DNA from: Macrostomum lignano
Taxonomy: Eukaryota
NCBI GenBank assembly: GCA_002269645.1
Contig: NIVC01000292.1
Span: 806,001-870,000 of the forward strand
Length of the DNA: 64,000 nt
Direction of reading: 5' to 3'
This document shows positions 1 through 64,000 of this stretch, one piece after another. Each line of letters opens with the position of its first letter. Within the stretch, counting starts at the first letter, position 1. The notes under the pieces were generated by a model, which searched no databases, was not told the DNA's origin, and saw nothing but the letters and a program-made list of their open reading frames with translations. The position numbers and the translations under genes were made by a program.

Positions 1-256
1 CCTTATTAATGCATCCTACCAGCCCTGCCGAAGCTCATGCGCGCAGAGACGTTGAATGCACAGTACGAGCTAAATTGCCCACCAAGATGCACATGCCAAC
101 TTCGGAGGCAGATGTTAAGCGTTACGGCCAGAATAGCTCAACTAGCCTTAAACTATACAAATAAACACCGGTGTTTAGCTCAAAGCATTTTTAAAAAAGC
201 AGCTCAGCTCACAACTCACATATTTTTTTCTTGTCGAAACTCTACATTGAGACTCG

Positions 257-3033
257 ATGGAGGCCAACTTAATAGCGGCTCTGGAGACCGGAGACAGCGA
301 GCGACTGCTGTTCCTGTGCTGCGAAGTCGGCTCCAACATCACCCTGACTGTTGGCGGATATCGTGAAGGCAGAGTGGAGCAGACCCTGGTGCACCACATC
401 GCATGCAGGACCAACAGTCCGCACTGCCTGGAGATCCTGATCCACCGGTTCGGACCGAGTTGTCTCACCTGCAGGAACCAGTACAACCAGATGCCGGTGC
501 ACCTGGTCGCGCTGGTCCAGGATGAGACCTGGCTGCCCATGATTCTCACTGCTGCCGGCAGAGACTGCTTCAACCAGCCCGGCCAGTTCGGCCGGACAGC
601 TGTGCACGCGGCCGCCTCGAACGTACGGACGGGTGCGGTCTTTGACTGGCTGATCAGAACGTGCGGGCGCGACTGTCTCGCCGTTCAGGACGACTACGAA
701 GACACTCCCGTGCACCAGGCCGCCATGAAGAGGGACTACCGGTCCATGGAGCTCATCAAGTCGCTGATCGGTCCTTCTGTCTTCTATTTCCAAGGTCGAT
801 GCCAGCGAACTGCCATCCACTGCGCCGCCATGAACAAACAGGACAACTCGAGTCTTAAGTGGCTGGTCGGTGAATGCGGCAGCGGCTGCCTGACTCTGAA
901 GGACGGCCAGGGCAGCACGCCGCTTCACCTGGCTGCGCTCTACCAGAGGGCGGACTCGCTGCAGTTCCTCGCTGACCAGGTCGGCACGGAGGCTTTCTCA
1001 GCCAAGAACAACAGCGGGTGGACGGTGGTGCACCTGGCTGCGCAGAATACAGTGAGCGACTCCGCTCTCGCCTGGTGCATCAGCAACTTGGGCCCGCACT
1101 GCCTGGTCGCCAGCGACTCACGTGGCCGAACACTAGCTCACCTGGCCGCTCAACACCAAAGTGTGGAATCGTTGAATCGCATTAAGGACTCGCTTGGCCC
1201 ATCGGCTTTTCAGCTTCCTGACAGCGAGGGAAACTCGGCGTCCAACTACGCTAGAAGGAACAGCAGGAGTAGCCAGGTGCTCAGCTGGATGACGCAGACG
1301 CAGAATCAATTTCCAGCGCAGGAACCGTCGCTGGGATTGGATTCGAAGCTGCCAATCAGCACGTACTCCGATTCCGCCTCCCCCATGCAGAGCGGATTGG
1401 ATTCGAAGCTGCCAATCAGCACGTACTCCGATTCCGCCTCCCCCATGCAGAGCGCGGCCAGCGTTGTTCAAGTGAGTAAAAATCGACGCGATGACAGCTC
1501 AGGTACAGCCGTCTCGCCGGTTTCTGGAGCTTCAGCAGCTTCTGCCTCACAACCGGGACGAAGAAGCTCTCAGATGGAGCGTTTAGCCACGCATTCGGGA
1601 CGCCAAGGCTCGGAGCAGCCGCCTTCGCTCTCAAATAGAACGTCATCAGAGTATTCGTACGTCTGAGAACAAATTTGAACATGCTTCGATTTTAACCATT
1701 CTACGAGCGTACGTTACTTCCAAACTAAAAAACATCAACTTTCGCTATTTTAGGTGCCCACCGGAACTGGATCCAAGCTTTGCTAGCTGGAAATTTATTC
1801 TAGACGGTGGCAAGAAGCACCCAATCGGAAGGGGCGGCTTCGGCAAGGTGTACAAGGTGCTGACTGACAAGCTTCAGACGGTGGCCGTCAAGATTGTCAA
1901 GCTCAATGACACCAAGAACCCCACAAAGCTTGCAAAGGCAATTGAACGCGAGAGGCTGGGCATTGAGATTCTGAAAGGCATTCGACACTTGAACATAATG
2001 CAATTTCTCAAGTATGAGCGCTCCAGCACCGGCCAGTTCTGCATCTTCACCGAGCTGATTGCCGGCCACAGCCTCCTGGACTTGATGAACCTCCAGGGCA
2101 GGCCTTTCGATGAAGAGGCAGTAAAGAAGATCTCGGTGCAGGTAAATCCCATGTTTGATTCAGATTATGTTTTATTAGAGGCTGTGTGCACCCTGGTGCA
2201 CTTTAAGCGACATTGTCACAACCGGCGAGAGGCATTACTGCTCATTCCACCGACTCCCCTGAGCAGGCACACAGGCGCAAGGATATGTACGCAGTCATAC
2301 GCACAGGCACACACTCACACAGGAGTGTACAGCGGCCCTAACTTTAGGCATGTACACTTCACTGTGCCTTGGGGGTTGGCCTTCAGGGACGTTGATTGCA
2401 CGAGCAGAGCCAAGCGAAGATTCCAATTTAGCATAAAATTAATGTGACTGCGCTTGGAATCGAGCCTGGGCCGCTGGCACATCAGAGTGCCACGCTAGAC
2501 CACTAGGCCGCGGACCCCTCAGAACTCAGGTCAGAACTTCAAATATCTGGGCGGAATTCCAGGTGTGCACCGCTCTCAACTTCCTGCACAATTGGACAAG
2601 GCCAGTCGTTCATCGGGACATCAAGTGTTCGAACATAATGCTCACTCACGAAGGCGTTGTCAAACTCATCGACTTCGGCCTGGCAAAGCAGATCGTCTCA
2701 ACATTCATGGAGGTGAGCACCGATCACCTGGGAGGCACCTGGTACTACATGGCTCCCGAGCTGTTCAGGGACGACGGCCGAATCACCTACTCGCCAAAGA
2801 CTGACGTCTGGGCGTTCGGCTGCGCAGTGTTCGAGATGCTGGAGATGAAGCCGCCAAACGGAGAAGTGTGCGTGCACCTCATTCCAGTTCGAATTTGTCA
2901 TAGAGAGATGCCGGAGCTCCCGGCTCGAACCTCCAGCAGTCTGAAGGACTTCTACCGCCGGTGCGTGGAGCGAGACGCCGCAATGAGAGCGGACACGGCA
3001 GATCTGCTGCGTCACGGCTTCCTGGCAGACTGA
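257..3033 (+). CDS. Ankyrin-repeat Ser/Thr protein kinase (about 752 aa; exons 257-1656, 1754-2141, 2563-3033)
   Basis: Exon 1 has multiple ankyrin motifs (GRTAVHAAA, EDTPVHQAAM, GSTPLHLAAL, GWTVVHLAAQ, GRTLAHLAAQ). Donor gtacgt at 1657 and acceptor tttag at 1753 join in phase 2 into IGRGGFGKVY..VAVK. Donor gtaaat at 2142 and acceptor ccag at 2562 join in phase 0 into HRDIKCSN, DFG and GTWYYMAPE, ending at TGA 3033. Exon lengths sum to 2259 nt, a multiple of 3. Confidence 0.88.
1334..1453 (+). repeat. In-frame 60-bp direct duplication in the kinase linker (LDSKLPISTYSDSASPMQS twice)
   Basis: ggattggattcgaagctgccaatcagcacgtactccgattccgcctcccccatgcagagc occurs twice in tandem. Confidence 0.9.
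2167..2518 (-). mobile_element. tRNA-derived SINE copy in kinase intron 2
   Basis: The reverse complement begins ggggtccgcggcctagtggt...ggctcgattcc (A-box-like and B-box-like) and aligns by eye along its length with the element at 11491-11852. Confidence 0.75.
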
Positions 3034-3660
3034 TTGCAGTTGGGACCTGCGTACATCACGAGCTATTTATTTCACTTACTGCACTTAAACAATATTTATT
3101 CAGGAATAGGTGGAGCCCGGCTTCATTTGCTAAGCACAGTTGCTTCAGTGTGACAAAAAAAAATTGTCTCGCATTGCTTTACCCAAGTCTGAACTCTCTG
3201 TTGTATTGCACATAAATACAATACTGCTATAATTGCTAAATACGTTCGGAAATAAAATTACAGGGTCGGTAAACTCAGCCCGCGGGACACATAACGGGTC
3301 GTGAAGCCTCCCTATCCGGCTCTTGGGTCCTTTGAAACTCCACAATAGCAATCCATCTGCTCTCAGATTGGTGGCACTTCTCGTACTTCTGGTACTCCCG
3401 GTACTCATATTAAAGCGGCATTTTATAGCTCAAAAGAGCTATAAAATAGTATATTTATACTATTTTAAATTTTTTCCGATTTGTTCGCGTATAGTGCAAT
3501 AACGTAAAACATAGTAAAACAAAGTTTTCACGCTTAAAAACAGATTTTACAATATAACAAATTCAGAAGCTTTTCGTGCGAAATTAAATAGCAGAATATC
3601 AGTCTTTTTGTCAACACGGTACATAAACTTTGCTACGAGAGTTCAGAGAACTGCCACATC

Positions 3661-4552
3661 TCAGATGCCAATTACAAGAGGCAGCAGAGCGCACACACAG
3701 TCAAAGATAGACAGCAGGATGAGGCAGAAGTGCAGGACTTGCCACGGCCTCGACAGCAGGACATTGTCACCAGGATTCCCTATGGCATCCCGCACCACTC
3801 CAGTGGTGCTGAAGCCGCGGAGATCGTTGCAGCAGCCACAGAAGGAGAACGGAACGCGGAACAGAAAGGCGAATATGGCGAGAAAAAGTGCGCAGACGGA
3901 TGGTAGCAGCAGCTTGATGAGGCCTCTTAGCGGGACAAATTTCCTGAAGGCGTAGAGATACTGGGCTCGCAGAGCGTTCAGTGGGATATTGTGCAGCAGC
4001 GAGATGAGCAGGCTGAGCAGCAGGGCGCTGCGGCCAGCTTGGATTCTGCAGCTAATCGGAGAGTCGCTTTCGCTGGGGGCGGCCGGGATTCTCCCGCCGT
4101 AGATCCGGGAGTTGCTTTCGTCTGAAAATTTAATGCTTCAGGGTAATAAAAGAGTTAAATGTAACAGAGCTCAAATTAAAAGGCAGCTAACCTTCTTCGC
4201 GAACGGTAGTTACACAGCAGCAGGAGGTGCTGAACACAACCAGTATGCATATGAGCAGAATGCCAGCAATCACTACAAACAGAATGTACAGGGGCAATAG
4301 ATAAATGATATTGGCGGTGCAGTTTATGCCAGTGCAGGAGCAGTAAGACGTCAGCTGCTCAGGACACGTTGTGTTAAAGGTCAACGCTTGTAGCTCCGAG
4401 GCAGCAGTGCAATCTAGCAAGAACTGCGACAGGTACAAAATCATGGCACTTAGAAGGATCAGCCAGCTGCCCAATCGTTTTTGAAAGGATTTATTGCTGC
4501 CGCCTTTCATAACATCTTGTATTTCTTTAGGCATTTTTGCTGCCACTTCCAT
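3661..4552 (-). CDS. Uncharacterised ~5-TM Cys-rich membrane protein, paralog A (about 273 aa; exons 4552-4192, 4121-3661)
   Basis: A 70-bp GT-AG intron (gttagc...tttcag) joins in phase 1. The joined ORF has five hydrophobic segments and a loop QFLLDC...FNTTCPEQLTSYCSC...C. It is clearly homologous to the gene at 6473-8511, with the same intron position and phase. Confidence 0.75.
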
Positions 4553-5159
4553 GATGAATTGAATTTCTTTTGATACCTGAACTGCAGCTTGGTAAGCTTG
4601 GTGTTTTCAGTTAGTTCCTAGATAACCCAACCCGTTCCCTAATAAAGAACAGAGCTTAGGGGCGGTGCATGCAAGTCGGCGCAGCTATTTTTAGGCGTTA
4701 CATTCTGTTTGCTGGCAAAAAAGGAACTTTGTGTGCATCACTTGCGCGAAAATCTTTCTGCAACTATCTTTTTTCAAGCCCAACCAAAGCCTTGAGGCGC
4801 TGATCGCACACTACTAGCTAAATTGTACACCAAGAGGCACCTGCAGAGGCTTGGAAAAAAATTACCTGACTGCTCTTTTAGAAGCAATTGCTACCATGTA
4901 CGGCACTCGGACTGCTCATTGTGAGCTCAATATTGATGCCGAGCTGCACACAGCATCTGCGATGTGCATGCAAGCAAGCTGTGTGCGTGTCGAGTCTTCC
5001 GAGCATTGGCAAACTTTTTCCCTGGATGTGGGACTTAAAAAGACTTTGAGGACTTGGAAGGCCATTTTACCATTAAGAAGCAGTTTTTAAGCCCCAATAT
5101 TTTAGTATCTGGGCTCTAATTCGACGCTTAGCGCTTCTGACACCTTAAGGGGGTGTTGA

Positions 5160-5935
5160 CACCGGAGGGGGGCTCCTGACACGTAGGGCGCTCCTGAAAC
5201 TTGGGGGCTTCTGAAACCCGAGTGCTCTGAGGATCCCTGAAACCTGGGGAATTCTTGGGCCTTTTCATATTGCTTGTTCTGGTTCCAGAACCAGAACCAA
5301 TTTGTGTGAAGTATAACTTTTTGTCTCCATAACTAGAGGGAGATACGTGCTATAAAGTTTTTATTATTGAATGACAATCGCCAAGAAGAAAGTGAAAAAT
5401 TGTGCTAAGTTAGGTTGTTAAGGCAGTCAAACATTCAACAGAATTAAATAGTTATACTGCTGTTTTTCTTGGAAGATCCGAACCGATTCTGGTTCTGGAA
5501 TTGGTAATATGAAAAGCCTCCTTGACACCTGGGTGCTCCTGACACCTGGGGGGCTCCTGACACCTGGGGAACTCCTGACACCTGGGGGCTCCTGACACGC
5601 GTGTCTCCTGACACCTGGGGGCTCCTTACACTTAAGCGCTCCTGACATCTGGTGGTTCCTGACATCCTGTAGGTCCTGACACCTGGGGGCTCCTTACACC
5701 TGAGGCTCCTGACACTTAGGGCTCCTGTCACGGGGGCTCCTGACACTTGAGGGCTCCTGACACCTGTGGGTCACGTGAGGCTCCTGACATCCTGTAGCTT
5801 CTGACACCTGTGGGTCACGTGAGGCTCCTGACATCCTGTAGCTCCTGACACCTGAGGCTCCTGACACCTGAGGCTCCTGACACCTGGGGGCTCCTGACAT
5901 CTGCGGGCTTCTGACACCTAGAAGATTTCTGACAT
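5160..5935. repeat. Degenerate ~17-bp minisatellite (GGCTCCTGACACCTGGG), interrupted by unique sequence at about 5245-5515
   Basis: Tandem gctcctgacacct units are visible. The spurious repetitive ORFs 5427-5939 derive from it. Confidence 0.85.
5283..5500. mobile_element. Possible short MITE with 14-bp inverted repeats inserted in the minisatellite
   Basis: ttccagaaccagaa (5283-5296) is the exact reverse complement of ttctggttctggaa (5487-5500). No TSD was recognised. Confidence 0.3.
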
Positions 5936-6238
5936 CCAAACTGTGGCATCTCGCAAATTTAGTCAGCCCAAAAATAATAAAATAATTTAGAAAAAAACTG
6001 TTTGCCAGGCCGTGACAAAATTATTTTAGTTAGTCATCAAACTAGTTCTATATGGTACGCTCATTAAAAATAGTTCGTTCAAGAAGATAAAATATTTCTG
6101 GAAAGATACTCATAGGGTTGCAAAAAAACAGGAAAAATGCTATTAAAGTTGTTGGTATCTTACAGAGTGCTGTTTCATGCTCTTGCAATAGGGACACTCG
6201 GACACAGAAATTGTTTTCTGATGTATCAAACTGCCGCA

Positions 6239-6320
6239 GAGGAGAGGAGAGGAGAGGAGAGGAGAGGAGAGGAGAGGAGAGGAGAGGAGAGGAGAGGAGA
6301 GGAGAGGAGAGGAGAGGAGA
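6239..6320. repeat. (GAGAG)n microsatellite
   Basis: Perfect pentanucleotide run. Confidence 0.95.
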
Positions 6321-6472
6321 AAGACAGGTGCAAAAGGACGAGAAATCAAGAAAATGAAATACCATGAGTTAAGCAGTTTGTCGTTTATAGCAGTTAATTT
6401 TGCCAGTCATATTCTAAGTCAATAACAAGGATCCTATACAGCACTGTTCAATAAGAAATCAACACTGAGTTC

Positions 6473-8511
6473 TCATAGAAGCAGGGCCAAAAAAGCGACA
6501 ACAATTTCAACCAGCATCAGCACGAACAGGAAGTAGTGTACAACCAGCCACGGTTTTTTCCTGTCTGCACTGCTCGCTGCGACCGACGCCACTGAAATGC
6601 TGCTCCAATCCCAGCGGTCGCAGCTGCCACAGAAGGAGAGCGGAATCCGGAATATGAAGGAGAAGCAGGCGAACAGGATGCTGCTCACCGATGGCAGCAC
6701 CAGCTTCGCCAGGCTGCCCTGCGGCAGGTGCCTTCTGAATGTGCCGAGATACTCAGCTCGGATTGAGTTCAGCGGGATGATATGCAGCAGCGAGATGAGC
6801 ATACTGAGCAGCAGGGCTGCGCGGTTCAGCCTCATCCATTTGACTCTTGCGTAGCCAGGAATCTCTGGATGGGGGAATGGTTACGTAGGAATGCGTTTAG
6901 AGGGCGCTGTGATCCTTTATCAACTGCTGACTCTGGACTCAGTCATTTTTTGGTTCAGCAGCGGGATAGAGCTCAGTTTGAGCTTAGTAGGGAAGGCAGA
7001 TACGAGATCCCACCTTGGGTGGCAGCGGGTTAGGGCTCAGTTTGAGTAATAGGGAAGGCAGATACGAGATCCCACCTTGGGTGGCAGCGGGATAGAGCTT
7101 AGTTTGAGCTTAGTAGGGAAGGTAGATACGAGATCCCACCTTGGGTGGCAGCGGGATAGAGCTTAGTTTGAGTAATAGGGAAGACAGATACGACATCCCA
7201 CCTTGGGTGGCAGCGGGATAGAGCTCAGTTTGAGCTTAGTAGGGAAGGCAGATACGAGATCCCACCTTGGGTGGCAGCGGGATAGAGCTTAGTTTGAGTA
7301 ATAGGGAAGGCAGATACGAGATCCCACCTTGGGTGGCAGCGGGATAGAGCTCAGTTTGAGCTTAGTAGGGAAGGTAGATACGAGATCCCACCTTGGGTGG
7401 CAGCGGGATAGAGCTCAGTTTGAGCTTAGTAGGGAAGGCAGATACGAGATCCCACCTTGGGTGGCAGCGGGATAGAGCTTAGTTTGAGTAATAGGGAAGG
7501 CAGATACGAGATCCCACCTTGGGTGGCAGCGGGATAGAGCTCAGTTTGAGCTTAGTAGGGAAGGCAGATACGAGATCCCACCTTGGGTGGTAGCGGGATA
7601 GAGCTCAGTTTGAGCTTAGTAGGGAAGGCAGATACGAGATCCCACCTTGGGTGGCAGCGGGATAGAGCTTAGTTTGAGTAATAGGGAAGGCAGATACGAG
7701 ATCCCACCTTGGGTGGCAGCGGGATAGAGCTCAGTTTGAGCTTAGTAGGGAAGGCAGATACGAGATCCCACCTTGGGTGGCAGCGGGATAGAGCTTAGTT
7801 TGAGTAATAGGGAAGGCAGATACGAGATCCCACCTTGGGTGGCAGCGGGATAGAGCTCAGTTTGAGCTTAGTAGGGAAGGCAGATACGAGATCCCACCTT
7901 GGGTGGCAGCGGGATAGAGCTCAGTTTGAGTAATAGGGAAGGCAGATACGAGATCTCACCTTGGGTGGCAGCTTCCGTGTTGGATCCCGTCCAATTTGGA
8001 TTAACGTCTGAAATTGATGAATTTTTTTTCTATCAATGATGCCATGCTTAGAGGGTTTAAGGATGCTGGCAATGATGCTTGTGAGCTCGTAATTGAATTC
8101 ATGGAGACATTGTCTGCCTCAGTTGAAAGTTGGCTCACCTCGATACTCGGAGCTGCAGCAGGATATAATAAAGATGACAAGCAAACAGAACAGGACCAGG
8201 GAGGACATCACCAGGAAGAAGACATAGATCGGGCGCAGGTGGTTGATGCTGGCAATGCATTTTCCGTTCTCGCAGCTGCAATATCGCAAAAGGTCTTCGG
8301 GACAGGTGGTCGAATTGAATGGAAGAATCTCTGTGTAGCAAATGCAGTCTAGCACGAACTGCAACATGTAGATGATGACAATGCCGGGCAGGAAGAACCA
8401 CTTGAACAAGCAGTTGCACCGCGTTTGGCAGTCGGAGTCGGGCTCCCTTGAATTGCGATGCTCCTCAGTGGCAGTTTCTATGGCCGTGGGAATCTTCACT
8501 ACAATCTCCAT
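6473..8511 (-). CDS. Uncharacterised ~5-TM Cys-rich membrane protein, paralog B (about 254 aa; exons 8511-8139, 6864-6473)
   Basis: ATG at 8511, donor gtgagc at 8138 and acceptor ccatccag at 6865 join in phase 1. It shares QFVLDC, FNSTTCPEDL..YCSC, ALLLS.LISLLH.IPLN, FR.P.SFCG.C and PW.V.H with paralog A. Confidence 0.75.
6955..7972. repeat. 62/64-bp intronic minisatellite, about 16 copies
   Basis: Unit GCAGCGGGATAGAGCT(C/T)AGTTTGAG..TAGGGAAGGCAGATACGAGATCCCACCTTGGGTG occurs in two length variants and fills the intron of paralog B. Confidence 0.95.
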
Positions 8512-10960
8512 GCCAGTTTCTAATTGCACCTGTGCTTAACTCAGTTATCGAGTCAATATTTCTCTGTGCTGCCTTTATAAACTGTGTAGACAGCAAGAGC
8601 ACAATGCTATTGAATTATTTTTAAAACTGACTAGCAGTCTACAACCTTGATATAAAGTGACAATGTGTTTCCTTGAGGCATTGCAAATTCTATTGAAGTT
8701 TTTCCATTCTTGTGGTGTGACATCAAGGACGGAAAAAATTAGTTGTCCGCTTACTGACGAAATTTTTAGCGAATTCGTTGCGCACTTTGTGGAGGAGTGG
8801 CAGAGAAGATTCCTTGCTAAGGGGTGACAGAAATTTGAGCTTTGCTGAGTACGCCGCTCAGTGGTCATTGGGAAACCCCAATAATAAAGCATACTCTCCG
8901 AACTTTTCATATGACATATCCCTGATAAATTAAATCGTAGGAGGCGACATCGTCCGACAACCAGAGCTGATGCAATTTTGCTTATTCCGCCGACTCCGGA
9001 GCGACATACGGACTCGCGGATATTGTACGCAGACACGCACTCATACATGTACATACGCTTCACGAACCGCTAGTATGGAGTAGTCCATTCAGTTTTCTTA
9101 GTTAACTTCATGCAAGCAGAGCTGTGCTGTGATGTACGCTCGTTTAATTGCTAGCCAGGGCAAGAATGGCAAAGACTATTGAACTGTACAGTAAATGCAA
9201 GTGCAGAAGACAGAGACAGAAGTTTTAGTGTGGCAGCTGAGAAAAGAACAATAATAATGATGAAAATAGCACAATGCAATCATGAGGTTTGGCTGCATTG
9301 CTTGTTTTATCGCATCTTTCGATGCAGGCTGCAGCAGGCATACGAGCTGTACGTTCTTTATTGCTTTTAATGAATCCTCGAAAGGCTTAGAGAGAGCGAG
9401 AGACCTAGCTGCAGCTTCTCAGATCATTTGCATATTTATAAATGATAGCAGCTGTATGTACACTACGAGCACAATATACATGTACAAGCAAATTCCTATC
9501 GATACATATACATATGCAGTGTATACAGGAGGGATGTACGGGAAGCCTCTTCTAGGTGGTGGAGAGCTCTGCGGTTTCTGAACTACTCAATACATGATGT
9601 ACATGTACTTGTTTGAGCATATATTTAGTCTATTAATTTGCTAATCAGATAGATGTTATTTGAGTAGTAGAAGTCTACCTTACTGATTTCTCTTTAAGAG
9701 TTTCTCTCGTCTCTTGGCATTTTGCCGGCCATACTGCCAGGGTAGTGCTGGCCAGGTTTAGTTTCATTTTTTAACAACTGTCAGTTTTAGTGTCCATTCA
9801 ATGCCATAGGACCAAATCACAAAGAAATGTTTTTGAAACGTCTTCCTTGCCTATATTTATTTACGTTTAAACAGCCTGCTTCTCCCAATCAAATGCTACA
9901 TTTTGTTAATATTTAACAAATGATTTCAAAAGTTCAAAAAGACTGAATAAAGAAATTACTGTACTAGAGTGTCCAGTAAAAGTAAGCAATCTTGCATTCT
10001 TTTCATATAATAATGATACATCGGCAAATGGCTTATGCGTGACGCTTGTGGCACATGAGATGATAATCGTTAAAATACGTAGAACGCTCTATATCAGTAA
10101 AAATCGCATCGCATACATAGAAAATATATGGGCACTGGTAGATACAAAAATTTGAATCCAAAATCCAAAATCCAAAAAAGTAGAAAAGTAAGGGATAGAA
10201 CCAACTTTTTGGGTTGGACCTAAATAAGCCCCAAATCAGCCCAAAATTACAATACCCCTTATATGCAAGTTCAGCCACTGCAAAAGAGGGGGCGGTGGCC
10301 ACGACCTTTTTCAACCTTCTGTTATGTTGAGAAATTGGCAATTGAAGAGTAAGTGCAAAAAAGAAAATTTTCAACTAGAGTCTAGCAAGAAATAATGTTC
10401 AAGAAGAATATGCTGAACAAATATTTCCTAATAATATTTCCTAATTTTTCCTAATTAGGACATTCTTCTGAGTATTTCCTAATATTATTAGGCCCCTATT
10501 TGTTTATAGTGGATTTCTAACTTTTATTATATTTCATTTTCATAGAAAATTCTTTTTTTGTTTTTTTAACCAGGTTTTTTAGGTCTAGTTTGTTATAATG
10601 ATTTTATAACAGGTAGGTAGGTGGGACCAATTTCTTTTCTAAGTCCCAATCAATATATGTATCTGGTATACAAATTTTAGGCCTAGTGAATAAAAAATGC
10701 AAATAAATTTTAGAGTAGGTCTACACTATAGATAAATTTAACCTAAAAATTATAATGTTATTTGGCTAGCATTTTTAGATAAAATTACAAGATATAATTT
10801 ATCTTATAGGCCTATGTAATCCTTAATAAAAAAGTCAATAATAATTTATATTTCTTAAGATTATTATAATGAAAACTAATTGCTAAAAATAAGGTAATAA
10901 TTTTAATTTACTTACAAAGTCAAATTACCTTCTTTGGATAGGCCTAAATTTTGGTATATA

Positions 10961-12085
10961 TAGGGGTCCCAATCCTGGGATCCTAGCTTTTTGTTAGTGT
11001 TCGGGATCCTGGGGTTTGGGATCCCAATAAACATGGGATTGGAATTTACACTTTACAAAAGTGAATATTTTTCATCTTGCAGTTAGCACATTACAGTTTT
11101 GAGAGAATTTTTGTATCCTGAGATTGAGAATAAAGTTATAGAATAAAAGACAGTAGACTATTAATCAACTGTATCAAGCACTACTAATCACTAGACTAAG
11201 GGGTTTGGTTCTAATCTTCTAAGAGGTTCTAAGACTCTAATTGTCTAAGTGGCAATGGCCTAGACACTGGGCCTACTAGCCCAGACCCTGCTGCAGTGTG
11301 CAGGCACAGTTAAGGAAGGGAAAGTGAAAAAAGGGCATGGGATATGCCGGTACAGACTGAGTTCTGAGTCTGAGTCTCTGTATGTGTGTGATATGGCCTA
11401 TGTTAGGGGCAGAAAGAGGCATTAGTGCAATATATATAGTGCTAATCCAAGGGAAGAGGGTATAGTTTAGTATATATCAACAACTAACAATAGGGGGGGG
11501 GCTGTAGCCCAGCGGTAGCGCAGCTGCTCTGGTGTGCCAGCGATTCAGGCTCAATTCCAAGTGCAGTCACATTAATTTGGGGCTAAATTGGAATCTCGGC
11601 TTGGCTCTACTTGTGCAATTAATGGCCTTGAGAGCCAACCCCCCAAGGCGCAGTGAAGTATACATGCCTAAGGATAGTTAGGGCCATTGTACACTCCCAT
11701 GTGAGTGTGTGCCTGCATATGTATCCGCGCGCTTGTATGCCTGCTCAGGGGAGTCGGCGGAATGAGCAGTAATGCCTCTCACCGGTTGTGTGCCTATGTT
11801 GCTTAAAGTGCACCAGGGTGCACACAACCCCCCTGCCTCTAATAAAAAAAATACAACTAACAACTAACTTCAACTATTTTATCAATGCAGTTCTTATATA
11901 AGCTAGAAATAGAAAGTAGAAACCCAAATGATGCTCAAATTGGTTGAGAAATTGTTTTGTGGACAATGGAAAGCTTCTTGTAAGTGTGTTTGTTCAATCC
12001 CAGGATTGGCCCGGGATCCCAGGATTGGGTCAATTTTTTGTCTAGGATCTCAGGATTGTAAAATGTCTGGGATTTAAGACCCCTA
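10961..12085. mobile_element. Non-autonomous hAT-like DNA transposon (MITE) with 8-bp TSD
   Basis: Starts TAGGGGTC (10961) and ends GACCCCTA (12078-12085), flanked by identical GGTATATA at 10953-10960 and 12086-12093. It has subterminal caatcctgggatcc repeats. TAGGG termini with an 8-bp TSD are typical of the hAT superfamily. Confidence 0.8.
11491..11852 (+). mobile_element. tRNA-derived SINE nested in the hAT MITE
   Basis: The 5' head has an A-box-like TAGCCCAGCGG and a B-box-like GGCTCAATTCC, and the 3' end is aataaaaaaa. An 11-bp TSD ACAACTAACAA lies at 11480-11490 and 11853-11863. A second copy is at 2167-2518. Confidence 0.8.
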
Positions 12086-13559
12086 GGTATATATTTTATT
12101 AGGGAATTGTTACCTTTTTGGTATAAAATCTTATGTATTTACTTAGGTCTAACTAAACTAGGAATTGCATTCTGGCATGCAATTGACACCTTGGCTTAAA
12201 ATTAATATAAAATTAAAATATATAGATAAGTTTGAAGCTTATTACTAGTCTTAAACCTTTATAAAGAAAAGGTATTTAAGTATAAATATTATCATACTTA
12301 AAATCTAGATGAACCTATGTTTTCATAAAACTAAAAAGTTTGTTTTTCAAGTTAATATATTTATGGAAATAATTGCAATTTAATACTTACATTAAAGTAT
12401 ATTGCCATCCTAATACTAAACCTGACGCGATGTTTGTGTGTTGCAAGTGAACTCCTACAATTCTGCCAAGTCAGCGTTGAAACTTATATGGGAAAACTGC
12501 AAATTTTCCGGAGCAGGCTTTAGGCTATTTTAATTTTTAATTTTCACATTTTAACATCCCTAAAAAAGCAGAAAACTGCTTTTTAAACCCCTAATAACCT
12601 TCTTTGGCCACTCTGCCTGGGGCTGCAGCCAGTTTTTAAAAATAGCCACCCCAACCTCCGCCCGCGGGCCGCTGTGTATTGAGGGGTGGTGGGTGCGAGT
12701 GGAAATAAAACCCCCCGCGTGTTGGGGGGTTCAGTTAAATTTAATGCTTCCCCCAGAACGGGGGGTTGGGCTTGGGCTGAGTGTACATAGCAGTTGTACA
12801 GTGTAAACAGATAGATAGGAATCAGGACTGTGTCGAGATTCAATTGGTTTTATTATTGGCGCCTTTTTTCTCCATAGGCATCCCTGTGTATTAGCTTAGC
12901 AGTGAAATTCAATGAATTGCGAGCTTCTCTAGCAAGCAGTCGGGAGATCGGTAAATTTCAAACGCTAACTGTTCCTCGAGTTTTAAACTTTGATATGATA
13001 AACTTATATTGCTGTAAAGATCTTGCAACGCAGAGTTCGAGGATATAAGTTGTTTGCTTTATATATGAAAACTAAAAGCTTTTCATTGGGAAAATTATTC
13101 CCATACTTTTAACTTTTTGCAAAAATTGTAATCAGTTTTGCGAGACGTAATAGATAAAGTTGGGGGGAGGGTTCAACTTCTCACTGCTGCTGTGTATTGG
13201 AGGGTTGATTTAGATTGACTGACTGACTGTGAAATCAGTTGCGCAATGAATTGATTCAATTAGTTCAATATTTTTATCAGTGCCTTTTAACACGAACCTG
13301 TGCGTAGTTCAAACCCTAACCCTAACCCTAACCCTAACCAATGAATCTGGAGAGTTGAGTTGTTTGACGGAAAAAATTCGATTGAGTCCAGTTTAGCGGA
13401 GACAATTTCAATGTTTTAATTTTGACGGAGAGGATTTCTGTTTCGTGGAGAGGATTTCGATGGTGTTCAGTTTCACGGAGAGGATTTCGCTGATGTTCAG
13501 CTTCACGGACAGGATTTCTGCTTCGCGGAGAAGATCTTGATAGATTTGGCATCTTCAAT

Positions 13560-14690
13560 CAGTCAGAGAAAAGAGTAAAGAGAAGAATGAAAAGAGAAGA
13601 GAGATGAGATGATAGAAAACAGAGTAGAAATGAGTAGAGAAATTAGACATGACAGATGGGAGAGAAGAGGGGAGTAAGGCGGGAACGAAGGAGAGAGAAG
13701 AGAAGAGGAGAGAGGAGATGAAGGGAGAGGATATGAGAGAGGAGATATGAGATAGCAGAGAGGAGACAGGAGAGAGAAGAAAGGAGGGATAAGAGCGTAC
13801 AGAGGCAATAGAAGAGAGGAAAGAGAGGAGAGAGGTGAGAGGTGAGAGGAGAGAGATGAAAGATCAGAGATCAGAGATTTAAGAGAAGAAAGTAGTGAGG
13901 AGAAAGAAGAGGGTAAAGATGAGAGTGCAGAGAAGAGAGAAACGAGAGGAGACAGGTGGTAGAAAGGAGTGTAAAAGCAGCAGATAAGAAAGGGGAGGGT
14001 GAGAGTGAGAGCATATAGGAAAGTGTAAAAGGGGAGCAGAGGAGAGAGAATAGATAAGTGAGTAGAGAAGAGATATGAGAGAGGAAAGACGAGGGGAGAG
14101 AGGAGACAGGAGAGAGTAAATTTGAAAGACCTGGGAGAAGAGATAAATAAGATAGTACAGATGAGAGGAGAGAGAGAGGAGAGATGAGAGATGCAATGAG
14201 AAAAGAGATGAGTGAGAAAATAAGAGAGAGAAGAGATTAGAGATTAGAGAAGAGATGAGGGGAGATGAGAGGAGAGAAGAGAGAATGGAGAGGAGAGAAA
14301 AGAGAGGAGAGAGACAGGTGATGCAGTAGAAAGGAAGGAAGAAAAATGGGAGATAAGAAAGGAGAGGTTGAGAGCGTATAAGAGATACGAGAAATGAGAG
14401 CAGAGAGAAGAGAGAAAAGGGAAGAGAGAAAGTAGAGCGGAGACGATAGATAAGTGATTAGAGATGAGATATGAGAGAGGAGAAAAAAGGGGAGAGATAA
14501 GATAGAAGATAGGAGAGTAGACAGGAGAGGGAGAAGAGAAAGACGAAAGACGAGGGAGAAGAGATAAATAAGGGAGTAGAGATAAATAAGAGAGTAGGGG
14601 TAGAGATGAGATGAGAGAGAGGAGAGAGAAGCGAGTCACGATAATAGCGAAGAGAGGAGAGAGTAGATATGAGAGACGTAAGTGTCTTTG
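13560..14690. repeat. Purine-rich (GA) low-complexity tract
   Basis: Almost entirely A/G on the + strand. It is the source of the Leu/Ser-rich spurious ORFs 13563-14750. Confidence 0.9.
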
Positions 14691-15058
14691 AGCTATGGTC
14701 TTTGAAAGGTTTGTAAAGAATTTGGAGACAATTTGGAAGATGGGATTCAAGACATGGAATTTCAGTTGATGGATAATTCAGGGAATGGAATTCCGGTGAT
14801 GGGAGTTCTTCCCCTTTCTCCTCCGAAGGAGGAGTTCCACTTGTTAAGCCTAAAATTTAAATGGTAATAAATTTAAACCTATTAAAATTTAAATCCATTG
14901 CAAAGCTATTTTGACTTTATATAGTAGTGGATCCAAAAAGAGGCAGAGGGTTGTCTCCCTCTTTTGCCATGGCTGAACTTGCATATAAGGGGGAGTATTG
15001 CAATTTTTGGCTTATTTAAAGCTTATTATAGGCCAACCCAAAAAGTTAGGCCTATCCA

Positions 15059-16169
15059 CCCAGGGGGTCTATGAAATTTGCTTGCAAGAAGTTTGCTTGC
15101 CAAAGTTTGCTTGCAGGACTTTTGCTTGCAGAAATTTGCTTGCCAAAGTCTGCTTGCCAAACTTTGTCTGCCAAATTTTGCTTGCCAAATTTTGCTTGCC
15201 AAACTTTGCTTGCCAAACTTTGCTTGCAGAATTTTGCTTGCGGAATTTTGCCTGCCAAAGTTTGCTTACCGAGCTTTGCTTGCTGGAAATTTGCTTGCTG
15301 CACATAAGCTTGCCAAAGTTTGCTTGCAGGAACTTTGCTTGCCAAGATTTGCCAGCCATAGTTTTCTTGCGGAACCTTAGAGAACCTATTATTGAGCTCT
15401 TGTATTTCTAATTTTTGTTTTCTAAGATTTGTGGAAGTTGCCTATAGTGTTATGATTTTGTATGAGGATATGCAGATTTGAAAAGCCCTAATGCAGAACA
15501 TTGTAAGATAAGATTGTTCTTAGCTCCCATCTCTGTAGTGTAAAAGTTTCGACGTACAATTGAACTTATACTACGACAGCTTTATATTGCAACCCTTAAA
15601 TTCTTAGAATGAAACTCTATAAGCCTAGTTTGAAAGCTCGGTGTCAAGTCAGTTTACATTGATGCTGATAAGAATCCACTTGCAAAGCATCTGTAGTAAT
15701 AATAATTGACGGACCAACTTCACAAGCAATCAAAACAAGCAAGCAGACAAGAAAATATTCTAATTTGGCAAGTTAAAACCTTGCAATTGTGATTGCAAAT
15801 TTCTAGGAAGCAGACATCAAAATTCCGCAAGCAAAGTTCGGCAAGCAAAGTTCCTGCAAGCAAACTTCGGCAAGCAGAATTCCTGCAAGCAAATTTCCTG
15901 CAAGCTAACTTTGGCAAGCAAAGTTCAGCAAGCAAAGTTCGGCAGGCAAAATTCCACAAGCAAAGTTCGGCAAGCAAAGTTTGGCAAGCAAAATTCGGCA
16001 AGCAAAGTTCAGCAAGCAAAGTTTGGAGAGCAATATTCTGCAAGCAAAGCTCGGCAAGCAAAGTTCAGCTAGCAAAATTCCATTAGCAAAGCTCGGCAAG
16101 CAAAGTTCGGCTAGCAAAATTCCTGCAAGCAAACTTCCCACAAGCAAACGTTGTATTCCCCCACCTGGG
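15059..16169. mobile_element. Foldback-like element with inverted arms built from short tandem repeats
   Basis: Begins CCCAGG and ends CCTGGG. The left arm 15075-15352 is (AAGTTTGCTTGCC)-like repeats, the right arm about 15722-16149 is the reverse complement (GCAAGCAAAGTT)-like, and a unique spacer lies at about 15360-15720. No TSD was found. Confidence 0.65.
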
Positions 16170-19100
16170 ATCGCCCCCACCTACTTAAAAAATCCTAGAT
16201 CTGCCACTGACTTTTTATACAATTGTTTTATAAATACATTAATAAGATATAGGATAATTATAATATTCTATTCTAGGCTTAGAAGATATAACTTGATATA
16301 GGCCTAGAAAGCACCATTTTTAATTTTATATAAAAAGGGAAAGGAAAAAATTGCTTTTCTTTTTCTATTTTTTTAATAATGAAATTGATATTAAATAGCA
16401 AAGAGTCTAAGTTTTTTTATAGATAAGTACTTGATCATATATTAATACCATTTGCTATATTAACTTTGAAACCTATATGATAGCCTACATTAAGTGACTA
16501 GGTAAATTTATTCTATTATCATTTTTATTCTAAATTTCTAAGTTATAAGCCAAAACAAGATTCACTTTAAATAAATTAATAGTAATTGAAAAATGCCAAT
16601 CAATAATAAACAAATAAATAAATTCTATGCAATATATTAATTAGTATTAGTTTGTTTCATAGTATTTGATAAAGAAAAGACTTGCATCTTTTTTTATTCA
16701 TTGCCTATATAAATATATTTGGTCGATACTCTACTTTGCTAGTTAATGATTAGAGATAAGATAAATATTTGGAATTAAATCAAATTGATTGAATATTTAA
16801 TTTGAATTGAAAAGTTGAGAATCTAAATACTGAATAGTTGCTTTGATATAGGATAAAGATTTAGAACAAGTCAAGAGTTGAGCATTGGTGCTGTTGCTCA
16901 TAACTTAAAGGAAAAATTAGAAATAAATAGTAACTAGGGAATTAAGGACTAAAAAGTTTGGATTTGAAGAGTAAAAAATATGGACTTGTGACTTGTGGGC
17001 TTATGGCTTATAAATGAGGGAGGGGATTAAGAATGAGACAATATGTGGCATATCCTAAGGAAAGGCATAGCAGGGTTGCTTGAGCTTAAGTTGAGCAGTC
17101 ACAAGTACATTTTGTTTGGATTAACTATTTTAGTTTTAGGAGGCTTTGAGACTTTATGAAAAAGATTGTTAAGAATGAACTTTATAGAACATAAGGCCAA
17201 CTCCTCCTTTTGGAGGAGAAAAGGGAAGAACTCCTATCACTGGAATTCTATTCCCTGAAATCTATCAGCTGAATTCCATGACCCAAGTCCCATCATCCAA
17301 CTCTAAAGACAAAAAATCCTCTCCATAAAATTGAACACTATCGAAATGCTCTCCGGGAAATAGGACTCAGTTGAAATTTTCTCTATCAAAAAGAACTCAA
17401 CTCTTAGGATTCATTGGTTAGGGTTAGGGTTAGAGCTTCCACAGAGCTGCATGTTGAAAGATGCCAATAAAAAATATTGAATTAATTGAATAAATTGATT
17501 GTGCAACCAGTTTTTCAGTCAGCCAGTATCAGTCTCAGTTAAAGTTAACAAAATGATTTTGCAATCTAAATCAACCCTCCAATACACAGTGGCAGTAAAC
17601 CCTTCCCCCCCCCCCAACTTTATCTATTACATCCTGCAAAACTGAGTACAATCTTTGCAGAAAGTTAAAAGTATAGAAATCATTTTTAAAATGCTGTGCT
17701 TTTCCTTTTTCACATTTAAAGCAAACAACTTATATCCCCAAACTCAGCGTTGCAAGATCTATCCAGCAATATAAGTCTCTCCTCTCTAAGTTCAAAACTC
17801 AAGGAACAATTAGCATTTGAAATTTCCCGATTTCTAGCATTGGAATATTGAGTGTACATTGACTGCTTGCTACAGTGAGAGGCTTGCAAATTTATGCATT
17901 GAATTTCACTGTCTACCAGTTAGCAAGGCTCCAAGTGTACAAACGCAACCACTTAGAATGCCCTATCCCCTCTCTGGAGAGAAAATGCATTTTCAAGATA
18001 GGAAAAAGTTGTGGCTTAATCACTCAAAATTGATGCAAATTTTTTTCAGAGCAGAAAAAGTGGCCAAAGAAAGTTAAGAAAGTTTTCTGTTTTTTTAACA
18101 AATGATTTTTTAAAATTCAACATCAAAATACCCTATTTGTTGCATAGGAAAATTCTGCGACTGTATTGATATATATAAGTCCCGCATTTGAGTTGCCAGC
18201 TATCTAGGAGATACACATTAAACCTGATTGATCAATTGATCCACTCAGCTTTATATTATAGAACATGAATTTGAAGCACTATTTCTCACAAACTCAGAGG
18301 CCTAAAGCTGGCATTTGGTCTAGGTATGTTTTATTAGATAAGATGCAAGCCTACTGATCAAGGGCTGCTAAATGGAATAAGGCTAGATATTAAATATGAT
18401 GTTGCTTCTAGCAGCAAGTGTACCAAACATTTTCATGCAAATTTAATCATTGCAATGGATGGCTATACCAAAGTGCTTACCTATGTGGCAGTTTTCCAAA
18501 CAATGGAGCAATGAATGGATCATTTATAGAACAATGAAAGTCAGTCCACATTGATAATTGACTTGATAGCAGTTTATTTATAATGAATTCATTTAACCAT
18601 CAATAAGTACTACTGACAAGTGACTAATGAGTAGCAAGATAAGTAATTGATTGAAATATTTATTTAGTATTATTTCATATTCGAATCAAATTGGTTCAAA
18701 AAATTCATCTTTATTATTGACTCCAGCCACTATAAATTGATTTATTAATAGCTAGCCAATCAGAGCAAGTATAAGGTAAATAATACATGATTGTAGAAAG
18801 TGTTGATACCAATGATTAGGGGAGGGGTTTAGCAAGTATAGTAGAATTAGGTTAATATATAGTGTTTCACCTAGATAAATTCAAAATATAGATCATTGAT
18901 ATAGTCTAGATCAGAAAGTGAAGGAAATTGAATAGAAAGAGAAGGAAGAGAAAAAAGATGAGCAATAAAAGGAAAAAGGACATAAGATGAAAAGAGGGGG
19001 AAAAGATAAGAGAAGAGGGGAAAGAACTGAGAAGACAGCTAAGAATAGGCAAACCTTAAGTGGGCCAGATAGCTATTATAAAATTTCAAAGGACCCCCAA

Positions 19101-19686
19101 TGGCCAAACACAAAATCTTTTTGGTCCATCTGTGGCCTATAGGCCAGAGTTTATGAACCCCTATACTAGTCTAAGCTTGTGTAATTGAATATTAGAGTTT
19201 TTACAATAGAAAGGACAAGCCATTTGTATAATATCACATTGAGTATTCTTATATAGATAAATATGTAGATTATAAGTTTGTTTGTAAATAGCCTTATTAT
19301 TACATTGTTTAGCAATTTGACAATCATTATTCGCATATTTACAAACAATGAACAATCATTACTACAAACAATGCATTGTCCATCGGATTGTCAAACAGAA
19401 AAACAATGCAAAGAATCAGCAGTCGCAGCACGTGACAACTGACAACGATTTGTCTATGGCTCATGCCTACTGGCGCTCGCCAGACAATCGTTGTCACGCA
19501 TTGGGACTGCTGATTATTTATCCATTGTATGTTGTTTTATTTTAGGAGGATTCTAATTGAGAATTTGATTTAGTGTGCACCTTAAATGACATATCAAAAC
19601 ATGTTTCAAGACCTTGAGGTATTTTTATGCAGTGACTGGCTCAGTTCCATTAAAAAGTTTTTCCATTGCTAGTGAAAAAAAACATT

Positions 19687-19850
19687 TATGTTAACCACTG
19701 TTGATTTTTACAATGTATATGCATAGTTACTAAAGCTATTAAAAGCACTAAATTTTTAACAAAACTATTATGTTAACCACTGTTGATTTTTACAATGTAT
19801 ATGCATAGTTACTAAAGCTATTAAAAGCACTAAATTTTTAACAAAACTAT
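19687..19850. repeat. 82-bp direct tandem duplication
   Basis: tatgttaaccactgttgatttttacaatg...aacaaaactat starts at 19687 and again at 19769. Confidence 0.9.
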
Positions 19851-20242
19851 TATGTTAATTAAAAATTTGCAATGTTTTTCTGGTTTACAATGTTATATAA
19901 GCATGACTATTAAAATCTATCCAATATTAATTTTTATCAGTATTTTTATTTCAATTTCTATTCCCAAATCAAAGTTTAGACACCTTTGGTATTAATTTAT
20001 TGATTGAGTTAAAATTTATATATATTTTATAGTAAAGCCAATAATAATATTGCTAATTAACTATTACCAGTGATCTACTTAAAATACTTCTTTGTTAAAT
20101 CTAGATACCGAGTATGGACCAGATTTATAGAGCTAAATACCTGACAAATTTTAAAACATTAGCACTTAAATTGTGTGAAAATGCTTCCTAAAGTTTCTTC
20201 AATTTTAATTATAGTTTATTGTAATGATAAAAATTAAGTATG

Positions 20243-20682
20243 TGATTCATCTAGTCATCAGCTATAGTGATGAGTCATGCCAGCACTGATTCATCTAGTC
20301 ATCAGCTATAGTGATGAGTCATGCCAGCACTGATTCATCTAGTCATCAGCTATAGTGATGAGTCATGCCAGCACTGATTCATCTAGTCATCAGCTATAGT
20401 GATGAGTCATGCCAGCACTGACTCATCTAGTCATCAGCTATAGTGATGAGTCATGCCAGCACTGATTCATCTAGTCATCAGCTATAGTGATGAGTCATGC
20501 CAGCACTGATTCATCTAGTCATCAGCTGTAGTGATGAGTCATGCCGGCACTGATTCATCTAGTCATCAGCTGTAGTGATGAGTCATGCCGGCACTGATTC
20601 ATCTAGTCATCAGCTGTAGTGATGAGTCATGCTGGCACTGATTCATCTAGTCATCAGCTGTAGTGATGAGTCATGCCGGCAC
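20243..20682. repeat. 44-bp minisatellite, 10 copies in two variant blocks
   Basis: Unit TGATTCATCTAGTCATCAGCT(A/G)TAGTGATGAGTCATGCC(A/G)GCAC. The first 6 copies carry A/A and the last 4 carry G/G (one has GCTGGC). Confidence 0.95.
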
Positions 20683-20895
20683 AATGCACTATTCTACAAT
20701 TTTGCTTGATTTGGTATTGATTTGCTTAATTATATTTTAGTCTGTTACAAACCACAGTACAAATACGAGCATTGCCATTGGCCTCTATTTATTTCGATAC
20801 ATATCGGCGCCATCAAACCCGCAGCACCAGCCAGTCAAGGCGGCCAACCTGCATTCAAGACGAGTCGCGCGCGCCAGCCGCCGCAGCAGCCGGAC

Positions 20896-23301
20896 ATGGG
20901 CTCCTCTAACCAGGATGACCCGCTGCCCAAAGAGGTGTACTCCAGGTGGGCGGACTGGCTGCTAGGCTCCTCGGAGTCTCTGTGGGCCCAGGAGCCGCCG
21001 GACCAGCAATGGCCGGACAGCAGCAAGGAGGAGGACCTGGAGATGCGACTGCCAGCTGAGCTGCTCAGCGACATCAACAATGCCACGGCTGAGCTGCCGC
21101 CCACCATGCCGCCGCCGCTGCTGCCGCCTCCACCTCTGCAGCAACAGCAGCAGCAACAGCAGCCAGTGCAGCTGCCTGCCCACCACCAGCCGCTGATGCC
21201 GCCCGGCCCCAGGCCTCTCGAAACCGGCGGCCATCCGGATCGTCGGGAGCGGACAACGTCGACCAGTTCAGCGGCCACGCGTGCGCTGCGCCTGTCTCAG
21301 ATTCCTCCGCTGATGCCGCAGCCGCCGCCCAACGCAGCCAGGCACCAGCCGCATCAGCGCCCAGCCTCCTCCAGCAGCGTTGGCGCCACCGCTGCACCAG
21401 TGCGACAGCCGCGCCGACGGCAGAACCGGCAGGCGACACCGCCGGCAGCTGTGGCAAACGCCGGGGTGGCTGCCAGCGTCGCGGGCGTCTCCGCGGCGTC
21501 GGCACCGGTTTCTGCTGCTGCCAATTGCGGTCACTCCGCGACTGCCGGCGCTGCGAACTCCGCGCCGGCCGAAGAGATGCCGCCACCTCCGCCGCCGCCG
21601 CCGGCTCCATCAGCGCCGACACCTGTCGGGCCGGACAGCAGCCGGAAGCCGACCTACTCGGACATCATCAAGAAGCAGAAGGCCGCCGCCGCTGCCGCTG
21701 CAGCCGCCGCCGCCACTGCGGCTGCTTCGAGCTCTGCGGGCTCTGCAGCCGGGTCGCAGGCTGCCTCGTCGCCGAGTCATCAGCGGGCGGCGGCAGGCGA
21801 CAGCCCAGTCAGGACTCAAGCCGCCGCTGCCCCAGCAGCACCTGGCAAGCGAGAGGCGTCCGCTGCAGCTGGACCTGCCGCGGTTCGAAATGCCGGCCAC
21901 CCTGCAGGCGTAAATTCTGGGACTGCGGCCGCTCAGCCGTCTGGGACCGCGGCAACGCCAGCGGCTCCGAGCTCCAGCGACTCGACCAACTCGACCTCCG
22001 TCACCGGGCGGCGCGGCAATCGCCAGACATCTGCTGGCCGGCCCGCTAGCCATCCCGCGCCGCAGGCCACAAAGTCTCAGCATCATCATGCAGTCCAGCC
22101 TCCTGGTCCCAATCATCATCATCAACAGCAGCAACAGCAGCAGAAGCTGGCCGATGGCGCGCAGCAGCGATCCGCTTCCATAGACTTGTCTCAGCCATCG
22201 CCGCTGCCGGCCCAGCCGCTCAGCGGCAGCAGCGAGGACCGGCGCCAGCAGCAGCTGCTCAACAACGCCAAGCCGTTGCCGCCCGGCCATTGCGGCGGCG
22301 GCTCCGCCCCGGCCACCGCCGGCTTCATCAACAATCTGCGCCGGGGCTCCTGCGACAGCAGCAGCCTGGACGACAGCGCCGGGAGCGGCAGCGGCGTCGG
22401 TGGCAGTCGCCAGGCTCTGGCCGGCCGGCCCAACAGCGCATCCGGCAAGTCCGGTGCGGCGGCTTCAGCGGCCCGGCGTCGGCAGACTGCAGGCGGCGCC
22501 TCTTCCGCCTCCACAGGACGGTCCGGTGGAGCTTCAGGCGGCTCCAGCGCCTCGGGTAGCGGCGGAGGCGGCAGCGGCCTTGTTGAAGGCGCCTCGCTGC
22601 TGCTGGTGGCCTTCTTCCAGCTGCTGCTGTGCTGCGTCCGCTCCCTGGCCGCGGCCGCCGTTGGCCTGGCGCTGTCCTGCCTGGCCTGGTGCCGCCAGCA
22701 CCGTCAGCAGCGTCGCCGGCGCCGCCGCCCAGCTTGGCTACCGGCCGGCCTGCAGGCAAACGTGGAGCTGCCGCTGACCGCCGAGGACACGGTGCGCCGC
22801 CTGCTGGCCTGCCAGGACCACCGCGACGCCTACAGCGTGCCGTACAGCACTACCGGCACCAGCTCCGCCTGCTGCAAGCCGCGCCACGCCGAGCAGCGCG
22901 CGAACGCCAACAGGCGCGAATTCGACAGCGGGGCGGCCGGTGGCCACGCCGACATGGCGCAGCTGGCGGCCGACCTGCAGCTGGCGGTGCACCGCCTGCC
23001 CTGCGCCAGGTGCTCCGGCCGGCACCTGTGGCTGCCCACCGACCTCAGCCCGCAGGCCGCCCGCTACTGCTCCGCCTGCCGCGTCCGCCACCCGGCCCAG
23101 GACGGCGACCTGTGGGCGGAGTCGCGCCTGCTGGGCCTTCGCCGGGTCTTCCTGGCCTGCCAGGACGGCCGGGTCTGCCAGGTGAACGAGCTGGCCAGGT
23201 GCCAAGCTGAGCTGTTCGCCAAGCTGCAGCCCGACTGCCACCGCTGCCAGCTGCGCCGGGCCGAGGCAGCCCCGCCCTACCGGTTCGTCTACAGAAAGTA
23301 G
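20896..23301 (+). CDS. DNAJC14: DNAJC14/Jiv-like protein with a degenerate J-domain and an intact Jiv90 Cys/His domain (single exon, about 801 aa from the first ATG)
   Basis: The C-terminus LPCARCSGRH...ARYCSACRVRHPAQDGDLWAESRLLGL matches the DNAJC14 Jiv90 pattern (MCSRCQGKH...[27 protein letters not shown], recalled from the human protein). A hydrophobic segment precedes it and the N-terminus is long and low-complexity. No HPD motif is present. The start codon is uncertain because the ORF track starts at a TTG at 20722. Confidence 0.75.
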   Translation: MGSSNQDDPLPKEVYSRWADWLLGSSESLWAQEPPDQQWPDSSKEEDLEMRLPAELLSDINNATAELPPTMPPPLLPPPPLQQQQQQQQPVQLPAHHQPLMPPGPRPLETGGHPDRRERTTSTSSAATRALRLSQIPPLMPQPPPNAARHQPHQRPASSSSVGATAAPVRQPRRRQNRQATPPAAVANAGVAASVAGVSAASAPVSAAANCGHSATAGAANSAPAEEMPPPPPPPPAPSAPTPVGPDSSRKPTYSDIIKKQKAAAAAAAAAAATAAASSSAGSAAGSQAASSPSHQRAAAGDSPVRTQAAAAPAAPGKREASAAAGPAAVRNAGHPAGVNSGTAAAQPSGTAATPAAPSSSDSTNSTSVTGRRGNRQTSAGRPASHPAPQATKSQHHHAVQPPGPNHHHQQQQQQQKLADGAQQRSASIDLSQPSPLPAQPLSGSSEDRRQQQLLNNAKPLPPGHCGGGSAPATAGFINNLRRGSCDSSSLDDSAGSGSGVGGSRQALAGRPNSASGKSGAAASAARRRQTAGGASSASTGRSGGASGGSSASGSGGGGSGLVEGASLLLVAFFQLLLCCVRSLAAAAVGLALSCLAWCRQHRQQRRRRRRPAWLPAGLQANVELPLTAEDTVRRLLACQDHRDAYSVPYSTTGTSSACCKPRHAEQRANANRREFDSGAAGGHADMAQLAADLQLAVHRLPCARCSGRHLWLPTDLSPQAARYCSACRVRHPAQDGDLWAESRLLGLRRVFLACQDGRVCQVNELARCQAELFAKLQPDCHRCQLRRAEAAPPYRFVYRK

Positions 23302-26300
23302 CGGCGCCTGCCCTCACTCTTGATTGTGTTTTGTAAGATTGTGACTGATAATGAATGACAACTAGGAGTCCTCTAGTGGGGCTCGGTTGCAGGCAAATTC
23401 CAGTCTTGCCACACGGTCTGGTTTCACAGAATCGAGCTAGTAAAACGCTATCGCAGGTTTTTTAACTGGAGGATTGTTTATGGAATTTTCCTGCAAACTG
23501 GTTGATCCCCCGCCGCTCGGATGGTTCCGCTTTTACTCGGACTCGACTGTCGCGATGCCTCCCATGGCGCTTAGACACCCGCCTGTGTTTGCTGCCCCCC
23601 TCCCCTGCTCTGCCTCTGTCTGCTTTTTTCTTACTCAGACTTCAGCGCTTTTCTACATCATCTCAATAAGCAAAGCTTGCTACTGCGTCCGCCCCTGGCC
23701 CTACGGTTCTGATTAATTATTTATTAATTTGCAGTTAATAGCCGCCCTCCTCCAGACTGCCCAAGCCGACTGTTTTGCTAGATTCGTAGCGTACATTTCT
23801 TACATACAGTAAGCTTTAATCTCACGTCACTAATACTGATTAATAATGATAATATTATATAATAATCTGCTTGGCGGACTTGACAGCACAATTGGCCTTT
23901 GGCGCTGAGATATTTTTGCTCCGGTTCAACTTGCGCTTATTGAGCGGCATTCTGTAATTTTATCTCATATCTGCCTTGCGCGGCTTATGTATACTACTCA
24001 CCAAATGCCGATTTGTTAGTAGTATGTATCGCCAGGGACACTATTATAATAATGATAAAATCAATATTTTTACTATTTAGTGCTAAACAGGAAGGTGCCA
24101 TCCAATGTCAGTGCTCATTGGTCCAGTGCAGTCTAGAGTGCGCGCTCGCCAGAGTAACTTCCCCTCAAGACTGGTTGGTCAGCAGTTCTTCCATCCTTGG
24201 TGCAGAATCCGACATCGTCAGCAGCAGAAAGCGGTGGCTTCAAGCCCTCAGTGCCTTTTGTGTGTGTTCGTCCCAAAATAAATCAGTAAGGCAGTAGAGC
24301 TCTTTAATTTTTTCGACGTATGTCGATGTGTCAGCCGGCCTTTTCTCAATATCCCCAGCGAAATGTCCCCTTTCCTGCCGACACTTTTCTCCGTGGTTTT
24401 CTGAGTTCATTGTTCTCCTTTTATTTTTTTAACAACTGTTATCACACAGCCAGTTTGGGAATTACAATTATATTTCTAAGAAAATTTACACGACGCTTCA
24501 TTTTAACGGTTGAGGTTTCTGCTCTTCTATTGTTGCATTCTAAAAACTGAAAATTTGTCTTGCAATTTCCTTTTTTCCGAGCCAAAGTTATAATAAGCTG
24601 ACCTGCAGACGCTAAAAATGAGGATCAAAACATAAGCGAAAATGATGCATATTTTCAAACAGATCCGTTAGACTTGTTTTACATATGATCTCCATTGATT
24701 ATGTTCATGTAAATCTTCTGTGACTATGTATGGGCATTCAGACTCATCACAAAATTTTTCGAAAAACATGCCTTTGAAGACTTGAAGACGCAAGAAATTT
24801 GAGAAGCAGCGCAACTATTGTCAAGCTCTATACGTTAATAAACGGAAAAAACCATTCGGAATATGATTATTCAACGTTTCCTTTTTATTGTGAAAATCTA
24901 TATTAATAGTTAAAAATTTAAAGATAATTCAAAGTAAGTTATGAGCTCACTAACGACGCAAGAGAACATGTCTCAAATGAGTTTGTTTTTATCCTACGTT
25001 TTAACGCGCTTTTCAAAAAGGACGCTCTCGTCTTCCACGGCCCGCCCGACACTTCTTTGCGTGCCCTCGGCAGTGTTCAAACTGCTGCCTGTTGTGACCT
25101 GGAAGTTTTGTGAAAACTGAATAGTTACAAAGGTTAAGTCAAAAAGTTTTACAGTAGCCTAATTAAATAGCTAGGAAATGTGTAGTTGTGCTCTGCATCA
25201 AGCAGATGTGTATTGAAAAGCTTAGAAGTGACTATGCCATTCAAGTTTGGCACCGTGTCAATAATGGGTGTATAAGATATAATAGCGTCGGCTAATTAGT
25301 ATCTTAATGTCATAGGCCTAACTTTATACCACATAATTCGATATATGGCTTTTTATTATATGTTAATGACTTATTGGCTTATTGCATCATAGGCCTATGC
25401 TTGAATGATATCAAGTGCAATATCAAGTACCAAGACTTCCTTGGTAGTATAGCATTGCTGGCTTTGATCCTTTACCTGTAACTAAAGTTGTAACCTATAT
25501 TTTCTCTTCTAATTATTAGTCACATTGGCACTCTTAGCTGATTAAGTCATTGGTTAATATCCTTTGTAGGGAATTGTGGCTGCTTCTATATATAACTATA
25601 GCTTACAATGATGGTGGTAGTGGTAGATAAGCTAAAATGCACAGATAGAACTTGATATATTTCTATCCTAGTATATAGAGACTTTGTCTTGCAAAGCAGC
25701 CTCAATCTGGGTTTTTTGTCTAGCTACTAGATATTAAGTGCAATTTTGCATCTATTCTAAGGTCTAATTTTAAGGTGCAAATTTTAAAAGCAGGGTTTGA
25801 CACTACTGCAAGTTATATAACTAAAAAACATTTTGTTATGCTAAGCTATCATTTTTCAGTTTCTTACAAACTTGAAAGTTAAATTTAAGAAGCCAAATAA
25901 TGATTTTTAATATAATAACTATTTTAATACATTTTGTTTTATTGACTATTGATATTGTAGCTCATGAGATATGACTCACTTTGCTTTAATAATTTAACAT
26001 CATTGGAAACTAGTTTAATTTATTAAAATCTAAATTACATGTATCTGAATCAAAATTAAATTTTAGAGACTGAAATCACATTGTGGCTCATATTTTAGGG
26101 TGCAATTTTGAATTCTTAGATGCTATTTGTACCAATTTATATAAAAAACCAAGGTCTTAATACTATGTTACTCTTTTGCTAATGGCAAAATGGGAGGTTG
26201 CAATCAAGGTATTAAAGGTATATGCTTAGCTTAGATAGGCCTAAGTTGAACTTGGCTTCAACAAATTTCTTGTACTGAGATTTGTCTTTGCTTTGTATTT

Positions 26301-26486
26301 CCCAAGTGTAGGATTTATATAGACTATTGTCTATTACAAAGCTGCAATATGCCTCAATAGCTTTTATTTCTGTTGATCATCAATTGGCTTATATGACCAG
26401 GTAGCTCTAAAACTATGATAGCCTAATGATGTATTGAGCAGGACTCTTTTTCAGCTGTATTTCATAGTTAATCATATCATTAACTA

Positions 26487-26796
26487 CATATATGCGCAAC
26501 CTCCAAATTTCGGTCGGCCGTGCGACTTAGTTTTAACAAAAATGCGACATAGTTTTTGGCCAAAAAATGCGCCAAAAAAAGGCCACAGACATGTAAAAAA
26601 ACCCAAAAGCAAAATTAACGCAACTTTGGGTAAATGGCAGGAGTAACTATAACTGTCTTATAAAGCCAAAATGCATCGTCAGCTACTTAGTACTACTACT
26701 CTGTGTTTTTCGGGTCAACATTTTTGCGACTTCCTTGGTTGGCCGCCAAATCGGTCGGCCGGATCGGCCGACTCGGCCGACTGTTGCGCATGTATG
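26487..26796. mobile_element. 310-bp hAT-like MITE with 8-bp TSD
   Basis: TIR CATATATGCGCAAC versus GTTGCGCATGTATG (13 of 14 match). TSD ATTAACTA lies at 26479-26486 and 26797-26804. It has CpG-rich internal tcggccga repeats. Confidence 0.8.
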
Positions 26797-27055
26797 ATTA
26801 ACTATACATTTTACTATTTTGACCTTGGGTACTTTGGTATAGCAGATGAAAGGCTAGGTATAATAGGTGATGTTTGTCTCTGACATTTTAGTGTTTAAAA
26901 AGCAAAGACAAAGATTGGCAATAGTTGTTAATTCATAATGTTGATTCTTCTACCCTGTTGTCTTATCTTGCATCCCAGAATTAATGTTATATAAATATAT
27001 TGGTTTGGGCCTTGCGCCTATTAATTGCTCTGTTTATTATAGGTGCTTCTTACTC

Positions 27056-27469
27056 CTAGGAGTGTCCTCTGAGTAAGCCTCTGTATAAGCACAAGCCATC
27101 TTCTCAAACTCATTTTGTCATGCCAAGCCTCTCAAGTGATGCAATGCCTTCCTAAGACACTGCTCCTGACCTGCCTTCTGGGACATCCATTAGGAGCTCA
27201 ATGTCAATTGTCATTCCAGCATGTCACTTAGAGGCAAAGTTGAGATTCAGCTAGCCTCATTTGATGGCAACTGCCTAAACTATAGCTGTGAGGTTCAGGA
27301 AGATGCTCTAGTATAGACAAGGCAGGTCATCCTGCAGAATGTAGAGGTATAGGATCACCTTGGGTGCCACATCTCAAGTGACGTCTGTGAATGCCTTCTC
27401 AAACTCTATTGCCTCCTAAGCAATGGCCATGACACAGAAAGGCAACTGGACTAGGTTGGCCACATAGTC
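27056..27469 (-). pseudogene. Fossil coding frame destroyed by TAG/TGA stops, possibly a KAP-family NTPase fragment
   Basis: A 138-codon frame with GC3-rich codon usage reads DYVANLVQLPFCVMAIA*EAIEFEKAFTDVT*DVAPKVILYLYILQDDLPCLY*SIFLNLTAIV*... It has 6 TAG, 5 TGA and 0 TAA stops. The family guess rests on one motif only. Confidence 0.5.
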
Positions 27470-28274
27470 TCGTCATATGGACCATTGACATTCCATGGTA
27501 GGCATATATGAGAGCTACCTGGGTTTGCAAGGCCACAGACAAGGTCATGTCAATCAGGGAGGCCACTACCCTCTTGGGACTTTTTATGATGATATTGATT
27601 GATATTGCTACCTACTATTGCTGTCTAGGCATTCAGGGGTTGCATTGCTAAAGCCTTGCTAAGAGCAGGCCTACTAAGCTGTATGCAGGTACTAGTCATG
27701 CTGCCACACTTTAGCAGTTCTGCAAAGTGGTATAGGTTCAAGTTGCATGTGCTTGCACATTTAGCAGAGCCCAAATGCCAGCCAATTTTTTATCAATTAT
27801 AATAGCTTCTGTAAGCATCTATATTGATGCACTTAAACTAATTTTGTTTTAATTTGCAAGTTGCTAAGTAACAACTTCTATAGTTGTTATAGCATCCCCT
27901 AGCTACGAGGGGCTAGCTACGCATAGTCATACGAGTAAGTTTTAGGCTTTCTTATTACTATTACGAGCTATGCCCAAAACAGGGTAAGTTAGAAAGCATT
28001 GCAGTTGCCCATTGCCTCTAATTATCCAACCCTCTATCATCGGTGTGAGCATTTGGTTCTGCTTTACTAATTGCTCACCTGAGCGCTGAGTTCCTCTCCC
28101 TCAATCAGCTAGTTCGCTGCACCTGTCACCTCCACCCCGCTGCCCCTTTAATTGCTGGGCCAGCCATGCAGTCAGTTTGGTGACAGAAGCCGCTGTACAC
28201 CCTGCTCAGGAGTACATAAGCATGAATGCCTGCTTATGCAATGCAACCCGCAGCCAAGCAGCCAGCCAGCAGCC

Positions 28275-28724
28275 ATGGAGCGCACCTACATCATGATCAA
28301 GCCGGACGGTGTCCAGCGCGGCCTTGTTGGCAAAATCATCAAGCGATTCGAGCAGCGCGGCTTCCGCCTGGTTGCCATGAAGATGATGCAGCCCGGCCGG
28401 CCGCTGCTTGAGGAGCACTATGGCGATCTCAAGGCCAAGCCGTTCTTCCCCGGCCTTATCGACTACATGCTGTCCGGCCCGGTGGTCTGCATGGTCTGGG
28501 AGGGCGAGGAGGTGGTCAAGATCGGCCGCATGATGCTGGGCGCCACCAAGCCGATTGACAGCCTGCCCGGCACCATCCGCGGCGACTATTGCATCGTGAC
28601 TGGCCGCAACATCGTGCACGGCTCGGACGCGGTGGCCTCCGCCCAGAAGGAGATCGCCCTGTGGTTCAAGCCGGAGGAGCTGGTGGACTACAAGCTGGCC
28701 AACCATGGCTGGATCTACGAGTAG
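28275..28724 (+). CDS. NME: Nucleoside diphosphate kinase, group I (NME1/2-like), 149 aa, intronless CDS
   Basis: [19 protein letters not shown]..., GTIRGD and the catalytic NIVHGSD motif. ATG at 28275, TAG at 28724. Confidence 0.95.
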
Positions 28725-29212
28725 ATCTGGAGCATGACCTGCCCCAGCTGTCTGATGCGACTGACTCTGTCTGTTAATGCTATAGCCCAACTCCTCAGTA
28801 ACTTAGCTCTCTTTTCATTCTCTATATTATCTGGGTTTGTAGCTTTTCTTAGTCTGTTCTGGTTCCTCTTCTCTGTTCTCTATGAAGCTTTGGCACCAGC
28901 TTTTGCCCTTGATGCGTTAGATTATGAGCACCCTAATTGCAGTGTTAACAATGCAGAGACCAGTTGCTTTAGTTTGTTAAGTTGGCCCTGCCGATTGCCC
29001 CGGCAGAATTGACCGCCTGTTCTTCTTGCAATACACGAATGAAAAGCGCTTAAGTTGCTTGCTTGTCTCCAGCTTGTTGGTCAACTGCTTCTTTGCACTT
29101 GTTTTCAATTTTGATTTTTTTCCCGTAAGGCTACTGGCAGTAGTGTTTTGAGCAAGCTAGGCAAATTTATTTCTTAACAATAAGTAACTCAAAGTAGGTC
29201 TCTGCAACTATC

Positions 29213-29702
29213 TTGTATTCCCAGTGTCTCATACCCGGTATTTCCTGTGTCTCATACCCGGTATTTCCAGTGTCTCATACCCGGTATTCCCAGTGTCTCA
29301 TACCCGGTATTCCCAGTGTCTCATACCCGATATACCCAATGTCTCATACCCGGTATTCCCAATGTCTCATACCCGGTATTTCCAGTGTCTCATACCCGGT
29401 ATTTCCAGTGTCATACCCGGAATTCCCACTGTCTCACACTTGGTATTCCCAGTGTCTCATACCCGGTATTCCCAGTGTCTCAGACCCGGTATTCCCAGTG
29501 TCTCATACCCGGTATTCCCAGTGTCTCAGACCCGGTATTCCCAATGTCTCATACCCGGTATTCCCAGTGTCTCATACCCGGTATTCCCACTGTCTCATAC
29601 CCGGTATTCCCAGTGTCTCATACCCGGTATTCCCACTGTCTCATACCCGGTATTCCCAGTGTCTCATACCCGGTATTCCCAGTGTCTCAGACCCGGTATT
29701 CC
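29213..29702. repeat. 23-bp minisatellite (TTCCCAGTGTCTCATACCCGGTA)
   Basis: About 21 tandem units. It is the source of ORFs 29213-30075. Confidence 0.95.
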
Positions 29703-30241
29703 GGGTTTCGCACGGGCACAGGTTTCGCACGAGATCACAGCTAGTATATGGGACATTATGTATTCGTATTCTATCCATGGCCGTCTGGTTGCCCCTCCCC
29801 ATCCCCACTACTCCCGTCTACCGCCACCCGCCTCCTCCCTCCCGTCTCTCCCGCGCCACTTTCCCGCCATCGATCGATCGAGCCGCCTCTCCATCTGCTG
29901 CTACGGCAGCTTTTGCTGCTTTCGGGCTTATCTGACTCCCCTCTCTTTCCCTTGTAAACCCGGGGGCGTGCGCGCATCTTCCCTTAGGCCGGGGAATATT
30001 TCTCTCTCGAGTGGCCCTCGCTGCCCACGCGGCCTGTCTTTATTGGCTGTTGCAGCTGCCAGTCTATGGGACTGACGGCATTCCACTCGGCGTGACTCAC
30101 CCGGCCGTCAGTGGGATGTATATAATAACCCACTTATTTGGCTTAGTCTGCTTTCGCTTATAAGATAGCGCCTTATTAATAACTTATCGTGTTTTATTAT
30201 TCCAGCTTTCAAGCTAAACCAGCTACAGACACTGCCGAATC

Positions 30242-32471
<2,230 letters not shown>

Positions 32472-33054
32472 GAGACGCCTAATTAGCATCTCATTAGTTA
32501 TGCGGAGTGCGAACTGAACTGACCAGAATGCTTCATCATTGCAGCTTACCGAAAGCTCCTCAATTTTAATCTCCAGCTTCGCAACTGAGTCACAGCTTAC
32601 TCGATTGACCAGATATCCAGTTTATTAGTAATAGTAATTCTCGGCTGAAATTTTGCTTTTAATTTACCCGACTCCGTATTCGAATATCCGACTCTGCTTT
32701 TCTAAGTTGCAATTTTTATTTTCGTTTTTAAATAACTGCATTTTCACTCTATTATTAATATTTAGCTGAAATTTTATTACCGCATTGCTTTGCTAATTCA
32801 TTATTGTAGTTAATTAATTATTAATTTAGTCGCTGCTCTTTTGCCGCTAATCTCGGTAAAGCTGTGCGTGAACTTTAAACAGCGCAATGCAATTCATTTA
32901 TCGTTTAACTTATTAATATCCATTCAAATTTATAACAGCTTCCAATAACTGACGCTTGCCGAGCGCAAGTTTACTAATAATTACCGTCTTCGATCGCTTA
33001 TAAATATCACTGTGATTGTCAGCCTTGTGTTCTTTATTTCTGGGTCAGCTGAAT

Positions 33055-34240
33055 CGCATTGGTATATCCTCACGCTCAGCTGTTATATCCTCATTCACTG
33101 CGGTTTTATCCTCATTCACTGCGGTTGAATCCTCATTCACTGCGATTGTATCCTCATTCACTGCGGTTGAATCCTCATTCACTGCGATTGTATCCTCATT
33201 CACTGCGGTTATATCCTCATTCACTGCGGTTATATCCTCATTCACTGCGGTTGAATCCTCATTCACTGCGGTTGAATCCTCATTCACTGCGGTTGAATCC
33301 TCATTCACTGCGGTTATATCCTCATTCACTGCGGTTTTATCCTCATTTACTGCGGTTGAATCCTCATTCACTGCGGTTGAATCCTCATTCACTGCGGTTG
33401 AATCCTCATTCACTGCGGTTGAATCCTCATTCACTGCGGTTGAATCCTCATTCACTGCGGTTGAATCCTCATTCACTGCGGTTATATCCTCATTCACTGC
33501 GGTTTTATTCTCATTTACTGCGGTTGAATCCTCATTCACTGCGGTTGAATCCTCATTCACTGCGGTTGAATCCTCATTCACTGCGGTTTTATCCTCATTC
33601 ACTGCGGTTATATCCTCATTCACTGCGGTTGAATCCTCATTCACTGCGGTTGAATCCTCATTCACTGCGGTTGAATCCTCATTCACTGCGGTTAAATCCT
33701 CATTCACTGCGGTTAAATCCTCATTGACTGCGGTTATATCTTCATTCACTGCGGTTGTACTCATTCACTGCGGTTGAATCCTCATTCACTGCGGTTGTAT
33801 CCTCATTCACTGCGGTTGTATCCTCATTCACTGCGGTTATATCCTCATTCACTGCGGTTGTATCCTCATTCACTGCGGTTGTATCCTCATTCACTGTGGT
33901 TATATCCTCATTCACTGCGGTTATATCCTCATTCACTGCGGTTGTATCCTCATTCACTGCGGTTGTATCCTCATTCACTGCGGTTTTATCCTCATTCACT
34001 GCGGTTGTATCCTCATTCACTGCGGTTGTATCCTCATTCACTGCGGTTGTATCCTCATTCACTGCGGTTGTATCCTCATTCACTGCGGTTGAATCCTCAT
34101 TCACTGCAGTTATATCCTCATTCACTGCGGTTATATCCTAATTCACTGCAGTTATATCCTCATTCACTGCGGTTGTATCCTCATTCACTGCAGTTATATC
34201 CTCATTCACTGCAGTTATGTCCTCATTCACTGCGGTTATA
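33055..34240. repeat. 18-bp minisatellite (TCCTCATTCACTGCGGTT.. core)
   Basis: Dozens of tandem units. It produces the TAVNED/SSFTAV pseudo-ORFs. Confidence 0.95.
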
Positions 34241-35186
34241 TTCCCACACAAAAGTATCTGCAGGGCATTCAATAATTAATCCCTAACAGTGCGTGATCCT
34301 CTTTCCCTGTCTGAGAATCTCCCAAACACTAATTCATCTGGCCGGTCTGAGAAAGCTAAAAGAGAACCGGCTCAAACTGGTTGGGCTCAAAGTGCTTGCA
34401 GGCATAAACAGTTTTATGAGGCCAGACAGCAGACAGAATGTACTTTTAAGGGAGTGCACTGCTCGGTAGAGAACTGCTCGGAAATAGAGACGGGAGGACT
34501 CGACTCGAGTATTCAGCCAGTGCGGGACAGGGCAGGCATGCTGGGGATTTTAATCCTCAGTAGTATATGTTGAGTATATTTGTTTATATGAATATTCAAT
34601 TCAGAGTTGAACTGTCAAAGTTGAGTTAATAATACTGAGAAATTACAAATAGCTCAAGTAATGTACGGCAGACATGCGAGGTCAACAGGTGCGAATAATA
34701 CGTGTGCGTTAGGCAAATTATTAATATCATTATACTACTATAATTATAAGCTAATTATATGCAACAGCAAACAGGCTATGAACTCAAATCGAACTACTTT
34801 ATGTTAGCAATCTAAAACAGCCGCTTCTCACTTCGCCAATAGTGTTCGAGGGCGCGAGAGTACATAATTGTGCTCAAATATTTGACTTTATTGTGCTATT
34901 CAATCGATTCTCTTCCAATTTTAATTCCGTTACCATGGCTACGGGAGAAGCGGGCGACGCTTGCGCGTTAAGGCCTTGACCTGGCAAAGTAAAACAGGAC
35001 TAAGAGGGTCCGGGGGGGTCAGATGAGGTCACACGGGGTCACCTGGCATGCGGGTTCGGGCGAACTCAAAAAGCAGCAAAGAAAGCAAAAGGCGAAAATC
35101 TGGCGGGCTAGAAAGGCACGCAGTCTCCTTTCTAACAGCAGAAGTCGTCAGAAGTCCTCTAAAAGAAGAAATCAGCGGCGGCCGAC

Positions 35187-38100
35187 TCAACTCTTCAGCT
35201 CGTCCTCGTATTGCTTGCGGAAGCAGTCGCCAACTGGGAAGAAATCCCAGCAGCGCTTCTGGTACAGCTCCCACACGTATGTCTCCTGGCCAGTGTACTC
35301 AGTGTCCGGCTTGTTGATCAGGTGCATCAGGAAGAACCTGCGGTGGGGTGGGGGCGGCCGGTTTCGGCTGGAGTTCTTGGCACCTGGTAGACTGGGTTGG
35401 CACCTGGTAGACTGGGGTGGCACCTGGTAGACTGGGTTGGCACCTGGTAGACTGGGGTGGCACCTGGTAGACTGGGTTGGCACCTGGTAGACTGGGGTGG
35501 CACCTGGTAGACTGGGTTGGCACCTGGTAGACTGGGGTGGCACCTGGTAGACTGGGTTGGCACCTGGTAGACTGGGGTGGCACCTGGTAGACTGGGTTGG
35601 CACCTAGTAGACTGGGGTGGCACCTGGTAGACTGGGTTGGCACCTGGTAGACTGGGGTGGCACCTGGTAGACTGGGTTGGCACCTAGTAGACTGGGGTGG
35701 CACCTGGTAGACTGGGGTGGCATCTGGTAGACTGGGGTGGCATCTGGTAGACTGGGGTGGCACCTGGTAGACTGGGTTGGCACCTGGTAGACTGGGGTGG
35801 CATCTGGTAGACTGGGGTGGCACCTGGTAGACTGGGGTGGCACATGGTAGACTGGTGACATCTAGTAGACTGGTGACATCTAGTAGACTGGGGTGGCACC
35901 TGGTAGGCTGGGGTGGCACCTGGTAGACTGGGGTGGCACCTGGTAGACTGGTGACATCTAGTAGACTGGGGTGGCACCTGGTAGACTGGGGTGGCACCTG
36001 GTAGACTGGGGTGGCACCTGGTAGACTGGGGTGGCACCTGGTAGACTGGTGACATCTAGTAGACTGGGGTGGCACCTGGTAGACTGGGGTGGCACCTGGT
36101 AGACTGGGGTGGCATCTGGTAGACTGGGGTGGCACCTGGTAGACTGGAATATGTCATCTGGTGGACTGGGTGGCACCTGGTAGACTGGGGTGGCACCTGG
36201 TAGACTGGGGTGGCACCTGGTAGACTGGGGTGGCACCTGGTAGACTGGGGTGGCACCTGGTAGACTGGTGACATCTAGTAGACTGGGGTGGCACCTGGTA
36301 GGCTGGGGTGGCACCTGGTAGACTGGGGTGGCACCTGGTAGACTGGGGTGGCACCTGGTAGACTGGTGACATCTAGTAGACTGGGGTGGCACCTGGTAGA
36401 CTGGGGTGGCACCTGGTAGACTGGGGTGGCATCTGGTAGACTGGGGTGGCACCTGGTAGACTGGAATATGTCATCTGGTGGACTGGGTGGCACCTGGTAG
36501 ACTGGGGTGGCACCTGGTAGACTGGGGTGGCATCTGGTAGACTGGGGTGGCATCTGGTAGACTAGGGTGACATCTGGTAGACTGGGGTGGAACCTGGTAG
36601 ACTAGGGTGACATCTGGTAGACTGGGGTGGAACCTGGTAGACTAGGGTGACATCTGGTAGACTGGGGTGGCACCTGGTAGACAGGGGTGGCACCTGGTAG
36701 GCTTGAATATGTCATATGGTAGACAGGGGTAGCACCTGGTAGACACAAGTGTCACATCTTAGATACAAGTGCCAGAGTTTATGCAGCACACTGATTTAGA
36801 TTTTCTGGTAAATGTCCAAAACAGGCTACTGGAGCCATTGGTGAGTAGAACGCAGTGAATTTGACTCTCACATGTAGTTGGCGAAGTTGTGCTCCTTGTC
36901 CACGTGCTTGTCGAAGCCGTGCGGCACCTTGTCGAAATACTCCTTGCCGATGCCGCAGATGAAGCAGTTGGACTCCATGTTCTCCTTCACCTGCTCCAGC
37001 TGGTCGCGGAGCTCGCCGAAGGCGTCAATGATCAGACCCTGGGGGTTGCGTTTGAGGGACAGTGGCGTAAATAATTATTATTTACCGAAATTCAGCTACT
37101 GAGAGCCTGATTGGGGATAATCCCCCCCAGACCGGCTGATTAGGGATAATTCTCCCCAAGACCGACTGATTGGGGATAATTCTCCCCCCCCCAAGATCGG
37201 CTTTGTGGGATAATTCCCCCCAGACCGGCTGATTGGGGATAATTCTCCCCAAGACCGACTGATTGGGGATAATTCTCCCCCCCCCCAAGATCGGCTTTGT
37301 GGGATAATTCCCCCCAGACCGGCTGATTGGGGATAATTCCCCCCAGAACGGCTGATTGGGGATCTCCCGCCCAAGACCAGCTGATTGGGGATAATCTCCC
37401 GCCCAAGACCAGCTGATTGGGGATAATCTCCCCCTCCCGCTAACACCGGCTGATTGGGGATAATCTCCCCCTCCCGCTAACACCGGCTGATTGGGGATAA
37501 ATCTGAAGAAAATTCGGCCAAGAATCCGCAAGAGCTCGGCACTGGCCCGCTGTGATCCCCCGACAGCCGCAGGCGCCCACCTGGATGATGGCCAGCAGGA
37601 TGACGATCACGAAGAAGAAGAAGGTGATGTCGAACAGGATGCGGTACACCTCGTAGGGGTCGCCGTCGGGCGACTCGATCTCGTCGCCGATGCCGCCGCC
37701 GGCGCGCAGGCCGGTGTGCATGTGAAACACGAAGCAGGTCAGCATGTCGTGGCACTTCAGGTCCTTCGCCCCGCCGTCGCCCTCCTTGACGTAGAACCGG
37801 CGGAAGAAGTTGAAGGCCAGCACGGTGTACAGGTAGATGATGATGGAGGTCAGCAGCACCGTGAGCACCAGCTGCTTGCCGTTATGCGTCACGGACTGCA
37901 GGATGGTGCGCAGCGTCTTGAAGCCGATGGCCACGTCCAGCAGGTGGCAGGCGAAGAAGAACTGATTGAAGTTGCCGATCAGCGAGGCGATCAGGTAGAA
38001 CAGCAGGTACAGGAAGGAGTTGTCGGTGAGGATCACGCCCCACTTCCACACCAGGTACTGCACATCCAGCCCGCCCAGCAGCCGGCTGATGAGGCCCGGG

Positions 38101-41048
38101 CTGGGCGCCGCCTCGTCCGACTTCTTCATCCCCAGCAGCTTCACGATCTGCTCCTCGTCGAACTGGTCCTGGAACTTGTTCAGCACCTTCTTCTTCACGA
38201 ACTTATCCCAGTACATGTCCGGGAAGCTGGGGGTCGGCAGCACCAGCTTGTCCCAGTGGGCGCCGATGTTGTCCTCGCCTGCGGGCCGGGCGGCGGGGAG
38301 ATTTGTGACTGGCTGAGCCCTGCCCTACCCTCTCCCCTGCCCTCTGCCCTGCCCTCTCCCCTGCCCTCTGCCCTGCCCTCTGCCCGCCCCGGCCGGCAGC
38401 TCACCGGGCTGCTCGGAGATCCACATGCCGTCGAACTCGAGCATCCTGCTGATCTCCTTCTCCCTCTTGAACACGACCAGCGGCACCTTCAGGCAGTTGT
38501 AGGCAATCAGCATGCTGAGGGCGAAGCAGGTGTGCAGCGCGGCCAGGACTCGCAGCAGCGGCCGCAGGTAGTACACCGAGTCTGACAGGGTCACCCACTC
38601 CTCCGGCTCCTCCGCCTCGGCGGCCGCGGCGCCCGCAGCTTCGGTGGCGTTGGTGACCGCCTCCACCGTGGCGTTGACCGCCGCCTTCACCGCCTCGGTG
38701 ACGGCGGCAGCGATTCCGCCTTCAGCCGCCTCTCCAGTGGCAGCGCCGGCGGCGCCTCCGTCGGTGGCGGAGGTGACGCGGAAGAACAGCAGTATGAAGT
38801 TGATGAAGAAGGCCAGGCCCAGGGCCAGCAGCTTGAAGTTGTAGAAGTTCCTGGCGAACAGGGACAAGATGAAGGTGGAGGTGTCGATGGTGGGCGTCTC
38901 GCACTCTAGCTCCTCCTCCTCGGTGAAGGTCGTCGGCCCGTCGAACTCGAAGGAGTCTCGGCGCTGCAGGTCGCTGGACTGGTCCACCTTGGCCTCGTCC
39001 AGGGCGCACAGCTCGCGGGGTCCAGCCGCTCCAGGGCGAGCTGCTCCTCCTCGGTGAGCAGCCACGGCTGCTTGGCCTGCAGCGCCTCCTGCACCTCCAG
39101 GCCGGTGTCCTCCGGCGCGAAGGCCAGGGCGAGGGCGAGCCGGCCGAGGTAGGCGAAGCTGCTCTTCACCACGAAGAAGACAAAGGTGAGCAGGGCGAGG
39201 AAGAGGCGCCAGGCGCCGCGCACCAGGCTGGCCGGCGTCAGGCCGCGCAGGACGGCGAAGAAGCCGCAGAAAAGCGAGCGGAAATTGCGGGAGGCGAACC
39301 GCCTGGCGCTGGAGAGCGCGCTGCTCACCCGCTTGACCCGCTCGCCCTCCAGGATGGCCTTCACGGCCGCCACCTGCGGGGTGGGCATTGACGGAGTGGG
39401 TCTTAGTGTGAGAGTCTCGGAGTGAGTCTCATAGTGAGACTCTTGGAGTGAGTCTCATAGTGAGACTCTTGGAGTGAGTCTCATAGTGAGAGTCTCGGAG
39501 AGAGTCTCATAGTGAGAGTCTCGGAGTGAGTCTCATAGTGAGAGTCTCGGAGTGAGTCTCATAGTGAGAGTCTCGGAGTGAGTCTCATAGTGAGACACTT
39601 GGAGTGAGTCTCATAGTGAGAGTCTCGGAGTGAGTCTCATACTGAGACACTTGGAGTGAGTCTTATAGTGAGAGTCTCGGAGTGAGTTTATACTGAGACA
39701 CTTGGAGTGAGTCTTAAAGTGAGAGTCTTGGAGTGAGTCTCATAGTGAGAATCTCGGAGTGAGTCTTAGTGTGAGAGTCTCGGAGTGAGTCTTAGTGTGA
39801 GAGTCTCGGAGTGAGTCTTAGTGTGAGAGTCTTGGAGTGATTTTTTTTAAAGTATTGAATTGTGTATCGACATGAGTGTCAGTGAGAGTCAGTGCGTCAG
39901 TCGCTCTCAAGGCATGGTAAGGCAAGTCCCAATATGCCTCAGCCCCATCAGCTCACCTGCCGGATGCTGAGTCCCAATGAGCCTCAGCCCCATCAGCTCA
40001 CCTGCCGGATGCTGAGTCCCAATGAGCCTCAGCCCCATCAGCTCACCTGCCGGATGCTGAGTCCCAATGAGCCTCAGCCCCATCAGCTCACCTGCCGGAT
40101 GCTGAGTCCCAATGAGCCTCAGCCCCATCAGCTCACCTGCCGGATGCTGAGTCCTTCGCCCTCTCCGCTAACCCGTTGCGCGTGCTGCATCTCAAAGATG
40201 GTGTCCTCGCAGAAGTTGATGAAGGACTCCAGCTTCTCCTTGTCGCCGCCCTCGTTGATGACGGAGTAGAGGAAGGAGCGCTTGGACTCCTTGATCTGCG
40301 GCGCCTCCCACTGGTCGATGTTGCTCTGCGTCACCTCGAAGTAAACCCGCTCGATGCGGCCGCTGGAGCCCAGAATCTCGATGCGGCCCAGGTAGGGCTC
40401 GAAGTAGTCCAGCATGCACTGCGCCTTGCCCACCAGCCGCTCCAGCCGGGGGTCATTGGGGATGTGCTCATGCAGGTTGACCAGGAGCAGGGCCAGGTTG
40501 AAGCCGATCTCCTTGGCGGGGTTGTGGAACCGCTCTGTGAATTCGTTGAAGTCCACCTTGCCGTCTTGGTTGGCGTCCACGCAGTTCATGATGTACTCGA
40601 TTTCCTCTCTGCGGGTGCGGCCGGTTCATGAGTCTTTGTTTTTGAGGCTGTCGGTTTCTGGCTGCTTTTAACGCAATCAGTTCCTTGCCTGGATCTGGAG
40701 ACTATCAAGGTCTTTGTCTAGAAATTGTTGAAGTCTTTGTCTAGAGTTTTTTGGGGTCTTTGCGTAGAGATTATTGGAGTCTTTGTCTACATAATTTTGG
40801 GTCTTTGTGTACAATATTTTAGAGTCTTGGTCTAGAGACAATCAGCGCCTGTTCCAGATCTGAAGAGAATTGGAGTCTTTGTTCAAATAAAAACGCACTG
40901 CTAGCAACAATCAAAACTCGCGCACTCACTCAGAGTACATCTTCTGCTGCATCATGGCGTGCCGAAATTCCTTGTGTGAAATCACGCCGTCGCCGTTGAT
41001 GTCGAAAGCCTGAAATTTTGACGATTGATTGATTGATTGACTGATGAC

Positions 41049-41089
<41 letters not shown>

Positions 41090-41894
41090 TATTGGTGGTT
41101 GGTTGGTTGGCTGGTTGATTGACTGACTGATTGGTTAATTGATTGGTTGGTTGGTTGGTTGACTGATTGATTGACTGATTGATTGGTTGATTGATTGGTT
41201 GGTTGGTTGGTTGGTTGACTGATTGATTGGTTGATTGATTGGTTGGTTGGTTAGTTGGTTGACTGATTGATTGGTTGATTGATTGGTTGGTTGGTTGGTT
41301 GGTTGACTGATTGATTGGTTGCTTGATTGGTTGGTTGGTTGGTTGGTTGACTGATTGATTGGTTGGTTGGTTGGTTGGTTGGTTGGTTGGTTGGTTGGTT
41401 GGTTGACTGATTGATTGGTTGATTGATTGGTTGGTTGGTTGGTTGGCTGGTTGATTGACTGATTGATTGGTTGATTGATTGGTTGGTTGGTTGGTGGTTG
41501 GTTGGTTGGCTGGTTGGTTGGTTGGTTGACTGATTGATTGGTTGATTGATTGGTTGGTTGGTTGGTTGGCTGGTTGGTTGGTTGGTTGACTGATTGATTG
41601 GTTGATTGATTGATTGGTTGGTTGGTTGGCTGGTTGATTGACTGATTGATTGGTTGATTGATTGGTTGCTTGGTTGGTGGTTGGTTGGTTGGCTGGTTGG
41701 TTGGTTGGTTGACTGATTGATTGGTTGATTGATTGGTTGGTTGGTTGGTTGGCTGGTTGATTGACTGATTGATTGGTTTATTGATTGGTTGGTTGACTGA
41801 TTGATTGGTTGATTGATTGATTGGTTGGTTGGTTGGTTGGTTGGTTGGTTGGTTGGTTGGTTGGTTGGTTGGTTGGTTGACTGATTGATTGATC

Positions 41895-41929
<35 letters not shown>

Positions 41930-44900
41930 CTATTTATTGATTAATTGAGTGATTGATTGATCGATTGATATCTTGATTGATTTATTGATTGAATGACTGA
42001 TTGACTTGATTGATTGATTAATTAGCTCTTTACCAGAAAGGCCTCGGAGGAGGTGACATCCTTCATCTTGAGAAAGATTTCGAAAAACTTCAGGATCATC
42101 TGAAATTGGATGAAATCGAATAAAAATGTTATGAGTTCAACATTCGCCTTGTACTACTGACAATATTAAGTCTCATTCAGTAGTATATAAAATTCGCACC
42201 CACCTCAACATTGGCTGAAGACTCGATCAGCGTCTCCACCATCTGCTTGCCGATGGGGCCGCCGACCACGTTGCCTTCAAGCATGGACAGCAGCATGACC
42301 ATCATCTCCTTCTTCAGCTTCATGAACTCCCGCATCAGCTCCAGCTGCTCCGGCTGCTTGGACAATTTGTCCTGCATGTGAGCGAAGATGTAGAAGAACC
42401 CGCCGATGGCGTCCCACAGCCGGCTGTGCGCCAGGGCCAGCTGGTTGCCCACGCAGGGGCCCTGGATGTACTCTGTGAGGCTGCAGAATATCTGCTTGCC
42501 CACCTTGATGCCCGTGACAAAGTTCAGCTTGCCGGCTGTCTCGATGTTGTCCTTGCCGGAGTAGTGCCAGTAGAAGTCCATCATGGAGTCCTGGGGTGGA
42601 GATGGGACAGATTGAGTAGATGGGGTAGATAGAGTAGATGGGGTAGATAGTGTAGATAGAGTAGATGGGGTAGATAGGGTAGATAGAGTAGATGGGGTAG
42701 ATAGAGTAGATGGGGTGGATAGGGTGGATAGGGTAGATAGAGTAGATGGGGTAGATAGAGTAGATGGGGTAGATAGAGTAGATGGGGTGGATAGGGTGGA
42801 TAGGGTAGATAGAGTAGATGGGGTAGATAGAGTAGATGGGGTAGATAGCGTGGATAGAGTAGATGGGGTAGATAGGGTAGATAGAGTAGATGGGGTAGAT
42901 AGGGTAGATAGAGTAGATGGGGTAGATAGGGTGGATAGAGTAGATGGGTAGATAGGGTGGATAGAGAGTAGATAGGGTAGATAGTTACGGCAAGTTATAG
43001 CAGCAGCCTGAATCGCCCTACCTGCAGCCTGAGCAGGTAGTCCACGGTGCAGATGATGAGGTTCACTGTGGTGGTGTTCCCTGCCTGAGTCCGCAGGTAG
43101 TCCTGGAAGGCCAGGTTGTGGCCCTCGCACAGCAGCTGCAGGAAGCGGAAGATTTTGCAGGTGAAGTCGGCGTCCTGCAGGGTGACCACCGACTCGATCG
43201 GCACGCCGAGGTCCTGCGCCTTCTTGTAGCGCTCGAAGGCGTCGAGGTCCAGGACGGTGCACTGCTGCATGAGGCCGGCCAGGCTGGTGAAGAAGCCGAC
43301 CTCCTTCTTGTCCTTCAGGTGGCTCAGCATCTTGCGCTGCACGTCCATGTTGCCGCCGAGAAGGATGGAGATGCCCAGATCGATGGTGGCACGGACCACC
43401 TCTGTGTCTTCGCCGTTGGACGCCGCGATGTTCAGCAGCACCATCTCCGCGGCGCCGCGGTCGGCCAGGCGAGCCTGCAAGATTTCAAGAATGATTCAGC
43501 AAATATTCGAGAATGATTCAGCAAGAGTTCAAGAATGATTCAGCAAGAGATCGAGAATGATTCAGCAAGAGTTCAAGAATGATTCAGCAAGAGATCGAGA
43601 ATGATTCAGCAAGATTTCAAGAATGATTCAGCAAGAGATCGAGAATGATTCAGCAAGAGATCGAGAATGATTCAGCAAGAGATCGAGAATGATTCAGCAA
43701 GAGTTCGAGAATGATTCAGCAAGAGATCGAGAATGATTCAGCAAGAGATCGAGAATGATTCAGCAAGAGTTCGAGAATGATTCAGCAAGAGATCGAGAAT
43801 GATTCAGCAAATATTCGAGAATGATTCAGCAAATATTCGAGAATGATTCAGCAAATATTCGAGAATGATTCAGCAAGAGATCGAGAATTATTCAGCAAGA
43901 GATCGAGAATGATTCAGCAAGAGTTCAAGAATGATTCAGCAAGAGATCGAGAATGATTCAGCAAGAGTTCAAGAATGATTCAGCAAATATTCGAGAATGA
44001 TTCAGCAAATATTCGAGAATGATTCAGCAAATATTCGAGAATGATTCAGCAAGAGATCGAGAATGATTCAGCAAGAGATCGAGAATGATTCAGCAAGAGT
44101 TCGAGAATGATTCAGCAAGAGATCGAGAATGATTCAGCAAATATTCGAGAATGATTCAGTAAATATTCGAGAATGATTCAGCAAGAGATCGAGAATGATT
44201 CAGCAAGAGATCGAGAATGATTCAGCAAGAGTTCAAGAATGATTCAGCAAGAGATCGAGAATGATTCAGCAAGAGTTCAAGAATGATTCAGCAAATATTC
44301 GAGAATGATTCAGCAAATATTCGAGAATGATTCAGCAAATATTCGAGAATGATTCAGCAAGAGATCGAGAATGATTCAGCAAGAGATCGAGAATGATTCA
44401 GCAAGAGTTCAAGAATGATTCAGCAAACATTCGAGAATGATTCAGCAAGAGTTCAAGAATGATTCAGCAAGAGATCGAGAATGATTCAGCAAGAGTTCAA
44501 GAATGATTCAGTAAATATTCGAGAATGATTCAGCAAGAGATCGAGAATGATTCAGCAAGAGTTCAAGAATGATTCAGCAAATATTCGAGAATGATTCAGC
44601 AAGAGTTCGAGAATGATTCAGCAAGAGTTCGAGAATGATTCAGCAAGCCTGATTAGCTTCCAAGCTCACCTGTTCGGACAGCAGCTGCTGTTTCTGCATC
44701 TCCTGCTCCTCGAAGGAGGCGCCCTCGCCACCGTCGTCGCCGTCGCCGCCGTCGTCGTCGTCATCATCCTCGCCGGAGCAGCTCATGCCCATGATGTTGG
44801 CGTAGGCGATGTACAGCGGGTCGTCGCCTGACTGGTCGCTGGCGGACCGGCACAGGCCGGTGATGAGCTGCTTCAGCCCGTCAGTGCAGGAGATCTCGGG

Positions 44901-47900
44901 CTCCTCCTCGGCTTCGATGACTCCAGGCGCGGCAGCGTAGCTGGTGATGTCCTCGATCAGCTTCACCACCGGCGGCTCCTCGTAGGACAGCCACTGGCGC
45001 TTGTAGGCCTTCAGGAACAGGTTGATGACTCGGTGGCGTGGCAGGGCGTGTAGCGGCAACACCCGAAAGCAGGCCATCACGGCGCGCTTGCGCTGCGAGG
45101 TCACCAGCTTCTTCCATACGCCTTTGTGCGTCTGCGGCGGGTGGTCCACCATGTAGAGGCCGTGCAGCACCTTGGCCATCTTGAACACCTTCAGAATAAG
45201 ATGGTCGCGGCTGACCCGCTCAACTAAGGCGGCCATGCGGCTCTTGTCGCCCATGTTCTGGTAGAGGATCTTCTGCCAGCGCTGCTGCGGAGAGCTGGCT
45301 TGCTGCGGGATGGGGCAAAGGATCTGATTGGTTGCGGTATTGTGGGGTAGTGAGGTGGGTGGCAAAGAATCTGATTTGTTGCATTCTTGTGGAGGTAGTG
45401 CGGCGGTTGAAGAAGGATCTCATTGGTTGCGGGCTTGTGGAGGTAGTGAGGTGGGTGGCAAAGGATCTCATTGCTTGCGGTATTGTGGGGTAGTGAGGTG
45501 GGTGGCGAAGGATCTCATTGGTTGCGGTATTGTGGGGTAGTGAGGTGGGTGGCGAAGGATCTGATTTGTTGCAGGCTTGTGGAGGTAGTGCGGCGGTTGA
45601 AGAAGGATCTCATTGGTTGCGGGCTTGTGGGCTAGTGAGGTGGGTGGCGAAGGATCTCATTGGTTGCGGGCTTGTGGAGGTAGTGAGGTGGGTGGCAAAG
45701 GATCTCATTGCTTGCGGTATTGTGGGGTAGTGAGGTGGGTGGCAAAGGATCTCATTGGTTGCGGTATTGTGGGGTAGTGAGGTGGGTGGCAAAGGATCTC
45801 ATTGCTTGCGGTATTGTGGGGTAGTGAGGTGGGTGGCGAAGGATCTCATTGCTTGCGGTATTGTGGGGTAGTGAGGTGGGTGGCGAAGGATCTCATTGGT
45901 TGCGGTATTGTGGGGTAGTGAGGTGGGTGGCGAAGGATCTCATTGGTTGCGGTATTGTGGGGTAGTGAGGTGGGTGGCGAAGGATCTGATTGGCTGGCGC
46001 TGGAAGACCATCCCAAAGAAAAGTCCGTCACCCCCAGCTTACATCATTGATGTTCTCGAACTCGGCTTTCAGGTACTCGTGAACTTCGTCCTCAAGTTCT
46101 TTCTGCAAGTGGGTCAGAGCGATTTGCTACTGAAACAGCATAGTAAGTGGTATTAAGCGAGTTTCAGCAACTGAAAATAATGCACAAGCGCTGCAATTGA
46201 GCCATGTTGCAATGCAACAAAAAGCTTAGATTTCAACTCAGGGAAAACTGTGCTCGCATGCTTTCCGAGTTTGTGCTGCTCACAATAATCAGTTCGTGAA
46301 GATTGTGGATTAAAGGTTTGCGTTACACCACTAGTTATTCACTGGGGTAAAGTTCTATCTAAACTGTAGAGTTATTGACAACATAATTGACTGAATCGCT
46401 GACTAACTAATTAACTGATAGTAATTAAATAGGAACTGAAAATACCTGACACTGCTGGCAAGATAATTAAACTGAACAGTGAATCGAATTAGTTCAACGG
46501 ATAAAACTGGTGACACAGAATATTCGGCAAAAAGCACCGCCTGACTGCTTTAGTTGGTTAAAAATTGTCACACACTGCTTTAATAGGCACAGGCTAAGAT
46601 ATTTAAGCTCCATCGGCAGCAGCAGCTCTACCTGCGCGTGCGTGTCGCTCCAGATGGCTTCGTCCTTCAAGGCATAGGACTGTAAATCGTGGGGTTGACA
46701 GTTTGATGACGACCCGAAAAGTGTATGTACTACTGTTAAATTAGCTAGCTTAAAACTGCCTGCTGACTCCCGTTTTCAGATAAAGATGTTGAATAGATTC
46801 TGGCCTGCTGAAATCAATATAGAGGTACTTACAGCTGCTAACTTCTTCTTGGTCTTCTGCACCAGCTCCTGCTCCCGGCCGCCCAGTGTGCTCAGGCCTG
46901 CGAGGCAGGAATGTTTAGAATGAACTGTAATCCTGACTTGTCTGTGTACATTTCTATCCCTCACAGCGATCGCTGATTGGCTGAGCTCAAAGGCTGGCTT
47001 GCTGCGCACATTTCTATTCCTCACAGCGATCGCTGATTGGCTGAGCTCAAAGCCTGGCTTGTCTGCGTACATTTCTATTCCTCACAACGATCGCTGATTG
47101 GCTGAGCTCAAAGCCTGGCTTGTCTGTGTACATTTCTATCCCTCACAGCGATCGCTGATTGGCTGAGCTCAAAGGCTGGCTTGTCTGCGCACATTTCTAT
47201 CCCTCACAGCGATCGCTGATTGGCTGAGCTCAAAGGCTGGCTTGTCTGCGCACATTTCTATCCCTCACAGCGATCGCTGATTGGCTGAGCTCAAAGGCTG
47301 GCTTGCTGCGCACATTTCTATCCCTCACAGCGATCGCTGATTGGCTGAGCTCAAAGCCTGGCTTGTCTGCGCACATTTCTATCCCTCACAACGATCGCTG
47401 ATTGGCTGAGCTCAAAGCCTGGCTTGTCTGTGTACATTTCTATCCCTCACAGCGATCGCTGATTGGCTGAGCTCAAAGGCTGGCTTGTCTGCGCACATTT
47501 CTATCCCTCACAGCGATCGCTGATTGGCTGAGCTCAAAGGCTGGCTTGTCTGCGCACATTTCTATCCCTCACAGCGATCGCTGATTGGCTGAGCTCAAAG
47601 CCTGGCTTGTCTGCGTACATCCCTCCTCCCCGATTGGCCCTCTTCCTCACCGATAGGAAGCAGCCGCTTCATGCAGGCCACGCCTAGCGAATTGTTAAGA
47701 TTCTCCATCTTGTTCTTTTTGCCCTTCTTAGTGGTCATTCTGTTCTGCTCCTGATCCGAGTCCGTCTTCATCTTTGAGGCGTTTGGCGACTCCGTGTTGC
47801 TCATGATGAGAGCTAGTGGGTTGATCTCGTTCTGAGACACGAAGCTGTGCTCCTCGCGTTTCATGTACTGCGGGAGTGAGAAATTGCAAAATTTGAGAAT

Positions 47901-50900
47901 AGGACGAGAATTGGCTGGGAGGCTGTCGTGCGATTCACATCACAGCCTTGAAGGCCAGCCTCCAAGGCGCACAGAGTGTACATGCCGGCCGATTTGAAAG
48001 TCAGGGCCGCTGTACACCCTTTGTGAGCACAGAATTGTGTGCTGAGGAGTCAGCCAGTCCTATAATCATCTTGCGAATTTTTATTTCATTATAACTCCCA
48101 ACTCACGTGAGATCGAGCCCACACGAAGAAGGTGTCAGCGACCGCGTGGCAGAGCCGCTCTGGGATCAGCGAGGGCGCCTTCAGCCAGGTGGTCCGGTGG
48201 ATGTCGATAAAGCGGATGAGCAGCGGGTAGAAGGCGAACATGTTCCGCACGACCTTCTGTACCTTGGCAGACAGCTCCTCCTCCAGCTCCGTGGGGTCGG
48301 AAACGTTCCTCTTGTCCACGAAGAACTGCAGCTCGGCCTCCTCCATCTTCAGCACCTCGTCGCGGAGTTTCTCGGCCACGGGCAGGAAGTACTGCTGAAG
48401 CATGTCGTCTGTGGCGTTCTCCACGATGTTGCGGGTGCGCATGGCGATGCGGGTCATCCAGGGCGCGTCCTCCACCTCCATGTTGTTCTTGATGAGGTTC
48501 AGCACGCTGCCCAGCACGGTGTTCATCAGGTTGGAGGTGACCTCGGTGACCTGACTGTCGCCGCCGTCTGTCTGGTTGTCGGGGCCGCGCTTCCACCAGT
48601 AGGGCAGGTAGCTGCACAGCATCGGCAGCGTCAGCTCGATCACGTGGGGCGCCTCCGAGTAGTTGCCGCCCGTCTCTGCCAGCTTGGCGATCTCGCTCAC
48701 TATGCTCTGCAGGTTCGGCAGGGTGGTCACGATGTCCGTCATCACCTCCCGGATGTCCAGGGAGAAGTTCTCCAGACTGTCCTCGGAGATGTTGTACAGG
48801 ATTGACGTCTTGTTGCTCTTGTTGAACTTCGGCTCGAGGAAGGCCACCGGGAAGGTGTTGGCGAAGGCGGCCACGCACTCGCCAACTAGGGGTCGGTGTC
48901 TGCGGGGAGAGAGAAGGCGCTGAACTGCTTGAAGAGATCTGATTAGCTAAGACGGCGCTGAGAGGCTCTGATTGGTGGGAGAGAAGGTCTCCTATTGGCT
49001 ACGGAGGTCTCTGATTGGCTACGGAGGTCTTTGATTGGCTACGGGGGTCTCTGATTGGCTACGGAGGTCTCTGATTGGCTACGGAGGTCTCTGATTGGCT
49101 ACGGAGTCTCTGATTGGCTACGGAGGTCTCTGATTGGCTACGGAGTCTCTGATTAGCTACGGAGGTCTCTGATTGGCTACGGAGGTCTCTGATTGGCTAC
49201 GGAGGTCTCTGATTGGCTACGGAGGTTTCTGATGGGAGTGAGATAGACTCACCTGTCCAGCTCGCTAGAAAGATAATCTCTCTTCACATCGGAGAAGTTG
49301 AAGCAGCCGATATTGTAGAGCCCGCTGAGTATTTTGTAGCAGAACAGCTGAATGTCGCCCACTGAAATTATGAAATTTGTTCCGAATGTCTCGCACTGCG
49401 GATGCGTACCTGTTGCACACAACTAAACAAAAAGTTTATCAACTTTGAAACAGAACGCAATTCAACAAAAAAGAGATTGAGAGTGGATACTTTCGGAAAC
49501 CAGTTAAACTTAAACAATCGAAAACAAAGTTTGAATTGAGTTTAGTGTCAGTTACAACAAAGTTGAATAAAGTATCGTAGAGAAGTTAACAGGGGAACTC
49601 AACACGAACCAGCTTAGCAACAAGCATTATTGATACCTGAGTGAGAGTCGCCTGCTTTGGCGCTGGAGCCTGCAGTTTGTTTTTGCCATGTCTTTACCAA
49701 AATGTCTTAAGCATGTTCCGCTGCGTCTGAACTTTTTATAGTGTCTTAATTGGAATAAGGGCTAAATATTTAATGACTACGAACAGTGTACTTTTTAAAA
49801 TACGTAATGTACTTTGCTGTATGATTTTCTACATAATTCTGAAATAAATTTCTCATGTATGGAATGTACTTTATAAAGTTTGAGGTGTACTTTATTAAGT
49901 TTAGAATGCACTTCTAAGGTATGAAATGTACTTTTAAAGTATCTAATATACTTATGAATTATTTAATGTACTTTCAAAGTATTCAATTCGCTTTATAAAG
50001 TTTGGAATGAACTTTTACAATGTGGCGTGTACTTCTGTCGAAATGAAATTTTATTCTGCAAAATGCACTTCACTCACCCAGCAGCTGCTCTCCGCACTGA
50101 TTCTGATGCACGTGCTCAAAGAAGGTCTTGAGCACTGGCACCAGCGCCATGTAGATGTAGTTCAAGCTGGTGGCGCCTCTCTGCAGGGTGCCCTTGATGT
50201 GGGAGAATCTTCCTTTCTTCACGTGCCCGACCAGCTGCATGAGGTCGTCGGCGCAGTTGCTGAAGAACGGCAGGATGTACGCCCTGGCGATCTCCGGGCT
50301 GTTCTTGATGATGGCTCGAATGTCCAGCGACTGCACCACGCCTTCCAGACAGCGGACGCAGGTCCCGACGTCGTGCCCGAAGGCCTGGATGTTGGACCTG
50401 AGCAGCAGGAACAGCTTGGAGAACAGGATGCAGGTGTTCTCCTTCTCCTTCGTGGACGTCTGCTCCACAAAGTACCTCTTATTGGACTGGAAGTACTTCT
50501 CGATCAGCGGCAGAACCACCTTGCCAAAGAATTTGATCTCCTGCGAGGCCTGCGTGTAGTTGTTGGTGCGGGTGAACTTCTCGCCGTTCTGCAGGTTCGT
50601 GATGGACATGTAGGCCCGCTCCACGTAGTGCAGCAGCTTGGTGAGCAGCAGGAAAGCGAACCGGTTCTCCACCGACTGCACGGCCGGGTTCTCGCTCTCG
50701 GTGCGGTGGACGGCCTTCTGGTCCGGCGGCGGCTGCAGGATGATGCCCTGCACCTGCAGGTACTTCAGCAGCTCCTGCGCCATCTGGATGTTCCGCTGCT
50801 TCTCGTCGGATGTGAGCAGGTCGTAGTGGATGAGCCCGGGCACCAGGTTGAGCCCGATGGCGGCGTAGCGCTCCTCCTTCTTGCGCAGCTCGTTGAAGTG

Positions 50901-53900
50901 CGCGAACTGCGCCAGCCTGTCGCAGGCGGTCAGGGCGTCGCCGCGCAGGGTGATGTTCCTGAGGTCCAGCGGCGCGGGGTTGTAGCCGTGCGGCGACTCC
51001 AGCGGCTTCATGCCGCTGCGCCTCTCGCTGCTGCCGGCCTGCGACTTGTCCTCGTAGGAGATCTTCCAGTTTAGCGCCACGCTGGCCAGCAGGATCTGCT
51101 CGACCGAGTAGCGCAGCTGCTTCTGCTCCTTCTCGGCCAGCGTGTGGTACGGCTTCAGGTTCGGCTGCGTCTTGTTCGCCTCATCGTACACTGAGTCATA
51201 CTTCCAGCCCTGAGGGGGATGGAGGCTGGGTTCAGATTGGTTCTGCAACTCAACCCCCGGACTCTACTCCCCATCCCACACTCTACTCCCCATCCCACAC
51301 TCTACTCCCCATCCCACACACTCTACTCCCCATCCCACACACTCTACTCCCCATCCCACACACTACTCCCCATCCCACACACTCTACTCCCCATCCCACA
51401 CTCTACTCCCCATCCCACACACTCTACTCCCCATCCCACACATACTCCCCATCCCACACACTCTACTCCCCATCCCACACACTCTACTCCCCATACCACA
51501 CACTCTACTCCCCATCCCACACACTCTACTCCCCATCCCACACACTCTACTCCCCATCCCACACACTCTACTCCCCGTCCCACACACTCTACTCCCCATC
51601 CCACACACTCTACTATCTCACACACTCTACTCCTAGTCTCTGAGTCTACTTCCCATCCCCCACGGATTCTACTCCCCATCCCACGGATTCTACTCCCCAT
51701 CCCGCAGATTCTACTCCCATCCCACAGATTCTACTCCCATCCCGCAGATTCTACTCCCATCCCGCAGATTCTACTGCCAATCCCGCAGATTCTACTCCCA
51801 TCCCGCAGATTCTACTCCCTTCCCGCAGATTCTACTGCCAATCCCGCAGATTCTACTCCCATCCCGCAGATTCTACTCCCATCCCGCAGATTCTACTCCC
51901 ATCCCGCAGATTCTACTTCCATCCCGCAGATTCTACTCCCCATCCCACGGATTCTACTCCCCATCCCGCAGATTCTACTGCCAATCCCGCAGATTCTACT
52001 CCCATCCCGCAGATTCTACTCCCATCCCGCAGATTCTACTCCCATCCCGCAGATTCTACTCCCATCCCGCAGATTCTACTTCCATCCCGCAGATTCTACT
52101 TCCATCCCGCAGATTCTACTCCCATCCCGCAGATTACTCAGCCGGGCCCACCTGCTCGATCTGCTCCATCGCCCAGCTGTCGTGCCAGTGCTCCACAAAG
52201 TGATTGACAACTCCGGCGAGATTCTGCGGCACCTTCTGGCTGCGCACCTCGGTGTAGCCGGCCTCCGGGTCGGCCTGGGAGGCGAACTGGTTGCGCACCC
52301 CGGTGGGGCAGGTGTAGTCGGGCGGCAGGGCGCAGGCGATGGATGACAGGCAGGGCAGCGCCTGGCTGAACAAGTCGGCATCGTAGGTCTTGTCGGACAG
52401 TGCGTCGAAGATCTCGCTGAACAGCGTCATGGTGAGCGCCTTCTCCTGCTCGGTGGCCACCTGGCGGCCGCCGCGCACCGAGGAGCTGTAGTAGTAGCCG
52501 AATTTCTTGTAGTGCACCGTCAGCATGCGGAGCGGCACCACCGACTGGGCCGTGAGGTTGCGGATGTCCTGCACGATTTTGTCCAGCAGTTTGGTAAAGA
52601 TGTGCGGGTTCAGCTGGCTGGTGATGGCCACCAGGAACTCGCTGATGGTGTCCCGCTGGTTCTTCGTCAGGGTGCTGGTCTTGCTGAGCTTGTAGGCGGT
52701 GGACAGGGTGACGTACAGCAGGCTGTCGTCCACGTCGGTGCAGCTGAAGAAGGTGGCGTGGCGGGTGAGCAGCGGCAGCACCGAGTTGCAGATGTACCGG
52801 TTGATGGCCAGCGCCAGGTCGCTCTCGGCCAGGCCCGGCACGTTCATCGTGGTGGCGTCGCGCATGTCTGGCAGGAAGCAGTTCTTCACCAGCCGGAAGA
52901 ACGTCTGCGGGTCCTCGGTGCCGTAGATTCGCTCCAGGAACAGCACCACGGAGGCCTTGTGCTCCGGCAGCAGCCCGGGCGGCAGCCCCGTCTCGTCCTT
53001 GTACTCCTCCTCGCCGTCCTCGTTCACCTGGGGGCGGGCGATTCGGGGCGATTCTTGGAGTGATGAGAGGGCGATTCTTGGAATGATGAGAGGGCGATTC
53101 TTGGAGTGATGAGAGGGCGATTCTTGGAGTGATGAGAGGGCGATTCTTGGAGTGATGAGAGGGCGATTCTTGGAGTGATGAGAGGGCGATTCTTGGAGTG
53201 ATGAGAGGGCGATTCTTGGAGTGATGAGAGGGCGATTCTTGGAGTGATGAGAGGGCGATTCTTGGAGTGATGAGAGGGCGATTCTTGGAGTGATGAGAGG
53301 GCGATTCTTGGAGTGATGAGAGGGCGATTCTTGGAGTGATGAGAGAGCGATTCTTGGAGTGATCAGATGACGATTTTGGAGCGGTCAGAGAGTGATTGTT
53401 GAAGTGATCAAACAATAAAAAATTCGAAGGAAAATTGAATAAACAGTTGATTAATTGAGTGATTTTTTGGGTGATTCTCCGGGTTCTCACAGGACTAAGA
53501 GACCCGGCGTTGCATGGCAAATCCAAGCAAATCTCTAAACAACTCACCTGGAAGTTGACCTTCACCGGCTGCAGGATGAACCGCAGGCTCAGCACGCCCT
53601 CCAGGTCTGTCATGGACACCAGCGATTTCAGGATGGCCCGCATCCGCAGCGAGTCGCTCCTGGTGGTGTTCGGGTCCGGAGCGCAGCGGCCCAGGAGGTC
53701 CACCAGCACGGCATAGAACGTGAGCACCGCGCCGCCCATGTCGATGTAGTCTTCGTCATCGTCAGCGGGCAGTCTTGACAGGTCGTAGTCCGTCTCCGGG
53801 GTGGCCATTTTGCCCAGGATCTTCTCCTCGGATTCGGCGATCACCTTCGCCAGGATGTCGTCCTCGGCGCGGTACAGCGCGATGTGAATCGACATGGCGA

Positions 53901-56900
53901 TGCCGTCTTGGATGGCCTTCAGCAGGCCGCCGCCGCTGCCGCCGCCGCTGCTGCCGCCGCGCAGGGCGGGTCCGAGGCACTCGGGCCGGCGGATCAGCAG
54001 CCGCACCACCAGGCTGGCGTTCTCCTCCACCGTCTCGCCGTTCACCCAGACGGTGAAGCGCAGGAAGTCGAGGAACCGCTCGCCCTCGACGGGGTCCCAG
54101 CCGACGTCCGGGTAGCCGAAGGCCAGCAGCTCCGTGTTGGACTGGACTCCGCAGCGGGACAGGTAGCTGGCGATCCGCTCCAGCTGGGCCTCCTTGAGCG
54201 CCAGCGCGAGCTCGTTGTTGTCCATGAAGGACGAGTAGGCCACGTCAAGCGGGCAGCTGCCGCGCAGGCTGGCCTTGGTGAGCAGCATGCTGCCGTTCTC
54301 CACCATGAAGCTGAGGTGCTCAAACACGGCCCGCTGGTTCTGCACCCCCGTGCGGCAGAAGTAGCACAGGAAGCGGCAGCACATGACGATCATGTTCTCT
54401 GAGGAGCCGCCTTCCTCCGGCGCGGCACCGGCCGGCGTCACCTCCATGGCGAGCTTCGACTTGTTCAGCGTGTGCACCATGAGCTGCATCACCGTCTCGT
54501 GCACGCTGAGGCACCTGATGAGGTCCGGATGCTGGAAGAACACTGTGTTGTTCATGATGTCCCACAGGCTGGCCTTGAGCATCTCCTCCTCGGCCGGGGA
54601 CACCTGCACTCCGATGAGGCAGCGCACCTTGCCCAGCGCCTGCAGCAGCTTGCTGACGTCCGCCTTCGAGCTCGAGTTGATGACGTAGGCGCGGTTCAGG
54701 GCGTCCACGATCTCGCCGAGGGCGTTGTACTGCCGGTGCAGCAGGCTGAACATCTCCCGCAGAAGCCGGAGGTTCTCGATGGTCTCTGAGTTCGCCCACT
54801 TGATGATGGTCTGGCAGATCAGCTCCTGCAGGTTCTGCGGCCCGGCCGGCGTGTCGGCGAGGCTGGAGAGGTCCTGCGCCTGGCGGCGGCCCATCTTGAT
54901 GAGCAGCTGGTTGAGCATCCCGCCGCCGCCGCTGTCGCCTGATTGCGCCGCGTCACCTCCGGCCGCCTCATCGACTTTCCCGGCCCCGGCTTCGGTGGCC
55001 GCCTCCTCCTCCTCGGGCTCGACTCCGCAGCAGGACAGCAGGGTGGAGTGGTAGTGCTGCAGGAACTCCTTCAGGCTGGCCCGGCTGGTGCAGTGCAGGA
55101 AGGTGCCGTACTCGGCCCGGTTGTAGTGCACCAGCGACCGCATCTGCTCCTCCGGCGGGCAGCGGAACTCGCGGGTTCGTCTGGCGGCCACGGCTGATGG
55201 CAGGCTTGAGTTCTTGATGTCCAGGTACTTCTTGAGCTGGTGCTGCAGGCGGGCGAAGGCAGTGATGGGGATTTTATTCCCAATCTGGGAGATTCAGGAT
55301 AGCTAGAGGATCAAAATCCTCAACCTGGGAAGTTCAAAAAAGGAGAGGATCAAAATCCCCAATCTGGTGAATTCGGAAAAGCTAAGGGATTAAAATTAGA
55401 GTGACCAGTAGAGAGTGGCCAGTAGAGTGACCAGTAGAGAGTGACCAGTTGAGAGTGACTATTTGAGAGAGACCAGTTGAGAGTGACCAGTAGAGAGTGA
55501 CCAGTAGAGTGACCAGTAGAGAGTGACCAGTTGAGAGTGACTATTTGAGAGAGACCAGTTGAGAGTGACCAGTTGAGAGTGACCAGTTTAGAGTGGACCA
55601 GTTGAGAGTGACAAGTGGAGAGTGAACAGTAGAGAGTGACCGGAATTCGGGAAAGCTAGGAGATCAAAATCCCAATCAGGGGAATTCGGGAAAGCTAGGA
55701 GATCAAAATCCCAGTCAGGGGAATTCGGGAAAGCTAGGAGATCAAAATCCCAGTCAGGGGAATTCGGGAAAGCTAGGAGATCAAAATCCCAATCAGGGGA
55801 ATTCGGGAAAGCTAGGAGATCAAAAGCCCAATCAGGGGAATTCGGGAAAGCTAGGAGATCAAAATCCCAATCAGGGGAATTCGGGAAAGCTAGGAGATCA
55901 AAGCTCAAATCAAGGGGATTTTAAGACACCTGTGATCAACCTAGGGAAAACTTTCTTATCTGGTATATCTGTGACTTGAAATCCCACTGAATAGACAGCT
56001 AGAATCGGTTGAATTTAATTCCTCATCAATTCCGCATCCCAATCCGACAGAAATTCCCAACTCACAGACTGCGCCTCGGTCACGAAGTACTTGGCGGCCG
56101 CGATCAGCGTCTCCAGGCGGTGCTGCAGCTGCGTGTCGCACAGCAGGTGGAACAGCTTGCACAGCTGCGTCTTCGTACTGTCACTCAGCGAGAAATCCAG
56201 CACCGCCTCGTCGCCGTGTCTGTCGGCCTGCAGCTCCGGCGGGAAGGTCCTGGGGTGCACCGCCGACAGGATCCGGAAGATCTCCTCCACTGACAGGCAG
56301 CCCATGGCCAGGAGGTTGTTGATCACCTTCAGCAGCGGCCTGCGGGTTCAGGTCGGTCTCAGATGGTCACTCTCACTTGTCACTCTAAACTCAACCGGTC
56401 ACTCTCAACTGGTCACGCTCCCCGGTCACTCACACAAACTGGTACTCGTAACTGCCGCCCACGGGGTCCCTGAGGTGGCCGCCCAGCGCAGCGGCATTGA
56501 TGAAGAGCTGGATGCAGTCGTCCTTGAGGCCCTGGATGGGGTAGGCGGGGCACAGCTCCAGCGCCGGCGGGTGCGCCTCGTCCTCGTTGACCAGAAAGGA
56601 GAAGTTGGTGCGGATGCACTTGCCGCCCTCCTCGCCGGGAATCTCATGGAAGTCGTGCAGGAATTTGTCCTCGTCGATGCCCGGGGAGAAGACCTGGTCG
56701 TTGGTGAGCGGAACCACGAACTCGTTCTTCGTGAGGGAGCGCAGCTTCACGTAGCTCTCCAGGTGCATGGCGATGAGCAGGTCGAAGTACGCCATGCGGA
56801 GCGGGCCCGACAGGTCTGCGGAGTTTGGGTGTGTTGAGCGAAATCAAAGAAGTAGCAGCACATCAAAGAATTAGTGACGCATCAAAGAGAATAGGGAATG

Positions 56901-59900
56901 GCGGCACATCAAAGAGAATAGGGAATGGCGGCACATCAAAGAGAATAGAGAATTGCGGCACATCAAAGAGAATAGAGAATTGCGGCACATCAAAGAGAAT
57001 AGGGAATGGCGGCACATCAAAGAGAATAGGGAATGGCGGCACATCAAAGAGAATAGGGAATGGCGGCACATCAAAGAGAATAGGAAATGGCGGCACATCA
57101 AAGAGAATAGAGAATTGTGGCACATCAAAGAGAATAGGAAATGGCGGCACATCAAAGAGAATAGAGAATTGTGGCACATCAAAGAGAATAGGAAATGGCG
57201 GCACATCAAAGAGAATAGAGAATTGTGGCACATCAAAGAGAATAGGAAATGGCGGCACATCAAAGAGAATAGAGAATGGCGGCGCAATCAAAGAGAATAG
57301 AGAATTGCGGCACATCAAAGAGAATAGAGAATTGCGGCACATCAAAGAGAATAGAGAATTGCGGCACATCAAAGAGAATAGAGAATTGTGGCACATCAAA
57401 GAGAATAGAGAATTGCGGCACATCAAAGAGAATAGGGAATGGCGGCACATCAAAGAGAATAGGGAATGGCGGCACATCAAAGAGAATAGGGAATGGCGGC
57501 ACATCAAAGAGAATAGGAAATGGCGGCACATCAAAGAGAATAGAGAATTGTGGCACATCAAAGAGAATAGGAAATGGCGGCACATCAAAGAGAATAGAGA
57601 ATTGTGGCACATCAAAGAGAATAGGAAATGGCGGCACATCAAAGAGAATAGAGAATTGTGGCACATCAAAGAGAATAGGAAATGGCGGCACATCAAAGAG
57701 AATAGAGAATGGCGGCGCAATCAAAGAGAATAGAGAATTGCGGCACATCAAAGAGAATAGAGAATTGCGGCACATCAAAGAGAATAGAGAATTGCGGCAC
57801 ATCAAAGAGAATAGAGAATTGTGGCACATCAAAGAGAATAGAGAATTGCGGCACATCAAAGAGAATAGAGAATTGCGGCACATCAAAGAGAATAGAGAAT
57901 GGCGGCACATCAAAGAGAATAGAGAATGGCGGCACATCAAAGAGAATAGAGAATGGCGGCACATCAAAGAGAATAGAGAATTGTGGCACATCAAAGAGAA
58001 TAGAGAATTGCGGCACATCAAAGAGAATAGAGAATTGCGGCACATCAAAGAGAATAGAGAATTGCGGCACATCAAAGAGAATAGAGAATGGCGGCACATC
58101 AAAGAGAATAGAGAATGGCGGCACATCAAAGAAAATAGAAAATGGCGGCACATCAAAGAGAATCGAGAGAGTGGGGGCACATCAAAGAGAATCCAGAGAG
58201 TGGCGGCACATCAAAGAGAATCGAGAGAGTGGCGGCACACCAAAGAGAATCGAGAGAGTGGGGCACATCAAAGAGAACCAAGAGAAAATCCACTTCAACA
58301 AGACTCACAGAGGTTCAGCGTCAAGAAGTTGAACTGGTCGGCGCTGACATGGTTGGTGAGCATCTCCGCGGCGGTTCTGTTGCCATGGGAACAGATGGCC
58401 TTGTACAACTGCAGCGTGCCCTTGTGAAACTGCAGCAGATCGGGCTGCTCCTCCATCTCGAGGATGTCGAAGCTGCGCTCCTCCTCGGAAAGCTTCAGCG
58501 CCACCATCTGGACCGGCTCCTCACAGAGCAGCGACCAGCCGCGCAGGTCCGACAGCTTGAGGATGTTCACCCGGAGCTGCGACTGCGGCACCCGCGACCA
58601 GCTGATGCTGGACATGCACTGCGCCTGCAGCCGGTTGGGCAGCTGCGGCATCGCCAGTTTTGGCCGGCGCAGCATCCCGGACACCACCGGCAGAGTGTGG
58701 CGCGTCCGGCCGAGCTCAAAGCTGGCCACCTGGCAGCTGCGCGCTTTGAAGGCCACGGCGGGGTACAGGACGCTCGCTTCCGGCACCTGGGAAAGCGGGT
58801 GTTCGGAGTTCAGTTGCTGGTGATTTAGCGTTTCGGGTTCAAGGATCTGGGATCTAGGATCTGGGATCTAGGATCTGGGATCTAGGATCTGGGATCTAGG
58901 ATCTGGGATCTAGGATCTGGGATCTAGGATCTGGGATCTAGGATCTGGGATCTAGGATCTGGGATCTAGGATCTGGGATCTAGGATCTGGGATCTAGGAT
59001 CTGGGATCTAGGATCTGGGATCTAGGATCTGGGATCTAGGATCTGGGATCTAGGATCTGGGATCTAGGATCTGGGATCTAGGATCTGGGATCTAGGATCT
59101 GGGATCTAGGATCTGGGATCTAGGATCTGGGATCTAGGATCTGGGATCTAGGATCTGGGATCTAGGATCTGGGATCTAGGATCTGGGATCTAGGATCTGG
59201 GATCTAGGATCTGGGATCTAGGATCTGGGATCTAGGATCTGGGATCTAGGATCTGGGATCTAGGATCTGGGATCTAGGATCTGGGATCTAGGATCTGGGA
59301 TCTAGGATCTGGGATCTAGGATCTGGGATCTAGGATCTGGGATCTAGGATCTGGGATCTAGGATCTGGGATCTAGGATCTGGGATCTAGGATCTGGGATC
59401 TAGGATCTGGGATCTAGGATCTGGGATCTAGGATCTGGGATCTAGGATCTGGGATCTAGGATCTGGGATCTAGGATCTGGGATCTAGGATCTGGGATCTA
59501 GGATCTGGGATCTAGGATCTGGGATCTAGGATCTGGGATCTAGGATCTGGGATCTAGGATCTGGGATCTAGGATCTGGGATCCCTCACCTGCACCCGAGC
59601 CGCAATCGGTTTGCCGTTCATCTCGAACGACAGCGAGCCGCCGGCTGCGTCCAAAAAGCAGCCGATGGTGAGGCCCTGCGACAGCCGCTTGGACACGTCC
59701 TCCTGGGAGCCGAACTTCGCCAGCAGGTCGCCAGCGTTGACCATGTACACCGTGCGTTGCTGGTCCTCCGACCTCGGCTGGTAGTCGTCGTCAAGCAGGC
59801 AGACGTCCACCCAGCTGGCAAAGACAGACTCGACGTCGTGCGTCGGCAGCTTGAAGTACGGGGTGAGCCAGCCGACCCACGAGCAGGCGGGGTCCTGGCC

Positions 59901-59963
59901 GGGCAGCAGGCGCACCGAGTAGTGGTACTCGTCGATGTACTCCGCCACCGCGTTCTCGCGCAC
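35187..59963 (-). CDS. RYR: Ryanodine receptor, 3' portion (about 3,526 aa from SPRY3 to the C-terminus); the 5' exons must lie beyond position 64000
   Basis: 23 GT-AG exons with consistent phases: 59963-59589, 58786-58309, 56815-56434, 56339-56066, 55242-53548, 53027-52152, 51209-50078, 49361-49253, 48899-48107, 47867-47651, 46897-46833, 46679-46632, 46102-46043, 45302-44670, 43474-43022, 42590-42204, 42099-42034, 41009-40930, 40608-40137, 39373-38405 (one base short), 38278-37581, 37038-36872, 35337-35187. Diagnostic motifs include [27 protein letters not shown], two EF-hands, [42 protein letters not shown] and [16 protein letters not shown]. Confidence 0.95.
35365..36745. repeat. 20-bp minisatellite (CACCTGGTAGACTGGGGTGG) filling the last RyR intron
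   Basis: Tandem units. It is the source of ORFs 35187-36553. Confidence 0.95.
37105..37500. repeat. Complex intronic repeat (GCTGATTGGGGATAAT..CCCC core)
   Basis: Variable-length tandem units inside an RyR intron. Confidence 0.85.
39405..39840. repeat. 26-bp intronic minisatellite (GAGTGAGTCTCATAGTGAGAGTCTCG)
   Basis: A period of 26 is seen at 39523 and 39549. Confidence 0.9.
39935..40155. repeat. 45-bp tandem repeat containing the RyR exon end and splice donor, 5 copies
   Basis: gctcacctgccggatgctgag (minus strand CTCAGCATCCGGCAG|GTGAGC) occurs at 39951, 39996, 40041, 40086 and 40131. Confidence 0.92.
41025..42020. repeat. (GATT/GGTT)n compound microsatellite in an RyR intron
   Basis: About 1 kb of tetranucleotide repeats. 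Confidence 0.95.
42605..42985. repeat. GATAG(A/G)GTAGATGGGGTA-type intronic repeat
   Basis: Tandem 9/18-bp units. Confidence 0.9.
43485..44648. repeat. 22-bp intronic minisatellite (GAGAATGATTCAGCAAGAGATC)
   Basis: About 52 tandem units fill the intron. Confidence 0.95.
45320..45990. repeat. ~47-bp intronic minisatellite (GCGGTATTGTGGGGTAGTGAGGTGGGTGGCGAAGGATCTCATTGGTT)
   Basis: Tandem units with variants. Confidence 0.9.
46935..47620. repeat. ~61-bp intronic minisatellite (CACAGCGATCGCTGATTGGCTGAGCTCAAAG core)
   Basis: About 11 tandem units. Confidence 0.92.
48990..49230. repeat. 20-bp intronic minisatellite (CTGATTGGCTACGGAGGTCT)
   Basis: About 12 units. Confidence 0.9.
51255..52138. 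repeat. Two adjacent related 20-23-bp intronic minisatellites (CTCTACTCCCCATCCCACACA, then GATTCTACTCCCATCCCGCA)
   Basis: The unit switches at about 51640-51660 while keeping the CTACTCCC.ATCCC core. Confidence 0.9.
53040..53365. repeat. 23-bp intronic minisatellite (GGCGATTCTTGGAGTGATGAGAG)
   Basis: About 14 near-perfect units. Confidence 0.95.
55400..55905. repeat. Two intronic arrays: AGAGTGACCAGT-type (55400-55620) and a 39-bp GGAATTCGGGAAAGCTAGGAGATCAAAATCCC unit (55640-55905)
   Basis: Tandem units are visible. The 13-aa periodicity in ORF 55588-55908 matches a 39-bp unit. Confidence 0.9.
56865..58290. repeat. 27-bp intronic minisatellite (CGGCACATCAAAGAGAATAGAGAATTG)
   Basis: About 52 units. 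It gives 9-aa periodic pseudo-ORFs. Confidence 0.95.
58843..59582. repeat. Perfect 14-bp repeat (GGATCTGGGATCTA)n in an RyR intron
   Basis: About 52 essentially invariant units. Confidence 0.97.
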
Positions 59964-60137
59964 CTGCCGGGGTTCGTTTATTTAGCATTAAAATGGATAA
60001 ATAAGTTATAGAATAGTTTATTAGTAGAATTTTAACGCACTACTCTTAGTAGCTGAAATGCAGTTGCTGAAGAAAATTGGAAAAATGATTTGTAAAAAGA
60101 AAACATTTCTGAATTTTTTGTTTCAACAAAAATTCAC

Positions 60138-60441
<304 letters not shown>

Positions 60442-61154
60442 CGTCATGCGGGTACCTCAATTAAGGGCCACCCCCCCCCCCCCCAGATGGATGCCTTGCA
60501 TGCGAGGCCACGCATTGCATTAATTGGATTCCGCTGACAATAAAAAGCAGAAATTGCAGAAACTTGGAAGCAATAAATATTATTTAATGCGATATTGTTT
60601 TTCACAGTAGCAACTGCTGCGGGCCCGGCTTCTCATCAATAATTAATCAGCCAAAAGTTGGGGATGAGCGATGGGGGAACCACTTCGGACCGGTTCTGAC
60701 AGGGGGGGTTGTGGGGAATCCAGTTTGAGCAGCTGACGTGGCGGGAGGGGGTTGGCAACAATGGGCGAGGCCGGCCAGCAGTGCCTGGGGCTCGCGGGCT
60801 GGCCCGTCCTATCCGAACTGGCCCGGGTGACACCGGTTCTGAACAGGGACTATTTGAACAGCATTTACCTGGATTAGAAAGCCAAACAGCTATTTTCATT
60901 CGAGAGTCTGGAGGCTTCAGCTGAGAGAGTCGGTGACTCCGCAAACTGCACTCACTGCTGGCCCAGATCGCCAAGAGAAAATTTCCAGAGCTAGCCTTTC
61001 TCTTGTGAAGCCATTGTGTGGGAACTTTGCTGGGCCAGTTTCCCAGTCCAGGTCTCCAGTCCAGGGATTTGCTAACAGGCCGTGGGAGCGCCCGGGAGCG
61101 AGCGCTGAGCAGCCCCACCCCGACCCACCCCCTCCCCGCTCTCCTGGCCTGCTC

Positions 61155-61160
61155 TATAAG
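61155..61160 (+). promoter_or_regulatory. Candidate TATA box of the EF-hand gene
   Basis: TATAAG lies about 100 bp upstream of the ATG at 61261, within a GC-rich region. Confidence 0.4.
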
Positions 61161-61260
61161 ATGAGGCGAAGCGGGAGGCTGAACCGGCCCAGCCCGCCCG
61201 CAAGTCAGCAAGCCCTCCAAATTCTCTCAAAGTTTCCGCAAAGCAACTCCGCAGCTAGCC

Positions 61261-63209
61261 ATGAGCCAGGACCGCAAGCAGCAGCTCACCAAGCTGTTTG
61301 AGCAGATTGACAAGGACAAGAGCGGGTATCTGTCGCTGGTAAGTGTCTTTATTAGTTGCTAGGCTGAATACCTGCCTACTCTGCAATACCTGACTCACTC
61401 AATTCCCTGCAGAGCGAGCTGAAGGAGGGCTGCGCTAAGATCGGCATCACCGAGAGCGAAGCCCAGGCTGTTCTCAGCAAGATGGACGTCAATCAGGATG
61501 GCAAAGTCAGCGTCTCGGGTACGGTGGACCTCAGCTGAAGGATCGGGAGGCACCCAGCTGAAGGATCGGGAGGCACCCAGCTGAAGGATCGAGAGGGGGC
61601 TCCCAGCTGAAGGATCGGGAGGGGGTTCCCAGCTGAAGGATCGGGAGGGGGCTCCCAGCTGAAGGATCGGGAGGGGGTTCCCAGCTGAAGGATCGGGAGG
61701 GGGTTCCCAGCTGAAGGATCGGGAGGGGGCTCCCAGCTGAAGGATCGGGAGGGGTTCCCAGCTGAAGGATCGGGAGGGGGCTCCCAGCTGAAGGATCGGG
61801 AGGGGGCTCCCAGCTGAAGGATCGGGAGGGGGTTCCCAGCTGAAGGATCGGGAGGGGGCTCCCAGCTGAAGGATCGGGAGGGGGTTCCCAGCTGAAGGAT
61901 CGGGAGGGGGCTCCCAGCTGAAGGATCGGGAGGGCGTTCCCAGCTGAAGGATCGGGAGGGGGCTCCCAGCTGAAGGATCGGGAGGGGGTTCCCAGCTGAA
62001 GGATCGGGAGGGGGCTCCCAGCTGAAGGATCGGGAGGGGGTTCCCAGCTGAAGGATCGGGAGGGGGCTCCCAGCTGAAGGATCGGGAGGGGCACCCAGCT
62101 GAAGGATCGGGGCTCCCAGCTGAAGGATCGGGAGGGGGCACCCAGCTGAAGGATCGGGGGCTCCCAGCTGAAGGATCGGGAGGCACCCAGCTGAAGGATC
62201 GGGAGGCACCCAGCTGAAGGATCGGGAGGCACCCAGCTGAAGGATCGGGAGGGGGCTCCCAGCTGAAGGATCGGGAGGCACCCAGCTGAAGGATCGAGAG
62301 GGGGCTCCCAGCTGAAGGATCGGGAGGGGGTTCCCAGCTGAAGGATCGGGAGGGGGCTCCCAGCTGAAGGATCGGGAGGGGGTTCCCAGCTGAAGGATCG
62401 GGAGGGGGTTCCCAGCTGAAGGATCGGGAGGGGTTCCCAGCTGAAGGATCGGGAGGGGGCTCCCAGCTGAAGGATCGGGAGGGGGTTCCCAGCTGAAGGA
62501 TCGGGAGGGGGCTCCCAGCTGAAGGATCGGGAGGGGTTCCCAGCTGAAGGATCGGGAGGGGGCTCCCAGCTGAAGGATCGGGAGGGGGCTCCCAGCTGAA
62601 GGATCGGGAGGGGGTTCCCAGCTGAAGGATCGGGAGGGGGCTCCCAGCTGAAGGATCGGGAGGGGGTTCCCAGCTGAAGGATCGGGAGGGGCTCCCAGCT
62701 GAAGGATCGGGAGGGGGTTCCCAGCTGAAGGATCGGGAGGGGGCTCCCAGCTGAAGGATCGGGAGGGGCACCCAGCTGAAGGATCGGGGGCTCCCAGCTG
62801 AAGGATCGGGAGGGGGCACCCAGCTGAAGGATCGGGGGCTCCCAGCTGAAGGATCGGGAGGCACCCAGCTGAAGGATCGGGAGGCACCCAGCTGAAGGAT
62901 CGGGAGGCACCCAGCTGAAGGATCGGGAGGGGGCTCCCAGCTGAAGGATCGGGAGGCACCCAGCTGAAGGATCGGGGGCACCCAGCTGAAGGATCGGGAG
63001 GCACCCAGCTGAAGGATCGGGGGCACCCAGCTGAAGGATCGGGGGCACCCAGCTGAAGGATCGGGAGGCACCCAGCTGAAGGATCGGGGGGGGGGGCTCC
63101 CAGCTGAAGGATCGGGGGCTCCTAGCTGAAGGATCGGGGGCTCCCAGCTGACACTCCAACTAACGCTTCAGTTTTTTTGCTTTCAGAGTTCCTGGCCTAC
63201 ATGAAGTAG
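61261..63209 (+). CDS. Small two-EF-hand calcium-binding protein, 68 aa (exons 61261-61338, 61413-61518, 63187-63209)
   Basis: The spliced product is MSQDRKQQLTKLFEQIDKDKSGYLSLSELKEGCAKIGITESEAQAVLSKMDVNQDGKVSVSEFLAYMK*. Both 12-residue loops are canonical (DKDKSGYLSLSE, DVNQDGKVSVSE). Splice sites are gtaagt/ctgcag and gtacgg/tttcag with consistent phases. AATAAA lies near 63460. It is absent from the ORF track because it is split by introns. Confidence 0.88.
61530..63150. repeat. ~26-bp minisatellite (CCCAGCTGAAGGATCGGGAGGGGGCT) filling EF-hand gene intron 2
   Basis: About 63 units. It is the source of the long ORFs 61395-63159. Confidence 0.95.
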
Positions 63210-63574
63210 CGGGACTGTGACAGGCTGCCGTGATGTTTGAAATACTGAATGACCCATATTCAACTTGCCCATATCTCTGTCCATACCGCACTAGTAAGAC
63301 TATAATATCTTTTAGGAACTCCTGTTCAATTTTAAGTCAAGTAATTATCTATATCTAAACCATATATTTATTAACTAATTATTAATACCAACGAACAGTT
63401 GCCAGTTACGCAGTGAGAAAACCTAAGACTGATTAGACGTGAACTTCTGACATTTTAAAAATAAATAAAATTCTTCTCAAAACTTTTTTCAGCTTTAAAA
63501 TAGTTCGTGAACTTTATTGAGACTTTATTTCTTTTGTTGACTAATGTGACGATTCAAAAAATGTGACAAATTGT

Positions 63575-64000
63575 GAATGTGACAGTTTGGGAATGTGACA
63601 GTTTGGGAATGTGACAGTTTGGGAATGTGACAGTTTGGGAATGTGACAGTTTGGGAATGTGACAGTTTGAGAATGTGACAGTTTGGGAGTGTGACAGTTT
63701 GGGAATGTTACAGTTTGGAAGTGTGACAGTTTGGGAATGTGACAGTTTGGGAATGTGACAGTTTGGGAATGTTACAGTTTGGAAGTGTGACAGTTTTGGA
63801 ATGTGACAGTTTGGGAATGTTACAGTTTGGGAATGTGACAGTTTGGGAATGTGACAGTTTGGGAATGTGACAGTTTTGGAATGTGACAGTATGGGAACGT
63901 AACAGTTTGGGAATGTGACAGTTTGGGAATGTGACAGTTTTGGAATGTGAAAACTTGGGAATGTGACAGTTTTGGAATGTGAAAACTTGGGAATGTGACA
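63575..64000. repeat. 16-bp minisatellite (GGGAATGTGACAGTTT), running off the window end
   Basis: Tandem units. Confidence 0.93.

What the first reader, a model, noticed from the sequence alone, without database searches (positions are those of the whole stretch)
27056..27469. Fossil ORF killed only by TAG/TGA stops: a CpG plus CAG/CTG C-to-T decay signature (RIP-like or CHG-methylation-like) in an animal genome
Seen: one minus-strand frame keeps the GC3-rich codon style of the live genes (gcc, ttc, aag, atc, aac, ggc) for 138 codons, yet it has 11 stops (6 TAG, 5 TGA, no TAA), no CGN Arg codons, and four CTA Leu codons, which are rare in the intact genes here. I count only 2 CpG in 27061-27780 despite moderate GC. 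Each stop reverts to CAG or CGA by one T-to-C change, and CTA reverts to CTG (CAG on the other strand). Established: 5mC deamination gives C-to-T; CHG methylation is a plant chromomethylase pathway; fungal RIP mutates mainly CpA in repeats. Inference: a process here marks or mutates CAG/CTG as well as CpG in silenced domains, which is not the standard animal pattern. This is the best candidate for an undescribed system in the window.
Basis: partly seen in the sequence, partly recalled or inferred. Interest (0 to 1): 0.82.

Follow-up and report, generated by a model that had tools for sequence, protein, structure and literature searches.

The report
No fossil gene; CpG-decayed flatworm spacer
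The "dead gene" is a chance reading of non-coding DNA upstream of a housekeeping gene in the flatworm Macrostomum lignano, but the patch has lost nearly all its CpG sites and its three genomic copies differ unusually often at CAG/CTG cytosines, which hints at non-CpG methylation and needs a genome-wide test.

Summary
The window comes from the flatworm Macrostomum lignano. The fossil-ORF reading fails. The chosen frame has the most stops of all six frames. Its GC3 is 0.53, against 0.89 in live exons. Dinucleotide shuffles give 8.1±2.5 stops per frame. No frame matches Pfam, and the stop-reverted translation matches nothing among 5.8 billion proteins. A 754-bp indel removes the left 40% of the span in one paralogous copy.

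The real feature is a 1.1-kb CpG-depleted domain (26788-27905, CpG o/e 0.06) with a CpA/TpG excess, about 0.35 kb upstream of the NDK exon. RIP is excluded.

I aligned the window to two other copies of the locus. CpG transitions are about 6-fold more frequent than CHH transitions (odds ratio 8.7), but only in CpG-poor patches. That is an ordinary mosaic-methylation footprint.

Unexpectedly, transitions in this domain concentrate at CAG/CTG: 11 of 66 CWG cytosines against 7 of 360 other non-CpG cytosines (p=7e-6). The excess is weak or absent elsewhere in the locus. The mechanism is only inferred.

The parts
26788..27905 (.). CpG-depleted domain D1 (GC 0.41, CpG o/e 0.06, only 3 CpG). It contains the finding. 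It is non-coding spacer, or possibly an outron/intron, upstream of the NDK exon.
   Evidence: CpG positions are and composition. There is no other copy in the window, L001 or L002 apart from the orthologous positions.
27056..27469 (-). It is a chance reading, not a decayed gene.
   Evidence: It has 11 stops, the most of the six frames, and GC3 of 0.53. Shuffles give 8.1±2.5 stops per frame. It has no Pfam hit and no homolog.
26816..27796 (.). Eleven C/T (G/A) differences among the three locus copies at CAG/CTG cytosines: 26816, 26880, 27253, 27283, 27323, 27332, 27337, 27418, 27623, 27666, 27796. They fall on both strands (5 and 6). T alleles occur in all three lineages, and the 5' neighbour varies.
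   Evidence: The site list is. The alignments are A1 and A2.
27418..27418 (-). The only polarised CWG event.
   Evidence: Alignment A1, column 210.
27540..27541 (.). An ancestral CpG caught decaying twice. L001 has CG, the window has CA and L002 has TG.
26465..27219 (.). A 754-bp segment present in the window and L002 but absent from L001. Its ends share short similar sequence (CAGC..TGT..). Its length is not a multiple of 3, and it removes the left 40% of the claimed ORF in that copy.
26487..26796 (.). A CpG-rich patch with (TCGGCCGAC)n, bounded by a 14-nt inverted repeat and possibly a small foldback/MITE-like insert. It shows six CpG transitions between the window and L002 within about 200 bp.
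25339..26495 (.). The neighbouring CpG-free domain D2 (0 CpG in 1156 bp, GC 0.30). It shows a weaker CWG excess: 6/30 against 23/258.
28254..28724 (+). The nucleoside diphosphate kinase exon, which is the nearest live gene. The annotated product starts PSSQPAAM directly after a CAG acceptor, so the gene is cis- or trans-spliced.

Best explanation
Span 27056-27469 is non-coding DNA of Macrostomum lignano, and the 'ORF' is a chance reading frame. It lies in a 1.1-kb CpG-depleted patch (26788-27905) between a Jiv90-domain gene and the NDK gene.

The patch looks the way it does because its CpGs have been, and still are, hypermutable. In this locus, CpG transitions are about 6-fold more frequent than other cytosine transitions (odds ratio 8.7), but only inside CpG-poor patches. 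Elsewhere the rates are about equal. This is the classical footprint of germline 5-methylcytosine deamination in a mosaic methylated genome, and M. lignano retains DNMT1 and DNMT3. CpG decay directly produces the TpG/CpA excess and many TGA/TCA trinucleotides. Those trinucleotides appear as stops in every frame.

On top of this, the three available copies of this particular patch differ at CAG/CTG cytosines about 9 times more often than at other non-CpG cytosines. CAG/CTG is also depleted relative to TAG/CTA and CAA/TTG. The most economical mechanism is that dense de novo methylation of the patch spills over to CWG sites, as DNMT3-type non-CG methylation does, and that these sites then deaminate.

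Shown: the composition, the absence of coding evidence, the context-specific differences among copies, and one polarised C>T at CAG.
Inferred: methylation itself, its enzyme, the C>T direction of most CWG events, and why this patch is affected.
For: Organism and locus copies.

No ORF.

CpG depletion and CA/TG excess.

Domain-restricted CpG hypermutability. Where local CpG o/e is below 0.25, 8 of 24 CpG cytosines vary, against 66/1211 CHH (OR 8.7, p=4e-5). At mid o/e the figures are 15/167 against 38/1132. At o/e of 0.6 or more they are 29/620 against 58/1907 (OR 1.6).

Double CpG decay at 27540/41.

CWG excess in D1:
- 11/66 against 7/360, p=7.5e-6.
- In the three-copy part, 9/43 against 4/218, p=1.8e-5.
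- In the finding span alone, 6/33 against 3/147, p=0.0014.
- D1 is the top outlier of 60 sliding windows.
- In the subset free of ascertainment by the window's own TAG content, where the window keeps C and another copy has T, 6/72 against 3/381, p=7.5e-4.

Composition: (TWG/CWG)/(TWH/CWH) is 2.9 in the finding and 2.0 in D1. It is 0.5-0.8 in CpG-normal non-coding DNA of similar GC.

Literature: M. lignano keeps DNMT1 and DNMT3 and has low-level 5mC (PMC11292947, citing Wasik 2015). Methylation patterns in free-living flatworms were undescribed as of 2022 (PMC9246332).
Against: The CWG excess rests on 11 events, and only one is polarised.

The excess does not generalise:
- All non-coding DNA gives CWG 45/1138 against CHH 162/4250 (OR 1.04).
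- Window against L002 alone gives OR 0.96.
- CpG-poor DNA outside D1 gives OR 1.27, not significant.
- Tandem arrays show no excess.

If CWG were 9-fold hypermutable for a long time, CAG/CTG should be more depleted than observed (Markov o/e 0.67-0.76).

The composition index also correlates with GC.

No methylation data were available. Exons keep CpG o/e of 0.8-0.96, so the methylated compartment would be spacers rather than gene bodies, which is atypical for invertebrates.

The weak 3-base GC periodicity is not explained by a purely non-coding history.
Confidence: 0.7

Rival explanations
1. Only ordinary CpG decay is real. The CAG/CTG excess in this 1.1-kb patch is a statistical or local-heterogeneity accident, for example a few clustered events, unrecognised context effects, or mosaic assembly of paralogs. 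No CWG-directed process exists.
For: There is no excess over the whole locus (OR 1.04; OR 0.96). There is none in tandem arrays. Outside D1, the CpG-poor DNA gives only OR 1.27. Five of the 11 events sit within 85 bp (27253-27337), and two of them lie in one CTGCAG palindrome. Non-CG mutational footprints are not an established feature of animal genomes (own knowledge).
Against: D1 is the extreme of 60 scanned windows. It also survives restriction to the three-copy part (p=1.8e-5). Events are spread over 980 bp, both strands and all three lineages. The composition points the same way. The relative CWG rate rises from OR 0.45 in CpG-normal DNA to 1.3-1.7 in CpG-poor DNA even without D1.
Confidence: 0.4
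2. The span is the fossil of a GC3-rich protein-coding gene, inactivated only by C>T changes at CpG and CAG/CTG that created TAG/TGA stops and CTA codons.
For: The frame has the best mean codon log-frequency of the six frames (-4.47 against -4.56 to -5.01). It shows a GC phase pattern of 0.52/0.36/0.53, with nominal p of 0.005. Two of its TAG stops (27418, 27253) are CAG in another copy.
Against: There is no Pfam match in any frame and no homolog of the stop-reverted protein. The frame has the most stops of all frames and no fewer than shuffled sequence. GC3 is 0.53 against 0.89. Five TGA stops exceed the roughly 2.7 CGA+TGG codons expected in 138 live-style codons (one search gives CGA at 15 of 3110 codons; the TGG share of about 1.3-1.5% is my estimate, not counted here). 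A 754-bp indel that is not a multiple of 3 removes 27056-27219 in L001. No paralogous intact gene exists in about 136 kb of the three loci.
Confidence: 0.04
3. The patch is a relic of some coding sequence on either strand, such as an old transposon ORF or exon fragment, that is now too decayed for homology detection. This would explain the weak 3-base periodicity, independently of the frame and stops the reader chose.
For: GC periodicity gives chi2 10.7, in the top 4.5% of non-coding windows. About 75% of the M. lignano genome is repeats (own knowledge).
Against: There is no homology in six frames. There is no second copy in the window, L001 or L002. There are no convincing terminal repeats. 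Periodicity of this size occurs in 1 of 37 non-overlapping non-coding windows by chance.
Confidence: 0.1
4. A RIP-like, repeat-induced point mutation process acted on the duplicated locus copies.
For: The locus exists in at least three copies. CAG>TAG is formally a CpA>TpA change.
Against: (CpA+TpG)/(ApC+GpT) is 1.66-1.80, where RIP gives values below about 1.03. CpA/TpG is in excess (o/e 1.34-1.44). TpA/ApT is 0.75 in the finding. CAA, CAC and CAT cytosines are not hit (3 of 143, against 7 of 36 for CAG). The copies are 92-100% identical, with no general C>T storm.
Confidence: 0.01

Closest known systems
Mosaic germline CpG methylation with 5mC deamination (CpG depletion with TpG/CpA excess), as in invertebrate genomes that keep DNMT1/DNMT3
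   Same: The patch shows extreme CpG depletion with a CA/TG excess. CpG transitions are about 6-fold more frequent (odds ratio 8.7), but only in CpG-poor patches. Independent CG>TG and CG>CA decay of one site occurs in two copies. The species retains DNMT1 and DNMT3.
   Different: The depleted compartment here is AT-rich intergenic or intronic spacer, while exons keep CpG o/e of 0.8-0.96. The usual invertebrate pattern targets gene bodies. Methylation itself was not measured.
DNMT3-dependent non-CG methylation in mammals (mCAG in pluripotent cells and oocytes, mCAC in neurons)
   Same: It affects cytosines followed by A (and less often T) then G. It occurs inside domains that are densely CpG-methylated and needs no dedicated enzyme. 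The excess here co-localises with the strongest CpG-depleted patch, and CAG (7 events) exceeds CTG (4 events).
   Different: Mammalian mCH is not known to leave a clear evolutionary substitution footprint. CAC is not hit here (0 of 22). The enzyme and the modification are unverified in the flatworm.
Plant CHG methylation by chromomethylase CMT3
   Same: The target is a symmetrical CWG trinucleotide. The events here occur on both strands in equal numbers, in an apparently silent, CpG-decayed domain.
   Different: No chromomethylase is known in animals. CCG could not be tested, because the domain has no such sites. There is no evidence for an H3K9me2 feedback loop. This is resemblance by footprint only.
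Fungal RIP (repeat-induced point mutation)
   Same: It involves C>T transitions in duplicated DNA, including CpA>TpA.
   Different: CpA is in excess here rather than depleted. Only the CAG subset of CpA is affected. The RIP indices fail, and animals have no RID homolog requirement.
Unitary or processed pseudogene
   Same: Both show many in-frame stops.
   Different: There is no parent protein. The frame is no better than chance, and the span is interrupted by an indel polymorphism between copies.

Membership tests
Pseudogene / fossil ORF | Detectable homology of the conceptual translation to a protein or domain family | tested here: not met
   Pfam on six frames of 26790-27990 with stops reverted gave 0 families at E<=1. 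The stop-reverted 138-aa frame against 5.8 billion proteins gave none at E<=10. tblastx against the three loci gave only orthologous hits.
Pseudogene / fossil ORF | The true frame stands out from the other frames and from shuffled sequence, with fewer stops and host codon bias | tested here: not met
   The frame has 11 stops against 6-9 in the other frames. Shuffles give 8.1±2.5. GC3 is 0.53 against 0.89. Only a weak GC periodicity is seen, with p=0.005.
5mC-deamination CpG decay (mosaic methylation footprint) | CpG o/e far below 1, with a compensating TpG/CpA excess | tested here: met
   CpG o/e is 0.04-0.06 and CA/TG o/e is 1.34-1.44. There are 3 CpG in 1118 bp.
5mC-deamination CpG decay (mosaic methylation footprint) | CpG transitions elevated over other cytosine transitions in sequence comparisons, specifically in the depleted domains | tested here: met
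   By local CpG o/e class, CpG against CHH cytosines vary at 33% vs 5.5% (low), 9.0% vs 3.4% (mid) and 4.7% vs 3.0% (high). At 27540/41 the CG is lost two ways.
5mC-deamination CpG decay (mosaic methylation footprint) | Presence of 5mC and DNMT1/DNMT3 in the organism, and methylation of this locus | not testable with these tools
   Only literature is available. DNMT1 and DNMT3 are retained and 5mC is at low levels in M. lignano (PMC11292947, PMC9246332). No locus-level methylome is available.
Fungal-type RIP | CpA depletion: (CpA+TpG)/(ApC+GpT) below about 1.03 and TpA/ApT above about 0.89 | tested here: not met
   The values are 1.80 and 0.75 in the finding, and 1.66 and 0.96 in D1.
CHG / CWG-type non-CG cytosine methylation (plant CMT3-like or DNMT3 side activity) | Excess C>T at CAG/CTG relative to other non-CpG cytosines in alignments to paralogs | tested here: inconclusive
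   The feature is met in D1 (11/66 against 7/360, p=7.5e-6; 6/72 against 3/381 in the ascertainment-free subset). It is not met locus-wide (OR 1.04) or in tandem arrays. Only 1 of the 11 events is polarised.
CHG / CWG-type non-CG cytosine methylation (plant CMT3-like or DNMT3 side activity) | Measured 5mC at CHG/CWG sites and an enzyme able to write it (CMT, or DNMT3 with CWG activity) | not testable with these tools
   No methylome or whole-genome gene inventory was accessible. One 64-kb window cannot show the enzyme.

The most novel reading that the evidence does not exclude
In Macrostomum lignano, some densely CpG-methylated spacer domains also carry symmetrical CAG/CTG cytosine methylation in the germline or neoblast lineage. 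This methylation is heavy enough to make CWG cytosines about 9-fold hypermutable and to leave an evolutionary footprint. That would be a CHG-like layer of methylation in an animal, written by a flatworm DNMT3 with unusual flank preference or by an undescribed enzyme.
Probability: 0.3. Interest if true: 0.75.

Novelty: new variant of a known kind. Interest (0 to 1): 0.45.

Why it matters
The fossil-gene claim can be dropped. Two results remain useful.

First, the locus gives direct sequence evidence that M. lignano has sharply bounded patches where CpG is hypermutable, next to patches where it is not. Flatworm methylomes are essentially undescribed and most flatworms have lost DNMT1/3. So this points to a mosaic germline methylation landscape that targets spacers rather than exons.

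Second, suppose the local CAG/CTG hypermutability is confirmed genome-wide and matched by measured mCWG. It would then be the first evolutionary footprint of non-CpG methylation in an animal germline. It would also make the substrate specificity of an invertebrate DNMT3 directly testable in an RNAi-tractable, transgenic model.

Tried and rejected
Searches for a coding origin or other copies:
- Pfam on all six frames, with stops reverted to Q/R/X, gave nothing.
- The large protein search with the stop-reverted frame gave nothing.
- Self-BLAST, TRF and repeat finding in the patch showed no other copy, no internal repeat and no convincing TIRs.
- Rfam and tRNA scans of the window found nothing.

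Attempts to obtain more copies of the locus:
- Exact look-ups of window ORFs (NDK from two start codons, and the ankyrin protein) were not on record.
Via its cluster id it returned only the same contig as L002. So no fourth copy or outgroup could be obtained.

Mechanisms and context tests:
- RIP was rejected on the dinucleotide indices.
- APOBEC/AID-type deamination was rejected because the 5' neighbours of the 11 CWG events are A, T, C and G without a motif.
- The Dcm-like CCWGG and GCWGC motifs are not matched.
- Tandem-array unit variation, used as an independent test of CWG hypermutability, showed no excess. It is a noisy test because variants spread by amplification.
- Exon substitutions are uninformative for context because of codon constraints.

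Literature: no M. lignano methylome paper is in the library, and Wasik 2015 is not held.

Full report
**What the window is.** The 64-kb window is animal DNA with GC3-rich exons and introns packed with minisatellites. The exons are an ankyrin-repeat protein, a kinase, a low-complexity protein ending in a Jiv90 domain, nucleoside diphosphate kinase (NDK), beta-tubulin and a ryanodine receptor. The NDK product is identical to a protein of Macrostomum lignano assembly GCA_002269645.1.

Two other copies of the whole locus were fetched: L001 (contig NIVC01000874.1) and L002 (NIVC01000934.1). Neither is identical to the window, so three copies are available. This fits the known hidden polyploidy of this species (own knowledge). 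The finding lies in the spacer between the Jiv90-domain gene (ending near 23301) and the NDK exon (28254-28724). That exon begins directly after a CAG acceptor.

**Checking the observation.** CTA is indeed rare in live exons (3 of 3110 codons).

The frame is not GC3-rich. GC by codon position is 0.52/0.36/0.53, against 0.58/0.40/0.89 in live exons. It is also the frame with the most stops of all six (11, against 6-9). Over 26790-27990 it has 37 stops in 399 codons, against 23-28 in the other frames. Dinucleotide-preserving shuffles of the span give 8.1±2.5 stops per frame, so 11 lies on the high side of random.

The absence of TAA reflects the general scarcity of TAA on this strand (2 of 26 stop trinucleotides across the three frames). 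The absence of CGN codons is simply the absence of CpG.

**Is it a fossil ORF?** No supporting evidence was found.
- Pfam finds nothing in any of the six frames of 26790-27990, with stops reverted, at E<=1.
- The stop-reverted 138-residue protein finds nothing at E<=10 among 5.8 billion sequences.
- There is no related sequence elsewhere in the window, L001 or L002.
- Five TGA stops are more than the roughly 2.7 CGA+TGG codons that 138 codons of live-gene usage would supply. One search gives CGA at 15 of 3110 codons. The TGG share (about 1.3-1.5%) is my estimate and was not counted here.
- In L001 a 754-bp segment (26465-27219) is missing. Its length is not a multiple of three, and it takes out the left 40% of the claimed ORF.

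One residue of doubt remains. There is a weak 3-base periodicity of G+C (chi2 10.7, nominal p 0.005, rank 22 of 491 non-coding windows). I cannot explain it and list it as unexplained.

**What is really there: a CpG-decayed patch.** CpG is nearly absent from 26788 to 27905: 3 CpG in 1118 bp, o/e 0.06, at GC 0.41. CpA/TpG is in excess (o/e 1.34-1.44). Similar patches occur at 25339-26495 and 16172-20242, while exons and other spacers keep CpG o/e of 0.6-1.0.

RIP is excluded. (CpA+TpG)/(ApC+GpT) is 1.66-1.80, not below about 1.03.

The three-copy comparison shows the decay in action. I scored about 15.6 kb of aligned, non-tandem, non-coding sites. I stratified them by local CpG o/e and compared the fraction of CpG cytosines and of CHH cytosines that show a transition:

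| Local CpG o/e | CpG cytosines | CHH cytosines | Test |
|---|---|---|---|
| below 0.25 | 33% | 5.5% | OR 8.7, p=4e-5 |
| 0.25 to 0.6 | 9.0% | 3.4% | OR 2.8, p=0.002 |
| 0.6 or above | 4.7% | 3.0% | OR 1.6 |

At 27540/27541, L001 keeps CG, the window has CA and L002 has TG. These are two independent decays of one CpG.

This is the established footprint of germline 5mC deamination in a mosaic methylated genome. M. lignano is reported to retain DNMT1 and DNMT3 and to have low-level 5mC (PMC11292947). The genomic pattern in free-living flatworms was undescribed as of 2022 (PMC9246332). CpG decay also explains the many TGA/TCA trinucleotides (CGA>TGA) that read as stops in every frame.

**The CAG/CTG component.** I expected the paralog alignment to refute this, and over the locus as a whole it does. 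Window against L002 in 13.6 kb of non-coding DNA gives CWG 20/864 against CHH 87/3616 (OR 0.96). All three copies give 45/1138 against 162/4250 (OR 1.04).

Inside the finding's own CpG-poor patch the picture is different. Eleven of the 18 non-CpG transitions fall on CAG or CTG cytosines: 26816, 26880, 27253, 27283, 27323, 27332, 27337, 27418, 27623, 27666 and 27796. All were verified by eye in alignments A1 and A2. The tests on this patch are as follows.

| Comparison | CWG (or CAG) cytosines | Other non-CpG cytosines | Result |
|---|---|---|---|
| D1, CWG | 11/66 | 7/360 | OR 10, p=7.5e-6 |
| D1, CAG alone | 7/36 | 11/390 | p=2.8e-4 |
| Three-copy part of D1 | 9/43 | 4/218 | p=1.8e-5 |
| Window keeps C, another copy has T | 6/72 | 3/381 | p=7.5e-4 |

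Further points on this signal:
- In a sliding scan of the locus this patch is the top outlier of 60 windows.
The last row of the table removes that bias, and the excess survives.
- The events lie on both strands (5 and 6) and have every 5' neighbour. T alleles occur in all three lineages. This argues against an APOBEC/AID motif, a strand-specific process or a single artefact.
- Only one event is polarised: 27418, where the window has TAG and both other copies have CAG.
- A second stop (27253) is CAG in L001.

Composition agrees with the substitution data. CAG/CTG is below its dinucleotide-based expectation (o/e 0.67-0.76), while TAG/CTA (1.16-1.38) and CAA/TTG (1.31-1.33) are above theirs. The index (TWG/CWG)/(TWH/CWH) is 2.9 in the finding and 2.0 in the patch. 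It is 0.5-0.8 in CpG-normal spacers of similar GC. My estimate is that CpG decay itself does not produce this shift.

**Limits of the CWG result.** The excess is small in number and mostly unpolarised.
- It is weak in the other CpG-poor patches: 6/30 against 23/258 and 8/133 against 37/885. CpG-poor DNA outside D1 gives OR 1.27.
- It is absent in tandem-array variation.
- The composition index is confounded with GC.
- The relative CWG rate rises from OR 0.45 in CpG-normal DNA to 1.3-1.7 in CpG-poor DNA even without this patch. That contrast could partly reflect unannotated constrained GC-rich segments.
- A 9-fold hypermutability sustained for long would have depleted CAG/CTG more than observed.

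I therefore regard the local excess as statistically real. I give about 0.4-0.45 to its being a context-directed process, and about 0.3 to the specific reading of CWG methylation.

**Mechanism, with what is shown and what is inferred.**
- Shown: the sequence is non-coding by every test available. CpG is lost and is still being lost preferentially here. Differences among copies in this patch concentrate at CWG.
- Inferred: the patch is densely methylated in the germline or neoblast lineage, which is the established pathway of 5mC>T at CpG.
- More speculative: de novo methylation spills over to CAG/CTG, as DNMT3 enzymes do in mammalian pluripotent cells and oocytes (own knowledge), and these sites then deaminate. 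A plant-type chromomethylase is not required and cannot be tested here.

**Comparison with known systems.**
- The patch is a member, by footprint, of the class of methylation-decayed CpG-poor domains. The composition and substitution criteria are met. Methylation itself is untestable here.
- It is not RIP, because the indices fail.
- It is not a pseudogene, because the homology and frame criteria fail.
- The CWG footprint resembles plant CHG methylation and mammalian mCAG only in the trinucleotide affected. Membership is inconclusive.

**Verdict.** The headline claim of a fossil ORF killed by stops is a chance reading. The 'RIP-like' label is wrong. The CpG decay is real and ordinary in kind. 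It is informative for a flatworm whose methylome is undescribed, and notable for sparing exons.

It does not survive as a locus-wide rule. It deserves a genome-wide, polarised test and a methylome before any claim of a new system.

Noticed in passing
window 1-39611 vs L002; window 17607-38496 vs L001: The window is a third, non-identical copy of a triplicated locus (Jiv90 gene, NDK, beta-tubulin, RyR) of Macrostomum lignano. Similarity is mosaic. The window is 99.5% identical to L001 at 17607-19776. It is about 100% identical to L002 at 27592-32750. It is distinct from both at 25593-27594. This suggests gene conversion between copies or haplotype-switched assembly.
   Followed up: partly
window 26487-26796: A CpG-rich patch with (TCGGCCGAC)n is bounded by a 14-nt inverted repeat (26487-26500 and 26783-26796) and may be a small foldback/MITE-like insert. 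Six of the eight transitions between the window and L002 here are at CpG, so this young-looking CpG-rich insert appears to be decaying fast.
   Followed up: partly
window 26465-27219; 25590; 27593: Structural differences exist between the copies. L001 lacks 754 bp (26465-27219), with short similar sequence at both junctions. L002 carries an extra 1290 bp at window position 25590. L001 and L002 both carry about 170-180 bp at 27593 that the window lacks.
   Followed up: partly
window 27100-27500: A weak 3-base periodicity of G+C is present (0.52/0.36/0.53; chi2 10.7, nominal p 0.005, rank 22 of 491 non-coding windows). No protein homology is found in any frame.
   Followed up: partly
whole window, e.g. 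16172-20242, 25339-26495, 26788-27905 vs exons: CpG depletion and CpG hypermutability are confined to AT-rich spacer or intron patches, while exons keep CpG o/e of 0.8-0.96. This is the opposite of the usual invertebrate gene-body methylation footprint.
   Followed up: partly
window 28236-28275: The annotated NDK products start at PSSQPAAM (L001), directly after a CAG acceptor, or are joined to a first exon 31 kb upstream (L002). The gene is probably cis- or SL-trans-spliced, so the CpG-poor patch may be transcribed as an outron or intron.
   Followed up: no
window 58842-59582; 35378-36744; 41023-42023; many others: Introns of the RyR gene and the spacers are packed with minisatellites (53 TRF rows). 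One is a 14-mer x53 array at 100% identity. Another is a 20-mer x68 array of 1.4 kb without a single CpG at GC 0.59.
   Followed up: no
window 3449-5227; L002 10700-11443, 13562-14633, 19518-21485: A dispersed repeat family (77-86% identity between copies) is present in several places of the locus copies. It could serve for a consensus-polarised mutation spectrum.
   Followed up: no
window 30242-32471: The beta-tubulin gene model was reconstructed as exons 30242-30298, 30986-31450 and 31659-32471. It gives a 444-aa product identical to PAA74618.1. The first intron is an (AGAC)n array.
   Followed up: yes
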